Source: Macrostomum lignano (taxonomy: Eukaryota). Taken from it: DNA of 64,000 nt. Position numbers and translations under genes: made by a program. The notes beneath the pieces were generated by a model. It saw nothing but the letters and a program-made list of their open reading frames with translations, ran no database searches and was not told the DNA's origin. Below are positions 1 to 64,000 of the stretch, in pieces. The stretch is taken from positions 186,001 through 250,000 of the forward strand of contig NIVC01001522.1 in assembly GCA_002269645.1 (NCBI GenBank). Reading direction: 5' to 3'. Within the stretch, counting starts at the first letter, position 1. The number at the start of each line of letters is the position of its first letter.

Positions 1-1
1 T

Positions 2-330
2 CTGGTTCCCTATAGGATAGGCGAATGGGTAATTCGACGTCGCGTCGCACAGCGTCAAGATGTAGCGGTTCCCGCTCTTGCTATTCTGGGCAATAGGGCC
101 TACTACGTCACAGTGTACTCTTCCCAGAACTTCACACACCGGGAAGCTCTGTACAGGTACTGGGTCTCGTCTTCGCGATTTACTTTCAAGACAGGCACGG
201 CACTTACTGATAAAGTTCTCGGTGACACGGGCTAATCCGAGTCTCCAGAATCGTTCACGTAGCCGCTTCAACGTCTTCGTCTGGCCGAGGTGTCCAAGCA
301 GTGGCGAACTGTGGAGCTCCTGGAGCACCT
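2..330 (+). pseudogene. Possible decayed 3' end of an LTR-retrotransposon pol (integrase C-terminal region)
   Basis: Frame from nt 2 reads LVPYRIGEWVIRR.., and a frameshifted VH(V)SRFNVF near 250-280 resembles the VHVSRLK motif of Ty3/gypsy integrase tails. Weak, by-eye similarity only. Confidence 0.25.
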
Positions 331-1239
331 GGGCATCGAGGCTTTCGGGCAGGACAAAACGAGAACACGAGACAAAGGGGGGCGAACGAGGACAAACAGA
401 CAGTCAGGCAAACGCGCAAGGAACAGGCCAGAGGACAGGCGAGAAGGGACAGGCAACTGCCAAGCGTCAGACAGAAGCGTGGGGCGAGGGCGAGGGAAAC
501 AGCTGACTAGTGCGGCGCCGAACTAAATAGTGACTCACTACACTAGATTGATATTAGGGACATTGATATCAACGCCGGGCAATATTTCCTCATGTACTCG
601 CTGCATTCTAGTTTGCATCGCTACTTACTCTTGTAATTAGGCTCGTGTGCTTTGTAATAAGAACCTGGAGAGACGATTGGAAGCAATTGTATTGAGAATT
701 CAATAAAAAAAATTAATAAAGAGAATTCAATTCAATAGTCGCATTCACACTGTATGTAGTACATATCACATATACATCACAAGCAAACCAACTTCCCTAC
801 CACAGGACGCCGCCCCGATAATAATTAAATGTATTTGCTAAGAGTCATTGAAATGTAAGCAAAATTTGCAGAGGCAAACTAAGAGTAACAACACCAGGGT
901 AGCTGAACAGTGCAGAGGTTTTAAGTGCAGTTTGCATGGAGTAGGATAGTAAAAACATGAATTCAAATTTTAACGAAATAAGTGCATACTACGGTTTTAG
1001 GAAGCCACTCCAGCCAAATGCGAGAAAAGAAAGGTTACAGAAAATACTGTGGCCTGCTGACGGCGTCTTTTGCTGTGACGGAGGTCCATCGCATAAATAC
1101 CAGCGGCTCGTTTCGAGCGCTTTTGTAGCATCGGATGTTGCTCACTTCACTATTCTTGCTGCGTGTGCGGCTGACGTTTGACGCTGTCAGCGACCCGACT
1201 CTCCACATTTATTGACGTTACAGAAGCTGCCAGATCAGT

Positions 1240-1868
1240 TCCGTCGTAATAAGCATCGTTGGCGTATGCTTCTTCATTACTAAGGATTTCGCCTGGATAT
1301 TGTGCCACAAAAGCTCATTTTGTCAATAAGCAGGCCGCAAAGGCGCCTTCGCCCTTTAAGCCGGCGTCAGAAATAGGAACTGTGCTTTCGTCTTGACTGC
1401 GTAGCCGTGCCTCGATTTCTTGAGCTTTGGCTTGGGTCGCTGAATGGCGCTACTGTGAAGGGATAGCTTTAAAGGCTTAACTGCTGCTGCAACAGCTTCG
1501 AGCACTACTGCTTCGGGCAAAGCGGGTACCTCAGCTTGTGACAGCAGCGGATGCTGCGGTATCGCCTTAGGCACTGGCCAATCGGAACATTTATATATTC
1601 CTCAAGTAAAGACATGTAACTCTTAACCATGGCCCTGCATTCATCAGCAGCTTTACGCTCAAACAGAATGTCCCAATTTTCGTACAATTTTGAAGGTGCT
1701 TGCGCATCGAAGTGGGTTAGCAAATATGGAAGCAAAACTTACATAGCTATGGATCCTCGAGAGTGCTTGCACCACGTCGGGATCCCGTCCATGCATGCAG
1801 TTTAGATGATAACGTAGGTGGTTGCTCCTCGTGCATGCCTCACAATAAGGGCAATTGAAAAAATACAA
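1240..1868 (-). pseudogene. Decayed gene with C2H2-like Zn finger and the N-terminal half of a PR-Set7/SETD8-like SET domain
   Basis: Minus strand encodes CPYCEACTRSNHLRYHLNCMH (1659-1868 ORF). After frameshifts it reads IEARLRSQDESTVPISDAGLKGEGAFAACLLTK*AFVAQYPGEILSNEEAYANDAYY (~1430-1245), matching the SET motif I pattern KGRGVxA...KGxFVxEYxGxxI. One in-frame stop; no RxxNHS motif seen. Confidence 0.55.
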
Positions 1869-2068
1869 CTTTGTTTTTATGTCATTTTGTAAATAACTTA
1901 ATTGTGGGTTGAACAGAAAACTGACGCATAGAAAGTGAGTTGTGAATGGCGATTGTTTCTTATATGATTTAGAGGGCGAGGTTGGCTTCGCCTCGTATAG
2001 TTTAAGGGTTCATGGGTTTAGGAGCCCGTCACCCATAGACAATAAATATAGGCCTTGACTTACTTGAC

Positions 2069-2760
2069 TTAGCTCCAGGAAAATCCATGCATCCGAATGA
2101 AGCGAGGAGGCGTTGCCGCCCATTTTGCTAACCCCTGGCGACCACGGGCAGCTAGTGTCGTGTAGGGAGATCCGGTTGTGCCAGTGTTGTATACAAGGAC
2201 TATTTGTGTAAAAAAGCTATATAATTGCTTTTTGGTTTACAGATTGCAAGAGTAAGCTGCATTTAGCTTAAACACAATATCATACCTTGAATGTAGCCCA
2301 AAAACTTTGATTGAAAAGCGAGCTCCCGATCAGATAGCGTGGCTGAACCAGATTTGCACGCCATGTTCCCCATGTCTTGTCCATTGAAATTACCAAATGC
2401 TTGCAGTCTAGTCGTCAGGATGACATTGACCATGTCGGTGACTGCTGTTGCCAAATTTCCGCGCCGGCATAGACGGAGATGATTAATCTGAGTGAAAGGG
2501 GAGTAAATTGGGCTTTAACTTGATTTCCATTAAAATCGGAACTCCGCTACTTTTACTACTACTGCATCCTCATAGGCAATAGCAAGCAGGGGAATTCAGA
2601 AATTAAAATGGATTAACGCTGAAACTTATCAAAGTCAAAACTCGCCCAGAAGGCAAATCAGTGAGGAAGCGAGCGTACTCTTCCATTGAACTCAGAGGTT
2701 CAAAGAGCAAGCTGGCTGATTGCCCGCCCGCGGATTCAGGCTTTTACTTTGCGTAACTTC
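2069..2760 (-). pseudogene. Three-exon remnant of a DUF4806/BEN-like accessory gene of EnSpm/CACTA type
   Basis: Exons ~2760-2630 (LFEPLSSMEEYARFLTDL; donor mutated to ATAAGT), 2487-2286 (INHLRLCRRGNLATAVTDMVNVILTTRLQAFGNFNGQ..; AG/GT, phase 0 to 1) and 2199-2069 (..RQGLAKWAATPPR..stop) splice in frame. The pattern parallels the EnSpm accessory gene at 39406-41939. Confidence 0.5.
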
Positions 2761-3850
2761 CTGAAAAATTCTGCCTTTTAATGCAAGTAAATAAACCATT
2801 CAGTACAAATAATGCGTTACGACCAGCAGCTATCGCAAGCTTCATCTTTAGTAAATGCTAGTAAAGTGACTGAAGTTTATGCATATGTGCATGATGGGGA
2901 TCGCAACCTAATACATGTAAATCTAATATATCTAAAGTAGCAACCCCCCCTCCACCGGCCCTGTCTGTCTGTGGGTATGTAACAGGTTATCTCCCAAAAG
3001 GCTCAACCGATTTTCTCCGTTTCTTCGCCAAAAGATGTCAAATGTGCCCGGGACGGTACATGTAATTTTATTAAGCTCTAGCTCAATGCTAAGGGGATTA
3101 AATATTCGAAAAACTGTTTTAAATGGCCTTTTTAGTGTATTTTTTTATCAGCCTGCGCGCAGCGAGAAACTTCACAGCCAATTTTAATGATTGCGCCAGA
3201 GCCAACTGATAAGAAAATTCACTTTGCCCCACTGCCCAGATAATTACTCTATTTAACTTGCGTAACCAATTAAGGGGGGGGGTATAATAAAAATTCTGGA
3301 TGCTTCCAATATACTAAAAATATACTAAAAATCAAAACTTCAAAACTTATGTACCTATAGGAACCTTCGTTTAACTTGTCTGTGGGTATGTAACAGGTAA
3401 TCTCGATAATGGCTAGATGAATTTTTTTCGGGTTTGAACCATCTGAAAGAAGAACATCTCAGGATCATTCGTGAGTTTGAAAATTGGAGAAATTCGATCG
3501 GGAAGTGGGTTAGTTTTTTGTTCAAAGACTGTACCCCCTGAGTTTAGCCATTTTCTGAACATTTTGGACACTTCTAGGCAATCTGCTGAATGCCTAGGTT
3601 AATATTTTGCTGCACATTTTATATCACTGGAAAGCTTGTCAGAAAAGGAATTCAATGGTACAAGTTTTAAAATTAGAACTTTTTGAATAAAATAATTATT
3701 GAAGTGTTAAGGCATTTTTTTGCGCAAAAATTAATTTACTTTGCACATTGGCCGTGTGTACCTACTGTACAATTCACTCGCTGTTAGGCGAGTGATTGCA
3801 TAACACATGCAGCGGCGCCGCCGATAGGGTGGGGTCTGAGAGAAGGGGTA

Positions 3851-3990
3851 GAGAGAAAGGGGACGAGTGTACTGAATATTTGTATCTCCGCATGCACATT
3901 GACCCCCGCCAGAGTTGTTGAGAGAAAGGGGACGAGTGTACTTAGTTTTTGCATCTCCGCATGCACATTGACCAACCGCCAGAGCTGTTG
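3851..3990 (+). repeat. Two-copy 69-bp tandem duplication upstream of the RepHel ATG
   Basis: GAGAGAAAGGGGACGAGTGTACT..ATCTCCGCATGCACATTGACC..CCGCCAGAG at 3851 and 3920. Confidence 0.85.
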
Positions 3991-4186
3991 ACAACTGCAG
4001 TTAGTGAGAAGGCAGGGCTTCACTCTCTTTGCCCAGAGCTTTGGCTGGACACTTCATATGGCCGAACTGCAAGTTCTCACTCAATTTTCAAATTGTCTCT
4101 GCACTATTCTTTGTGATTCTTTGAAGTCTTGGAGCTAATAAGTTGAATGATAATAATATATACTAAAATTCTATTGAATACTGAAA

Positions 4187-7100
4187 ATGGCTAAACGCAA
4201 GGGTTCAAGCGCTGAAAAGAAAAACCGCAACGCAAAGCAGCGTCGCAATGAGGAAACGCCCGATGAGCGTGAGTCTAGACTGCACAAGCTACGGGAGCAT
4301 ACAAGAGAACAACGGGCGGAGGAATCAGTGAATGAACGAGAAGTTCGCCTCGGCCGGAAGAAAGCCCAAATGAGGGAGCGCCGAGCTGCTGAGTCGGACG
4401 CTCAGCGTAGCCATCGCCAAGAGCGAGATCGTGAACAGCACAGAAGGCGGCGGACAGAGCGGACAGAGACCACGGAACGGATTCCGGATTCAAGGTAAGC
4501 TATATTCACTTTACTTATTAATGTTCATGTAATCGTAATAATAATTCAAATAGTTTATAGTTACTTTTTTCTGAGCCTTGGCTGTGAGAGAGATGGAAAG
4601 TATTGAGGACGAAGACAGAGTGATTAATTAAAGCTTTCCACTGATAGACAGACAGAGAAATATAAAAGATGATGCATTAGAAAAGTGGAGAGACAGAAAT
4701 ACAAAAACAAATATAGACGAGCTGAGCTGGTGATAAATGAGATGGTGAGAAGAGGGCCGCTAAGAAAAGCGTATATAGGGGAGTGGCAACGTTAACGGAA
4801 GACAGAACTGTGAAATATTTATAGAGGCTATAAGACAGGGCGGATACTGGGGGGGGGCAAGGGGCTCAGTGGCCCTCCCTCAGTTGCGAAATTCTAGGAG
4901 AGCGAGAGAGAGAGAACGAGAGAGAGAGCGAGAGAGAGCGAGAGAGAGGAAGGGCGAGAGAGAGGGAGAGCGAGAGAGAGAGGGAGAGCGAGAGAGAGAG
5001 GGAGAGCGAGAGAGGGAGAGATAGCGAGAGAGAGCGAGAGAGAGGAAGGGCGAGAGAGAGAGGGAGAGCGAGAGAGAGAGGGAGAGCGAGAGAGCGAGAG
5101 AGACAGGGGGACAGAGCGAGAGAGGGGGAGATAGCGAGAGAGAGAGAGCGAGAGAGAGAGCGATAGAGAGCGAGAGAGAGGGGGGAGAGAGCGAGAGAGA
5201 GAGAGGGAGAGTGAGAGAGAGGGAGAGAACGGGAGAGAGCATAAAAGTTTTTAGCATTCATTTATAATGAGTTGCATTCAAATTGCTGTATCGACTGTGT
5301 AGTATAATTAGACGAGTGGGTCATGGTGCGAGTGGGTCTCGTACGAGGCTCATGCATTAGTCTTCATTGATTGATTGATATCGTCAAATGCAACAATTAA
5401 ATCATTCTTTTATACACATGTACGGTTGAACATACATTTCCTTTCACAGGACCGATTCGACACTGTCCGCTGCCTCCGATGCTTCACCTTTTAATTCCCT
5501 GCAAGCTGTTCGTATGCCGGGTGATGGGAATTGCTTTTTCCACTCTGTGTGTGATCAGTTGCGGGGTACTGACTTAGAGACGGACATATTCTCGCTCCGC
5601 GCTGATTTTACCGCCCGCGCTGTCCCCTTTCTGCGTGAGTTACTGGAGCAGGGCGTTTTTGAGGCACCTGACTTTGACCGCATTTTGCGTGAGTGTTCCA
5701 GTCACGGAACTGACATTCCAGATGAAATGGTACCTCTTTTTAGCCGTTGCTATCCTGTTGACCTTATCGTGTACCAGACGGACGGTGGTCTGTATGTCAA
5801 TCACCACCAATCTGATGTGCAGCCACCTATTGCAGTTGTGAGAGTGATGCTGTCGAATGAGCACTACAATTCTCTACGAGTGCCTGATTTTCAGCCGGCC
5901 GCGCAGACCACGCCCACAGGTGCTGCATCTGATGGCAGGCGCCCCTCGTACTCTCAGGTTCCTCCGGGCGCCAGGAATCGTTCTGCTGAGCCAGACCAGA
6001 CTGCTGCTGCAGATCCTGTGAACACGGCAGCTGATTCGATGGACAATTCTGTGTGAGTACTCTACTGTCATTCATATTTTTATGTCTAGCTATAATGCAT
6101 GATGCTATGCTAACCGGAAATGTGTCCAGAAAAACTGAATATAATTGAATATAACTAATATAGAGTAGCTCTCGGTTCTTACTTTCGCAGACCGGAAGTC
6201 ACCAAGGCCCACTTTGCTGGACGAATGGCGCTGCCCTGTTCCCACTGCGGTGCCCTTCACTGGAAGCAGGAGGCGCCCGGGATCTGCTGCAACAATGGAA
6301 AAGTACGACTGGAGCCGCGCAACGTTCCCCGAGAACTACGTCAACTGCTGACCGGCGATCATGAGAAGAGCAGCACGTTCCTGGCGAACATGAGGAAGTA
6401 TAACGCCGCCCTGCACATGACGTCATTCGGAGTGCAAGAACGGCATCTGAGGGGTGGCTCTCCTAGCGTCATCATTCAGGGGGAGCTGCATCATCGAATC
6501 GGGAGCCTGCTACCGGAGGAAAATTCAGTGCCCAAGTTTTGTCAAATATTCTTCTGCGACTCCGAGTTGGACACAAGGATGGCTTTGGTTCAAGGACTGG
6601 ACCGTGGCCTGCTGGAACTGCTGCAGAATGTTCTTCACCGGGACAACTCTTACGTGCGAAGCTTCAAAGCCGCAATAGATAGACTGACCGACGATCCCGA
6701 GCTTCAGCACGCAGATCTCATCATTCGTGCCGATAGGAAGCCATCAGGAGAGCATGCAAGGTAGGATGCAGTGCATAGTTTGGGGAGTTATACGATCGTA
6801 TAATATTTAGTCAAAGAGCGTATAATAGTAATTCAACTGAAAGCCTACAATTTTGTGAAAAAAATCTGTAGTAGTTAATAAATGAATCTATCCAAGTGAC
6901 TAATTCCAAGTGACTAATATATCTGACTAATTATATGACAAATATCTGGCAAAATATCTGGCAAAAGCACACCCTAAACGTTTGATGACGTAAAACTCGG
7001 TGGGAATAAATGTTACCTTGGTTTTGTTCTCCCACGACTTAGAATGCCTTGCGTTTTTCGTTCTGTCGAGTTGCATTTGATTGTTTTTGCTATCAGTCAG

Positions 7101-10100
7101 CTTTGATATGTTATGTTTTACGAGTCTCTACAAGTTCTACGAGTGACAAGTGAATATCAATACGGACGTCGTCTATTGTATTTTCTGTATGTTTCTTTTT
7201 CTCAATGTTACTTGCGTGTCTTTTCCACTTTGTGTACTTTTACTAATACGACGTATGAAAGCAGAGCTTCTGTCTTTCTCTTCTTATTTTTGTCCCCCAT
7301 CTCTCTCTTTCTCCTTCTTTCTCTCTATATATACATATCACTATTTCTCTTACTCTTTTATTGTTTGCATTCTGATAGCTTCTGACATATTTTCTATCTC
7401 CAACTCACTGATCTCTGTTTGCACTTGCATGTGTAGGCGTACTCATTGCATCAATCTGCCGCACCTGCACATTTTTCTCTCCTGGATCTTTTTTGTTACT
7501 TCAATCAGACGTTTCAATCTGCCGACTGTCAGCGAGGTGGCAGTGCTGGTTCCTGATGGAGATGAAGACACCGACGGAATTTCAACGACGAAGCGAGACG
7601 TTCTCCTGCATCTGAGAGGCGGTGGCCTTCAGCGCATTGACGAGACCAACCGGTGCTACGACGCTCTAGAGTATGTCTTGTTTCATCCTCGAGGTGAGGA
7701 CGGATGGCATCTGGGCATGACGATGACGAATGGTCGGAAGCTGACTCCCAAGGCCATGTATCAATACCTATTGATGGTGCGACCAGGGGTGTTCAATCCA
7801 CTTCACTATGGTCGACGACTGCTGCAGCAGTACATTGTGGATCAAGCGGCCAAGATAGAGACGGAGCGACTCAACTACCAGAGAACTCATCAGGCGGATC
7901 TGCGCTCGGAGACTTACAGTGGCTTAAGAGATGCTCTGGTTGCTGTGGACGGCGATGGCAGTCAGGTTGGACAGCGAGTCATTTTGTCGTCGACATTTGT
8001 TGGAGGACCTCGCTACCTTCTTGAACGCCAGCAGGACGCTTTGGCGTATGTACAGCATTTTGGCCGCCCAGATCTGTTTATCACAATGACTGCCAATCCC
8101 AACTGGGACGAGATTGTACAGGAGTTGCTACCAGGTCAAAATGCTTCTGATCGGCCAGACCTGACAATGAGAGTATTCGATTTGAAGCGGAAAGCTCTGC
8201 TTCAGAGAATCAGGACCGTCTTTGGCCTGCAGGTGGCACATGTTTGCAGTCTGGAATATCAGAAGAGAGGTAAGTACTCGTAATTTTTCCCGGTATTCAG
8301 GTGGTACTATTGAAGCATATTATTTCTCGAGCTGCAACATGCTCACGACACATAAAAACCATGTTTCTTCAATTCAGGGCTTCCACACGTTCATCTGCTT
8401 CTCTGGCTGGCAACTCGGGACAGAGTGACACCTGATCGATACGACGAGATCGTCTCCGCAGAGATCCCTAGCGCCGAGACGAACCCGGAACTACACAAGC
8501 TGGTGATCACCCACATGCTACACGGACCCTGTGGCAAGACGAACCCGTCCTGCCCGTGCATGGATAAGGGCAAGTGCACTAAAGGATTTCCAAAGGATTT
8601 CCAGATCGCCACAGTGGTAAACGATTCGGGCTACCCATACTACCGTCGACGAGCGCCTTCAATGGGTGGCCACGTGGGAAAGAAATTGTTTCGAGGGAAG
8701 GAGATGACACTGAACAATGGGTAAGTGTATTGCTCAGCCATTGTTTTTCGCTATTTTACTGAACAGCATCTCATTTTAGAACCCTATGTACTAACAGCAT
8801 CTCGTTTTGGGACTTATTTTTTATCCTTATTTTCGTGCAAAGTAATCGACTTGTAACCATGTATAGGCTTCTTAAATATAATATCCTCAGCGTCAGAAAG
8901 AAGTAATACTTCAGGACATAAATGCCTCGCAGATGTTTTTTTTACTTAAATTGATATTTGTTTTTTCCTAGGATTTGTAAGCACCAAACTTATTTTAATT
9001 ACTTTGGTGCTTCCTCCCCCAAACAAATTCTTGTCCTCCCTTAGATTCGTGGTCCCATACTCGCCGAAGCTGCTTGCGGAGTTCCGGTGTCATCTCAACG
9101 TGGAGGTCTGCGCCACGGTGAAAGCGATTAAGTACGTAGTTAAGTACTTAAACAAAGGATCCGACATGGCGGTTTGCCAGCTGAGCCGAGAGCTTCGGAA
9201 CCGAGACGAGATCAGCGCCTACCTGCTAGCTCGCTACCTGGGACCACACGAAGGCGCGCAGATAATCTTTGGCCTGGACGTTCACAGCCGGTCACCACCG
9301 GTTGTGCCTCTGAGTGTGCATCTGCCAGGCAAGGTCAAGGTCTACTTCACGGAGCAGACGGCAGCGCAGAGAGCAGTGCAGCCACCCCGCAGCACCTTGA
9401 CGGCCTTCTTTGAACTGTGCCGGACCGACAGCTTCGCTCGGCAACTGCTATACGGAGAGCTCCCTCGCTACTTTGTATGGCATGTGGACAAAAAGGAATG
9501 GCAGCGGGCCAAGCGAGGTGCACAAGTGGAAGGCCATCCGGACGTTCGACAGCGTGACGCCATCGGCAGAATCTACACCGTCAGTCCGCGTGCTGGTGAC
9601 GTCTTTTATCTTCGCCTGGCCCTCCTGCGCGTTCGAGGCCCAGTCGGCTACGAGGCCCTGCGCACAGTCAACGGAGTTTTGCAGCCAAGCTTCAAGGAAG
9701 CCTGCAGAGTCCTGGGCTTTCTGGAGGACGACAAACACTGGCAGTTGTGCATGGAGGAGGCGGCCGAAACTCGGATGCCGACTGCACTTCGCTGTCTGTT
9801 CTGCGTCATCCTCTTCTTCGGTGACGCCAGTGATATTCCCAGCCTGTGGGATCGATTTCGTGCTGCCATGGGCGAGGACTTCGTTCATCAAGGATTGGAC
9901 GAGGAGACGGCAAGCAACCGAGTCCTGCAAGAGCTGGCGGTGCGGCTAGAAGCCATGGGCGGTGGCCGACTGCCTGACTTCGGCCTGCCGGAACCGAGAC
10001 AGCAGACAGCAGAGGATGCGCCCGAATATGACAGTCAGCAGTTGCACAACTTTGTCGAAGAACGCGAGCTGCTGCTGACTGAGGAACAGAGGACAGTCTA

Positions 10101-11803
10101 CAATGTTGTTCGAGAGAGTCTGCAAGGTGGGCGTGGTGGACTTCATTTCATTGATGCAGCTGGTGGCACCGGAAAAAGTTTTCTGCTCGAACTTCTCCTG
10201 GCGTGGGTGAGATCACGTGGTGAAGTAGCCATGGCTGTTGCCAGCACCGGAATTGCGGCCACTCTTCTACCTGGAGGGCAGACTGCGCACTCAGCATTCA
10301 AGATTCCCGTGTCACCAGTGCGCCGGGACAACGCCTTCTGTTCGATCGGCAAGCAGAGCAACCTTGCGGAGAGATTGAGAAGAACCCGACTGATTGTGTG
10401 GGATGAGGCTGCCATGATGCACCGGAAGGACCTGGAGACCGTTGAGCGTAGCCTCAGAGACACAGTGGTAGATCAGCCTTTCGGCGGTCTCGTAGTTGTG
10501 TTGGCTGGGGACTTTCGCCAGCTTCTCGCCGTCATCAAATGTGGAACTGCGGCCAATATGGTGGACGCATGCATTAATCACAGTGCATTATGGTCAGGGT
10601 TCGTGAAGCACCGGCTGACTCGAAACCTTCGGCTTCAGGCAGAGAGCGACTCTGGGGCTGCAAATTACGCGGAATTCCTGCTGCAAGTGAGTACAGTGCT
10701 ATCCCTTGCTTTAAAAGTAGCATTTTTTGGGTAATTTTTTCGCTGGCTCGTATGAGCCTAAAAGTACTGTTTCTTTATGAGCCTAAAAGTACTGTTCCTT
10801 TATGAGCCTAAAAGTACTGTTCCTTTATGAGCCTAAAATTATGAGCCTAAAAGTACTGTTCCTTTATGAGCCTAAAAGTTTATTTTATGAGCCTAGAAAT
10901 ACTGTTTCTTCGTGTCTAAGTTTGCATTGGTATTCTTTATATTGTGTTCATCCTTTCATCCTGTATTTATACACGTGTAGTAACTTTTTCCTTTATTATT
11001 ATTGCATATTCCATTATCCATAATCACAATTACTCGAAAAGGTTGGCGAAGGACGACTCCCGGAGGACGACCAAGGCAACGTTGAGCTCCCAGCACAGAT
11101 CTGCATGCCGGCAGGGGCGCAGACAAGAGACCTGATTCAGCACGTCTTCCCTACATTCGAGGAATCCGACGAGCGCAACAGGCTGTTCGAGTCAAGAGCC
11201 ATCCTCGCCCCGCACAACCGAACCGTCGATGAAATCAACGCTGCCTGCCTGGAGCTCTTCCCTGGCGAAGGGGTCGAGTACCGGTCGTTCGACTCCATCC
11301 CGAATGATGAAGATGCGGCTACCCAGTTTCCCGTGGAGTCTCTCAACAGCCTGGATCCTCCTGGACTGCCGCAACATCTGCTTCGACTCAAGGTGGGTAT
11401 GCCGGTGATGCTGCTGCGGAATCTGCACCCGCCTCGCCTGTGCAACGGCAGCCGACTGATCGTGACCAAACTGGAGCCCAATGTACTGGTCGCGAGGATT
11501 GCAACTGGAGCGTACAAAGGTGAACAGGTGTTTTTGCCACGCATTCCATTGGAGCCAAGTACGGCTGACTTACCGATTGTATTTCGACGGCTCCAGTTTC
11601 CTGTTCGTCCTTGTTTTGCTATCACGGTCCACAAGAGCCAAGGCCAGACTCTGGACTTTTTTGGTGTACATTTGATTCTCTCTTGCTTTCAGCATGGACA
11701 ATTGTATGTTGCCTTGAGCAGAGCCCGTGATCCCAAAAACATTCGCGTATTGGCTCCTGACAACAAGACTCGGAATGTCGTTCTGAAGCCTGTTCTCTCA
11801 TAG
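4187..11803 (+). CDS. Helitron Rep/helicase (RepHel) with N-terminal OTU protease and Zn-binding motif; 7 exons, ~1662 aa, uninterrupted
   Basis: Exons 4187-4494, 5450-6052, 6191-6760, 7509-8269, 8378-8720, 9045-10686 and 11042-11803 all have GT-AG junctions, keep phase and sum to 4989 nt. Motifs: OTU GDGNCFFHSV..EHYNSL; CSHC..ICC; RRFNLPT; Rep motifs PDLFITMTANP, EYQKRGLPHVHLL, VVPYSP..KYVVKYLNKG; PIF1 motifs GGTGKS, IVWDEA, GDFRQL, FAITVHKSQGQTL, HGQLYVALSR. Confidence 0.95.
4890..5240. repeat. Compound (GA)n/GAGC microsatellite in RepHel intron 1
   Basis: Continuous GA-rich simple repeat; explains the low-complexity ORFs at 4866-5261. Confidence 0.95.
10751..10905 (+). repeat. 25-bp minisatellite in RepHel intron 6
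   Basis: TATGAGCCTAAAAGTACTGTTCCTT at 10751, 10776, 10801 and 10826, plus truncated copies (~7 core copies). Confidence 0.9.
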
Positions 11804-12218
11804 GAATTTCTTGTCGTGCTATACATTAGTTTACATTGATGCGACAAAGACATTATCGATTTTGCATTTCCTGGCATACTAACGGCTTGTATTTGTTAGG
11901 AACGCTGTTAAAAAATTGTTTGCCTCCTTACTGCAATACTGCACTGTTATCCATACACTTATCTGTTCATCGTTTGCAATTTTATTAACTTCTGCAAAGT
12001 TTCGTTCACCATCTGAATGAATGCCTTGATCACCGCATAATGAAAGCCATGCAGGAAAAACATTGCATTATACAGCGTAGCTTATTTTTGCACTAGCGAA
12101 ATTGATACATACACATGTAAAAATTTGCTTCATGTAAAAAATGTAATCACCAAATTTCTAACAAAGCTAAATATATACGCTTTTCTGGTATTTGTCGTAA
12201 AATAGTATATATATAATA

Positions 12219-12550
12219 CTAGCGGTACCCCCACCCTTCGGGTGTTCCCATCCATCTAAATTCCATCAGGCCAAATTCACACACATTGCAACTCCTTGCC
12301 ATGGACGTTGAAATCAGCAAAAAAAATTTCATTTTGCTGATGTCAATTAAATCAAGACCTACGTTGTTCAACTTTCTAGAAAGATTTATTATCTCTATCG
12401 TTATTGTACCCAATTTTCCTATTGGTTACAATGCAGGGGATTCATCCATCCCCTCTCCTACTCATCCATCCCCTCTCCCATCCATCCATCCATCCTCCTC
12501 CCACTCTCACCCATCCCATCTCCCTCTCTATCTCACATTTATCCCACTGT
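12219..12550 (-). mobile_element. Inverted copy of a Helitron 3' terminus
   Basis: Reverse complement of ~25755-26070; the predicted translations of both copies are identical through HPSHLPLY. Has hairpin CACCCTTCGGGTG (12232-12244) and CTAG at 12219-12222 preceded by A. Confidence 0.85.
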
Positions 12551-13129
12551 CATATGGATAATGTAAGTTTACCAAATGGTCACTTCATTGGCGCTTTCCA
12601 TATATTTTTTTCATTTTGCCATCCGTCCATGCATCGAAATTGGCATGTAAAACTGCGCACAGTTAAATTCTGTGGGAAAATTCGTCAATGGGATGTTATA
12701 TCCGTTCGCATATACTATTCCATGCACACAGAGTCATTTCATACAAATATGTCAGGAAAGAATAACAAACACGAGAAGTATTACTTAACGCAGCAATTAA
12801 ACAGCATAGCAGGCTATCCTCGCCTCGATAAAGAAGCACAACAGATCTGAGTCCGTATCCTAATACCGTAGGTGAATTTGTTTTTTTTGTCACTGTCATT
12901 GTCGTAAAAAATAGTAGTGGTGTAATAAGTGATCCGCTGCAAGATGTATCATTGCGTGTATAACAAACTATACTATAGTATGTATTAATTAACTACAATT
13001 TTGGGAAACTTACTATGCCATCAGTCAATAAAGTAGCTTCCTCGGGATGGGATCTACCATGCACGAGACTCATACAAGTGGTTCAGTAGCATTTTTTTGC
13101 ATTCTGTTTTACGCAGTGTGGCAACACCT

Positions 13130-13681
13130 CTAACTGTCCATTGAAGACCTTCCCGCAGAGCCGGACTCGTCCAGAGACATCACGGAGGTTTGGCTTGCAT
13201 TCGCGATCTGTTCTTGCACCTCTGTTCCGTCCAGTGGCTCGGCTGTTGACGTCTCAGTTGATGCAGCCGGGTCCGCATCCTCGCTATGTCGGGCTCGCTT
13301 GCGGGGAGAGGACTCATCCTCAGGGCAGCTCTCTTCAAGCTGCCGTCCAAGCACGGACTCCAGGTGGTCGCGTTCGTCACGCACGGTTGCCAGCTCCTTC
13401 CGCACAGTCGCAAGCTCGTCTCGCTCAGCTTGTACGATGGTGAGCTCGTCCCGCAGTTCAGAAACCGTTCTTCGTAGCTGCGCGATTTCGCATTGCTGCT
13501 GTGCAACCAGCTCAGCCAGGGCAGATTTCCTGTCGGATTCTTGTTGGGCTATCGTCTCCTGATGACGGACGATGTTCGAAGCTTTCTCCATGAAGGTCTT
13601 CATGTGTTGTTCCATTCCTCGTCGTTGCTTCTCAAACATCTCGGGGTAGCTATCCGGCCTATTTGTCGGTTGCTGAGACAT
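13130..13681 (-). CDS. Single-exon 183-aa coiled-coil protein of unknown function
   Basis: Intact ATG-to-stop ORF with GC-rich coding-like composition in AT-rich surroundings. Heptad-like ELVAQQQCEIAQLRRTVSELRDELTIVQAERDELATVRKEL, a PRKRAR basic motif, and a TATA-like sequence on the minus strand near 13800. Confidence 0.6.
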   Translation of the reverse strand: MSQQPTNRPDSYPEMFEKQRRGMEQHMKTFMEKASNIVRHQETIAQQESDRKSALAELVAQQQCEIAQLRRTVSELRDELTIVQAERDELATVRKELATVRDERDHLESVLGRQLEESCPEDESSPRKRARHSEDADPAASTETSTAEPLDGTEVQEQIANASQTSVMSLDESGSAGRSSMDS

Positions 13682-14064
13682 TGGGATTGTCTTAGTCCAA
13701 ATTATACGTGAAAAAATTCAAAATTAGGCGAATGACAGAGACAGTCACATTCCTGAATCCTGTGATCGTTGAGGCAGTAGCCTCTTTCCCTCACTCTAAT
13801 ATATAGCTAACCCTCAGACCTTCAGTCCAGAGAGACAGGAGACAATCAGAGTAGAGGTATGAAATGCCAGGACTTACGGGAAATGAGATTTTAATTGAGT
13901 ATTGCGCCACACTTCTCTTCGCCTCTCTCTGTTGCTATTCTTGCAAGGGTGAGTGAATTTTGTGCGGCGTCGCTGTTGAGTGCTGACGCAATACAATCAC
14001 TGTATAGTAGTCTACTACCCCGCACAACGTAGTGGGAGAGAAGAACAGACAGTGTGAGTGACTG

Positions 14065-14210
14065 TCATAAAAATGTGTGTGTGTGTGTGTTTGTGCATTA
14101 GGCATTTCTTGGGACAAGCGTGTATAAACTGACCCGTGCTATTAGGACCAAAAATGTGTTGGGCCAGGCCCAATAAGTGCGTCCCGACACTTCCAAAAAT
14201 GAATTCTATT
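14065..14210 (+). repeat. (TG)n-associated dispersed repeat, homologous to 22795-22920
   Basis: Both copies read (TG)n TTTG..GGCATTT.TTGGG..GACCCG..AAAAA.TGTTGGG..GTCC.ACACTTCCAAAAA. Confidence 0.7.
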
Positions 14211-16541
14211 GAAATGAAAAAATATTCATTGGAACCGTCTTTCGATTCTCCTTTCAAAAATCAATGTCATTTTTTCATATTTTTAATCAAACACGGGGAA
14301 TCTAATGATTTGCAGTGTCCTAAGAAGTTTAAAAAATTATGCGAACTGATGGTCTGATCCAACAGAACAATTGGGTCTCAAATCGGAATTCTCGTTTTAT
14401 TACAATATTTCTTACAATATCAAGAAAGTCTACTACAAGTAACAGATAGAGGTTCTCCACAGGGCTGCCAATCGACACTTGAAAGGATCCTGACATTTGG
14501 CATCGTGTTTACTATAAAATATGAAATAATTTAATAAAGATTTAGAATATTACAATCAAGCATACAAACCTTATAGATTTAGTATATTTAGATTTTTGCA
14601 TAGAAACAGCTAGCATCTAAATTCATTAGCTTCCAATTTCACTTATACACGAAACATGGCAAATTAAGGTTACATCCGCCTGTGCCCTCGGCCATTTTAA
14701 CTGAAATTCTCGTTTTCAGTCAGCTGCATTAATCTATTTGTCATATGTGAATGGGTATTAACTGACTCAAGTTAGTGACTGGAGGCCATTAACGTAAAGT
14801 GACACTTTGAGTGAGGTAGTTTTCCGGTGGAAATTCTCACAGTCTTATGAAGCGCTTTTAGAGCAAAGAAATAAAGGGCAAAGAAAAACTTTGCATTTCC
14901 CGAGAAAACCAAGGACGAGTATTAAAGGGAAACGTTTAATCTCTAAGGCTTTAAATGACTTCCTTATTGGCCTGGGTTTGGGCAGCCATACTATGTAGCA
15001 AAATTTTTCCTAGAATTATGATAATTATCGTCTGGTGTACTGAAAAGTACGGAGATACCAAGAAACTTAAGATGACTGCATGGACTGCTAGCACATGTTT
15101 GAGTGTCACTGTCACTGTAAAGTCTAAATCGATGACTAGTTGGCCCAAAACTAACTACTAGGCCTTCCTGAAAAACAATTCTGCTTATCTTGGATCGTAA
15201 AGATAAACCCACGTACAGAGCAGAAGTGTTAAGACAAGCGTGTACAAGACCCAGGCAATCCCTTACCCAGGCCACGTGTACATTCCTATCGCGGCGGGGG
15301 GAAGCGGGGAGGAGAGGCGGGCGCAAGGGAGTCAGGATAAAGTTTACACTGAAGTTGAGGCCTACAAGAGGAAGAGCCAATTCTAATGGAAAGGTACATG
15401 TAGAAGTTCCCTTTGACAAACGGCGTACTGCATATGTTCAAACGAATATAATTCATTTACGAGACCTGCACTACACAGACAAAATGTGCCACGTCACAAG
15501 AGTTTCCATGCATGACCTGGCATGAAAAGACTTGGCTAGGAACCATTACACATATGTAAGTAGAATTTAAAATTCTTTTTAAAATTTTATGATTAAATAA
15601 AAACTTAACCGGAATTTACATATGTACTTTTCTAAAATTCCAGATACGTTGATATCGATAAGCTACCGTTTTCTTCTATAACAAACAGATTGGCCTTCAT
15701 TGTCAAGTAAGTCTTGTCTCGTACTCGTATATGTCGTATTTTTTGTAGGTTGAAAAAAATAATAAGCAGCCTAGTAATACTCTGAGCTCAGTGAAATATA
15801 AGAGAGGCGGGACGATCACCTTATTTATCAATTAATTTACAACAGCCAGTTGAGCAATCATAAGTAGGCAAAATTTACACTTCTAGGAAGAACAAATTTT
15901 ACTAAAAGTTTCAATCAAAACATTTGGGAAAGAAATCTCGCACGACACATCGCCCACAGTACTAGAGACTTGGAGAAATACTATGTGAGTTTTCTGGGCA
16001 ACTAATGTAATATATTACTGTTATAATTCGATAGTCGAATTATTTTTTTACCCAAAGCAGTGCTATTGCATAACTAAAGAACAGTATAAAAATGACAGCA
16101 TTCTAGAACGAGAAACAAAGCTTACTGCAAAGGCAAACGCCGAAAGAAAAGCAGGGCAGAGTCAGCAGCAAAAAAGAAGCTCATCTGAATGGAAAGATGG
16201 GCGGTCAGCAAAGAGATAGGATCTCAAAAAATTGCAACTCCTAGTAACTGAAACTCAATTGCAATAAGTGTTTTGTTCTCTAGGGCATTATTAAAACAAG
16301 CAAGCCTGCCTGCAGTCAGCTAGTGAGAAAGTAAGTTGTTGCGGCACTATCGGGAAAGTGAAAATTGTACTCCATCTGACTCACACAAGCAGCAGCGTTG
16401 GGACAAACCTCGAGTATTTTAATTGTACAGTAAAATTTCATTGACAATGAAGCATTTATTAGAACAGCGACATTTAAATCTGTTTTCAAACAAATCAGAC
16501 CGATTTCTCATGAGTTATTTTTCTTTTGTGCGCCCACGCAC

Positions 16542-16605
16542 AGGTTCATCCGCATTCAAACTCGCCGCTGCATCCGTCATTTGGTTCACTTGCTGCTCAC
16601 AAGCC

Positions 16606-16641
<36 letters not shown>

Positions 16642-18527
16642 GCTATCCGTGCAGGCAGTCAGTCTATTTGTGAATTTTCTGGTGGATCTGAAGAAAACCC
16701 GTCTGGCACAGGATTAAAGAGAAAGAGACGATCTGTTTTGGGTGAGTATTATCTGCTGTAGAAGTATTGTACACCAGAGTACTTGTGTTACCTGATAGAG
16801 CACAATTCAAAAGCAATGCAACAATCTCAGTGGCATTGTTGGGACACAAGCTACAAACGCAAAGAATAGTAAACACAGCCCAGCCTAGCTCAAGGCTAGT
16901 AATTTGTTGGGCATTTATTGGGACATTGCAGCCAGGCCTATTTTTTGAACAGCATTTGTTGGGTCGCACTTATTGGGACAATACTGATTCTAATCGCGAC
17001 TACTTCTGAGTTCTGACTTTTCAAAACAGACCCAGCATTAGTTGAACACGTTCTATTAAAGGGTTCCTTTATAGCCTATTAATGATTACTAAAGCAAGCC
17101 TATCTTAATTGATTTCTTTTCCTCGCAGATTCTGAAGTCAGCCACGCCAGCGACATGCCTAAGAGACAAGAATGCGCTTTAACGATCAGCAGCGAGCATT
17201 CTGATCTCGCCGCTGCATCCGTCATTTGGTTCACTTGCTGCTCACAAGCCGCAGCAGCAGCAGCAGCAGCAGCAGCCGCCGCTATCCGTGCAGGCAGTCA
17301 GTCTATTTGTGAATTTTCTGGTGGATCTGAAGAAAACCCGTCTGGCACAGGATTAAAGAGAAAGAGACGATCTGTTTTGGGTGAGTATTATCTGCTGTAG
17401 AAGTATTGTACACCAGAGTACTTGTGTTACCTGATAGAGCACAATTCAAAAGCAATGCAACAATCTCAGTGGCATTGTTGGGACACAAGCTACAAACGCA
17501 AAGAATAGTAAACACAGCCCAGCCTAGCTCAAGGCTAGTAATTTGTTGGGCATTTATTGGGACATTGCAGCCAGGCCTATTTTTTGAACAGCATTTGTTG
17601 GGTCGCACTTATTGGGACAATACTGATTCTAATCGCGACTACTTCTGAGTTCTGACTTTTCAAAACAGACCCAGCATTAGTTGAACACGTTCTATTAAAG
17701 GGTTCCTTTATAGCCTATTAATGATTACTAAAGCAAGCCTATCTTAATTGATTTCTTTTCCTCGCAGATTCTAAAGTCAGCCACGCCAGCGACATGCCTA
17801 AGAGACAAGAATGCGCTTTAACGATCAGCAGCGAGCATTCTGATCTCGCCGCTGCATCCGTCATTTGGTTCACTTGCTGCTCACAAGCCGCAGCAGCAGC
17901 AGCAGCAGCAGCAGCCGCCGCTATCCGTGCAGGCAGTCAGTCTATTTGTGAATTTTCTGGTGGATCTGAAGAAAACCCGTCCGGCACAGGATTAAAGAGA
18001 AAGAGACGATCTGTTTTGGGTGAGTATTATCTGCTGTAGAAGTATTGTACACCAGAGTACTTGTGTTACCTGATAGAGCACAATTCAAAAGCAATGCAAC
18101 AATCTCAGTGGCATTGTTGGGACACAAGCTACAAACGCAAAGAATAGTAAACACAGCCCAGCCTAGCTCAAGGCTAGTAATTTGTTGGGCATTTATTGGG
18201 ACATTGCAGCCAGGCCTATTTTTTGAACAGCATTTGTTGGGTCGCACTTATTGGGACAATACTGATTCTAATCGCGACTACTTCTGAGTTCTGACTTTTC
18301 AAAACAGACCCAGCATTAGTTGAACACGTTCTATTAAAGGGTTCCTTTATAGCCTATTAATGATTACTAAAGCAAGCCTATCTTAATTGATTTCTTTTCC
18401 TCGCAGATTCTAAGTCAGCCACGCCAGCGACATGCCTAAGAGACAAGAATGCGCTTTAACGATCAGCAGCGAGCATTCTGATCTCGCCGCTGCATCCGTC
18501 ATTTGGTTCACTTGCTGCTCACAAGCC

Positions 18528-18569
<42 letters not shown>

Positions 18570-19178
18570 GCTATCCGTGCAGGCAGTCAGTCTATTTGTG
18601 AATTTTCTGGTGGATCTGAAGAAAACCCGTCTGGCACAGGATTAAAGAGAAAGAGACGATCTGTTTTGGGTGAGTATTATCTGCTGTAGAAGTATTGTAC
18701 ACCAGAGTACTTGTGTTACCTGATAGAGCACAATTCAAAAGCAATGCAACAATCTCAGTGGCATTGTTGGGACACAAGCTACAAACGCAAAGAATAGTAA
18801 ACACAGCCCAGCCTAGCTCAAGGCTAGTAATTTGTTGGGCATTTATTGGGACATTGCAGCCAGGCCTATTTTTTGAACAGCATTTGTTGGGTCGCACTTA
18901 TTGGGACAATACTGATTCTAATCGCGACTACTTCTGAGTTCTGACTTTTCAAAACAGACCCAGCATTAGTTGAACACGTTCTATTAAAGGGTTCCTTTAT
19001 AGCCTATTAATGATTACTAAAGCAAGCCTATCTTAATTGATTTCTTTTCCTCGCAGCTTCTGAAGTCAGCAACGCCAGCGACATGCCTAAGAGACAAGAA
19101 TGCGCTTTAACGATCAGCAGCGAGCATTCTGATCTCGCCGCTGCATCCGTCATTTGGTTCACTTGCTGCTCACAAGCC

Positions 19179-19214
<36 letters not shown>

Positions 19215-19823
19215 GCTATCCGTGCAGGCAGTCAGTCTATTTGTGAATTTTCTGGTGGATCTGAAGAAAACCCGTCTGGCACAGGATTAAAGAGAAAGAG
19301 ACGATCTGTTTTGGGTGAGTATTATCTGCTGTAGAAGTATTGTACACCAGAGTACTTGTGTTACCTGATAGAGCACAATTCAAAAGCAATGCAACAATCT
19401 CAGTGGCATTGTTGGGACACAAGCTACAAACGCAAAGAATAGTAAACACAGCCCAGCCTAGCTCAAGGCTAGTAATTTGTTGGGCATTTATTGGGACATT
19501 GCAGCCAGGCCTATTTTTTGAACAGCATTTGTTGGGTCGCACTTATTGGGACAATACTGATTCTAATCGCGACTACTTCTGAGTTCTGACTTTTCAAAAC
19601 AGACCCAGCATTAGTTGAACACGTTCTATTAAAGGGTTCCTTTATAGCCTATTAATGATTACTAAAGCAAGCCTATCTTAATTGATTTCTTTTCCTCGCA
19701 GATTCTGAAGTCAGCCACGCCAGCGACATGCCTAAGAGACAAGAATGCGCTTTAACGATCAGCAGCGAGCATTCTGATCTCGCCGCTGCATCCGTCATTT
19801 GGTTCACTTGCTGCTCACAAGCC

Positions 19824-19878
<55 letters not shown>

Positions 19879-20473
19879 CCGTCAGTCTATTTGTGAATTT
19901 TCTGGTGGATCTGAAGAAAACCCGTCCGGCACAGGATTAAAGAGAAAGAGACGATCTGTTTTGGGTGAGTATTATCTGCTGTAGAAGTATTGTACACCAG
20001 AGTACTTGTGTTACCTGATAGAGCACAATTCAAAAGCAATGCAACAATCTCAGTGGCATTGTTGGGACACAAGCTACAAACGCAAAGAATAGTAAACACA
20101 GCCCAGCCTAGCTCAAGGCTAGTAATTTGTTGGGCATTTATTGGGACATTGCAGCCAGGCCTATTTTTTGAACAGCATTTGTTGGGTCGCACTTATTGGG
20201 ACAATACTGATTCTAATCGCGACTACTTCTGAGTTCTGACTTTTCAAAACAGACCCAGCATTAGTTGAACACGTTCTATTAAAGGGTTCCTTTATAGCCT
20301 ATTAATGATTACTAAAGCAAGCCTATCTTAATTGATTTCTTTTCCTCGCAGATTCTGAAGTCAGCCACGCCAGCGACATGCCTAAGAGACAAGAATGCGC
20401 TTTAACGATCAGCAGCGAGCATTCTGATCTCGCCGCTGCATCCGTCATTTGGTTCACTTGCTGCTCACAAGCC

Positions 20474-20515
<42 letters not shown>

Positions 20516-21124
20516 GCTATCCGTGCAGGCAGTCAGTCTATTTGTGAATTTTCTGGTGGATCTGAAGAAAACCCGTCCGGCACAGGATTAAAGAGAAAGA
20601 GACGATCTGTTTTGGGTGAGTATTATCTGCTGTAGAAGTATTGTACACCAGAGTACTTGTGTTACCTGGTAGAGCACAATTCAAAAGCAATGCAACAATC
20701 TCAGTGGCATTGTTGGGACACAAGCTACAAACGCAAAGAATAGTAAACACAGCCCAGCCTAGCTCAAGGCTAGTAATTTGTTGGGCATTTATTGGGACAT
20801 TGCAGCCAGGCCTATTTTTTGAACAGCATTTGTTGGGTCGCACTTATTGGGACAATACTGATTCTAATCGCGACTACTTCTGAGTTCTGACTTTTCAAAA
20901 CAGACCCAGCATTAGTTGAACACGTTCTATTAAAGGGTTCCTTTATAGCCTATTAATGATTACTAAAGCAAGCCTATCTTAATTGATTTCTTTTCCTCGC
21001 AGATTCTGAAGTCAGCAACGCCAGCGACATGCCTAAGAGACAAGAATGCGCTTTAACGATCAGCAGCGAGCATTCTGATCTCGCCGCTGCATCCGTCATT
21101 TGGTTCACTTGCTGCTCACAAGCC

Positions 21125-21178
<54 letters not shown>

Positions 21179-21829
21179 GCTATCCGTGCAGGCAGTCAGT
21201 CTATTTGTGAATTTTCTGGTGGATCTGAAGAAAACCCGTCCGGCACAGGATTAAAGAGAAAGAGACGATCTGTTTTGGGTGAGTATTATCTGCTGTAGAA
21301 GTATTGTACACCAGAGTACTTGTGTTACTTGGTAGAGCACAATTCAAAAGCAATGCAACAATCTCAGTGGCATTGTTGGGACACAAGCTACAAACGCAAA
21401 GAATAGTAAACACAGCCCAGCCTAGCTCAAGGCTAGTAATTTGTTGGGCATTTATTGGGACATTGCAGCCAGGCCTATTTTTTGAACAGCATTTGTTGGG
21501 TCGCACTTATTGGGACAATACTGATTCTAATCGCGACTACTTCTGAGTTCTGACTTTTCAAAACAGACCCAGCATTAGTTGAACACGTTCTATTAAAGGG
21601 TTCCTTTATAGCCTATTAATGATTACTAAAGCAAGCCTATCTTAATTGATTTCTTTTCCTCGCAGATTCTGAAGTCAGCAACGCCAGCGACATGCCTAAG
21701 AGACAAGAATGCGCTTTAACGATCAGCAGCGAGCATTCTGATCTCGCCGCTGCATCCGTCATTTGGTTCACTTGCTGCTGCCAAGCTGCAGCAGCAGCAG
21801 CAGCCGCTATCTGTGCAGCAGTCAGTTAA
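16542..21829 (+). repeat. Tandem array of ~640-663-bp units (8 periods, 9 exon-like blocks), each with splice sites and a variable (GCA)n tract
   Basis: Homologous positions at 16767, 17406, 18045, 18695, 19340, 19990, 20641 and 21304 (periods 639-663). Most of the length difference comes from the GCA tract. Full units have TTTTCCTCGCAG| and TTTTGG|GTGAGT; the first block uses a different acceptor and the last ends in a stop instead of a donor. Confidence 0.95.
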
Positions 21830-22026
21830 TTCATGAGTTTTCTGGCGGAGCTGGTTATTTTTTTAATTTTCTGAATCGAGAAGCCGATTAACTGTTGTGT
21901 GCTTCACTGGAATATTATTTAGAGGACGCATTTTTTGCAGTCTGTTTCTAATAAAATCCGGTGCAATGACCGCGGTAGAGCTCTAGCATTTGCTTTTTAT
22001 AGTATTTGTGTATATTCTTTTTCAAG

Positions 22027-22168
22027 CTATGCTGGAATTGTTGGGACAGCCCTATCCACACTGGCTATGGTGGAATTGTTGGGACAGCCCTATCCACACT
22101 GGCTATGGTGGAATTGTTGGGACAGCCCTATCCACACTGGCTATGGTGGAATTGTTGGGACAGCCCCA
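22027..22168 (+). repeat. 38-bp minisatellite, ~4 copies
   Basis: CTATGGTGGAATTGTTGGGACAGCCCTATCCACACTGG at 22027, 22065, 22103 and 22141. Confidence 0.95.
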
Positions 22169-22689
22169 TACTATAGTGTGTGCTGGCTTCTGCTATAGTG
22201 TGGTTCATTTCCGCATCCTTTTACGTAGCATTCTGTGGGTCCGAATAGCTGACATGTACCTTTTGAGTAATTCTAGTGATTGTGTCATAATCAATAAAGT
22301 ACATTTTTATGAACAGTGGAGTTTCGCTACAGAATTGTTTTTTCCCAGTGGCACTAAATGTAGCAAATTTTGTTTATTCAGATCGTAAAATTTTTTTGAT
22401 ATGTGTCAATGTCGTTTGTCTTCGATAACCTTAAAGTCCCTTGCCATTTACCATCCTGTCTTCTATAATCTATGATCGCTGAAATTATCTGGTGAAATTT
22501 GACGCGCTGATATTATTGCCTTAGTGGAATTCAGCAAGACACCAGGGTTTTTTAATTCTGTTTTAGACAAGTATACATGTACAATCTGTTGTGAGTTCAA
22601 TGCACCTCGAAAAATGCTTTCCAACTGTTTTCAGTAAGCCAAAAGCATGTTGTCAATAAAAATCTATTTGGTGGGTTGAAAATTGCCTG

Positions 22690-22920
22690 TGTGGGGACGT
22701 GTGTGTGTGTGTGATTTTTCGTGTGTCGGAGCAGTCCCAATATGTGCAAGTTTTTGCACACTTGGCCAATAAGTGCCTCGTGCACGTTTGTGTGTGTGTG
22801 TGTGTGTGTTTGCGCACGGGGCATTTGTTGGGCCATACGCGTACAACGGGACCCGCACTGTTGGGCCAAAAAAAATGTTGGGACTGTCCCATCAAGTCCG
22901 TCCAACACTTCCAAAAAAGT
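22690..22920. repeat. (TG)n-loop inverted-repeat element; related copies at 14065-14210 and 25005-25135
   Basis: GGCCAATAAGTGCCTCGTGCAC (22764-22785) pairs with GCGCACGGGGCATTTGTTGGGCC (22812-22834) across a TG tract. Confidence 0.7.
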
Positions 22921-25097
22921 TACAATAGCAGCTCAAAAAAATACTCTATGGATTCAGCTCGACAGCCTCTTTTTGATGGTGCAACTCATTTTTAATAATT
23001 TTACTTGCTGTGTCAATAAATAATCAAAAACTGGCGTCCCAATAAGGAAAAATGATACAAAATTCGACCAAATCACTATTGGGACACTGAAATGGCTAAT
23101 CTGCTCCCGCATATTTTTATTGGTTTTTTCTCATATTTTTACTAATAGTAGATTTCAAGCGCATTCATTTGCTGCAGTCTTTGTTTCAAGACGTAAATAC
23201 ATAGCATACATTAAAATACATACAAAGCAAAGCATAGCAAAACACTTTTAAGGGTATTTTATTGTCAAAGGATGGTTCTGGATGGAGATAAACCTAAAGA
23301 AATGACAAGGGCTTAAATTTACTTCTGACTGTGATGGGCATCAGTACTCTACACGAACTAAATTGTTAGGACAGTGTTGCAGTGTTGAATACAACAGCCC
23401 ACTCTTGTTAGGACTCATGCTATTGACTGCTGCGCGCATTCGATATTCTATAAATTGTTGGAACTGTGTGCTAGAGTGTCGTTTACAAAAGCCCACTCAT
23501 ATTAGGACTTACCCCGTACATGTTAGGACTAAGCCCTACCCCCCTGTGTACATGGCTCCAATTTACCAGAGTCCCCTTGCTAGTTAAGTGTACATTTATT
23601 TTGGTCTATTATTGACGCCACCCCGCAAACGTACAATAAAACTAAATTGGCATGTACTCGCTATGCTGAAATCAATGGTCAACTCTGCCTCTGCCATGGC
23701 ACCCGAGTCACCATGGTATGGAAAGAACAGCATGGAATGGCACAGCGATAAACATGTAAGTGGTATTAAAAAACTTTGTCGGAAACAAGAAGCATTTATA
23801 TTTAAATGCTATAAAAAAGACTGCTCCTGCTAAGCAGTACCTACCTTTACTTCAGGTATATCACCTTTGATCAACTGCCATGTGGCGCAATTGCCAAAGG
23901 ATCCGTCGACTTTAACCGGTAAGCTGTAAAAGCTTTGAGTAAAACTTGACATTTCGTCTGAATCCATTGACATTCAATAGCCTACGTGTCCAACCACAAA
24001 AATTATAAGTTTTGTACTTTTAACTCTCAGATTGGGTCTTAGCAGATTCTATAGCTATGCATGCAAGGGCCCCTCAGAGGAGATGCTTAAACACTGCAGT
24101 GCATTTTTCCTAGCAATTATTGGGACACGAAGTGTTGGGCCACTGTGTGTGTGTGTCTAGTTTTTTCCGCATTTGTTAAGTCACCTAAAGAACTCAATTA
24201 ATAAAGGGCTCCAGAACAAATTGATGGGCAAACGGATGACACACTGCACAGAGACTTGTTGGGACATATTAAAAACAGCTTATTTTAGAATGGGTACACT
24301 TTACTAAAGTAGAATGCTCCTACAGAAAGCTGCAAGCAAACTAGCATCTTCTGGAGCTGACATGCAGAGAAGAATGATTTTGTCGTCCTTGAAATCACTA
24401 AATCGATATGCGAAATCGATCTTTTGCTAATCCCACCACAGGTTCCAGTGAAAAGAAGAAACGAAACCCATTGACTAAATTGGCAGTCGACTCAATCGAT
24501 GCCGACTGCAACGGACCTGTCAGCTTCGAACTCAGGAGAGCAGCTAATAGACTACGAGCGTAATGCTGGATGCCAGAGTGCTCTAAATAACGAGACTCCT
24601 GTTTTCTCACTCGACCGGAATTTTTTGTTTAATCTGCTTAACTAATATCTGCGTTTCAGTTTTTCAGTTTCACTGTCAATTTTAGGTTTTTTCTAAGCGC
24701 AAGTGTAATTGAATTTTTTATTCATATTAGTCAGGCATATTGCGTACAGCATTATAGCGTATTAGTTAAGGTAAAGGTAAATAGACTGCTTGTAACTAGT
24801 TTTTCTTTCATGTGGATTGGCTTTAACGAAGCCTTTTGTATTTCAAGTAATGCTGAATTCGCTGGACTGAGGACAATATAGTTACACGATGATATGCTAT
24901 TCCTTCACTTTCAATAGATCATACTATTAGTATGGGACGTGCTTTTTTATTTCAATGTATGCTTTTTTTCATCATTTAAATGCTAAAAATACTTAATAGG
25001 TCATTGCACTGTGTGTATGTGTGTGTTTTCGTGTGTCAAAAAAATTGCAAAATAAGTGCCCACCATTGTATACCGTACCAACAAGTGCCCGGTGCGT

Positions 25098-25099
<2 letters not shown>

Positions 25100-25135
<36 letters not shown>

Positions 25136-25384
25136 ATAATTGAATAGTCTCTTACCACTGTGTGCACTGCGAGCCGCCGACCTGCACCGTCGCAGCCGCA
25201 GCCGCAACCGCAACCGCAGCCGTAGTCGCAGCCACGGCAGTAGCGGTGGTTCCGTTCAGACGGATAACTACTTCGATTGTTAATGGAAAGAGAGAGACGG
25301 AGAGAGACACGGACAGAGAGAGACGGAGAGAGACACGGACAGAGAGAGACGGATAGAGAGAGAGAGTGAAAGAGAGAGAGAGAG

Positions 25385-25422
<38 letters not shown>

Positions 25423-25450
25423 GGAGAGAGAGAGAATGAGAGAGAATGGG
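25100..25450. repeat. Cluster of (TG)n, (GCAGCC/GCAACC)n and (GA)n simple repeats
   Basis: Directly visible simple repeats; explain the low-complexity ORFs at 25001-25475. Confidence 0.9.
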
Positions 25451-25754
25451 AGAATGAGAATTGAAAAATACACAAATGAGAGAATTGGAAAAATATTTTA
25501 TTTCGTTCTTATTTCTTCACGCATTTTCAGCTGCGTGCTGAAATTCTAAGAGAGAAGACGCACAGAAGGACAACCGAGACAAGAAGTCGTGGAGAAAAGA
25601 GGGAGAGAAGATAATAGAGGCACTGAGAGTTGTTTTTTCCTGTTACACCTGCAATTACGGGCAACTGACGCGATGGCCAATGAAAATTGCATTGATAAGG
25701 GAGAGACGGGATGGCTGAGAGGGGGGATAAGAGGGAGAGGGATGAATGAAACGG

Positions 25755-26070
25755 TGGGATAAAGAGGGAGATGGGATGGGTGAGAGTGGGAGGAGGATGG
25801 ATGGATGGATGGGAGAGGGGATGGATGAGTAGGAGAGGGGATGGATGAATCCCCTGCATTGTAACCAATAGGAAAATTGGGTACAATAACGATAGAGATA
25901 ATAAATCTTTCTAGAAAGTTGAACAACGTAGGTCTTGATTTAATTGACATCAGCAAAATGAATTTTTTTTGCTGATTTCAACGTCCATGGCAAGGAGTTG
26001 CAATGTGTGTGAATTTGGCCTGATGGAATTTAGATGGATGGGAACACCCGAAGGGTGGGGGTACCGCTAG
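25755..26070 (+). mobile_element. Helitron 3' terminal region (hairpin + CTAG)
   Basis: CACCCGAAGGGTG hairpin, then GGGGTACCG, CTAG at 26067-26070, followed by T. Confidence 0.85.
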
Positions 26071-26647
26071 TATCATCTAATATACTAAAAATGAAATGCT
26101 TTCTTCTAATATACTAAAAATGGTCTGTTTGTGTGTGTGTGTGTGTGTGTGTGATCGATTTTAGCAAAAACGGCTCAACCGATTTTCTTCGAATTTGCAC
26201 CATTCGATTAGAATTTTTTCCGTGACGATACATGCATCGTGGCTAAGAAATTGCTCGATGCTAAAGGGATTAAATATTCGAAAAACATGCTTTTTTGCAA
26301 AGGTCAAGCAGCTCTTTCGACTTGAAATGCATTGTAAGAATGCTAGCAGAAAAACTGACTGGTTGAATTCTGATTCTGAAATAGATTGCATCACAATACA
26401 CTTTATTTATCGTCTGTGTACTGGCTGAATTTGACACACAATTGAATTGCGTCACAGCTTTGAGTGTGAAAGCATAGCGCAGTACTGAATTTATATTACG
26501 TAACCATATTGTTAACTTTCATAGACACTGGTACTGACTTGCCTAAGAAATTGATTATGTCATAACTGCTTCGTGTGACTTTTTACTCTACCTGACTTGG
26601 TGTGAGTGTTGAATTATATAAGTGGTACAAATTCACTGATAACTGCG

Positions 26648-26710
26648 ATGAGAGCTAGCCTAGAGCTGAACAGACCAGACTGCTAATGCAGCGACCTGGG
26701 TTCGAATCTA
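26648..26710 (+). other. tRNA-derived (SINE-head-like) fragment, not an intact tRNA
   Basis: Degenerate A-box TAGCCTAGAGCTG, GACTGCTAAT (Ser-GCT-like anticodon arm) and B-box GGTTCGAATC; no acceptor stem found. Confidence 0.35.
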
Positions 26711-26789
26711 AGTAGTTTAAAAGTAGTAGTGTAAATTTTTTTATTAAAAGCTTTTATTAAAGGACTAAATAAAAACACTTAGATTACTG

Positions 26790-27885
26790 CACTCAATAAG
26801 CCAAGGATTATTGCTATTAATAAAGCAAGGATTAATGCACTTGATTAATCAAGGATTATTGCTATTAATAAACCAAGGATTACTGCACTCAATAAGCCAA
26901 GGATTATTGCTATTAATAAACCAAGGATTACTGCACTTGATTAATCAAGGATTATTGCTATTAATAAACCAAGGATTATTGCAGTTGATAAGCCAAGGAT
27001 TACAGCGCTTGATAAGCCATGGATTATTGCAGTTGATAAGCCAAGGATTACAGCGCTTGATAAGCCATGGATTATTGCACTTGATAGTAAAGAATGTTGC
27101 ACTTGATAAGCCAAGGATTACTGCACTCGATAAGCCAAGGATTATTGCTATTAATAAACCAAGGATTACTGCACTCAATAAACCAAGGACTATTGCTCTT
27201 GGCAAACCAAGGATTACTGCACTCGATAAGCCATGGATTATTGCTATTAATAAACCAAGGATTATGCACTTGGCAAACCAAGGATTACTGCACTCGATAA
27301 GCCAAGGATTATTGCTATTAATAAACCAAGGATTACTGCACTCGATAAGCCAAGGATTATTATAAGCCAAGGATTATTGCTATTAATAAACCAAGGATTA
27401 TGCACTTGGCAAACCAAGGATTACTGCACTCGATAAGCCAAGGATTATTGCTATTAATAAACCAAGGATTACTGCACTCAATAAACCAAGGACTATTGCT
27501 CTTGGCAAACCAAGGATTACTGCACTCGATAAGCCATGGATTATTGCTATTAATAAACCAAGGATTACTGCACTCGATAAGCCAAGGATTATTGCTATTA
27601 ATAAACCAAGGATTACTGCACTCGATAAGCCAAGGATTATTGTAAACCAAGGATTACTGCACTCGATAAACCAAGGATTATTGCTCTTAATAAACTAAGG
27701 ATTACTGCACTCGATAAGCCAAGGATTATTGCTATTAATAAACCAAGGATTACTGCACTCGATAAGCCAAGGATTATTGATATTAATAAACCAAGGATTA
27801 CTGCACTCGATAAGCCAAGGATTATTGCTATTAATAAACCAAGGATTACTGCACTCGATAGCCAAGGATTACTGCGCTTGATAAG
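26790..27885 (+). repeat. 24-bp minisatellite with alternating variants (48-bp higher order), ~45 copies
   Basis: AGCCAAGGATTATTGCTATTAATA / AACCAAGGATTACTGCACTCGATA; 8-aa periodicity in the overlapping ORFs. Confidence 0.95.
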
Positions 27886-27919
27886 CTTGGCTACATGTAT
27901 AGGATTATTTCTATCCAGG

Positions 27920-28310
27920 GATGCTTGTTATTTAGGGATTCTTGCTATGTGCAGGATGCTTGCTATCTGGAAGGATGCTTCTACATTATTTGGGGGATGC
28001 TTGCTATCTGGAAGGATGCTTCTACATTATTTGGGGTATGCTTGCTATCTGCAAGATGCTTGCTATCTGCAAGATGCTTGCTATCTGCAAGATGCTTGCT
28101 ATCTGCAAGATGCTTGCTATCTGCAAGATGCTTGCTATCTGCAAGATGCTTGCTATCTGCAAGATGCTTGCTATCTGCAAGATGCTTGCTATCTGCAGAT
28201 GCTTGCTATCTGGGTGGATGCTTGCTAGGAGTATTAGGGGATGCTTGCTATCTGGGTGGATGCTTGCTAGGAGTATTAGGGGATGCTTGCTACTGGGGGG
28301 ATGCTTGCTG
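27920..28310 (+). repeat. 18-bp minisatellite
   Basis: GATGCTTGCTATCTGCAA repeated perfectly from ~28040 to 28200, degenerate on both sides. Confidence 0.95.
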
Positions 28311-28831
28311 TCTTGGGAATATTTTCTATTTAGGGGTAATGACTGTGATCTTTGTGAAAGCTATATTTTCTTGTCTGTTTATTAATTTTACCAATCTTGT
28401 TGGCGAAGCCTTCTGCAAAAACATCTTAGTTCTTATCCTTTTGACTATAGCTTTGAACTGTTCTGTCATTATTCGATAATTCGTTGGAAATTAATAAAGA
28501 CGATATTGTTCAGTTTATATAATAGACTAATTTAGTTTAATTTAAAACAAATTTATTGTGTCATAACTGCTTCGTGTTAGTAGTAGTAGTAGCAGCGATT
28601 GTTTTAATTAACTCGAATGATTGCATTAGGTCCAATTTCATTTCAGTCAGAACTTAGTATGCATGATTCTCTCAGATTCCATTTTGCTAATACGTGTATT
28701 AGATTTTTCGTTGCAAATTAATAAAGACGATATTAAACAAGAAAGGGTAACACATTTTCTTTTCAAGATATTTTATTCTCAAATAAGATTTATTTAAGAA
28801 ATCTTAAATAAGCATAAGCAGGCTGCTGCTG

Positions 28832-29241
28832 TCACTTGTGCTTGTCCGAGTTGTCCGGCCGTTGCTTGTGCTGCTGCTGTTGCTGCTTCTCCTGTTGCTC
28901 CTGCTGCTGTTGCTGCTTCTCCTGCTGCTTCTCCTGGCGGACGTAATTATGTAGTGAATTGCATTTCGCCACTTTGTGGTTGCCTCCGCAGAAGTAACAG
29001 GCCACAGCTATGAAAGGAAGTAAGGATGGTTAAATTGTTAATTTTAGAATAAAAACAGTATGTTTAATTGGTTGGCGATTGATTGGTTTGTTTGCTGCTC
29101 AGAGTCAAGAGGAAGAAAGAAAGCAAGTTCTAGGAGGTTGGTGATTAAATGATAAAGTAGTAACCCACAATACGTGCAATACTTACGTTTTCGGGGATGG
29201 CGCGGGCGGCGCTGTTGACTCTCTACGATAGTTACTTTCAT
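28832..29241 (-). CDS. Small two-exon protein (76 aa) with CX2CX3HX4C zinc knuckle and Gln/Glu/Lys-rich tail
   Basis: Exon 29241-29187 (MKVTIVESQQRRPRHPRK, donor GTAAGT, phase 1) and exon 29007-28832 (acceptor ..TTCATAG) give ..PVACYFCGGNHKVAKCNSLHNYVRQEKQQEKQQQQQEQQEKQQQQQHKQRPDNSDKHK*. Further upstream exons cannot be excluded. Confidence 0.6.
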
Positions 29242-30249
29242 TGAGTATGTTAAATATGTAATCCAAATATACTGAATAAATTTATTACTTTTGCTTTTTG
29301 GATATCTTAAGTTGGCGTAGAGTAAGAATCTACAATATATATATATATAGCAAAACTTTCTGGGGTGGGTTGGTGCTGGCCCAACCCGATTGGCCGTTTC
29401 GTGTGGGGATTAGCCACTCAGGGCTGAGGTGGACAAATGAAGCTAAGCAAGAGTGACGGCAGTGGCTGGACGGGTTGGGGCTGAGCTATGCACGGCTTAG
29501 GAGTGAAGCTCACACAGGTCAGAGAGAAGGGTGAGAGCGCAGTTTTGGTTGGGTGACTTAAGCCAAGCTGGGCCTGGGGAGATTGAATCAAAACCAGTTT
29601 GAAGCGGTAAACAACACAGAATACCCTGCACTTTTTAATTGTTGCTACTTTCTTAGCCATTGCAATGACTCAGGAGTAAACTCCGGGGTTATGGTTGATT
29701 GCAAGTAAGAATTAGGAGGGGTGGTGGAGATAGGCGCGAGATTATAGAGCTAATGAGACGGCGGGTATAAACAGAGAAAAGAATAAGAAGACTGAATTAG
29801 ATGAAAAAGGGTGAGAAAATGGAGTAAGCACAGACAAGTTCAGATGAACTGGATAAATGACTAAGAAAGTTAATGCTGCTTTTCATGAGTGTGAAAAACG
29901 ATAAGTCGCAGACAACGAGGGGTTGGTCGTGGGAGTTCAATTAGCATCGTGTGATCACGCCACAAGGTCCAGAGTCCACCCACCCCAGCCGATTTAGTCT
30001 GGAAACGAAGAGATTGCACAGGGAGGGAGTGTTATCTGTGTTCTGATTGGCTGTTTAGTTGTGTGGGGTTGACTGCTGGTGATTGGGGTGTGGGCTTGAC
30101 TATTTAAATTGAAATGGATTGCAAACTGTGAGTTTAACCTGCTATTTCTACTGAAGTATTTTGCACTGCAACATTTCTAGAAGCTCTTTCTATTTTCTAA
30201 GTTTTGTTTCTACTTTGTTAAAACTGTTAAACTGAACAACTAAGCTACA

Positions 30250-31795
30250 ATGGCGTCTACAATCACCAAGAAGATTAAGGCAAATATCTCTGGCCTGAAA
30301 CTGGGCTACATGAATGCGGCGGTTACTGGCCTTGTAACCGATTTGAAGGAGATCAGGTCCTACATGAAGAACGACGTCCGAAGCGAAGTTTTTTCATTCG
30401 TCTTGGTAGACGACTCGGCTGAGATGAGAGTCAGCGTTTTCGGCAAGGACCTGCGGTCTATTTGGGAAGTTTGCAATACTTCCGATGCTGTTCGGATAGC
30501 CGGCGGAATGGTAAAGACTTCGGATCCGAGATACAACAGCACGAATAATCCTATGGAGGTGTCTCTTTCTGTTGACTCCAAGGGATCAATATTTCGAAGC
30601 AATGAAGTTCCGACTGTTAGTGAACGGGCGTGTAACTATACGCGAATAAGCGACCTTCAAAACGTACGCCTGCAAGAGTGAGTTGCATTGTATCTATACT
30701 TGTATTTATTGTATAGACACAGTATACAATATTATTATATGTAAAATAGACATAATAGTATAGCATATTGGAAAATAGAGAATTGTATAGGCAATTGTGT
30801 AGCACTGTAGTGTATGTTCGGCTTTTATAAATTATTTTGACTAGATTAGCAATCTATTGTATGCCTTCATTCCTTGATGTTGGCTAGACTAGCAGTCCAT
30901 TATATTCATTCGTCTATTGATGTAGGTAGGAATAGGATTCAAATGAACTTCAAAAGGCGTTTTTGAGGTTTTAAAAGACTTTTAAAACTGTCCCCTCTGT
31001 ATTGCCTTTTATTAGAAATGTCGATGTCCTTGGAGCAATCGACGCACTGCAGCCGCCCGAGGAAGTCATGACGAAGGCTGGGAAGCGGATAAACGTAGCC
31101 AAAGTGACTCTTGTTGACCAGTCCTGTCGTTCTGTCTCCTGCACATTTTGGGGGTCGTCCTCCGATCAAGCTGTCAACTGGAGTGTCGGCGACATTTTGT
31201 CGATACGACGAGCAAAAGTACAAGAGTACGCTGGCGCTGTTGTACTTGGATGTACTGGCTCTGAAGTTCGGCTCAACTCGGACGACACCGAGGTTACGAA
31301 TTTGACTGACTGGTACACGAATGCTAAGCAGAGCGATACTGAGTTTCAACCTCTGGGTGCTCCGTGTCCATCAGGCGCGGTTGGCGGCTCTTCTGACCAA
31401 AGGGGAAGCAACAGGTGAGTTATTATGCAACTACCGGTATCGCACGAATCCTTCCGGGATGTAGACGAAATTGTCTTGGACTTTGGAGAAGGAATAAAGG
31501 TGCGCGTGTTCATTGTACATGTAACTTATTTAATGTTTAGTATCTTTCTGTAGTACAGATCTATTCACTCTAAGTTGCTACAGTATTGTATATTACTCGG
31601 TCAAGAATGTATAAAATTCAGTTTTAAGCAAACTTGTAAATTTTTGTTTATTAATTTTACCTTTCTACAGAAACTATACAGACTGGTGCCGTCTTGTGAG
31701 AGCCAACTCGAGTCAACACGAATCGACTGGAGTACGCAGGCTGATGAAACAAGCAGAATGTCATGCGAAGATTTCTCTGGCAGTTCAAGAAATCA
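30250..31795 (+). CDS. RPA70 (RPA1)-like ssDNA-binding protein with two OB folds (DBD-A/DBD-B-like), spliced; 3' end unresolved
   Basis: Exons 30250-30677, 31016-31414 and 31671-31795 join in frame with GT-AG. FSFVLVDDSAEMRVSVFG, CNYTRISDL, VDVLGAI, VTLVDQSCRSVSCTFWG, SIRRAKVQEY and LTDWY match the RPA70 DBD-A/B pattern. A further donor at 31796 implies another exon that I could not place. Confidence 0.85.
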
Positions 31796-32087
31796 GTGAG
31801 TTATTGAAGCACATGTGTTGAAAAGCCATCACAAGTAAATTTTAGCATGGAAAAAGAATTGCTACCTTGGCCTACATGCTAAAATTCCTGCTGCATTGGC
31901 ATTGAATGAATATGAAGTACCTTTAGATTGGGTGCGTAAGTCAAATTTGGAGACTGAAATTTAGGATATGGGGTATTTAAGATATAGTTGGACTGATGAT
32001 ACCTTAATTGCAGTTTTGGTAATCCAATAGCAAGTATCTAATTTTCCCTTCTCTTCCCTTCACTTCTATGAGTGTCTTCGACTTGTA

Positions 32088-32190
32088 CTGTGCATTCTAA
32101 GAATCCCTTCCACAGTGCATTCTAAGAATCCCTTCCACAGTGCATTCTAAGAATCCCTTCTACAGTGCATTCTAAGAATCCCTTCCACAG
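32088..32190 (+). repeat. 25-bp minisatellite, ~4 copies
   Basis: AGTGCATTCTAAGAATCCCTTCCAC repeated. Confidence 0.95.
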
Positions 32191-32855
32191 CATCTGACAA
32201 TGCCAGCTAATAGGATATCTGAGAATGTCAGCCAATGGGATTTCTGAGAATTTCAGCTAATGGGATTTCTGAGAATTTCAGCTAATGGTATATCTGAGAA
32301 TGTCAGCTAATGGGATTTCTGACAATGTCAGCTAATGGGATTTCTGACAATGTCAGCTAATGTGATTTCTGAGAATTTCAGCTAATGGGATTTCTGACAA
32401 TGTCAGCTAATGGGATTTCTGAGAATGTCAGCTAATGGGATTTTGAGAATGTCAGCTAATGGGATATTTGACAATGTCAGCTAGCTATTGGGATATCTGA
32501 GAATGTCAGCTAATGGGATATCTGACAATGTCAGCTAATGGTATTTCGAAGAATTTCAGCTAGCTATTGGGATATCTGAGAATGTCAGCTAATGGGATAT
32601 CTGACAATGTCAGCTAATGGTATTTCGAAGAATTTCAGCTAGCTATTGGGATATCTGAGAATGTCAGCTAATGGGATATCTGACAATGTCAGCTACTGGT
32701 ATTTCGGAGAATTTCAGCTAGCTACTGGGATTTCTGAGAATGTCAGCTAATGGGATATCTGACAATGTCAGCTACTGGTATTTCGGAGAATTTCAGCTAG
32801 CTACTGGGATTTCTGAGAATGTCAGCTAATGGGATTTCTGAGAATTTTAGCTATC
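32191..32855 (+). repeat. 25-bp minisatellite, ~26 copies
   Basis: GCTAATGGGATTTCTGAGAATGTCA repeated with variants, some with an extra AGCT. Confidence 0.95.
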
Positions 32856-35751
32856 TTCTTTAGAACATTAAGGGTGAGGTGTTACATTATCGCAGGGTGT
32901 ATTTTTGCCACTGCCAATGTTGATAGCAGGCTGGCTGCAGACGTGCTGGGCCTGACAGAGAGTTGGTTGAAATGGACATTTCGCTGCTTTGTATGTCCCT
33001 GGTAGATTTCTTCCACTCTATTACGTGGGCCAATCCAGAAGTTCATGGTAATTACCGGTGCATTTGTGCAGATTAAGGAAGGGATTTTGTTATGTCTGCT
33101 CGTTAGAATAGAATTTGAATTCTACTAATTTGTGAAATTATTGGACTCGTTTTCCAGGCGATATGGAAATTCAATCAAATAATGTTCTGATTGTGGGTTG
33201 AGCCGGAGAAAGTCGTAATAGTTGGATGATAAAAGCTCAATAAGAGTCCTGTCCCAAAGCGATAGGAAAATTCTGATTGATTTTCTGATTGAGGGGTTGA
33301 GCCAGAGACAGTCTTGATAGTTCAGTAAGAATCCTGTCCATATTCTGCTGAGGGGTTCGGCCAGAGAGTCTGGTAGTGCGGTGAGAGAAGCTCAAATTGG
33401 CAGCTTTTTGTGGTGGGAGAAATTTTCTGATTGCATGAACTTTTGGAATGGCCCTCGTACATGCAAATGCAGCCAGAGGGGGTTGAAGCAGCCTTTGCAA
33501 ACCCCAGATAGTCTGTTGTGATGGCTTTAACTCTGCCGAAGCCAGTCCCAAGCCTGGTTGCAAAAAGAGGAGGGTTGCAAACTGTTCTTACATGCTCATT
33601 AGTAATGCCTGAAATTTACATGCCCCAAGTGAATGCCTCTGTCCAGCTGTGCAGACTAAAGCAAGCCAACAAGTGGTAAGATTGACACCAATGAAAAATT
33701 CTTAACAGAATTTGTGCAATGGTACCATCTTGTTGGCGAAGCCTTCTGCAAAAACATCTTAGTTCTTATCCTTTTATGACTTTGCAATTGTAAATATACG
33801 GAGTAAATAAAATGACTACTTGCATTTGATTGCGTTTTTAAATTTGCTATTAACATTACAGTGCAGAGTTTTTCTTGTTTTCGTCTGAATACGCAGAGGA
33901 AAGGATTATTGAGTACTAATTAATGGGAGACTGCTCCCTAATTTGTGACTGTAAAGAAGAATGAAAATTTTATATACTAAAATATTTATTGTCAGCCATT
34001 CTGACTTTTTGTTAGTTAGATTGCTTCAAATGTACAGGTCTGGGTGTGTGATCAATATGGTAGCTGCAGGTTGCAGTGTTTTACATGTACTTTAAGTATA
34101 TGTAGTTATGAGCGTAGTATATACTTTGTTGTACTTGTTTCCGCTAATGACTGACTGCGCCCCTCTCCACCGGCTGGGGCGCAAATGAAGAAGTTATTCC
34201 GACACTGTACGTTGCTAAGTACACTGGCGTGTCCCCCCTGGGGGAATGGGTAGGCGTATATGATAGTACAGTCTTGTCAGGCAGCTAGAAAAGTTTGGTT
34301 GAGAATTTTTTAACAAGCCTCTTTACTGGGGCGCCAACGATGTCGAATTTTTTCCAAAGCGCAGTACATGCTAAGTACACTGGCTTATGCCCCCTATTCC
34401 CTATTATCTGGGGTAATGAGAGTGAAAGCGGCCCAAGCACAGGTTCGTTTTTATTACGTTAAAAATCTATACATTAATCACACACTTGTTTCGCAGTTAA
34501 GGAATTAATCAAGTGGAGTTGAATATGTCGATGAAAAATTTAGTGTAGGAGTCGCACAGATATATTGCATCAGTTAACCAGAGCTGTGAATCCATGTATT
34601 TCAAAGTTGTATGCATGATTTGCAAAATGGGTCAAACCAAAGTCGTAAATAACTTACTAGAGTTGAGTGGCGAGTGACTTAAAATAAAATTGCGTTTTAA
34701 TTACCGTATGAGAGAATAAAGATGAAAAGGGTTAGGACCACATGCAAACTGCAAAAAAGAACTGTAGCTAAAAGGAAATTAGGCTGTGGGAAAATATTGG
34801 TATTTGAGTCGCAATTTTAAAAGTACAAAAGTACAAAATCTAAATTACGGAAACAATACTTTTAACAAGTCAAACCAATTAATTATACGTCATTGTACTA
34901 GGCAATATCCACTATCAAATAACCACACTGGCTCCAAATACAATAACATTGTCGACACAATGTTTTTGTCTGTAACCGTTAAAACAGTTAACAGCAGACA
35001 TCATTAAAATTGGTGCAACGCCAGTGACTCCCTGCATGATAGGCAACTGTTGCCTTTGGCCTTTGGGAAACAAATTTTTTTTAGCTGTAGTTGCTTTTCC
35101 AGCCGTTGCAGAGCGTACTGCTTGCACCGCAACAGAAGTAGTACGCTATTGCTCTGAAAGAAGGCAAGTAGGTTGAATTGTCAGTTTTTTAAATTCTACA
35201 CAAGCATGTTTTATTGGTACATAAGCCCCAGGGCCAGAATTAAAATGAGAATTCGATTCCTAGCCCCCTCCCTAAGAATTCTTTTTATTTTAAAGGATTC
35301 GTCCCTTGCTTATTTGCCACCCCGAAGGGGGGCGCTAGATTGCTAGTATGAATCTACACGTGAATAAGTGGGACTAAAATCTCATGAATATAAATTGTTG
35401 CAAATAATTACCGCACAAGCCTCAGGCTGGGGATTCTTCAGTGTCAGTGAAGAACACTGAATCATCGACATCAAATCGTTGTCTCTTCTGTTGCAGCTGC
35501 TTCGATCTGGTGGCTGAATTTTGTCGTTTCGACCATCGGCGCATCTGCCTCTCAGATGCTTTACTTTTGTGCTGCTGGGCTGGGCTGCTGGGACGATCGC
35601 TAGCGTCTTTTAGAGCCCTCCTGGCAGCTCCCTCCATCTGCAGATGGCTGATAGGATTCCTCTTATAGGTTCGAGTCAGTGCCTCTGAATAAAAACGAGC
35701 GGAAAAAGTATGTGCTTAGCAAAAAAAACATACTAGAAAGAGTAGAGTTAC

Positions 35752-37240
35752 TTCTGTTTTTGATCTTAGCTACTATATCGGGGTAGCTGTTCTCTCGGGT
35801 CCCTGTTAGGGACTACCTCCTCTATTGTTTCTTGTATTTTTTCCGTGAGTTTATCAACCACTTTGTCAAGTTCATCGGGAGTGGAGATACGGGATCGAGT
35901 CATACTGCAGTTTTCTAGTTTGTCTTGGAGAACGTATCTGAAGGCCTCCCAATCCGTGTGCCAGTAGCTTTTGGGTGGTTTTGGTTTAGCCTTGGAGTTG
36001 GGATCAATAAAAACTTTAACAATAATGGGTAGGTGGTCACTGTCGAGATCATCGCCAACAATGACATCACTGACAGAGTTAATCAGGTCAGGGGAGCAGA
36101 TGCCTAGATCAAGGACATTACCAATAATGTTGCCCCCTCTATTATTAATCCTGGTGCAGTCACCAAAGGAGTTTAGGATGAAGGGGGAATCCGGATGGTT
36201 ATCAAACCATTCATACAGTTGTTTCCCTGGGAAGTTTTCTACACTGCCACCGCCCAGCATAGAGTGGCGACAGTTGAGATCTCCTTTAAGTAAGGATCTA
36301 GGTTGTGAGAGCAGCTGCTCAGGCAGTGCAGTGCTGATTTGGTCAGGATTGGGAGCTCTGTAAATAAGGGAAATTGTTCCTGGGGTTATTGTTCGGAGTG
36401 ACATTGAGGCTAATAAACTCATGGTTAGAGTTGTCATAAAATTTTTTAACGTTCGAAACATTTAAGGTATTTTTATAAGCAATTGCCAGACCTCTCCTGA
36501 AGTCAGGAGTGTCGTATCTGATAACAGCGTAGCCTTGTACATAGCCTTGTAGTTTCGGAGAAAAGACCAATGTATATATTGTCATTGTGCAACCACATAA
36601 TAATCTCGTGCATTTTGTTGCTAAGTTTATTGCAGTTTAGGTGACCAAATTTCAGTGCGCTATTGGAATTTTTACTATTGAAAGCCATAATTAATTATCA
36701 GATTTCTCAGTGCTTAGGATCCGCCTCCGCTCACCAAAGTGGCTTTGGCTTCACCCGCCCTGGCAGCAGGCACCCTTCCGGGATTCAAGAAGGTCGCCAG
36801 GACCTCTGTCACTACCCGAATAGCAAGCTGGCTTGCTTCCCAGGCAGTGAGCAGACGCCCCGGTTCGATCTCCATGATCCGGTTGAGTGCCTCAAGTACC
36901 ACCCCGAGCACATCATTCCGCGTGAAGCCCCTCTCACCGGTTACAACGTTGGGGGCAGCATTGTCCGTTATTGGTTCAGCTTGGGCTGGCTCAGCGCTGC
37001 TGGTCGGTGGTGCAGACTGCTTGCTCATTACCGGCACGGCGTTGTCAGCAGGAAGCGCGGTCTGATTGGTCACCATGTTCGGTTGGGCAGCAGCAGTGGC
37101 AGCGGCACGATTGGAGTAGACAATGGGGCCGAGAGTAGGCCTTGGTCTTGGTCTTGTCATGTCGACGTAGGACAGTGGCCCCGGCACACCAAAGGTCTCG
37201 GCCAAGAACTGACTATCTATCCTATCACTAGTACCTAATT
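35752..37240 (-). mobile_element. Doubly truncated Jockey-like LINE: ORF1 3' part and decayed ORF2 APE endonuclease
   Basis: ORF 36714-37205 directly precedes MAFNSKNSNSALKFGHLNC (36688). APE motifs FSET, GDLNCRH and SDHLPI are broken by deletions. Highly similar to 63160-64000; homology stops at ~35752. Confidence 0.9.
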
Positions 37241-39405
37241 GCTCAGCAAAAAATATAAACTTTCACTGTTTTTATAATTCAAAAATGCATTAAAAATCTA
37301 CATCTTAAAGTGACGAATGGTATCTGGAAAAAACAGCAAACAATAACAGTAACATGAATTTGTTTTTTAAAAATGAAAAGTAGTACAAACAGAAGTACAG
37401 CATATTTTTACACACAATAATTTCATGAAAATGATAACATAGGAAAAAAAGGAAAAAGAGCAAAATTGCTTATGAAACTAAATGGAATAGTTATTCCATT
37501 CCATAAATGCTATGTAGATCTCATAAACTCTTTTACACATATAATTAATATTCTAATCGAACATTATGTATATTTTCAAATAGTATAGTGTGACGACGTC
37601 GTTAGCATCTTAAATTTTTAGTTTCTATGTGAGTTTTTATTACTTAAAATTATTGTAGTTGATTAATTTGCAGGTTCCCCAGCTATTAATTTAATGTAAC
37701 TTATTTAGAAAAAATGTACTTGAAGTTTTATTTATTCAAGTCCAAGTTATTACTACTTTTTTGATAGACATCTTAGGTTTAAATGAATCGGTTTTCCCCG
37801 CCAATTTAAATTGTTGCTCGCGCTCGTTTTTGTTCTCTCCGCTACTCGGCATTTTGTCTCGTACCATGCGTGTCAACACTACTAATAATTGAACTAGCTA
37901 ACCAATAAATAAATAACTAATAAATAATTAACGAATAATTAATTAATCGCTGACTACATCTCGAACTCGCTACGTCACAATAGTTTTGCATCAGTAACTT
38001 TCTTTTTAGTATATCTCTATTTAAAACCATACAAATTATGTACGTATAAAGTTTACTTTTTTCACATTTTTTATAACTTTTAGTAATCGATCTATTTTTA
38101 AAAGCACTAATACACACTATTTTGTTTTAATGTATCCAGCACCATCGACCCCGCTTTTCTTGCTATAAATATAATCAAAAAATATAATGGAAACTAACTT
38201 TGCTTGCCTTACTAACTTTTGGCTCGTGCCTCATTTGAGTGTCGACTTTTTGTTCTGAAAATAGCAGTTTAGTCATTGCTCTTTATTTCATGGTCGTTTT
38301 GTCTTTCTTCCCCAGAAAAACATTTTGTTCAATATAGTGGGCGTGTTGCCACCTTTTTCTCCCCCCATGGTGTACAATACAGACCCACAGGCGTCCTGCC
38401 TAATCCCCCAGACTTCTGACAGGCGTTCCGCCTATTCCCCAGATGTACTGTCTACCAGGCGTCTTGTCTATCTCCAAGATCTCCTGTCTATTAGGCGTAC
38501 TGCCCTCCTCTCTAAAGGACGTTCGATCCAGCAATAGCACCCTGTCATTCCCCACCGGTATTCCCTATTAGGCAATAGAGTCCCCTAAAGTAGTGCGTCC
38601 CGTTTTTTCAAGGCAACTTTAGTCCGCCGCCTTGTTCCTATCCTAATAGCTAATTCCAATCTAAATAGGATGTTTTACTATTTAGATATAAATAGTGTCT
38701 TACTGCTCGGGCATTGAAACGCTACCCTAGCTGCCAGGTATATTGCCACAATGTTGTCACAACGTTGATATCTAATGTTGCTGAATTGTTGATGTCAATG
38801 TTGCGGCAACATATTTTTTGTCGTTGCAAATGTTGTCATATGTTGCCATATAATGTTGCCATAACATTAAAGCAATGTTGACATAACAACATTTTGAAAT
38901 CTCTTTTCTTCCTACTGATAGTAATGCAGCGAGATTATTTAATTTGTAGTAGATTGTTTTAATATTCTGAAAAAAAAACAAAACGAGACGCAAGACCACC
39001 CTGCAGCTTTAATCCAATTCAATGGGAAGAATGAAACAAAATGGCGCACTCGAAGTACAACAAAAAGTTGTTGGTTTTATATTTTTCTAGATGGAATTTT
39101 ACTTCAAAACAGAATAAATTGCAAATGGTTTTTACTGCGCAAAGAGATGTCAATAGGGTTTGTTGTAAATTTCTAAGTCAATGGTATGCAAATATAACTT
39201 AGATAAGGGGGAAATAATATGGCATACAAAGTCATACAAAGCGGCTTTAAGAAGGAAAATCACTTTGCAGCATCATTTTTTTATATTCACCCACAACTAG
39301 AGGCTTCAATACAAAAATGTCCTTTGCTATCAAACAATCAAAGAAATTCGGACAGCTGGATGTTGACAAAATAACTTGGTACATTGCGATTGATTTTACA
39401 CGCCA

Positions 39406-41939
39406 TTAATAATTGTCTTCTTCGTCAGCGTCGTCAGCACCGAAACCTTCAGCATCGCCTTCGCCGTCCAATCTAGGACCAACACCAGAATCGGCAGCAT
39501 TTTGCCCACTAGAGGCGCGTTCAGCTTTGCGACGTTCTCGAACGGCGGCAAAGCGCAGATGCTCGCCCACGGCTTCCTCGATCGCGAGTCCTGTCGCCGT
39601 CTTATGGGCCGTCCATACGACATCTGAGAACGAGAGAATTCCTGAATTATAAATTAAATCGAACACAAATGGACTATTTCAACGTCTGAATTAGAAACTA
39701 ATGGGCATTACATTCTGCTTTTCTTACTTTTGATAAGGGGGAGAAGTCCAAGGTTTTCAAACGGCAGTTTGGACACACCCCTACGAACGGCACCACGAAG
39801 GCTGTACTGCTTAGCCAATCCGTCGGTCATCAGTTGGTACATAAGGGTGCTTACTTGCGTTGAAACAGACTTTCCACCCAACCGACGGAGAAAGGCGAAC
39901 TGAAATGTTGATGTTGGTTGATCACAAAATTGAATTCGAAAGAAGTCTTGTTAGATAGCTTCTTATAAGAATCTATCAAAGCTTGCAAATCGTTTTGCTA
40001 TCATTGTACGATATTTTAAAGAATCAGAAATCTCTAGCAAAAAAAGAAATCAGTGACTTTAATTACAGTGCACATTGCATTCTAGCTGTATCATTTTATT
40101 TAACGAATATTTACCACAGTCTCTGTTGACTTTCGATCCTCCTTGACTTGACGGCTCCATGCTAGAAGCCCCTCCGGGGAGTTGAACGGCAAGCCACCCA
40201 AAATGGCTTTGTCAGTAGGAATTTGGTGTTGTCGACTATCAGCAGCAGAATGAGCAGCGGGCAATGGGTTTGAGGAGATATGCTGCTCAATCGATTGAAG
40301 TCGCCGATCGATGCTGCACACTTTAAGATACGTCGCCCGCTGCGACGCTGAAATATTAGAAAAATAAAATCGTTGTTTGCTTATTATACGCATATTATAT
40401 GTTTTTGCTATATATGTATCTGAGAAATATACTTCTATACGAGACAAACCATTTTTCTCATAAAAAATCAAAGCGTAGTTGTTGTGAAAATATAAAATGA
40501 GTATAAGCTATAGTCATGTCAGTCAATGAACAGATTCATTTTAATATTTAGTGTGGATTCATGAATTTGGATCTAATGAGTAAATAGTGAGTCTATCTGT
40601 AAGCAGCATTTACTGGTAGGGTACAAAAAATATCATAACTGTTACCTTCTATTTTGGAAATCATAGAAGCAACTTCTGCCAAAGTTACAGTTGACGATTG
40701 TCCTGGACTAGCAACATCAGGTTGTTCTCCGTACAAATCGCCGAGAGTCACCAGAAGTGACTGTGTATTTGCAGCTGCGAAAGGCGACAGTTCGACCGAT
40801 GGTGAATTTCGTAAGCCCGGCGACGACACTGCAGACGGCAGAGCAGACCGGTTACGATTCGCTGGTGATGATATTGCCGCAGCGCCAGCTGATGATGGCA
40901 TTGCCGCAGCGCCAGCTGATGATGACACTGCCGCAGCGCCAGCTGATGATGGCATTGCCGCAGCGCCAGCAGATGATGACACTGCCGCAGCGCCAGCTGA
41001 TGATGGCATTGCCGCAGCACGAGCTGATAAAATCCCACATGGTGCGGTAATAACTGATGTAGCTGAATTGTTGCTGTTGGGCCCAGGGCGGATGTTCGAA
41101 GCATGTGATTGTTGCAGTACAGTCTGCAGCCTTGGTGCCTTGGGTACCACAGTCGGTTCACCAGCTGGTAATCTCGATCTTGATTTGCGATTCCTTGAAT
41201 ATTCGATCTCCTCGTCCAGACAATTACTGTGTCTATCGATGAAGACATCAGCAGGTGGACGATGCCTCGACACTTCGCAGTCCGTAGATACGACGTCACC
41301 TTTGTTTTCATAACGACTTCTTAATTTTAAAGCCGAGCGCCATGAATCTGAGAGGTTATATAACGAGAAGCGCAATGTAATGCAAATATTTTTCCCTGGC
41401 AGGTCATAATTGAGCACTTTAATTCATATCAGTATTATGCGATACATTTTTTAGTTGTTTATTGTACGATGTAATTTGTAATAATGTCAGTTATAAATAA
41501 ACAAGTAATAAACAAAAATACAAACCAAGTGCAAAAAACCTATATTTTATACATACATAGGCATACATATATGGGCTTTGAAACTTCACAAGTCACTATT
41601 AACCATGCTTTACAGTAAAATGACAAACATATTTACTCTTGAAACTCTTTAAAAGTATATGCTAAACGGGAAACAAACCCTGAACTGAGAAAAACCAGCT
41701 TACGTACCATGCTGTGCCAATACGATCACCTCGTGTAGAGTCCAATTTTCGTCTGGAGCGATCCGTCCATCGATTGCCTTCTCATACGCTCGTCTTGGGG
41801 GCCACAGCACAGTCGTCGGGGACTTGAACCATGTTTTGAGTACCAAATCGAAAGAACGGTCGGCAGCGAATAAAACGAGAGCATAGGTCAGAGCAGGCAT
41901 CGATGGCTCTTCTTGATCAGAGTCAGAAGATGACATCAT
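39406..41939 (-). CDS. EnSpm accessory protein, DUF4806-like, 5 exons, 524 aa, intact
   Basis: Exons 41939-41708, 41347-40646, 40347-40115, 39899-39728 and 39641-39406 (1575 nt, phases consistent). N-terminal YALVLF..W..VLWPP..PDENW and C-terminal LRRLGG..LMTDGLAKQYSLRG..IEEAVGEHLRFA. Confidence 0.8.
40860..41022 (-). repeat. Coding 27-bp repeat, 6 units (9 aa), alternating A/B
   Basis: AAAMPSSAG/AAAVSSSAG alternation inside the 40646-41347 exon. Confidence 0.9.
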
Positions 41940-41978
41940 GAAACTGAATTTAAATCGGAACGCTTGAACAGGCAAATT

Positions 41979-44166
41979 TCAAAAGGTGTGCAAAATAGGA
42001 AGTGCTACTAAGCCGCCTTCGCGCTGCTTCAAAAGCATCCCTTTGCACAATAAATCGGCAGATGGGATGAAGCTCAAATCACGAGAGAGATCGCTAACAA
42101 CTACTATATTTATATCTAACGAATTGACAGCGCTGTCATAAAATGGTTCCATACGGCGATACTGTAGACCAACTAGAATGAAACTATTATCAACGCATGA
42201 TAAAATATGCTTCACGCAAACAACAGCACCTTGCTTAGTAAAAACATAGCAATCCGGATGTAAATTGGAAATGAATGTGTGTCGATCAGGCAGAATTACT
42301 TTTGAAAAGGCTCCGGAGATAGATAAATGATGGACAGTAATGTTAGGAATCGGTCTAATTCCAGAAAAAGACACATTCTGAGTTCCAGAAAACTTATCAA
42401 AATAGCCTAGGGTAACATCTCTTTCTAGAACTCGCTTGACAACTTGTTGCAGGGTGAATGATGGGCCTCTACAAAACTTAGTAAAAAAGCGTATAAAGTT
42501 TTCACCCCAAAAGCAGCTAAAATTTTCGAGACAACCGAACAGTCGCACGTCATTCGGCACATGGATTAGGGCGTGAATCGAAAATACAATGAACTCTGGG
42601 CCCCATGCTTTTGTGCACTCAGAAACAAACCACTTGATGAGGTCCTCTGAGAAATCGCAATAATGCGAACATAAAACGGGATGCGACATAAGAAATGTGA
42701 ATGTGTGCAATGAGAGAATTAACTGGTACATAACAGAACTAACAATTCCCTTCAGAGCAACAGGTGCAAGATATAAGATAAACATGCGCAATTCTGTTGC
42801 CTTCCAGAGTTTTAAAACATTAAGGGATCGCGGCCGACGAGGAAAATCGTGCGTTATACATGATCTCAGAGACGTTAATGTTGTGCTGATTTGCCGTATA
42901 GAAAGCGAAGGGACGCGGTAGTCAACATGTGCGGCAGATAAGGACTTTAAAATTCTGAAAACAGCGCCCTCATAAATCAGGTGCATGGGATCTAATGGAA
43001 AGCACTTGATCATGTCTATTGCTAAGGACAAAAACGGACTTTGTTGGCGATTGCGAATGTGGTCTATATAGGCTTCAGGCGTGCGGAACATATCATCAGT
43101 GCGAAGAGGTGCAGAAACATCGACAAAACAGACCCTACGTGCAACATACTCGCCTTCGACTACGCATTTGTCACATGAAAAGTAGCCTGTGCAATGTTTG
43201 GTACTTTTAACATAGGATCGAGCAGGTGTGTCGCACATTACCATCTCCAAAATAAAGGGAACACATTTTCCATTTGGCATTATGAATCCAGCTGAGATTA
43301 AACTGTGCAGCTCAGCTATGCAATCAGCCAGAAAGTCATTAACAAAGGCAGGCTTCGAATCGCCACAATAGATGCCGATGATAAAAGAACAGTCACGAAG
43401 GTCCCTTAGGCGTCCAAAAATTGGCCAAAGGGTACATGTTGTGCTCCGATAGACCTGCGCACCATCAATAAAAAGATGAAAAAAACGGTACTCATCAGCA
43501 ACAAAGATGGACGATTAGCCAGTACAAAATTTAAAGCAGCTTTGACACCAAAATGGTAATAGTGGCCAGGTTCAACAGTTTTTACAGATACTTTGCGTTC
43601 AGTTTTCATCAGAGTACGATAGTCACGTGGCAGGCCAGGCTCAATGGCTTCCAAGCGATGAAGTAAATCATTAACCATTGCAGTGTCTGGATCTTTTGCT
43701 TTGACCCAATCACAGAGAGCAGTTTGTAGTTGCTCCCTACGGTCAATCAAGTTAAGCTCAGACTCCATAGCCGAAAATTCAGAGCCTCGATCAGATAGAT
43801 TAGCACTACTTTGAAAGCTTGCATTACTTGAACCTGAAAAGTGTGACAATTTTTAGGGAGTCAAAATATATTTCATCTATAGTAGAGCAAAAAATGGCTA
43901 AACAGTTAACCACAAATTAACTTACCAAAATGGTTTAGAGCCTGTACCACTTCAAACTCTTTAGATCCTATATCTGCTTCCATTTCAACTTCTTGTTGGT
44001 TGCTAGACAGAGATACACAGGAATCTTGAGCTTCTAGTACTTGGTCAACTGATAGTCCTATATTAGGATATTCAGAAGCAGATGCAGAACTTCTCTGGTC
44101 TTGGACCATATAGTACTCAGATAATGCTTGCCTCTGAATAGTACGTTTGCTCATTTGCTTCTCCAT
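41979..44166 (-). CDS. EnSpm-type DDE transposase (~698 aa after correcting one homopolymer frameshift)
   Basis: Exon 44166-43926 splices (GTAAG..TTTTCAG) to exon 43833-41979. Adding one base to the A7 run at 43479-43485 restores FHLFIDG..LWPIFG..IGIYCG..KP; then CDTPARS, CDKC, LDPMHL, WKATELR, IHALIH and GEN. Confidence 0.88.
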
Positions 44167-46448
44167 GATTTTGTAAAGATCTGAAAAGTTTTTGATTTAT
44201 TGAATATTAATGTGAAAACTGAAGAATATAGCCCATATGACAATGACTATATCACAAAGGATATATACATTGCTTATACATAAGTAGTTATATCTAAACT
44301 TTACTTAATGGTATGATACATTTGTAAATAAGATGCATTCTTAGTAGATGCATTTCTTAGTCTTTTCCTCACTTTTTTCTCTAACCTTTATATACATAAC
44401 ACTGGCCTGTTCACACGCGCTTCTTTGAATAAACTTTTTCTTGACCATATTATGGAGCTGAGATCTGCAGCTTTCATTTGAATCAAGTTACAATTGAAAC
44501 AGACTGAAATTATATCTGCTAGAAGACATTGTAGCAAGGGTTTCAGAACTTTTGATGGACAATATACATGTATATTAGCTTTTTTCCATTGACCTTATCC
44601 CTTAGCCCTAGGGCAGCACAGTCCAGATTGGCCCAGATTGTTCTTTGCTAATAGAACTGATACTCAGGGCCATAGCAACCCACAACTATTAAATTAAAGT
44701 ACATGAACTAACTGATTGAGTACACATGCAGCCAGCTAACATGACCACCCAATAGGCCCCCCCCTAGTTATGAAAATAATTTTTTTCCAAAACAGTAAAT
44801 AGGCCTAATTAGTATATAATAAATTAAGCAATTATATAAATATTAGGTTTAAGCTAAAATAGCCAATATAGAAAAAAATCAAAGGGCATTCAAGAAAATA
44901 TTTTGAAATCAACATAATTAAAATACCTAAATACTCGTAAATAGGGATATAATAAAATTATATTTGAAAAACTATATACTATTTAAATATTTTAATTATT
45001 CTTGATAACTTATAAGCCCCATGGCTATGTCTATAGTCAGTAGGTGTAGCTAGGAATTTCCTACAGGGGATATACCAAGGAGAATTTTTTATGGAAGGTA
45101 TACCAAGGTAAAAGTATTATGATAGAGTTACATGGTAGCATATATAGCAACAAAAGGCAACAAAAAAATTAGTTAGGCTCTTTAGGGAAGGATATATCCC
45201 CCTATCCTCCCTCCCTATACCTTTGCCTATAGTAAAATATAGATGAAAAAACTAAAAATAATGGCTCAATACTACAATAAGTTGAGTCCAGTTGGAATTA
45301 TTCATTTAAACCTAGGCTTCAAGTGTAGGCCTAATTTTTTTAATTATATATAAACTTAGATTTAGCACATGCTAGCATACAAAGTTTTATAGTTCAAGCT
45401 AGGTTAGGCCTACCATCTAGGCTACTAAGTTCTAATTGTAGGCCTAGCCTATCCAATTTTTAATACCAATTTAAATAAAAATAAAAATGGCCTACCTACA
45501 TTACATACTATAATTTTTTATAAATTAAATGCCTAAAATACTTAAATAAAGCTTAGAACACATCCAAAACTATCTACTAGGGCAGCAAGGTCTGAAAATA
45601 AATGACGCCTAGCTATGCCTTTGTCTGGTTGTCTAGCTAAGTTAAGATTAAGAAAGACTGGGACTATAGAACTGTTTAAAAAACAATGAGGTAACTAGTG
45701 ACTTGAATATTGAAAAATGTCATAAGTAGTGTTAGACTCTACAATAACCAAATATTAGCCTGTTCTAACAAGAACTATCTAACAAGGGCTACAAGCAAGC
45801 TCAAGAATTTTATCCATGCAAATTTTATCCATGTATTGTTTACATCTTTTAAGTTTTATAAACGATAAATTGTATTGAGCAATACACTTCTTCTAACATT
45901 AACAAAAGAAAATACTTATTAAGGCCTAAAAAACGACAAAAAAAATTTGTACTTAAATATAAATTTTCTGTGCCTTGGCTACTTTCAAAGAAACAGCCTT
46001 TTACCAGCTAAATGGTTTTATTATTTTCTAATTTTTGAGCAAGGTCATGTGCCCTTATGTTCTACTATAAGCAGCCTCAATAGTAAAATACCACTACAAA
46101 ATAAAATGTTGTCACGGCAACATTGTTACAATGTAGCTGAAACATAAAATGTCACGGCAATATCTATGCAACACTGTCAATATTGGTACAACATAAACTG
46201 GCAGTAAGGGTACCAGTGTCCTTAAAGTACACTCTTATTAGAAATAGAAATTCTCCCCACAATTTTTGGAAAACCCCAGTCGCCTAAGGAATTTGGTAAC
46301 AATAAGTGGGATTAATCCTCTAAACAGAAGAACCCCCTTCTTTTGTGATGGTTTGTGATGTGATATTTGTATGTTTTTGTGAAATAACATAAGGGCCATG
46401 TGGGGGTAACACTTACAGCCCTATATTATAATGTTTTCAGAATAATAT

Positions 46449-47362
46449 TGTGCTAGGTCTTTCTCCTCTACCTCTCAAGATGCTACCCTCTGTGTTAGGC
46501 CTTAGGGTTTCTACTGAAATTATCTCACCAATTTACTGCTGTCCTTTAGTTCTAATTTCTTTATTCTATAAATTGTCACTAATACATCTACTTTGAGTAG
46601 CGTTGGCAGCCCTAAATTATTACTTTTTCCTAGAAACTTCTAATTTCACACGATTTCCTAGAAACCTTGTGATAGCGTGTAGTGCCCGAGCGGTAAGACA
46701 CTGTCTAATCCTTAATTCAGTCCAAAAGTATAGCGTCTTCCGGGGACCAAGGGTGTCCAGCGGTAGCTAATCTACTTCCCTAATACCTAATCTCTTAATG
46801 CGTAATGCTTATTATTAGCCTGTATGGCTTTCTTTGGATCTATACGATCTCGATCTCCCTGTCCAGATTTCTGTTATTGAGTCTCCACGACCTCTGGTTT
46901 CTCTATCTAGAGTCCTGGTTTTGGGTCTCCACGACCTCTGGTTTCCCTATCTAGAACCCTGATTTTGGGTCTCCACGACCTCTGGTTTCCCTATCTAGAA
47001 TCTTGGTTTTGGGTCTCCACGACCTCTGGTTTCCCTATCTAGTGAAAGAAATAACGAGATAAGTCTTAGCCAAATTTAGATTTGTTTCGCTAAAAGATTC
47101 TCGCAAGTGGCCGAAGGCAAAAATTGAGAACGATCGCCGAGGAAGAAGTTATATTTTTTTAGCGTCAACCTAATTCCTTATATACAGAAAATTTGGGGAA
47201 GGTGGGACGCATTTTAACAATCACTAAAATTACAACAAAAGAATTCGATTTGTTTGGGGAATTTAAACAAATGGGGAAGAAAATTTCTGATTGGCTATGA
47301 TTAAAACTCGGGTTTAGCTACTGTTATAAGTAATATACATAGTTTATAAAGATTCTGCCTCA
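46449..47362 (-). mobile_element. Solo LTR A (914 bp) with ATAT target duplication and internal 44-bp x4 repeat
   Basis: TG..CA ends flanked by ATAT (46445-48 and 47363-66). Minus-strand CCAAT boxes, TATATAAG (~47180) and AATAAA (~46562). 44-bp unit at 46883, 46927, 46971 and 47015. The right end is less certain than for LTR B. Confidence 0.7.
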
Positions 47363-47591
47363 ATATAAAATATACTCTGAGAATTCTGAGGCAGACATGT
47401 ACTACACATGGTTCTCACTCTTTGCTAGTATTGTACACGCCATTTTAAATGCGCCTACCGCCTTGCTGAATTCTTAATTACACCAAAAGCAAATTTTACT
47501 CACATGTAAGTCGTGTTCCCTGTGAGATCTGTTCCAAGGAAGGGCAGCTTTGACATTAGCTGGCAAATTGTCCACATGCAAGTAAAAACAA

Positions 47592-49811
47592 CTATGGCTC
47601 TACGGCGCATGAAACCGAGCAAAAGTATGCTCCGGACAAAATTTTAGTTTTTGGGGGAAAGCCAGCTCTTTCACAGTGCGACTTGCGCCCGCAGCCATCG
47701 CACTGGATCCACTGTAGCACTGCATCATTTGGTTTTAGGCAGACATCCGCCTGACATACCTCAACTTCTAGAGCTGCATGGCTATTCACCCCTTCATGTC
47801 TACGGCCCTGTCCACGGACACGACCACGTCCACTGCTTCGACCTCGACGCGCATCACTGCCAGCAGCAGCATCAGCATCAGCACTAGCAACTGCTGGACT
47901 AACAAGCCTCAGTCGCCGGGTCGATTTTGCTGTTTTGAGCGGCTCCCAAACCTTTGGCTCGTCACACGTGCATGATACTAATGCTCGACAGACGCACGAA
48001 AGGTCCCTGTATTCAATACCTCGCTCAGACTTCCAGACGTGGTGTATCTTTGAAGCCCCGGGCATTTTATTCAGGTTCAGCATGAGCAACACATTCGTGA
48101 ACTCGATGTCGCGAGCTTCTACGTGCCACGTCAGCACTCCCAGTGCATTGTCAGTCTTAAAAGCATCCAAGACATCTTCTGGTGTCACAACGTTGCTGCT
48201 TGTTGCCACCACAAGGTCACAGCGGCGCTTCACAGCAGCACCGACTCCGTCAGCCGCACCTTTGCCGTGCCCTGCTTCTGTGTATATCCACTACCAGTTA
48301 AAATTTTCTAAGCGGAGTAGCAGCCGATGGAATATATAAAGCATGTTCTGTACTGGCTCGATGGTGAATCCGAGATTACAGAGATGCGTGTAAGTGGCGT
48401 TCCCATGTCACTGAACTTCTGCTTGAAAAAGCGGATAACTGGTTGCAGGTGAGCGGCAATAGCATCAGCAGTCTGGCGTTCACCAGATACGGACACAAAG
48501 GAGCGCGGTGACTGGCCCGCTATGCACGCAACGCCCTGGTGAATTACAATCTGCTCCTGGTCCCCAAAGTGGGTCGCCTGCACCTCCTTGTTATACTTGG
48601 TGCCGTAATTTTCCGAAAAATCGACGTGAAGCACCAGATGTCCGGGCTCCAGCGTCGACTTTAGACGACGAATCGCAAAACACTGGTTCCTGAGACGCAT
48701 CAGGTGACCAGCAAATCTTTCCAGGTGTTGTTGGAACATTTTGACAGCGTCCTCACTCTTCATAGTATCCCGGATGACTTCAACGCCACTACGGCCGCCA
48801 GTCAATGGTCGCCACGCGTGGAATGTCACCTCCGACTTACTTGCTGCCGTAGAAGTGATGGGCGACTTTCTTACACACTTGTTGCACTGTCGCAAAAGGC
48901 AGGCATTTGACTTGTCAGAGCAGACAATCAAAATTAGAAGATCACGCAAGTTGGTGGTGATGGTCAGCCCTGCCGAGTGCATGCCTTTTGCCAGCAGCTC
49001 CAAGTTTGTGCACTGCATACACATGCAGAGGTTGCGATCGCACAAGCGGGGCTGTACCAGATGCCATGGCTTCCATCGGTAAAAGGTTGCCAAACTGATC
49101 TTGGCGTTTGGATTTTCAATCATGAATTTGTTGTACAGCGCCCGGACTGTTGTCGTCAGATAACGCTTCTGTCGCTTCTTCTCTCACATTAGTGCATGGA
49201 TCTCTCCGGGTGATGGTCTCATGCTTGGAGGCACTAGATCGAGAGTTTTCCTCATCAAGGAAAGTTTGTCACGGCCATTCGTAGGATACTTACACGCTTC
49301 GCAGATTTTTCCTTTAAAACTTTTTGAGCGAACCCGAATAGTTTTACAACGTCTCTTTGACTGGATTCCTCAACTTCTCGACAAACCATACGAAACAACC
49401 GTCGACAGTATTTTTGGCGCCTAACGGCTGCTAGCGTCTGCATGATTTTGGCATTTGAGCTCAGCGCTTCATCTCTGTGCATTTTTTGCAGCAGCTATTG
49501 CTTGGTTGGCCTTTTTTAACTTGTGACGCAAGACCTTGCGACGATTCTCAGAAGCGGCAAACTTCGTAGCAATTTCTTCTATCTTTAACTTCAGCTTGCT
49601 TCGCTCTCTTTTTCTTGCAGCCTCAGACCGAGAAACAGCTGAGTTATTTTGGTAATTATTTTCCTGTGTTAGTGTGTTTTGGCATGAAAGACTTCTCTAT
49701 TCGTTGCTGCTTCCGATGAGCCCTAAAACCGCTATAGTCGCCAAATTTCTTTTCGATGTACCTTCGATCATACTCTCGCTTCTTTTCTCGCCTGGTTGAT
49801 TTGAAAGGCAT
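47592..49811 (-). pseudogene. Decayed Sola2-like DDE transposase with C-terminal PHD finger
   Basis: ISLATFYRWKP, CMCMQCTN, HVDFSENY, EVQATHFG, SDSPSSQYR, WIYTEAGHGKGAADGVGAAVKR and PHD-like WIQCDGCGRKSHCERAG..YFCSVSC; several stops and frameshifts. Confidence 0.8.
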
Positions 49812-49898
49812 GGCTGCAAGGAATTTAAAATGACATGGTTACTTGGAATTCTAGACTGTTATTTGTATTTTATATTTGTACTTATATTTTGTATATAT

Positions 49899-50836
49899 TG
49901 TGCTAGGCTTTCTTCCTCTACCTCTCAAAATGCCACCAAGTTGTGCTAGACCTTATGTTTCCTACTGAAAAAAACTATCTCACCAATTTGCTGCAGTCCT
50001 TTAGTTCTAATTTCTTTATCCTATAAATTGTCACTAGTATATCTACTTTGAGTAGCGTTGGCAGCCCGAAACTATTACTCTTCCTAGAAACTTCTAATTT
50101 CACACGATTTCCTAGAAATCTTGTGATAGCGTGTAGTGCCCGAGCGGTAAGACACTGTCTAATTTCCTAATTTAGTCCGAAAGTCTAGCGTTTTCCGAGG
50201 ATCAAGGGTGTCCAGCAGTAGCTAATTCACTCCTCTAATGCCTAATCTCCTAGCGTCTAATACCTATTATTAGCCAGTACGGCTTTCTTAGAGTCTGTAC
50301 GACCTTAATTTTCTCCTTATTTTTAGACCTCTATCTTGGATCTCCACGACCTCTAGTTTCTCCCTATTCAGATCCCTAGTTCTGGGTCTCCACGACCTCT
50401 GGTTTCTCCCTATTCTGATCCCTAGTTCTGGGTCTCCACGACCTCTGGTTTCTCCCTATTCTGATCCCTAGTCCTGTATTCGTACAAAGAACTAAGACTC
50501 GCAGGTTTCAACTTACGTTTGGTTTGAATGTTAAACGCTGCTTCTCCGATTGAGAGCGAGCTCGCGAAGATTCGCGGAAGAGCAAGTTACTTTTATTTTT
50601 GGTAAATTGTTTCGCTTATATAGGGGATAAAACTCGATTTGATTGGTTGACATTAATTATAACAAAAATAGTTTACGAAATTTTAACAAAGTATTAAACT
50701 CCATTGGCTGAGATTATTTAAAACAAAACAATTTAGGGATTTAAACAAGGAAATTCACTGATTGGCTGAGTAAAAATAGCTCATTAAACCCGCTTAAAAC
50801 TACTATTAGTAAGAATAAAAGATCGACCCTATTACA
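49899..50836 (-). mobile_element. Solo LTR B (938 bp) with ATAT target duplication and internal 46-bp x3 repeat
   Basis: TGTGCTAGG..CCCTATTACA flanked by ATAT (49895-98 and 50837-40). First ~570 bp clearly homologous to LTR A. Minus-strand TATATAAG and several CCAAT boxes. Confidence 0.85.
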
Positions 50837-52603
50837 ATATTTTTTGTACTTTTTGTACTTATATATTTGTATTTATACTGCTGCATGTCCAGCTTTCACT
50901 AGGAGTTTTGCTTCCAATAACGAGACAGATTACAGCTGGTACGCCGATTTTTGCTCCTGAATCGGTCAAATGTTATTCTGTTTAGCCTAGCTACATGTAA
51001 ATGAAACTCATCCCACATTTAGAATTTTAGACTAAAGCAATGAACTTGAGATCTGAAATCTTGAATGTTTCGTCGTTATTAAAGCATTATTTCAAACGCT
51101 GCTAATATGAACAGCAAGTATCCTACCGATGTTTCCCTTTTCCATCGTTCCTTATTTCCTTTAAATGTATATAATTCGTCACTTCTTTTTGAAAAATCAG
51201 ACGCAAAATGCACTACTTTGAGAAGTAGACAGACAGAAAGTAATTGAATTAATCTAATTTTAGCCGGAATCTATTGAATGTAAGATTATCCTAATAATAT
51301 AATAGATATTTTGCTATTTAAGTCTTCATATAAACGATTCTTAGAGGACGAGCGTACATGCATATTCAAATGGTATGCTAGACTGAAAAATGGCATGCAG
51401 ATGCATCTAAATTATTATAGCTTCAAAATTCGAAAATTATTTGTAAACTATATACACTACTTTTTCTGATACTCAAAATAGACAGGACTTAAAATGCAGT
51501 ATAGAAATTTTAATATTGATAGAGCTGGTTGTCCTGTTTTAATTTTTATAAGTGTAACTGTACTAGCATACTTTGAACAAATAATTAGTTTAATGACAGT
51601 GATAAGTAATTCTGCGAACTTCAGCTATCAAAATTAATTTTTTGCATTGAAGCAAAAGAAACAGAAAAAACTAGATGATAACAACATTAAAATATGTTGT
51701 AAATTTATAGTATTACCTTACATGTATAGCTACACAAGTGATGAATCACACATTATGTACATTTATACCAAAAGTATCGACTTTTAACAGAAATGACTAA
51801 AAATGCTTCTAACCCCATATGTACTTTATTATTGTGGTAAGTTTCAGATCTGCAGTTTGCTCCAGGTCACCGTGCTGAATTTCGGGTTACAAAAATATGA
51901 GCATTTGTGCACATTTTCTGTATTTTTTTGCAATTTGTATTTTATACAAGTAAGCAATCCAAAAATAAAAAATGCCTAATTGTGCCATTGTTAGGAGTAG
52001 TTATTATTAATTTCGTGCATTTTAATCCTCTAGTTTCGTCAGAATGAATTTCGAATTGCACCAATTTTGTGGTAGGGAAAATTGACCTGTGTAAAGAACT
52101 TATTGATTTTCATAAAAACCTCTGCCGATTCTGTCCAGATACAATCATTAACGTGAGCATCTAATGCTAAAGTTCTCTAAAAAACAAAATTTTCCATTGC
52201 TTTTTTCAACGAAAAAAGTAGGACATGCATAAGTGGTCCGTAAAAGCTTTTAATTCAGAGTTGTAAATTTCAGTGCCAATATTTCTATGTCAAAAATACA
52301 GCAGCAAACAATATCTTTACTTTCTGTACTCTGAAACGCATAAATTAGATAGTTATCTGCAAAAAACATACGACCAAGTTGAGACAACAAATAAACATAC
52401 TCTCAAAAGACTAAATAATGTGTAAAAATATAGTCAGTCAATCCGTGGAAAGTAATTTCTCGATAAAGATAAACTGCCGTTATAGGCTTATTTTCGCAAC
52501 TTTTTGTAAAGCTTTATGTATAAATCAAGTATTTCTTCCTAACGTACACATTAGATTAATTTGCCTTCTGATTTTTCTTGACATTCTCAATATCTCAGAA
52601 GTT

Positions 52604-55398
52604 TTATAAAGCTTTTGTTTGTTTTAACGTACTAACCATTTTTTTAGAATGACCCGGCAGATCGGCCTTGAAATGCCCTATTCGACCTGTCGCTAGGATG
52701 AACCGCTTGAGGGCGCGGCGACAATTGCGAAACTTCATCTCCTGCGTGCCGGGACTGTTCTGCGGTTCGTCATCTTTTTGCTCAGGGGCTTGCTCCTCGC
52801 CTAGGTCCACTCTGAGTAGAGCCGCAAAGTCGATTCCTTCGGGCTGTTGGCTTGTCGTTACTTCATCCGATTCCTCGATCGTGTTGAGGCCCTCTTTATG
52901 TTGTCTGATCTCTTCCATTAATCTCGCCATCTCATCTATAAACTCTACTTCCTCTATTTTGGTCTCCCTCTCCAACTCTTCCAAATCTATCAATGACTAA
53001 ATTCCCTTCTGGCTCGCTACCTTCTTCTTTTAGCTCCTGTTTCCGCTTCTTGCAGTCGTCTTCGCTGCTTGCTACATGCACGGCCCTAATTCGCAGGGGT
53101 TCGTTCTCTTCTTGTTCCTCCTCGTGCCTTCTCTTTTGGCCATAGATCTTCTTAGGGTAGCTACGGAGTGGGGCGTCGGCCATCGTTTATTCAACTCTTG
53201 AGCCGTAAGAGGTTGAATGGGTTGAAGAATCCTCTGTACATAACTTTTTCTGACTTGGCCTAACAGTTCATCTATCTGGAGCATGACGCTCTCTCGCTGG
53301 TCTGGCTTTTAAATTATTCCCTATATTATTATTATTAATATTAATATTATTATTATTATTGTTATCATTCAATTGTCCTGGCATAACTCCTTGTACACCT
53401 AATAGATTATTTTGATTGTTATTTAGATGCTGCACTTGCTGATTTGGTACTGGCACTAACTGCACATGCACATTATTTTGATTTTGCTCTGGCATTAACT
53501 GCGCATTTTTTTGACTTTGCACTGGCGTGAACTGCACTGCATCTCCATACTCATCCTCGCTTTCTGATTCGTTGTACACATTCGGCTGATTAGTTAATTG
53601 TTCCCTACTGCACTGCTTTCTCTGTTTTTTTGGCTTAGCACTAACTTCTTCCTGATACTCTACTTGTGGTGCTCTCATTTGATTATCCCTATGCATAATA
53701 AGTTCCTGTTTTCTAGCTTTTTTATTTTTTTAACTGGCCTCATCTTAAAAACTACTTCGGATAGTTGTTCTACAATTTCGTAAACTGGTCTGTTGTTTTC
53801 TGTAAAATTTTTTAGCCTCTGTGTTGGCAATTACTGGATTATTGATAAATGCTAAACTTCCTACAGGCAATGTTTTCGGCTTAGGCTTATTAGAGTATTC
53901 CTGCCCACGGTTTTGTTTCACTAACTTTAATCTCTTTCTCGCTAGTTCTTGGCCTTCCTGCAGATTCATCTAATGTTCATTCATCTAATAAGATGGCCAA
54001 CTTGGAACTGCTTTGGCTCGTTCAGCTCATTTTCGCAGGGCATTTTGGCCTCTCCTAAGACTAAAGAGTGCAGACTAAATCCTGTGGCAGTGTGCGTGCT
54101 GGTTCTCAGAGCTGTTATGCAACCTGGCAACAGAACGTCCCAGTTGGAATGCTTCTTCTCCAGTAAACAGTCGAGAATTGATTTAATCTGCTCTGCGGAT
54201 AGTAACTAGTTGTTCAGGTGCGTCTAATGCCATGAAGGTCTAAAAATTTCTTAAAGGCCCTACCAGTGAACTGTGTTCCCTTGTCTGTGTGAATGCATTG
54301 TGGAATCTCAAAATCAGCGAAAACGTGTTCTTGCAAAATCTTGATAACTGTTTTAGCCTTCTGATTCTTAATTGCGTATGCGAATGGAAACTTGCTAGTG
54401 CTGTCTATTACTGAAAGTACATATTTGTTCTCTGAATTTCTAGTTTTGCCAATAGGTGCTATCAGATTTATGTGTAATCTACAAAACGGTTTGACTACAG
54501 GATAGTTCTGAATTGGTGCCTTAATTATTTGTCTAGTCTTACTTTCTAAGCATGATTTACATTTGGCTACGTAGCGTTCGACTGTTGTTGCTAATCCTAG
54601 CCTCCAAAATCGAGTTTTAATTCTCTGATAAGTTTTATCTCGACCTAGGTGTCCCGCTAACGGGGAATCACGCAATTGGTGAAAGACTTCACTATCCAGA
54701 GACTTAAGTAACACTACCTTTGGATCAGTCTGCCCCATAGATAAGTCTACTTTGAGTAGACCGTCCTCAATTCGGAGCAACTCATAATAACCTAGAATGT
54801 TCCTACAGTCGTGGGTTAATTCTAGCCGTTCTTGAAATGTCTGTTTAGGCGAGTCATTCTCAATTGGATTTCTAACAAAGCCTACCGCTGGATCGGCTGG
54901 CTGTGCTGCGATCAATTGGTCATGGCAAACTGGGCTACAGAGATAGTCACTGAGCAGGGCATTGCGTGCAGGCGGATTTCTGGTTTTAGGCTCCTGTCCC
55001 TGTCTATTGTCTAGCCTACTGCTACTTAAGATCGAAGTATTGTGTCGGTTTGTGACAGTGTCTTGTGACGAACAGCATGACAGAACTCCACTGCTCGAGC
55101 TACGGGTTTCGGCAAACGCGGAATTGCCTGAGCTGACAGTAGAAGCTAAAGCTGGGTCTATATTTACAGTTTCCCTACCTGGCATGTGGGGACATCTCAT
55201 GGGTCGTTATGAGGTCGTTGCAGGGTGCAAATACAGTCTGTAGGCCCTGTGAGCTTTTGTCCACTGGAGCGCAAAGCCTCACTGACTCTCGCATTTTCCC
55301 CTGCCATTAACGCTCCTTTGAGGAGGAAACCGTTGTGCAACTTGCCGGAATCAGATGTGCCGTCCCTCACCTTTACCATCGTGCCCTTTAGAAGTCAC
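52604..55398 (-). mobile_element. Ty3/gypsy-type LTR retrotransposon remnant (integrase plus downstream decayed ORFs)
   Basis: 54214-55200 has the integrase zinc-binding region (AGHLGRDKT..CKSC) and core (LHINLI, VIDSTSKF, IHTDKGTQF). A frameshifted tail follows (WDVLLP..RTSTHTATGFS), then N/Q-rich and acidic ORF pieces at 52604-53696. Confidence 0.85.
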
Positions 55399-57579
55399 CA
55401 CTGAAAAAATCGATGACGGTTCTATAACAAAATTTCGTTATCGAATCGTGAGCGAAAATGGCACACAGGATCTGTACGAATCCAATGATAGATAGTTGAC
55501 AGAAGTTTCGATACGATATTTTAGTCATAGTCTACTTGAAGTAGCAGTACGGAAATTTAAATCAACGAGGCTTTGAATTTTATGTTGTTGCATGAAGATC
55601 AGTTCTTCAGTGGAGCTGTGGATTTTTTCTTTTATTTAATGAAGTCACATTTACATGCACCATAAGCAAGACTGCAAGTCACAAACTTTACAAAAATAGT
55701 ACGCGTATTTTTAAGCAAAAGGATAATAAAACGAGACATGCATGCACATCAGTCCGGCCCTTGTACATTTACTTGAAAGTAGCCCATTTTTCATTTTGAT
55801 TATTATAGAGTTGAATTTGACCACAGCACACATAGAAACTTTGAAACTAGAAGTATATGCTAGTATTTCGGCAAAGCACAAGCGCTAAATTTTTTTTTGA
55901 GAAAAATAAAAAGGTAATCTGCTGTTAAGTGATTAAATGTCAGACTCCCGGATAGCAAATAATGCAAATTAGTGTACAGCGTATTCTGCTAATTAACATT
56001 GAAAAGTTTTGTGCAACTGGCATTACAGTGTTTAAAATGTTTTGGTTACATAAGAATAAAATTGCAGTTGAAAACCCATTAAAATGAAGTAGAGAGTAAG
56101 TGTTAGCCATAGCATACAATAAATACAGACTGCATTACATAAATTTCTATAAGAGCTACTTGAACCCACTTACAGTAGTATAGTGGGAAGGTGTGCATGT
56201 AAAGCTATGAATAGCAAGTAAATCCATGCGAGAATTATTCATGCTTGACCGAAACTACATGTACACCTTGTGCAATTGTCTTAAATTTTTTACTAGCAAA
56301 CCCATATCCTAAAAATAATATTTAATACTAATGCACAGCACTAATTTTGTTAATCAGTCCTTCTTAAGAAACAGTAAGGAAACCCATGTGATGCAGGTGA
56401 GCCGCTAAATTGTAAAATCCCAACCAATCGACTGGCTGAGTCTTAACGCATTCAGGTTTAAAACCATATACCATCCCATTTCTACCTCGTATACTGTTCA
56501 TTTATAACTTTATCGTAGAAGCGAATGTACTGTAAGAGGCTGTAGTTTTGACTGTTTTCTTCGCACTCGATGCAAAGCGTACCGATTTTTTTACATACTT
56601 ATATGATGCAGTACCCGCCCGGTAATAATAAATTTACAAAAAAGGAACTACGAGTAAAAAGTACTTTCAAGTCATGGCACAAATGACGAGTGTAGAATCA
56701 CGTTCAGAATCAAAGCCGAAATGGACCTGATTGGCTAGCAGCTGCTTCATAGGTCTGACGCTGGCTCCAGCTCTGCTTCATTCCGCCTTTCTGCGCAGGA
56801 GCGTCGGCCAAAAAGTGGGCCAACTTCTCTATGATTTATTTTTCCGTAATTTTTCCTCCAGGCTGAATTATGGCCTCTACGGATTTAGTGGATTTTTTAC
56901 TGCGTATTATTTGCTGCTATCAAAACTTATTTAATCTTGTTATAAAATGGTATGAAGAGAAGTTTGACTGATAAGTGTAGCATTTTTTCAGCTCGTATTG
57001 CTGTCGGCTAGAATTCCTATCTTTTAAACTTGCCGCTGTAATTCTTTTTTAGATAAGTGGTGCTCAAGCTTAAATGTATCAATTAACTGACTCACTGGAC
57101 TGGATTATCCAAATTCAAATGAGGAACTAGTATAGATTCCATTTCTATTTTTTGTAATTTTTTTGTGAATAGGCTTATAACTCCTATTGAAGAAATAGTA
57201 AAGTGACAAATTATCTATAGTCGCCCTGGTTATTTGAAGATAAAGCTAGGATGCTGTGAGAGTGGCACACTTTTCAATGCGTTACAAGCTTACCTTTTAT
57301 CTGTTGCTCCACCTGTACGAAGCTTCGCTTAGGAGGCGAGGCTTTCCAGTTTGGTTGTACTGGCACTGTACGTCAGTGCTCATTAGGCGATTAGTCATTC
57401 GGCTGACCATGTCACGTAGATTTTCTTCACCTGAAAGCCGAAGCTCGTCGATCTGCAAAATGAACAGTATGGATAATTTCAATAGTTGTTTCTGTTTACC
57501 AGTGCGACTTTTAGCTGTCAGTGCCAACAGTTTTCGTCATGGGAATTGTGATTGATAAAATCAGAATTCAAAAACTTAA
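55399..57579 (-). mobile_element. End of a second CACTA/EnSpm-like element with DUF4806-like gene fragments
   Basis: CACTGAAAAAAT terminus at 55399, where the gypsy sequence stops. Minus-strand pieces LRLSGEENLRDMVSRMTNRLMSTDVQCQYNQTGK (~57300-57460) and IIEKLAHFLADAPAQKGG (~56790-56850). Interrupted by the mariner at 57580. Confidence 0.5.
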
Positions 57580-57581
57580 TA

Positions 57582-58997
57582 CAAGGGGTGTCCCATAAGT
57601 CGGTGCAATTTCTTCACTACAGCCTTTTCTGACCGATCAGAAATATTTATTTTGTAGCAGTTAACAAGAGAATTATCTGCCCGTTAAAATGACTTTTTGT
57701 TTATTTCTGTATCTGCTGGCATTCTTGAGATATGAGAACTTTTCTGCCCCACCCCCTGTGCTACTACAAATTGCCATAGATCAAAGCTTTGTACCTGATG
57801 CACGAAACAACGAAACATTCAACGAATCAACAAAACATCCGCAACATGAAAGCTGAGGAAATAACATTGTCAATGAACATTGTCCTGAGGCTTCTCCACA
57901 TAGTCACCACTGCGCTGCACACACTTCTGCCATCGGCTGTGCATGTCGTCAATGGCATCAGCAAAATCTGAGCGCGGCATCTCATGCAGGAGAACTTGGC
58001 GAGTCAATGCTTCCAGGCTCCCACAAAAAGCAACGATTCGTCCATGCAGCAGCTTCTTCATCCTTGAGCCCTTGACGGCGATCACATTTGCCCACTTCTT
58101 CGGGAGCTCGTTGATTGCCTGCCAAAAGACGGCGCGGAATTCCTGCGAGCGAAGCACGCGCATCGCCTCGGCCTCCACTTGCGCGCGGTCGCTGCTAAGC
58201 ACTCGACCCCGCATGAGCTGCTTGAATGCTCCAAATACTCTGTTGTCACGTCGATTCGCAATAACAGCCACCTTGAGGCGCTCAAGCTGTTCCTGGTAGT
58301 GCACTGAGTTGACAGTCTTGCCATCCGGCAGAAAGTCGACCAGCAGGGGACTTTGACCATCGAAGAAGTGAGAGATAATGATCTTCTTTGTCCACGTCGC
58401 CCGAGGCTTCGTAGGCGAGTTTTAGCCTCGCACGCACCACTCAGCGTCTTTCTGCTTGCCAGCCGACTCAAAAAAGGGCAGCCACGTCTCGTCGCACGTT
58501 ATGATCTTGTCAAGGAAAGGCTGACCCTCGAGAGTGTAGGCAGCCTGCAGCGCGTGTGCAACCTCGACACGTCGACTCTTCTGCTCTGGCGTGAGGATGC
58601 GACGAATCCATCGACAGGAGAGGCGGGACAGCCCAAGATCGGTCTTGAGAATCTCGTGCACATATGGATTTGAAAGGCCAACAGTAGCAGAAAGCCTGCG
58701 AAGTGAGCTCTTAGGCGCAGCTTTTACAGCAGCTTCAACAGCAAGAACGCTTTGCAGACGGGCGCGCACCTGCGCCGGTGTGGAGCCAGATGGGCCAGGC
58801 GCGATGTCAAGCGTGGTGCGGCCCTCTTTGAACTCGCGAACCCACCGTCGGACAGTCGGTTCGCTTGGCACGGCCTCTCCATATGTCGCAACAAGCTCTG
58901 CGTGCATTTCAGCCGCATTTGTGCGTCCGCTGTCGATCCAGAAGCGAATGACGCCACGCATTGTTGGTTTGATGTCTTTTATTGAAGCTGATGTCAT
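57582..58997 (-). mobile_element. Mariner (Tc1/mariner) element with defective transposase; only one TIR seen
   Basis: TA|CAAGGGGTGTCCCATAAGT TIR at 57580-57600. Frame 58997-57870 has one in-frame TAA (58422-24). HTH region, RW(I)RRILT (WVPHEL-equivalent), ITCDETW, TVNSVHY and RWQKCV..GDYVEK are present. Confidence 0.9.
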
Positions 58998-59399
58998 CTT
59001 GTGTTTTTTAGCAACATTTAGCCTACTGAACGGTTAACTTGTGCCAATTGTTGAACTTATTTGCTTAAAGACTGATTAAGCAGAGGGATTGCAGGGTAGG
59101 CTGAGATTTGATGCTGCAATTTGCGGCTTTAGACTGCGATCTGTCACCCGCAGCTAGTGAAATCGCAATTTATAGCCATATAAATCACCACGTGATGGGC
59201 CATAACTCAGCTAATAAAAGTGCTAGATAAAAAAAATCAACACTCATCTAGACCATTGATCGTTTTTCCTTAAGCTAACTGCTGTTTTAGGCAATTTAGA
59301 TGCTGTTATTATAGAAATTAGTGCCCAAACGATCACTATCCCAGCTAGCAACCTTTGTATATGTCAATTGGCTCCATGTAAAATAGCCGTCTTCTCGTC

Positions 59400-59626
59400 G
59401 TTTAAACGAATGCGTTGTCCGATTTTGTTCGAACTTTGCACCATTCGATCAGAAATTTTTCCGTGACGGTACATGTATCTTGGCTAAGAAATTGCTAAAT
59501 GCTAAAGGGATTAAATATTCGAAAAGCATGCTTTTTTTCAAAGGTCAAGCAAACTTTTCGACTTGAAATTCATTGTAAGAATGCTAGAAAAAAATTGACT
59601 TGTTGAATTCTTATTCTGAAATATAT
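59400..59626 (+). mobile_element. Fragment of the Helitron 5' subterminal region
   Basis: Close copy of ~26177-26390 (TTTGCACCATTCGAT..GGCTAAGAAATTGCT..GGATTAAATATTCGAAAA..CAAAGGTCAAGC); lacks the TC terminus. Confidence 0.85.
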
Positions 59627-60409
59627 TGTGGACAAGCGTGGTACCTGCGGTTTAGGCTACTGGTTTGTTGGTTTATTTTTAATTTGATTAATCTGAGCTC
59701 GAGAGACTCCGGGCTTAGATTAAGCTGGAAGATTTCCTAGCTACCTTAATTTGAATGAATAGTTGTTACGATCTAGGTCACCTTGCTCTACTAATCTGCT
59801 ATTACGTACTTTTATTTGGTAGGTCGCTGCCACCAGACTAATGCCCCTTATAATTAATGTTAAATTAAAATAAGTGAGACAAGAGTCAATTTCATATAAG
59901 ATTATTTTAGATCAAACAAACAAAAGAAATATTATTTAACCAAATATGCAAAGAAAGTACACAATTAATCCCTATGTTAACAATTCGGTAGACTCCGATT
60001 CTTAATTATATTAATGGTAGACTTCCTTAGTCTTTCCCTATTTTATCTAACTGACTATACTAATATTCCTATTCTCGGTAGACTCCGTTTGACTAAGTGG
60101 TAGACTCCTTCTTAGCCTCCCTATTTTACCCTTTTTAGAGTTTTATCCTTAACTTACCCTTAATTTCCTTAAGTTTCTATATTAAATCTTTGAAAGGAAA
60201 CTCCCTTATTTTCTATTTTTGAATTGAGATATTTTGTCTCTATAAATACTGTCCTGATGGACGGTCCTGAACGGATCCTTGACTGATTGTCCCGAACGGA
60301 TGCTTCTTCCGAGGCTTTTTCACTTTCACTTCACTTGATAGGTACGAGCGCGTCAGCCCCTATCCGGGGCTCTTACGCTACTAGTATATATTTGGTTTTC
60401 CGAATTATT

Positions 60410-60745
60410 GGTGTAAAATTAGTTCGAGGTTTGAGAAATAAATCTATAATACAGTATAAAAACAAATTGTTTGTGGATAAATATAAAATATTTGGTGTAA
60501 TAGATAAAAATAAAACATTTGATACAATTCTAATAAAACAGCATTTATAACAAATATTTGGTGCAATAAATCAAATATAAAACATTTGGTGCAATAAAAC
60601 AAATAAAACAGCATATATAACAAATATTTAGTGCAATGTATGAGTTGGAAATTTAAAAGAAAAATATTTTTAGTTAATGTGATTTAAATAGCAGTTTTAA
60701 TAGGTGTAATGATAATAAAACAAATAAATACCAATAAATCAAATA
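60410..60745. repeat. Degenerate AT-rich tandem repeat
   Basis: Recurring (AAAT/AACA)ATTTGGTG(C/T)AATAAA and AAATAAAACAGCAT motifs. Confidence 0.65.
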
Positions 60746-61263
60746 TATATCACAAAGGTATTTAGGTCTGTTTGGACTTGTCTTTAATACTAAATTTGTA
60801 AATTATCTGCCGATAATTCAAAGAGGGACAGCCATGTTCTAAAGATACTACCACAATGAAAAGTGCTGACCCTACGAAAACGAAGTTTTCGCAACGGGAG
60901 AACCAGATTTTGAAAACTATAAATACCGTTCCTGTACCTGCAGGAGCAAGCACAGCTTACTCAGTCTAAGTTAAGGGCCTCACGGTCCATCTGGTTTGGG
61001 GTTCCAGATTTAAAACGTCCCCCGGCCTGAGTGAGCTGCAGTGCAGACTAAATGAATAAAACTGAGTGCGGACTAAGCAGCCACGTGTCCCTACGGGGAA
61101 TAAGCTCGGGCCGCCGTTCCGTCATACGGCAAAATTTTTTCGCTTTAACTTATTTTGCCTTATTTAGTAAATAGACTGTACAAACAGACTCGAATATTTT
61201 TTGAAAAACAGCAAGAGGTTCTCACGCAGAGACTGCTCGAGGTAAGTAAAAGATTATTTTAAG

Positions 61264-64000
61264 TTATCTTATGGCTTTCCTGAATTTTGTTGTGACGGGT
61301 TCTCTAAACCCTGGTCTGCACCATTCTTTGTGATCAGAGTGAAAGTCATGGACTTCCGATAGCAGAACTTTTTTGTACCACCTAAGGCCTAGGTTCCAAA
61401 CCCTCTCCTTAAACCTAGGCATCTTGGTGATATCATGCAGGTAGCTAATTTTGGTGTATTTGGGGGCTCCAAGCACCAATCTGAGTGCTTGATTTTGAAG
61501 AAGCTGCAGTCTTTGGATGAGTGCATCGGAGGCGTTGACAAGAATCGGCGCACCGTATGTCATGCCGCTCTCAATGTAAGCCCTGTAAAGGAGTCGAAGC
61601 GCGAGCTGAGAAATTCTTGTGTTGCGGGCAATTCTCCTCAATGCTTCAAGCTTGGCCATGGCGATGCCGGCAGTCCTCGAGATGTGCTGCCTATAGTTTA
61701 AGTCTCTGTCAAGCGTGACACCAAGAAACGTGACAGAGTCATGGTACGGAATAAAGTCCTTTCCAAGTTTGAGTGGAGGATTGGCGGGGCCGGTGGAATA
61801 GGGACTCTTGTATTTGAAGAAAGCCACCGCCTTGCTTTTGGTGGGGTTGATGGATATGCCCACATCATCTAGCCATTTCTTGAGTATGACCAGGTAGCCG
61901 TTCAGTCTCTTGGCCGTCATCTTGGAAGTTTTCGCGCTCGCCCAGACTGCCAGATCGTCAGCAAATTGACTTTTCTTGACTTTAATGTCGCGCGGGACAG
62001 GAATCGAGCTGACATAAATGATAAACAATAGTGGGGAAAGAACCCCTCCTTGCGGGACACCTGCAGCCGGACTGAAGCCTTCGCTGACCGCCCCCCCCCC
62101 CAACCTGAATAGTAATTTCCCTGTCGTCGAGGTAGCTGGAGATGATCCTGATCATGTTGTGCGGCAGGTCGCTGTCAAACATTCGGTACCTAAGGTAGCT
62201 ATGCCAGACACCGTCGAAGGCACCTTTGACATCAAAGAAGACTCCAAGAGTCACATGTCTCCATTGGTTCATTTTATGTATATCGTCTGTGAGTCGCACA
62301 ATGTTATCAAGCGTACAGTGATCTTGTCTGTACGCACATTGGTCTTCGTTAATAATACCTTTGTTTTCTAAAATCATTCTAAGATATCTGGCAATTACTT
62401 TTTCGTACAGTTTTCCTAAGCAGGAGGTTAGACTGATGGGCCTGTAGTTATTAATTTCATGTCTTGATTTTTTTGGCTTCGGTATCATTTTAATAGTTGC
62501 CCGCTTCCAGGTCTTGGGAAAGTAGCCCAGAAGAAAGCTTGTATTGAAGATTTTGGCAATAGTCTTTACAGAGTCTGGGCTAAGCCCTTTCTTTAGGACA
62601 ATATTAGGGATCAGATCGGGGCCTGGAGCACCCCCAGACCTAAGATTTTTGGTTTCCATAAGGACATCTATATCCAGGATGTTGAGGATGTCAGACTCCA
62701 TGTCCTCTTTTCCAGGGTCACTAGGGTCAGCCCTGTCACGGTGGTAGGTCAGAGCTCTGACCATACTGTCGTGGGGACGGAAGTTCTCATGATCTTCTTT
62801 AGAGATGACTTTATCATACTCGTAAAGCTTGGACTTAGTATCGGGATGAGGCAACATTTGGTCTCTAAGGAAGTCTTGAAATAAGTTAGCAGTCTCTTTC
62901 TCTGTTTCAGCCGTAACCCCGTTGTAGCTAAGGGCGGGAAAAGAGAATGGTTGGATGGCTTGCCCAGTCATTTTTTTTATGTCAACCCAGAATTGACGCG
63001 GTTCTTTTCTGTAACTGGTTTTTGCAATTTTGTTACACAAATTTTCAAATTTCCTATATCTATGCATTTTTATAGCATTTCTGACCTCTTTAGCAGCTTG
63101 GTTGGCTTGAACTCTAAACGCATCAATTCTGGTTTGTTTGAAAAGTTTTCTAAGCTTTCTTCTGTTTTTGATCTTAGCTACAATGTCAGGTGGGAGTTGT
63201 TCTCTCGGGTCCCTGTTAGGGACTACCTCTTCTATTGTTTCTTGAATTTTAACCGTGAGTTTATCAACCACTTTGTCAAGTTCAGCAGGGGTGGAGATAC
63301 GGGATCGAGTCATACTGCAATTTTCAATTTTGTCTTGGAGAACGTATCTGAAGGTCTCCCAATCCGTGTGCCAGTAACTTTTGGGTGGTTTTGGTTTAGC
63401 TTTAGAGTTGGGGTCAATAAAAACTGTAACGATAATGGGAAGGTGGTCACTGTCGAGATCGTCGCCAACAATGACATCACTAACAGAGTTAATCAGGTCA
63501 GGGGAGCAGATGCCTAGATCAAGGACATTGCCTTTAATATTTCCTCCTCTATTGTTAATCCTGGTGCAGTCACCAAAGGAGTTAAGAATGAAGGGGGGGT
63601 CCGGGTGGTTATCGAACCATTCATAGAGTTGTTTTCCCGGGAAGTTTTCTGCACTGTCACCGCCCAGCATGGCGTGGCGACAGTTCAGATCTCCTATTAG
63701 TAAGGATCTGGGTTGGGAGAGCAACTGCTCAAGCAGTGCAGTGCTGATTTGGTCAGGATTTGGAGCTCTGTAAATAAGGGTAATCCTGAGAGTGTTGCTG
63801 GGGTTATTGTTTGGAGTGACATTAAGGCTAATAAACTCATGGTTAGAGTTGTCATAAAATTTGTTGACTTTCGATACATTTAAGGTATTCTTATAAGCAA
63901 TTGCCAGACCTCTTCTGCATCAGGAGTGTCGTATCTGATAACCGCATAGCCTTGAACATAGAACTTGTCCTTATTTTTAAGATCAGTTTCGGAGAATAGA
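61264..64000 (-). mobile_element. Jockey-like LINE ORF2 (APE endonuclease + reverse transcriptase, no RNase H), running off the window
   Basis: GDLNCRH, SDHLPI, YRPISLTSCLGKLYEK, FFDVKGAFD, GVPQGGVLSPLLF, QFADD, FLGV and LQLLQNQALR..LH. Frameshifts at the C11 run (62091-62101) and near 63917. Confidence 0.95.

Follow-up and report, generated by a model that had tools for sequence, protein, structure and literature searches.

A tandem array of spliced exon-like cassettes in Macrostomum lignano, probably internal to a mobile element that is young and non-autonomous

The analysed stretch of Macrostomum lignano DNA (64,000 nucleotides, hereafter the window) contains a 650-bp repeat in which each unit consists of an exon and an intron. 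Eight units of 639–663 bp follow one another in register and are 99–100% identical to each other outside the (GCA)n tract. The exact acceptor TTTTCCTCGCAG precedes every full exon and the terminal block (8 in total), and the donor, with TTTTGG in the exon and GTGAGT in the intron, was likewise found eight times (Table 1). When the G of the preceding exon is included, the exon frame reads D/A-SEVSH/NASDMPKRQECALTISSEHSDLAAASVIWFTCCSQ-(A)12-20-IRAGSQSICEFSGGSEENPSGTGLKRKRRSVL; this Ala frame, with its poly-Ala tract (12–20 residues) and KRKRR motif, is open, and stops occur in both other frames. The first-pass annotation, which had described units of ~650 bp with a strong acceptor and donor, phase-1 exons, poly-Ala and KRKRR, was confirmed in the sequence. 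Its two shifted units were also seen as described: at ~18410 (AAA to AA), where one A is missing from exon 18407, and at ~19875 (1-nt plus 9-nt deletion), where the loss in exon 19702 lies 3' of the Ala tract. The same is true of the diverged last block at 21666 with an in-frame TAA, located at 21827–21829; this stop is the same in the copy at locus L002, and the frame runs 15 codons longer in the copy at locus L001. The first block had been placed at 16542; its own acceptor and phase 1 were borne out, but the AG occupies 16542–16543, and the exon starts 2 nt further on.

Table 1. Coordinates of the array, the module that contains it and the related element X in the window.
Feature	Position	Strand	Basis
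Mobile module A, ~8.7 kb: left arm, exon–intron array, terminal block, minisatellite, right arm, (TG)n tail	14090–22808	+	
5' terminal inverted repeat of A	14093–14130	+	alignment to reverse complement of 22749–22785
Left arm of A, no visible coding content	14131–16543	+	arm alignment, Pfam search of ORFs
First block, partial unit with own acceptor, without ATG	16544–16741	+	sequence
Unit exon 1, 252 nt, intact; holds first AUG of spliced RNA (MPKRQ...)	17129–17380	+	
Unit exon 2, 252 nt, intact	17768–18019	+	
Unit exon 3, 263 nt, frameshifted by 1-nt deletion	18407–18669	+	
Unit exon 4, 258 nt, intact, A..N variant	19057–19314	+	
Unit exon 5, 263 nt, frameshifted by 1-nt plus 9-nt loss	19702–19964	+	
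Unit exon 6, 264 nt, intact	20352–20615	+	
Unit exon 7, 276 nt, intact, Ala20	21003–21278	+	
Eight 387-nt introns	16742–17128, 17381–17767, 18020–18406, 18670–19056, 19315–19701, 19965–20351, 20616–21002, 21279–21665	+	
Acceptors, last intron base	17128, 17767, 18406, 19056, 19701, 20351, 21002, 21665		
Donors, last exon base	16741, 17380, 18019, 18669, 19314, 19964, 20615, 21278		
Terminal diverged block ending in TAA	21666–21829	+	sequence, alignment with L001 and L002
AATAAA poly(A) signal	21950–21955	+	conserved in 3 aligned loci (window, L001, L002)
Minisatellite, 38 bp x 3.7 copies, carries TTGGGAC motif	22026–22166	+	
3' terminal inverted repeat of A, then GTTTG(TG)n	22749–22785	-	
Element X, 2.3-kb relative of A, ends in (TG)16	22809–25132	+	

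The array lies inside a larger module, designated A, which begins with TTTGTGCATTAGG... and ends with ...CGTGCACGTTTG(TG)n, and the same sharp ends recur at 10 independent loci of M. lignano. Module A has imperfect terminal inverted repeats (37 bp, with 29 of 37 aligned positions matching), and none of 5000 shuffles equalled their score. Arm segments are 93–100% identical between copies, and the size of the element (~6–14 kb) is set by the length of the array, which has from 7 to at least 18 units. The left-arm ORFs gave no Pfam match, and no conserved start codon was found 5' of the first block across the aligned loci: the ATG at 16511 is found in the window only, and the other loci have AATAAG at that place. 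Each intron holds three copies of the terminal-repeat motif GGCAYTTNTTGGGMC, for which there are 29 occurrences in the window versus 0.73 expected, all between 14101 and 25089; TTGGGAC occurs 40 times versus 5.75 expected. Element X shares ~120 nt with A at each terminus and nothing else, and its own terminal inverted repeats have a score that was reached in none of 5000 shuffles.

Module A was detected at at least 10 sites on at least 10 contigs, usually in or beside (TG)n tracts, with at least six different left and at least six different right flanks; the arms of the L004 copy and of the window are 100% identical and their flanks differ. The L001 copy (8012 bp) is precisely missing from the homeologous loci L012 and L013, where the empty site ...catgag continues directly into tgcatgcc, whereas in the filled site TTTGTGCA...CACGTTTGTGTG stands between these two sequences. 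No target-site duplication was found at this one clean empty site. The genes in or near which copies lie are unrelated: a TIR-domain gene on the opposite strand for L002, a cathepsin-like gene, beside the copy, for L008, and a myosin gene on the same strand for L004. A transposase partner with the same ends was found neither in the window nor in the fetched loci, and we know of no autonomous partner of A. Amplification of an exon within one host gene was rejected as an explanation, since the array sits inside a dispersed module with identical sharp ends; this position within a mobile element had been missed in the first-pass annotation.

The evidence of splicing was drawn second-hand from annotation models, namely, the GenBank CDS models of M. 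lignano, which were built from RNA-seq and de novo transcripts (PMC5730564). What is spliced out in these models is precisely the predicted 387-nt introns, and the joined frame runs from ...KRKRRSVL into D/A-SEVS...; one of the models (P0007) corresponds to positions 10001–11197 of L002 minus two predicted introns and is identical at every residue. Since the predicted junctions are used exactly by RNA-seq-derived models, cis-splicing between units is supported, and the earlier proposal that the blocks act as exons was borne out, with spliced transcripts represented among these models. The transcript-derived models support transcription of the array on the + strand and head-to-tail cis-splicing of adjacent units. 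The GTGAGT...AG pattern was kept in 122 of 122 introns examined. The unit exon has a length divisible by 3, so head-to-tail splicing yields a repeating open frame; when the window is fully spliced, the ORF from the first AUG ends after 176 codons (two modules). Two UniProt models, P0027 and P0028, start exactly at the first block (16544) in the poly-Gln frame. The gene-model numbers of the Mlig029855 transcript cluster, which is present on many contigs, reach g39 in GenBank.

Across loci, 112 exons were compared, of which 76 were intact, 27 were frameshifted and 9 had a stop only, so that 36 (32%) were broken. In L003, a TGG-to-TAG change (W to stop) was found in 11 of 16 units, having spread through the array. 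None of the complete fetched arrays was all intact; the only array in which all exons were intact was that of L011, which is cut by the contig end. It should be noted that the PacBio-based assembly may itself have introduced some of the frameshifts. Identity within arrays was 99.4–99.9%, that is, the arrays are homogenised. Variable sites made up 20 of 222 positions in the exon flanks and 23 of 387 in the introns, and nucleotide diversity was 0.009–0.016 in exons versus 0.004 in introns; consequently, the comparison of exon and intron divergence that had been proposed as a check gave an exon diversity no lower than that of introns. The frequency of 1-nt indels was about alike in exons and introns (0.99 and 1.46 per kb, respectively). 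There were 16 non-synonymous or stop changes on 170 sites and 7 synonymous changes on 49 sites, and the resulting pN/pS of ~0.7 was not significant; the family is very young, its units being at least 99.5% identical, and selection tests therefore have little power. The array frame had no Pfam family above threshold and no homologue outside M. lignano among 5.8 billion and 1.84 billion (representative) protein sequences, the only protein matches being M. lignano models, and a single-copy ancestral gene containing the array exon was looked for and not found. The poly-Ala length ranged from 7 to 20 across loci, in agreement with the suggestion that GCA slippage varies it. Thus, coding constraint on the array frame is not detectable. 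The proposal that the exons make poly-Ala repeat proteins of varying length found no support as regards a maintained product, given the broken exons, the stop spread through L003, the exon diversity, the pN/pS value, the similar indel frequencies and the short ORF of the window. Of the three findings that the first-pass annotation had named as refuting its view, two were obtained, namely, like divergence in exons and introns and the lack of a single-copy ancestral gene, whereas the third, an absence of spliced transcripts, was not.

The open frame itself was also assessed. The chance that a single frame runs through ~72 non-Ala codons without a stop and that the length is also a multiple of 3 was estimated at ~2–3%, and since the window units were all copied from one sequence, their open frame counts as one observation only; this figure is suggestive and makes no overwhelming case for coding. 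It does make a coding origin or a weak present function of the frame plausible. Against neutrality, it can be observed that two thirds of the exons and all examined splice sites are intact.

Alternatively, the array on the module could form a working gene of several exons, or a family of such genes, encoding a modular protein or polyprotein whose module number varies by exon gain, loss or skipping. Each module would then comprise a hydrophobic Cys/Ala-rich segment followed by RKRR, a motif that might serve for nuclear localisation or for furin-type cleavage. The use of the predicted junctions in transcript-derived models, the symmetric phase-1 exons, the position of the first AUG of the spliced RNA in the Ala frame, the 68% of intact exons and the conserved terminal exon with its stop and AATAAA are consistent with such a gene; several models were automatically named 'Secreted protein' by UniProt, and a diverged paralogous exon (P0053) retains SEHSD...CSQSI...KRKRRSVL. 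However, the hydropathy is borderline for a membrane or signal segment (Kyte–Doolittle 19-residue maximum of 1.52), every complete fetched array has at least one broken exon, homogenisation has carried a stop through one array, conservation is no higher in exons than in introns, the window ORF ends after two modules, and neither a Pfam domain nor a homologue outside the species was found. A functional gene is therefore considered unlikely. It is distinctly improbable that A is a new kind of mobile element, with inverted-repeat ends, no target-site duplication and a (TG)n preference, whose cargo is a translated, self-expanding in-frame exon array; a repeat protein of recent origin, secreted or processed, could then result, or the array could serve as an in-frame exon donor in same-orientation phase-1 host introns, for which the myosin gene of L004 may be a case.

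The first-pass annotation had also suggested exon amplification by rolling-circle replication, in which case the module would belong to the Helentron-type elements, as a non-autonomous member with its tandem repeats at the centre. A Helitron-type element (Helitron_like_N, PIF1 and an OTU-like ORF) does lie 2.3 kb upstream, and the absence of a target-site duplication at the one empty site would fit. In Crassostrea gigas, Helentron-derived elements carry satellite-like arrays, and the layout of A (subterminal inverted repeats, tandem array, microsatellite) is like that described for these oyster elements (PMC7492417). However, the upstream Helitron has no terminal motif of A and is not found beside any other copy of A; since this neighbour is unrelated to the array, the rolling-circle suggestion is unsupported. 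Moreover, A ends in TTTGTGCA...GCACGTTTG(TG)n and not in 5'-TC...CTRR-3', the empty-site junction falls between GAG and TGC or between GAGT and GCA and not within an AT or TT dinucleotide, and there is no conserved 3' hairpin (fold z-score of -0.9 for A, no hairpin in X). The repeat units contain no element termini, so they are not products of tandem transposition. Rolling-circle amplification is accordingly very doubtful.

Equally little credit can be given to the idea that each unit is a small gene, which would receive a spliced leader in trans at the unit acceptor, start with MPKRQ and encode a protein of ~90 residues ending six codons into the unspliced 'intron' (GEYYLL, then a stop), with an ATTAAA ~70 nt before the next acceptor as an operon-like poly(A) signal. 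In M. lignano, ~30% of genes are trans-spliced and operons are present (PMC8629364), one unspliced GenBank model (P0046) reads ...RSVLGEY, a read-through stop lies 6 codons past the donor (ORF 16423–16761), and MPKRQ is the start of several UniProt models. Nevertheless, most transcript-derived models are cis-spliced across units, the terminal ATG of the leader would fall in the poly-Gln frame and meet a stop after 17 codons, and the unit acceptor does not match the reported trans-splice motif YTNCAG. An assembly artefact or collapsed repeat is almost certainly not involved: the reference assembly is PacBio-based and redundant, and some 1-nt indels may be sequencing errors, but the structure is present on at least 10 contigs with differing unit numbers, flanks and locus-specific variants and is matched by transcript models.

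Taken together, the array is probably an internal tandem repeat carried by a mobile element of M. lignano that is young and non-autonomous; its frame shows no sign of upkeep by selection, and it is best read as a set of transposon-borne spliced exon cassettes that are evolving neutrally or are very young. The number of units would shift by unequal exchange or replication slippage, mild homogenisation would operate within each array, and (GCA)n slippage would alter the Ala tract. The frame is probably either what remains of a captured exon or an ORF of very recent origin, without a selected protein and with broken exons spreading like intact ones, in which case the transcripts would be a by-product of the good splice sites and poly(A) signal on the element.

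In Drosophila, transposons with internal tandem-repeat arrays include DINE-1/DINE-TR1 and the foldback element Tetris. As in these and in Helentron-derived elements, the conserved arms of A, with inverted terminal motifs, flank a central tandem array of variable copy number, a microsatellite is present, and the copies are dispersed, often within genes; the general layout also resembles that of DINE-1. Unlike in these elements, the ~640-bp unit of A combines an exon and an intron, has consensus splice sites, and is transcribed and spliced into an open frame. The lack of a target-site duplication at the one empty site is shared with Helentrons, whereas A falls outside the definitions of both Helitrons and Helentrons in its termini, its insertion site and its lack of a 3' hairpin. 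Gene fragments are captured in plants by Pack-MULEs, CACTA elements and Helitrons; like these, A is non-autonomous and has exon-like cargo with introns that is transcribed and spliced under weak or no coding constraint, but no donor host gene was found for A, and its unit has been amplified 7 to at least 18 times.

In modular proteins with tandemly duplicated symmetric exons, the frame survives the gain, loss or skipping of a phase 1-1 exon whose length is divisible by 3, and polyprotein precursors are cut at dibasic sites. The exons of A are likewise phase 1-1, and every module ends in the RKRR motif; in contrast to such genes, which are single loci under purifying selection, the array is on a mobile element, a third of its exons are broken and it shows no measurable constraint. 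With classical satellite DNA, A shares highly homogenised head-to-tail repeats, but its arrays are short (5–12 kb), spliced and dispersed in gene-rich contexts within a mobile element. Satellite DNA in the sense of long non-coding arrays at few heterochromatic sites was ruled out on the grounds of 7 to at least 18 units per array, dispersed genic sites, and transcription and splicing.

M. lignano is a model for regeneration and transgenesis, and Mlig029855 and other partial models named 'hypothetical protein' or 'Secreted protein' are, on the preferred reading, cargo of a large element that is non-autonomous and has been active recently. This element inserts in and near genes and takes along a poly(A) signal as well as strong splice sites. 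An ORF can look good, with symmetric phase, a cleavage-like motif and splice sites that are perfect, and still arise by copying alone; since the array of A is such a case, constraint and genomic context should be tested before exon-like arrays are called genes. If the array frame were translated, it would represent a repeat protein born and expanding inside a transposon.

The array at 16.5–21.9 kb of the window consists of eight in-register unit copies of 639–663 bp, which were 99–100% identical when the (GCA)n tract was excluded. Exact matching in the array region yielded eight acceptors (TTTTCCTCGCAG) and eight donors (TTTTGG^GTGAGT; ^ marks a boundary here and below), and the seven full exons bounded by them measured 252, 252, 263, 258, 263, 264 and 276 nt. 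With the G contributed by the preceding exon, the full exons translated as D/A-SEVSH/NASDMPKRQECALTISSEHSDLAAASVIWFTCCSQ-(A)12-20-IRAGSQSICEFSGGSEENPSGTGLKRKRRSVL, while the remaining two frames of the unit exons contained stops; an example tryptic peptide from this frame, which carries poly-Ala and KRKRR (Ala frame), is AGSQSICEFSGGSEENPSGTGLK. This is the array described in the first-pass annotation, with matching splice sites and one open frame, and the lesions in the two frameshifted exons were recovered as described there. It should be noted that, because every unit copies one sequence, the open frame is a single observation; we estimated the chance of a stop-free stretch of ~72 codons in a unit of length divisible by three at ~2–3%.

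Coordinates of the array, the elements around it and the insertion site (window positions unless a locus is named)
Feature	Position	Strand	Remarks
(GA)171 tract	4898–5239		
Helitron-type element	5514–11803	+	
~330-bp inverted repeat, left arm	12210–12536		
Module A	14090–22808	+	
First block, start	16544	+	after AG at 16542–16543; phase 1
Frameshifted exons	18407 and 19702	+	
Terminal block, stop TAA	21827–21829	+	AATAAA downstream at 21950–21955
Element X	22809–25132		
~330-bp inverted repeat, right arm	25754–26079		
24-bp minisatellite	26782–27884		
Two ORFs	30250–31418	+	
Retroelement remains	35766–36461	-	
Retroelement remains	54214–55200	-	
Retroelement remains	61264–63724	-	
Interstitial (TTAGGG)n telomere-like tract	L002, 5900–5945		
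Empty site	L012/L013		...gtgtgcatgag^tgcatgcctg
Filled site	L001		...gtgtgcatgag^TTTGTGCATTAGG...CGTGCACGTTTGTGTG^tgcatgcctg

A protein search with a query of two spliced units matched only Macrostomum lignano proteins, and the predicted junction, KRKRRSVL^DSEVSH or ...SVL^ASEVSN, was found in the M. lignano matches. The GenBank BOX15_ models derive from RNA-seq assembled with StringTie/TACO together with a transcriptome assembled de novo, the ORFs being called by TransDecoder, and their annotation discarded transcripts overlapping annotated repeats (PMC5730564). Removal of the predicted introns from locus L002 (10001–11197) reproduced protein model P0007 exactly and, from L003, model P0002; the same operation on L001 gave agreement with P0003 across the first 120 residues. 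Since the spliced genomic sequence equals P0007 and P0002, cis-splicing of adjacent units in RNA is supported by these RNA-seq-derived models, and the public annotation uses the very junctions that had been predicted. The sequence GTGAGT...AG was retained in 122 of 122 introns from ten loci. All transcript models were partial and covered about two units each, which is the span permitted by short reads; one model (P0046) was unspliced, and many frame-jumping UniProt models look like prediction artefacts.

No conserved start codon was found 5' of the first block, ATG 16511 having been rejected as not conserved, and the first block itself contained no ATG; therefore, in a fully spliced RNA the AUG encountered first would be that of MPKRQ, in the Ala frame. 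In the window, the ORF opened by this AUG ends after 176 codons, inside the frameshifted third exon. The candidate donor at 15984 was rejected as the end of an upstream coding exon, the closed exons carrying stops in all frames. The spliced leader of M. lignano terminates in ATG (PMC8629364); judging from the sequence, its joining to the first block would open the poly-Gln frame, an alternative frame of the same exons, and not the Ala frame. Models P0027 and P0028 begin in the poly-Gln frame at the first block.

Comparison with the 13 M. lignano loci fetched revealed that homology between the window and other copies was confined to 14.07–22.81 kb, with the exception of L002, whose right flank matched the window from 26.1 kb onward. 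All parts of this ~8.7-kb module (module A), namely the two arms, the terminal block and an array whose size ranged from 7 to at least 18 units, recurred in ten independent loci, and six distinct left and six distinct right flanks were recorded among the copies. The left (...TTTGT^GCATTAGGCATTTCTTGGGACAAGCG) and right (CTTGGCCAATAAGTGCCTCGTGCACG^TTTG(TG)n) ends were base-for-base identical among copies and formed an imperfect inverted repeat (29 of 37 aligned positions matching, with none of 5000 shuffles as good). The terminal inverted-repeat motif GGCAYTTNTTGGGMC also occurred three times per intron and in a 38-bp minisatellite, with 29 occurrences in the window versus 0.73 expected, and was absent outside these element parts. 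The tandem exon–intron array is borne by a mobile module with inverted-repeat ends, whose copies differ in Ala-tract length and unit number.

An insertion was resolved at L001, where a copy lies 7.5 kb upstream of a small gene: the homeologous loci L012 and L013 were collinear with both L001 flanks but lacked the 8012-bp element, and nothing was duplicated at the junction of this one empty site. Other copies were hosted by gene models for a myosin (same strand; L004) and a TIR-domain protein (opposite strand), one lay 4 kb from a cathepsin-like gene, and the gene-model numbers of the array's transcript cluster reached g39 in GenBank, across many contigs. The arms of the L004 copy were 100% identical to those in the window despite differing flanks, and the family is therefore very young. 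The window itself was rejected as a myosin locus of this kind, a search for myosin motor motifs in it finding none; L004 is a separate locus. The presence of (TG)n in four of the six left flanks suggests insertion into such tracts, or via microhomology with them. Directly 3' of module A lies element X (2.3 kb), which has a (TG)16 end and its own inverted repeats; similarity between the two was limited to ~120 nt at each terminus, the interior of X being unrelated and devoid of an array. Such sharing of termini is what would be expected among members of a transposon family.

A ~330-bp inverted repeat (99% identity, arms 13.2 kb apart) encloses module A together with element X; its homology fades ~20 nt further outward, and its right arm terminates in AATATACTAAAAATGGTCTGT, with (TG)n coming next. 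The pair of arms may represent either a single element with long inverted repeats or some other element present twice in opposite orientation. The 21-mer at the end of the right arm recurs immediately left of the L002 module copy. Window 26104–26124 was rejected as the empty site of that copy and retained as a hint, the match being limited to 21 nt of the left flank. A 24-bp minisatellite (47 copies, consensus GATTATTGCACTTGATAAACCAAG) recurs downstream of the L002 copy with 81–87% identity, and a telomere-like tract lies ~250 bp to the left of that copy. No Rfam families or tRNAs were found at 12–27 kb of the window.

Amplification of the units by rolling-circle replication had been proposed. 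A Helitron-type element is indeed present upstream, with an OTU-like ORF (DGNCFFH), Helitron_like_N, a PIF1 helicase and a Pif1 2B domain, its coding region being divided among at least five ORFs and degenerate or intron-containing; but this Helitron was not found beside any other module copy, a test for termini common to it and module A found none, the terminal motif of the module being absent from it, and the array units lacked element ends. A Helitron-like 3' hairpin was not significant in module A and was absent in X. The layout of module A resembles that of Helentron-derived elements with central tandem repeats (PMC7492417), but the defining Helitron/Helentron terminal features were absent from module A when tested. 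The module combines inverted repeats with the lack of a target-site duplication (one empty site), a transposase and Helitron ends, and literature searches on its gene identifiers and on Macrostomum satellites or transposons turned up no description of it. A (GA)171 tract lies just 5' of the Helitron-type element. Further downstream, two ORFs matched an OB-fold weakly and below threshold; they are possibly replication protein A-like and may belong to a further element of Helitron-like type. Retroelement remains include an integrase, with its zinc-binding and core domains, as well as ORFs that by eye are reverse transcriptase- and endonuclease-like, two of them near-identical copies.

Coding constraint on the array exons was undetectable. 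Among 112 full exons from ten loci, 76 were intact, 27 frameshifted and 9 interrupted by a stop only; a TGG-to-TAG change was shared by 11 of 16 units of L003, meaning that homogenisation has carried a nonsense mutation through the L003 array. With the Ala tract excluded, variable columns numbered 20 of 222 in exons versus 23 of 387 in introns, and diversity was 0.009–0.016 in exons versus 0.004 in introns. The 14 non-synonymous and 2 stop changes (170 sites) versus 7 synonymous changes (49 sites) gave a pN/pS of ~0.66, indistinguishable from 1, and a few of these changes, near indels, may be alignment artefacts. Indels of 1 nt occurred at 1.46 per kb in introns and 0.99 in exons. A Pfam search of the array translation gave nothing above threshold, with sub-threshold matches only at a hydrophobic stretch that was itself borderline (Kyte–Doolittle 19-residue maximum 1.52); Bd3614_N had no passing stretch. 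No donor host gene or remote homologue was found by word-based searches or by scanning 1.84 billion representative proteins in full with HMMER, the matches being the array family itself, one diverged M. lignano exon and one spurious bacterial sequence. The diverged exon, in P0053 (UniProt A0A1I8FV09), has 52% identity and lacks poly-Ala (...SEHSDIADALATSCLLAAQEQQRTLLMQTGCSQSIDDLSCGAKDNSSGKGLKRKRRSVL); the model joins it by splicing to a normal unit exon. It was absent from the fetched loci and may represent an older version of the unit exon or its ancestor.

The main proposal of the first-pass annotation, an amplified exon producing variable poly-Ala proteins through rolling-circle replication, was left unsupported. 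Unequal exchange or slippage probably expands and contracts the array, intron identity being 99.4–99.9% within arrays versus 99.55% between them. The symmetric phase probably just reflects a unit-exon length divisible by three, and the frame, now drifting, is probably what remains of an exon that was captured or arose de novo. Transposons carrying an internal tandem array are a known kind, to which this module belongs; what sets it apart is a repeat unit made up of a spliced, in-frame exon–intron cassette, the units being joined in RNA according to the annotation models. Interest in it would climb sharply if translation were shown.
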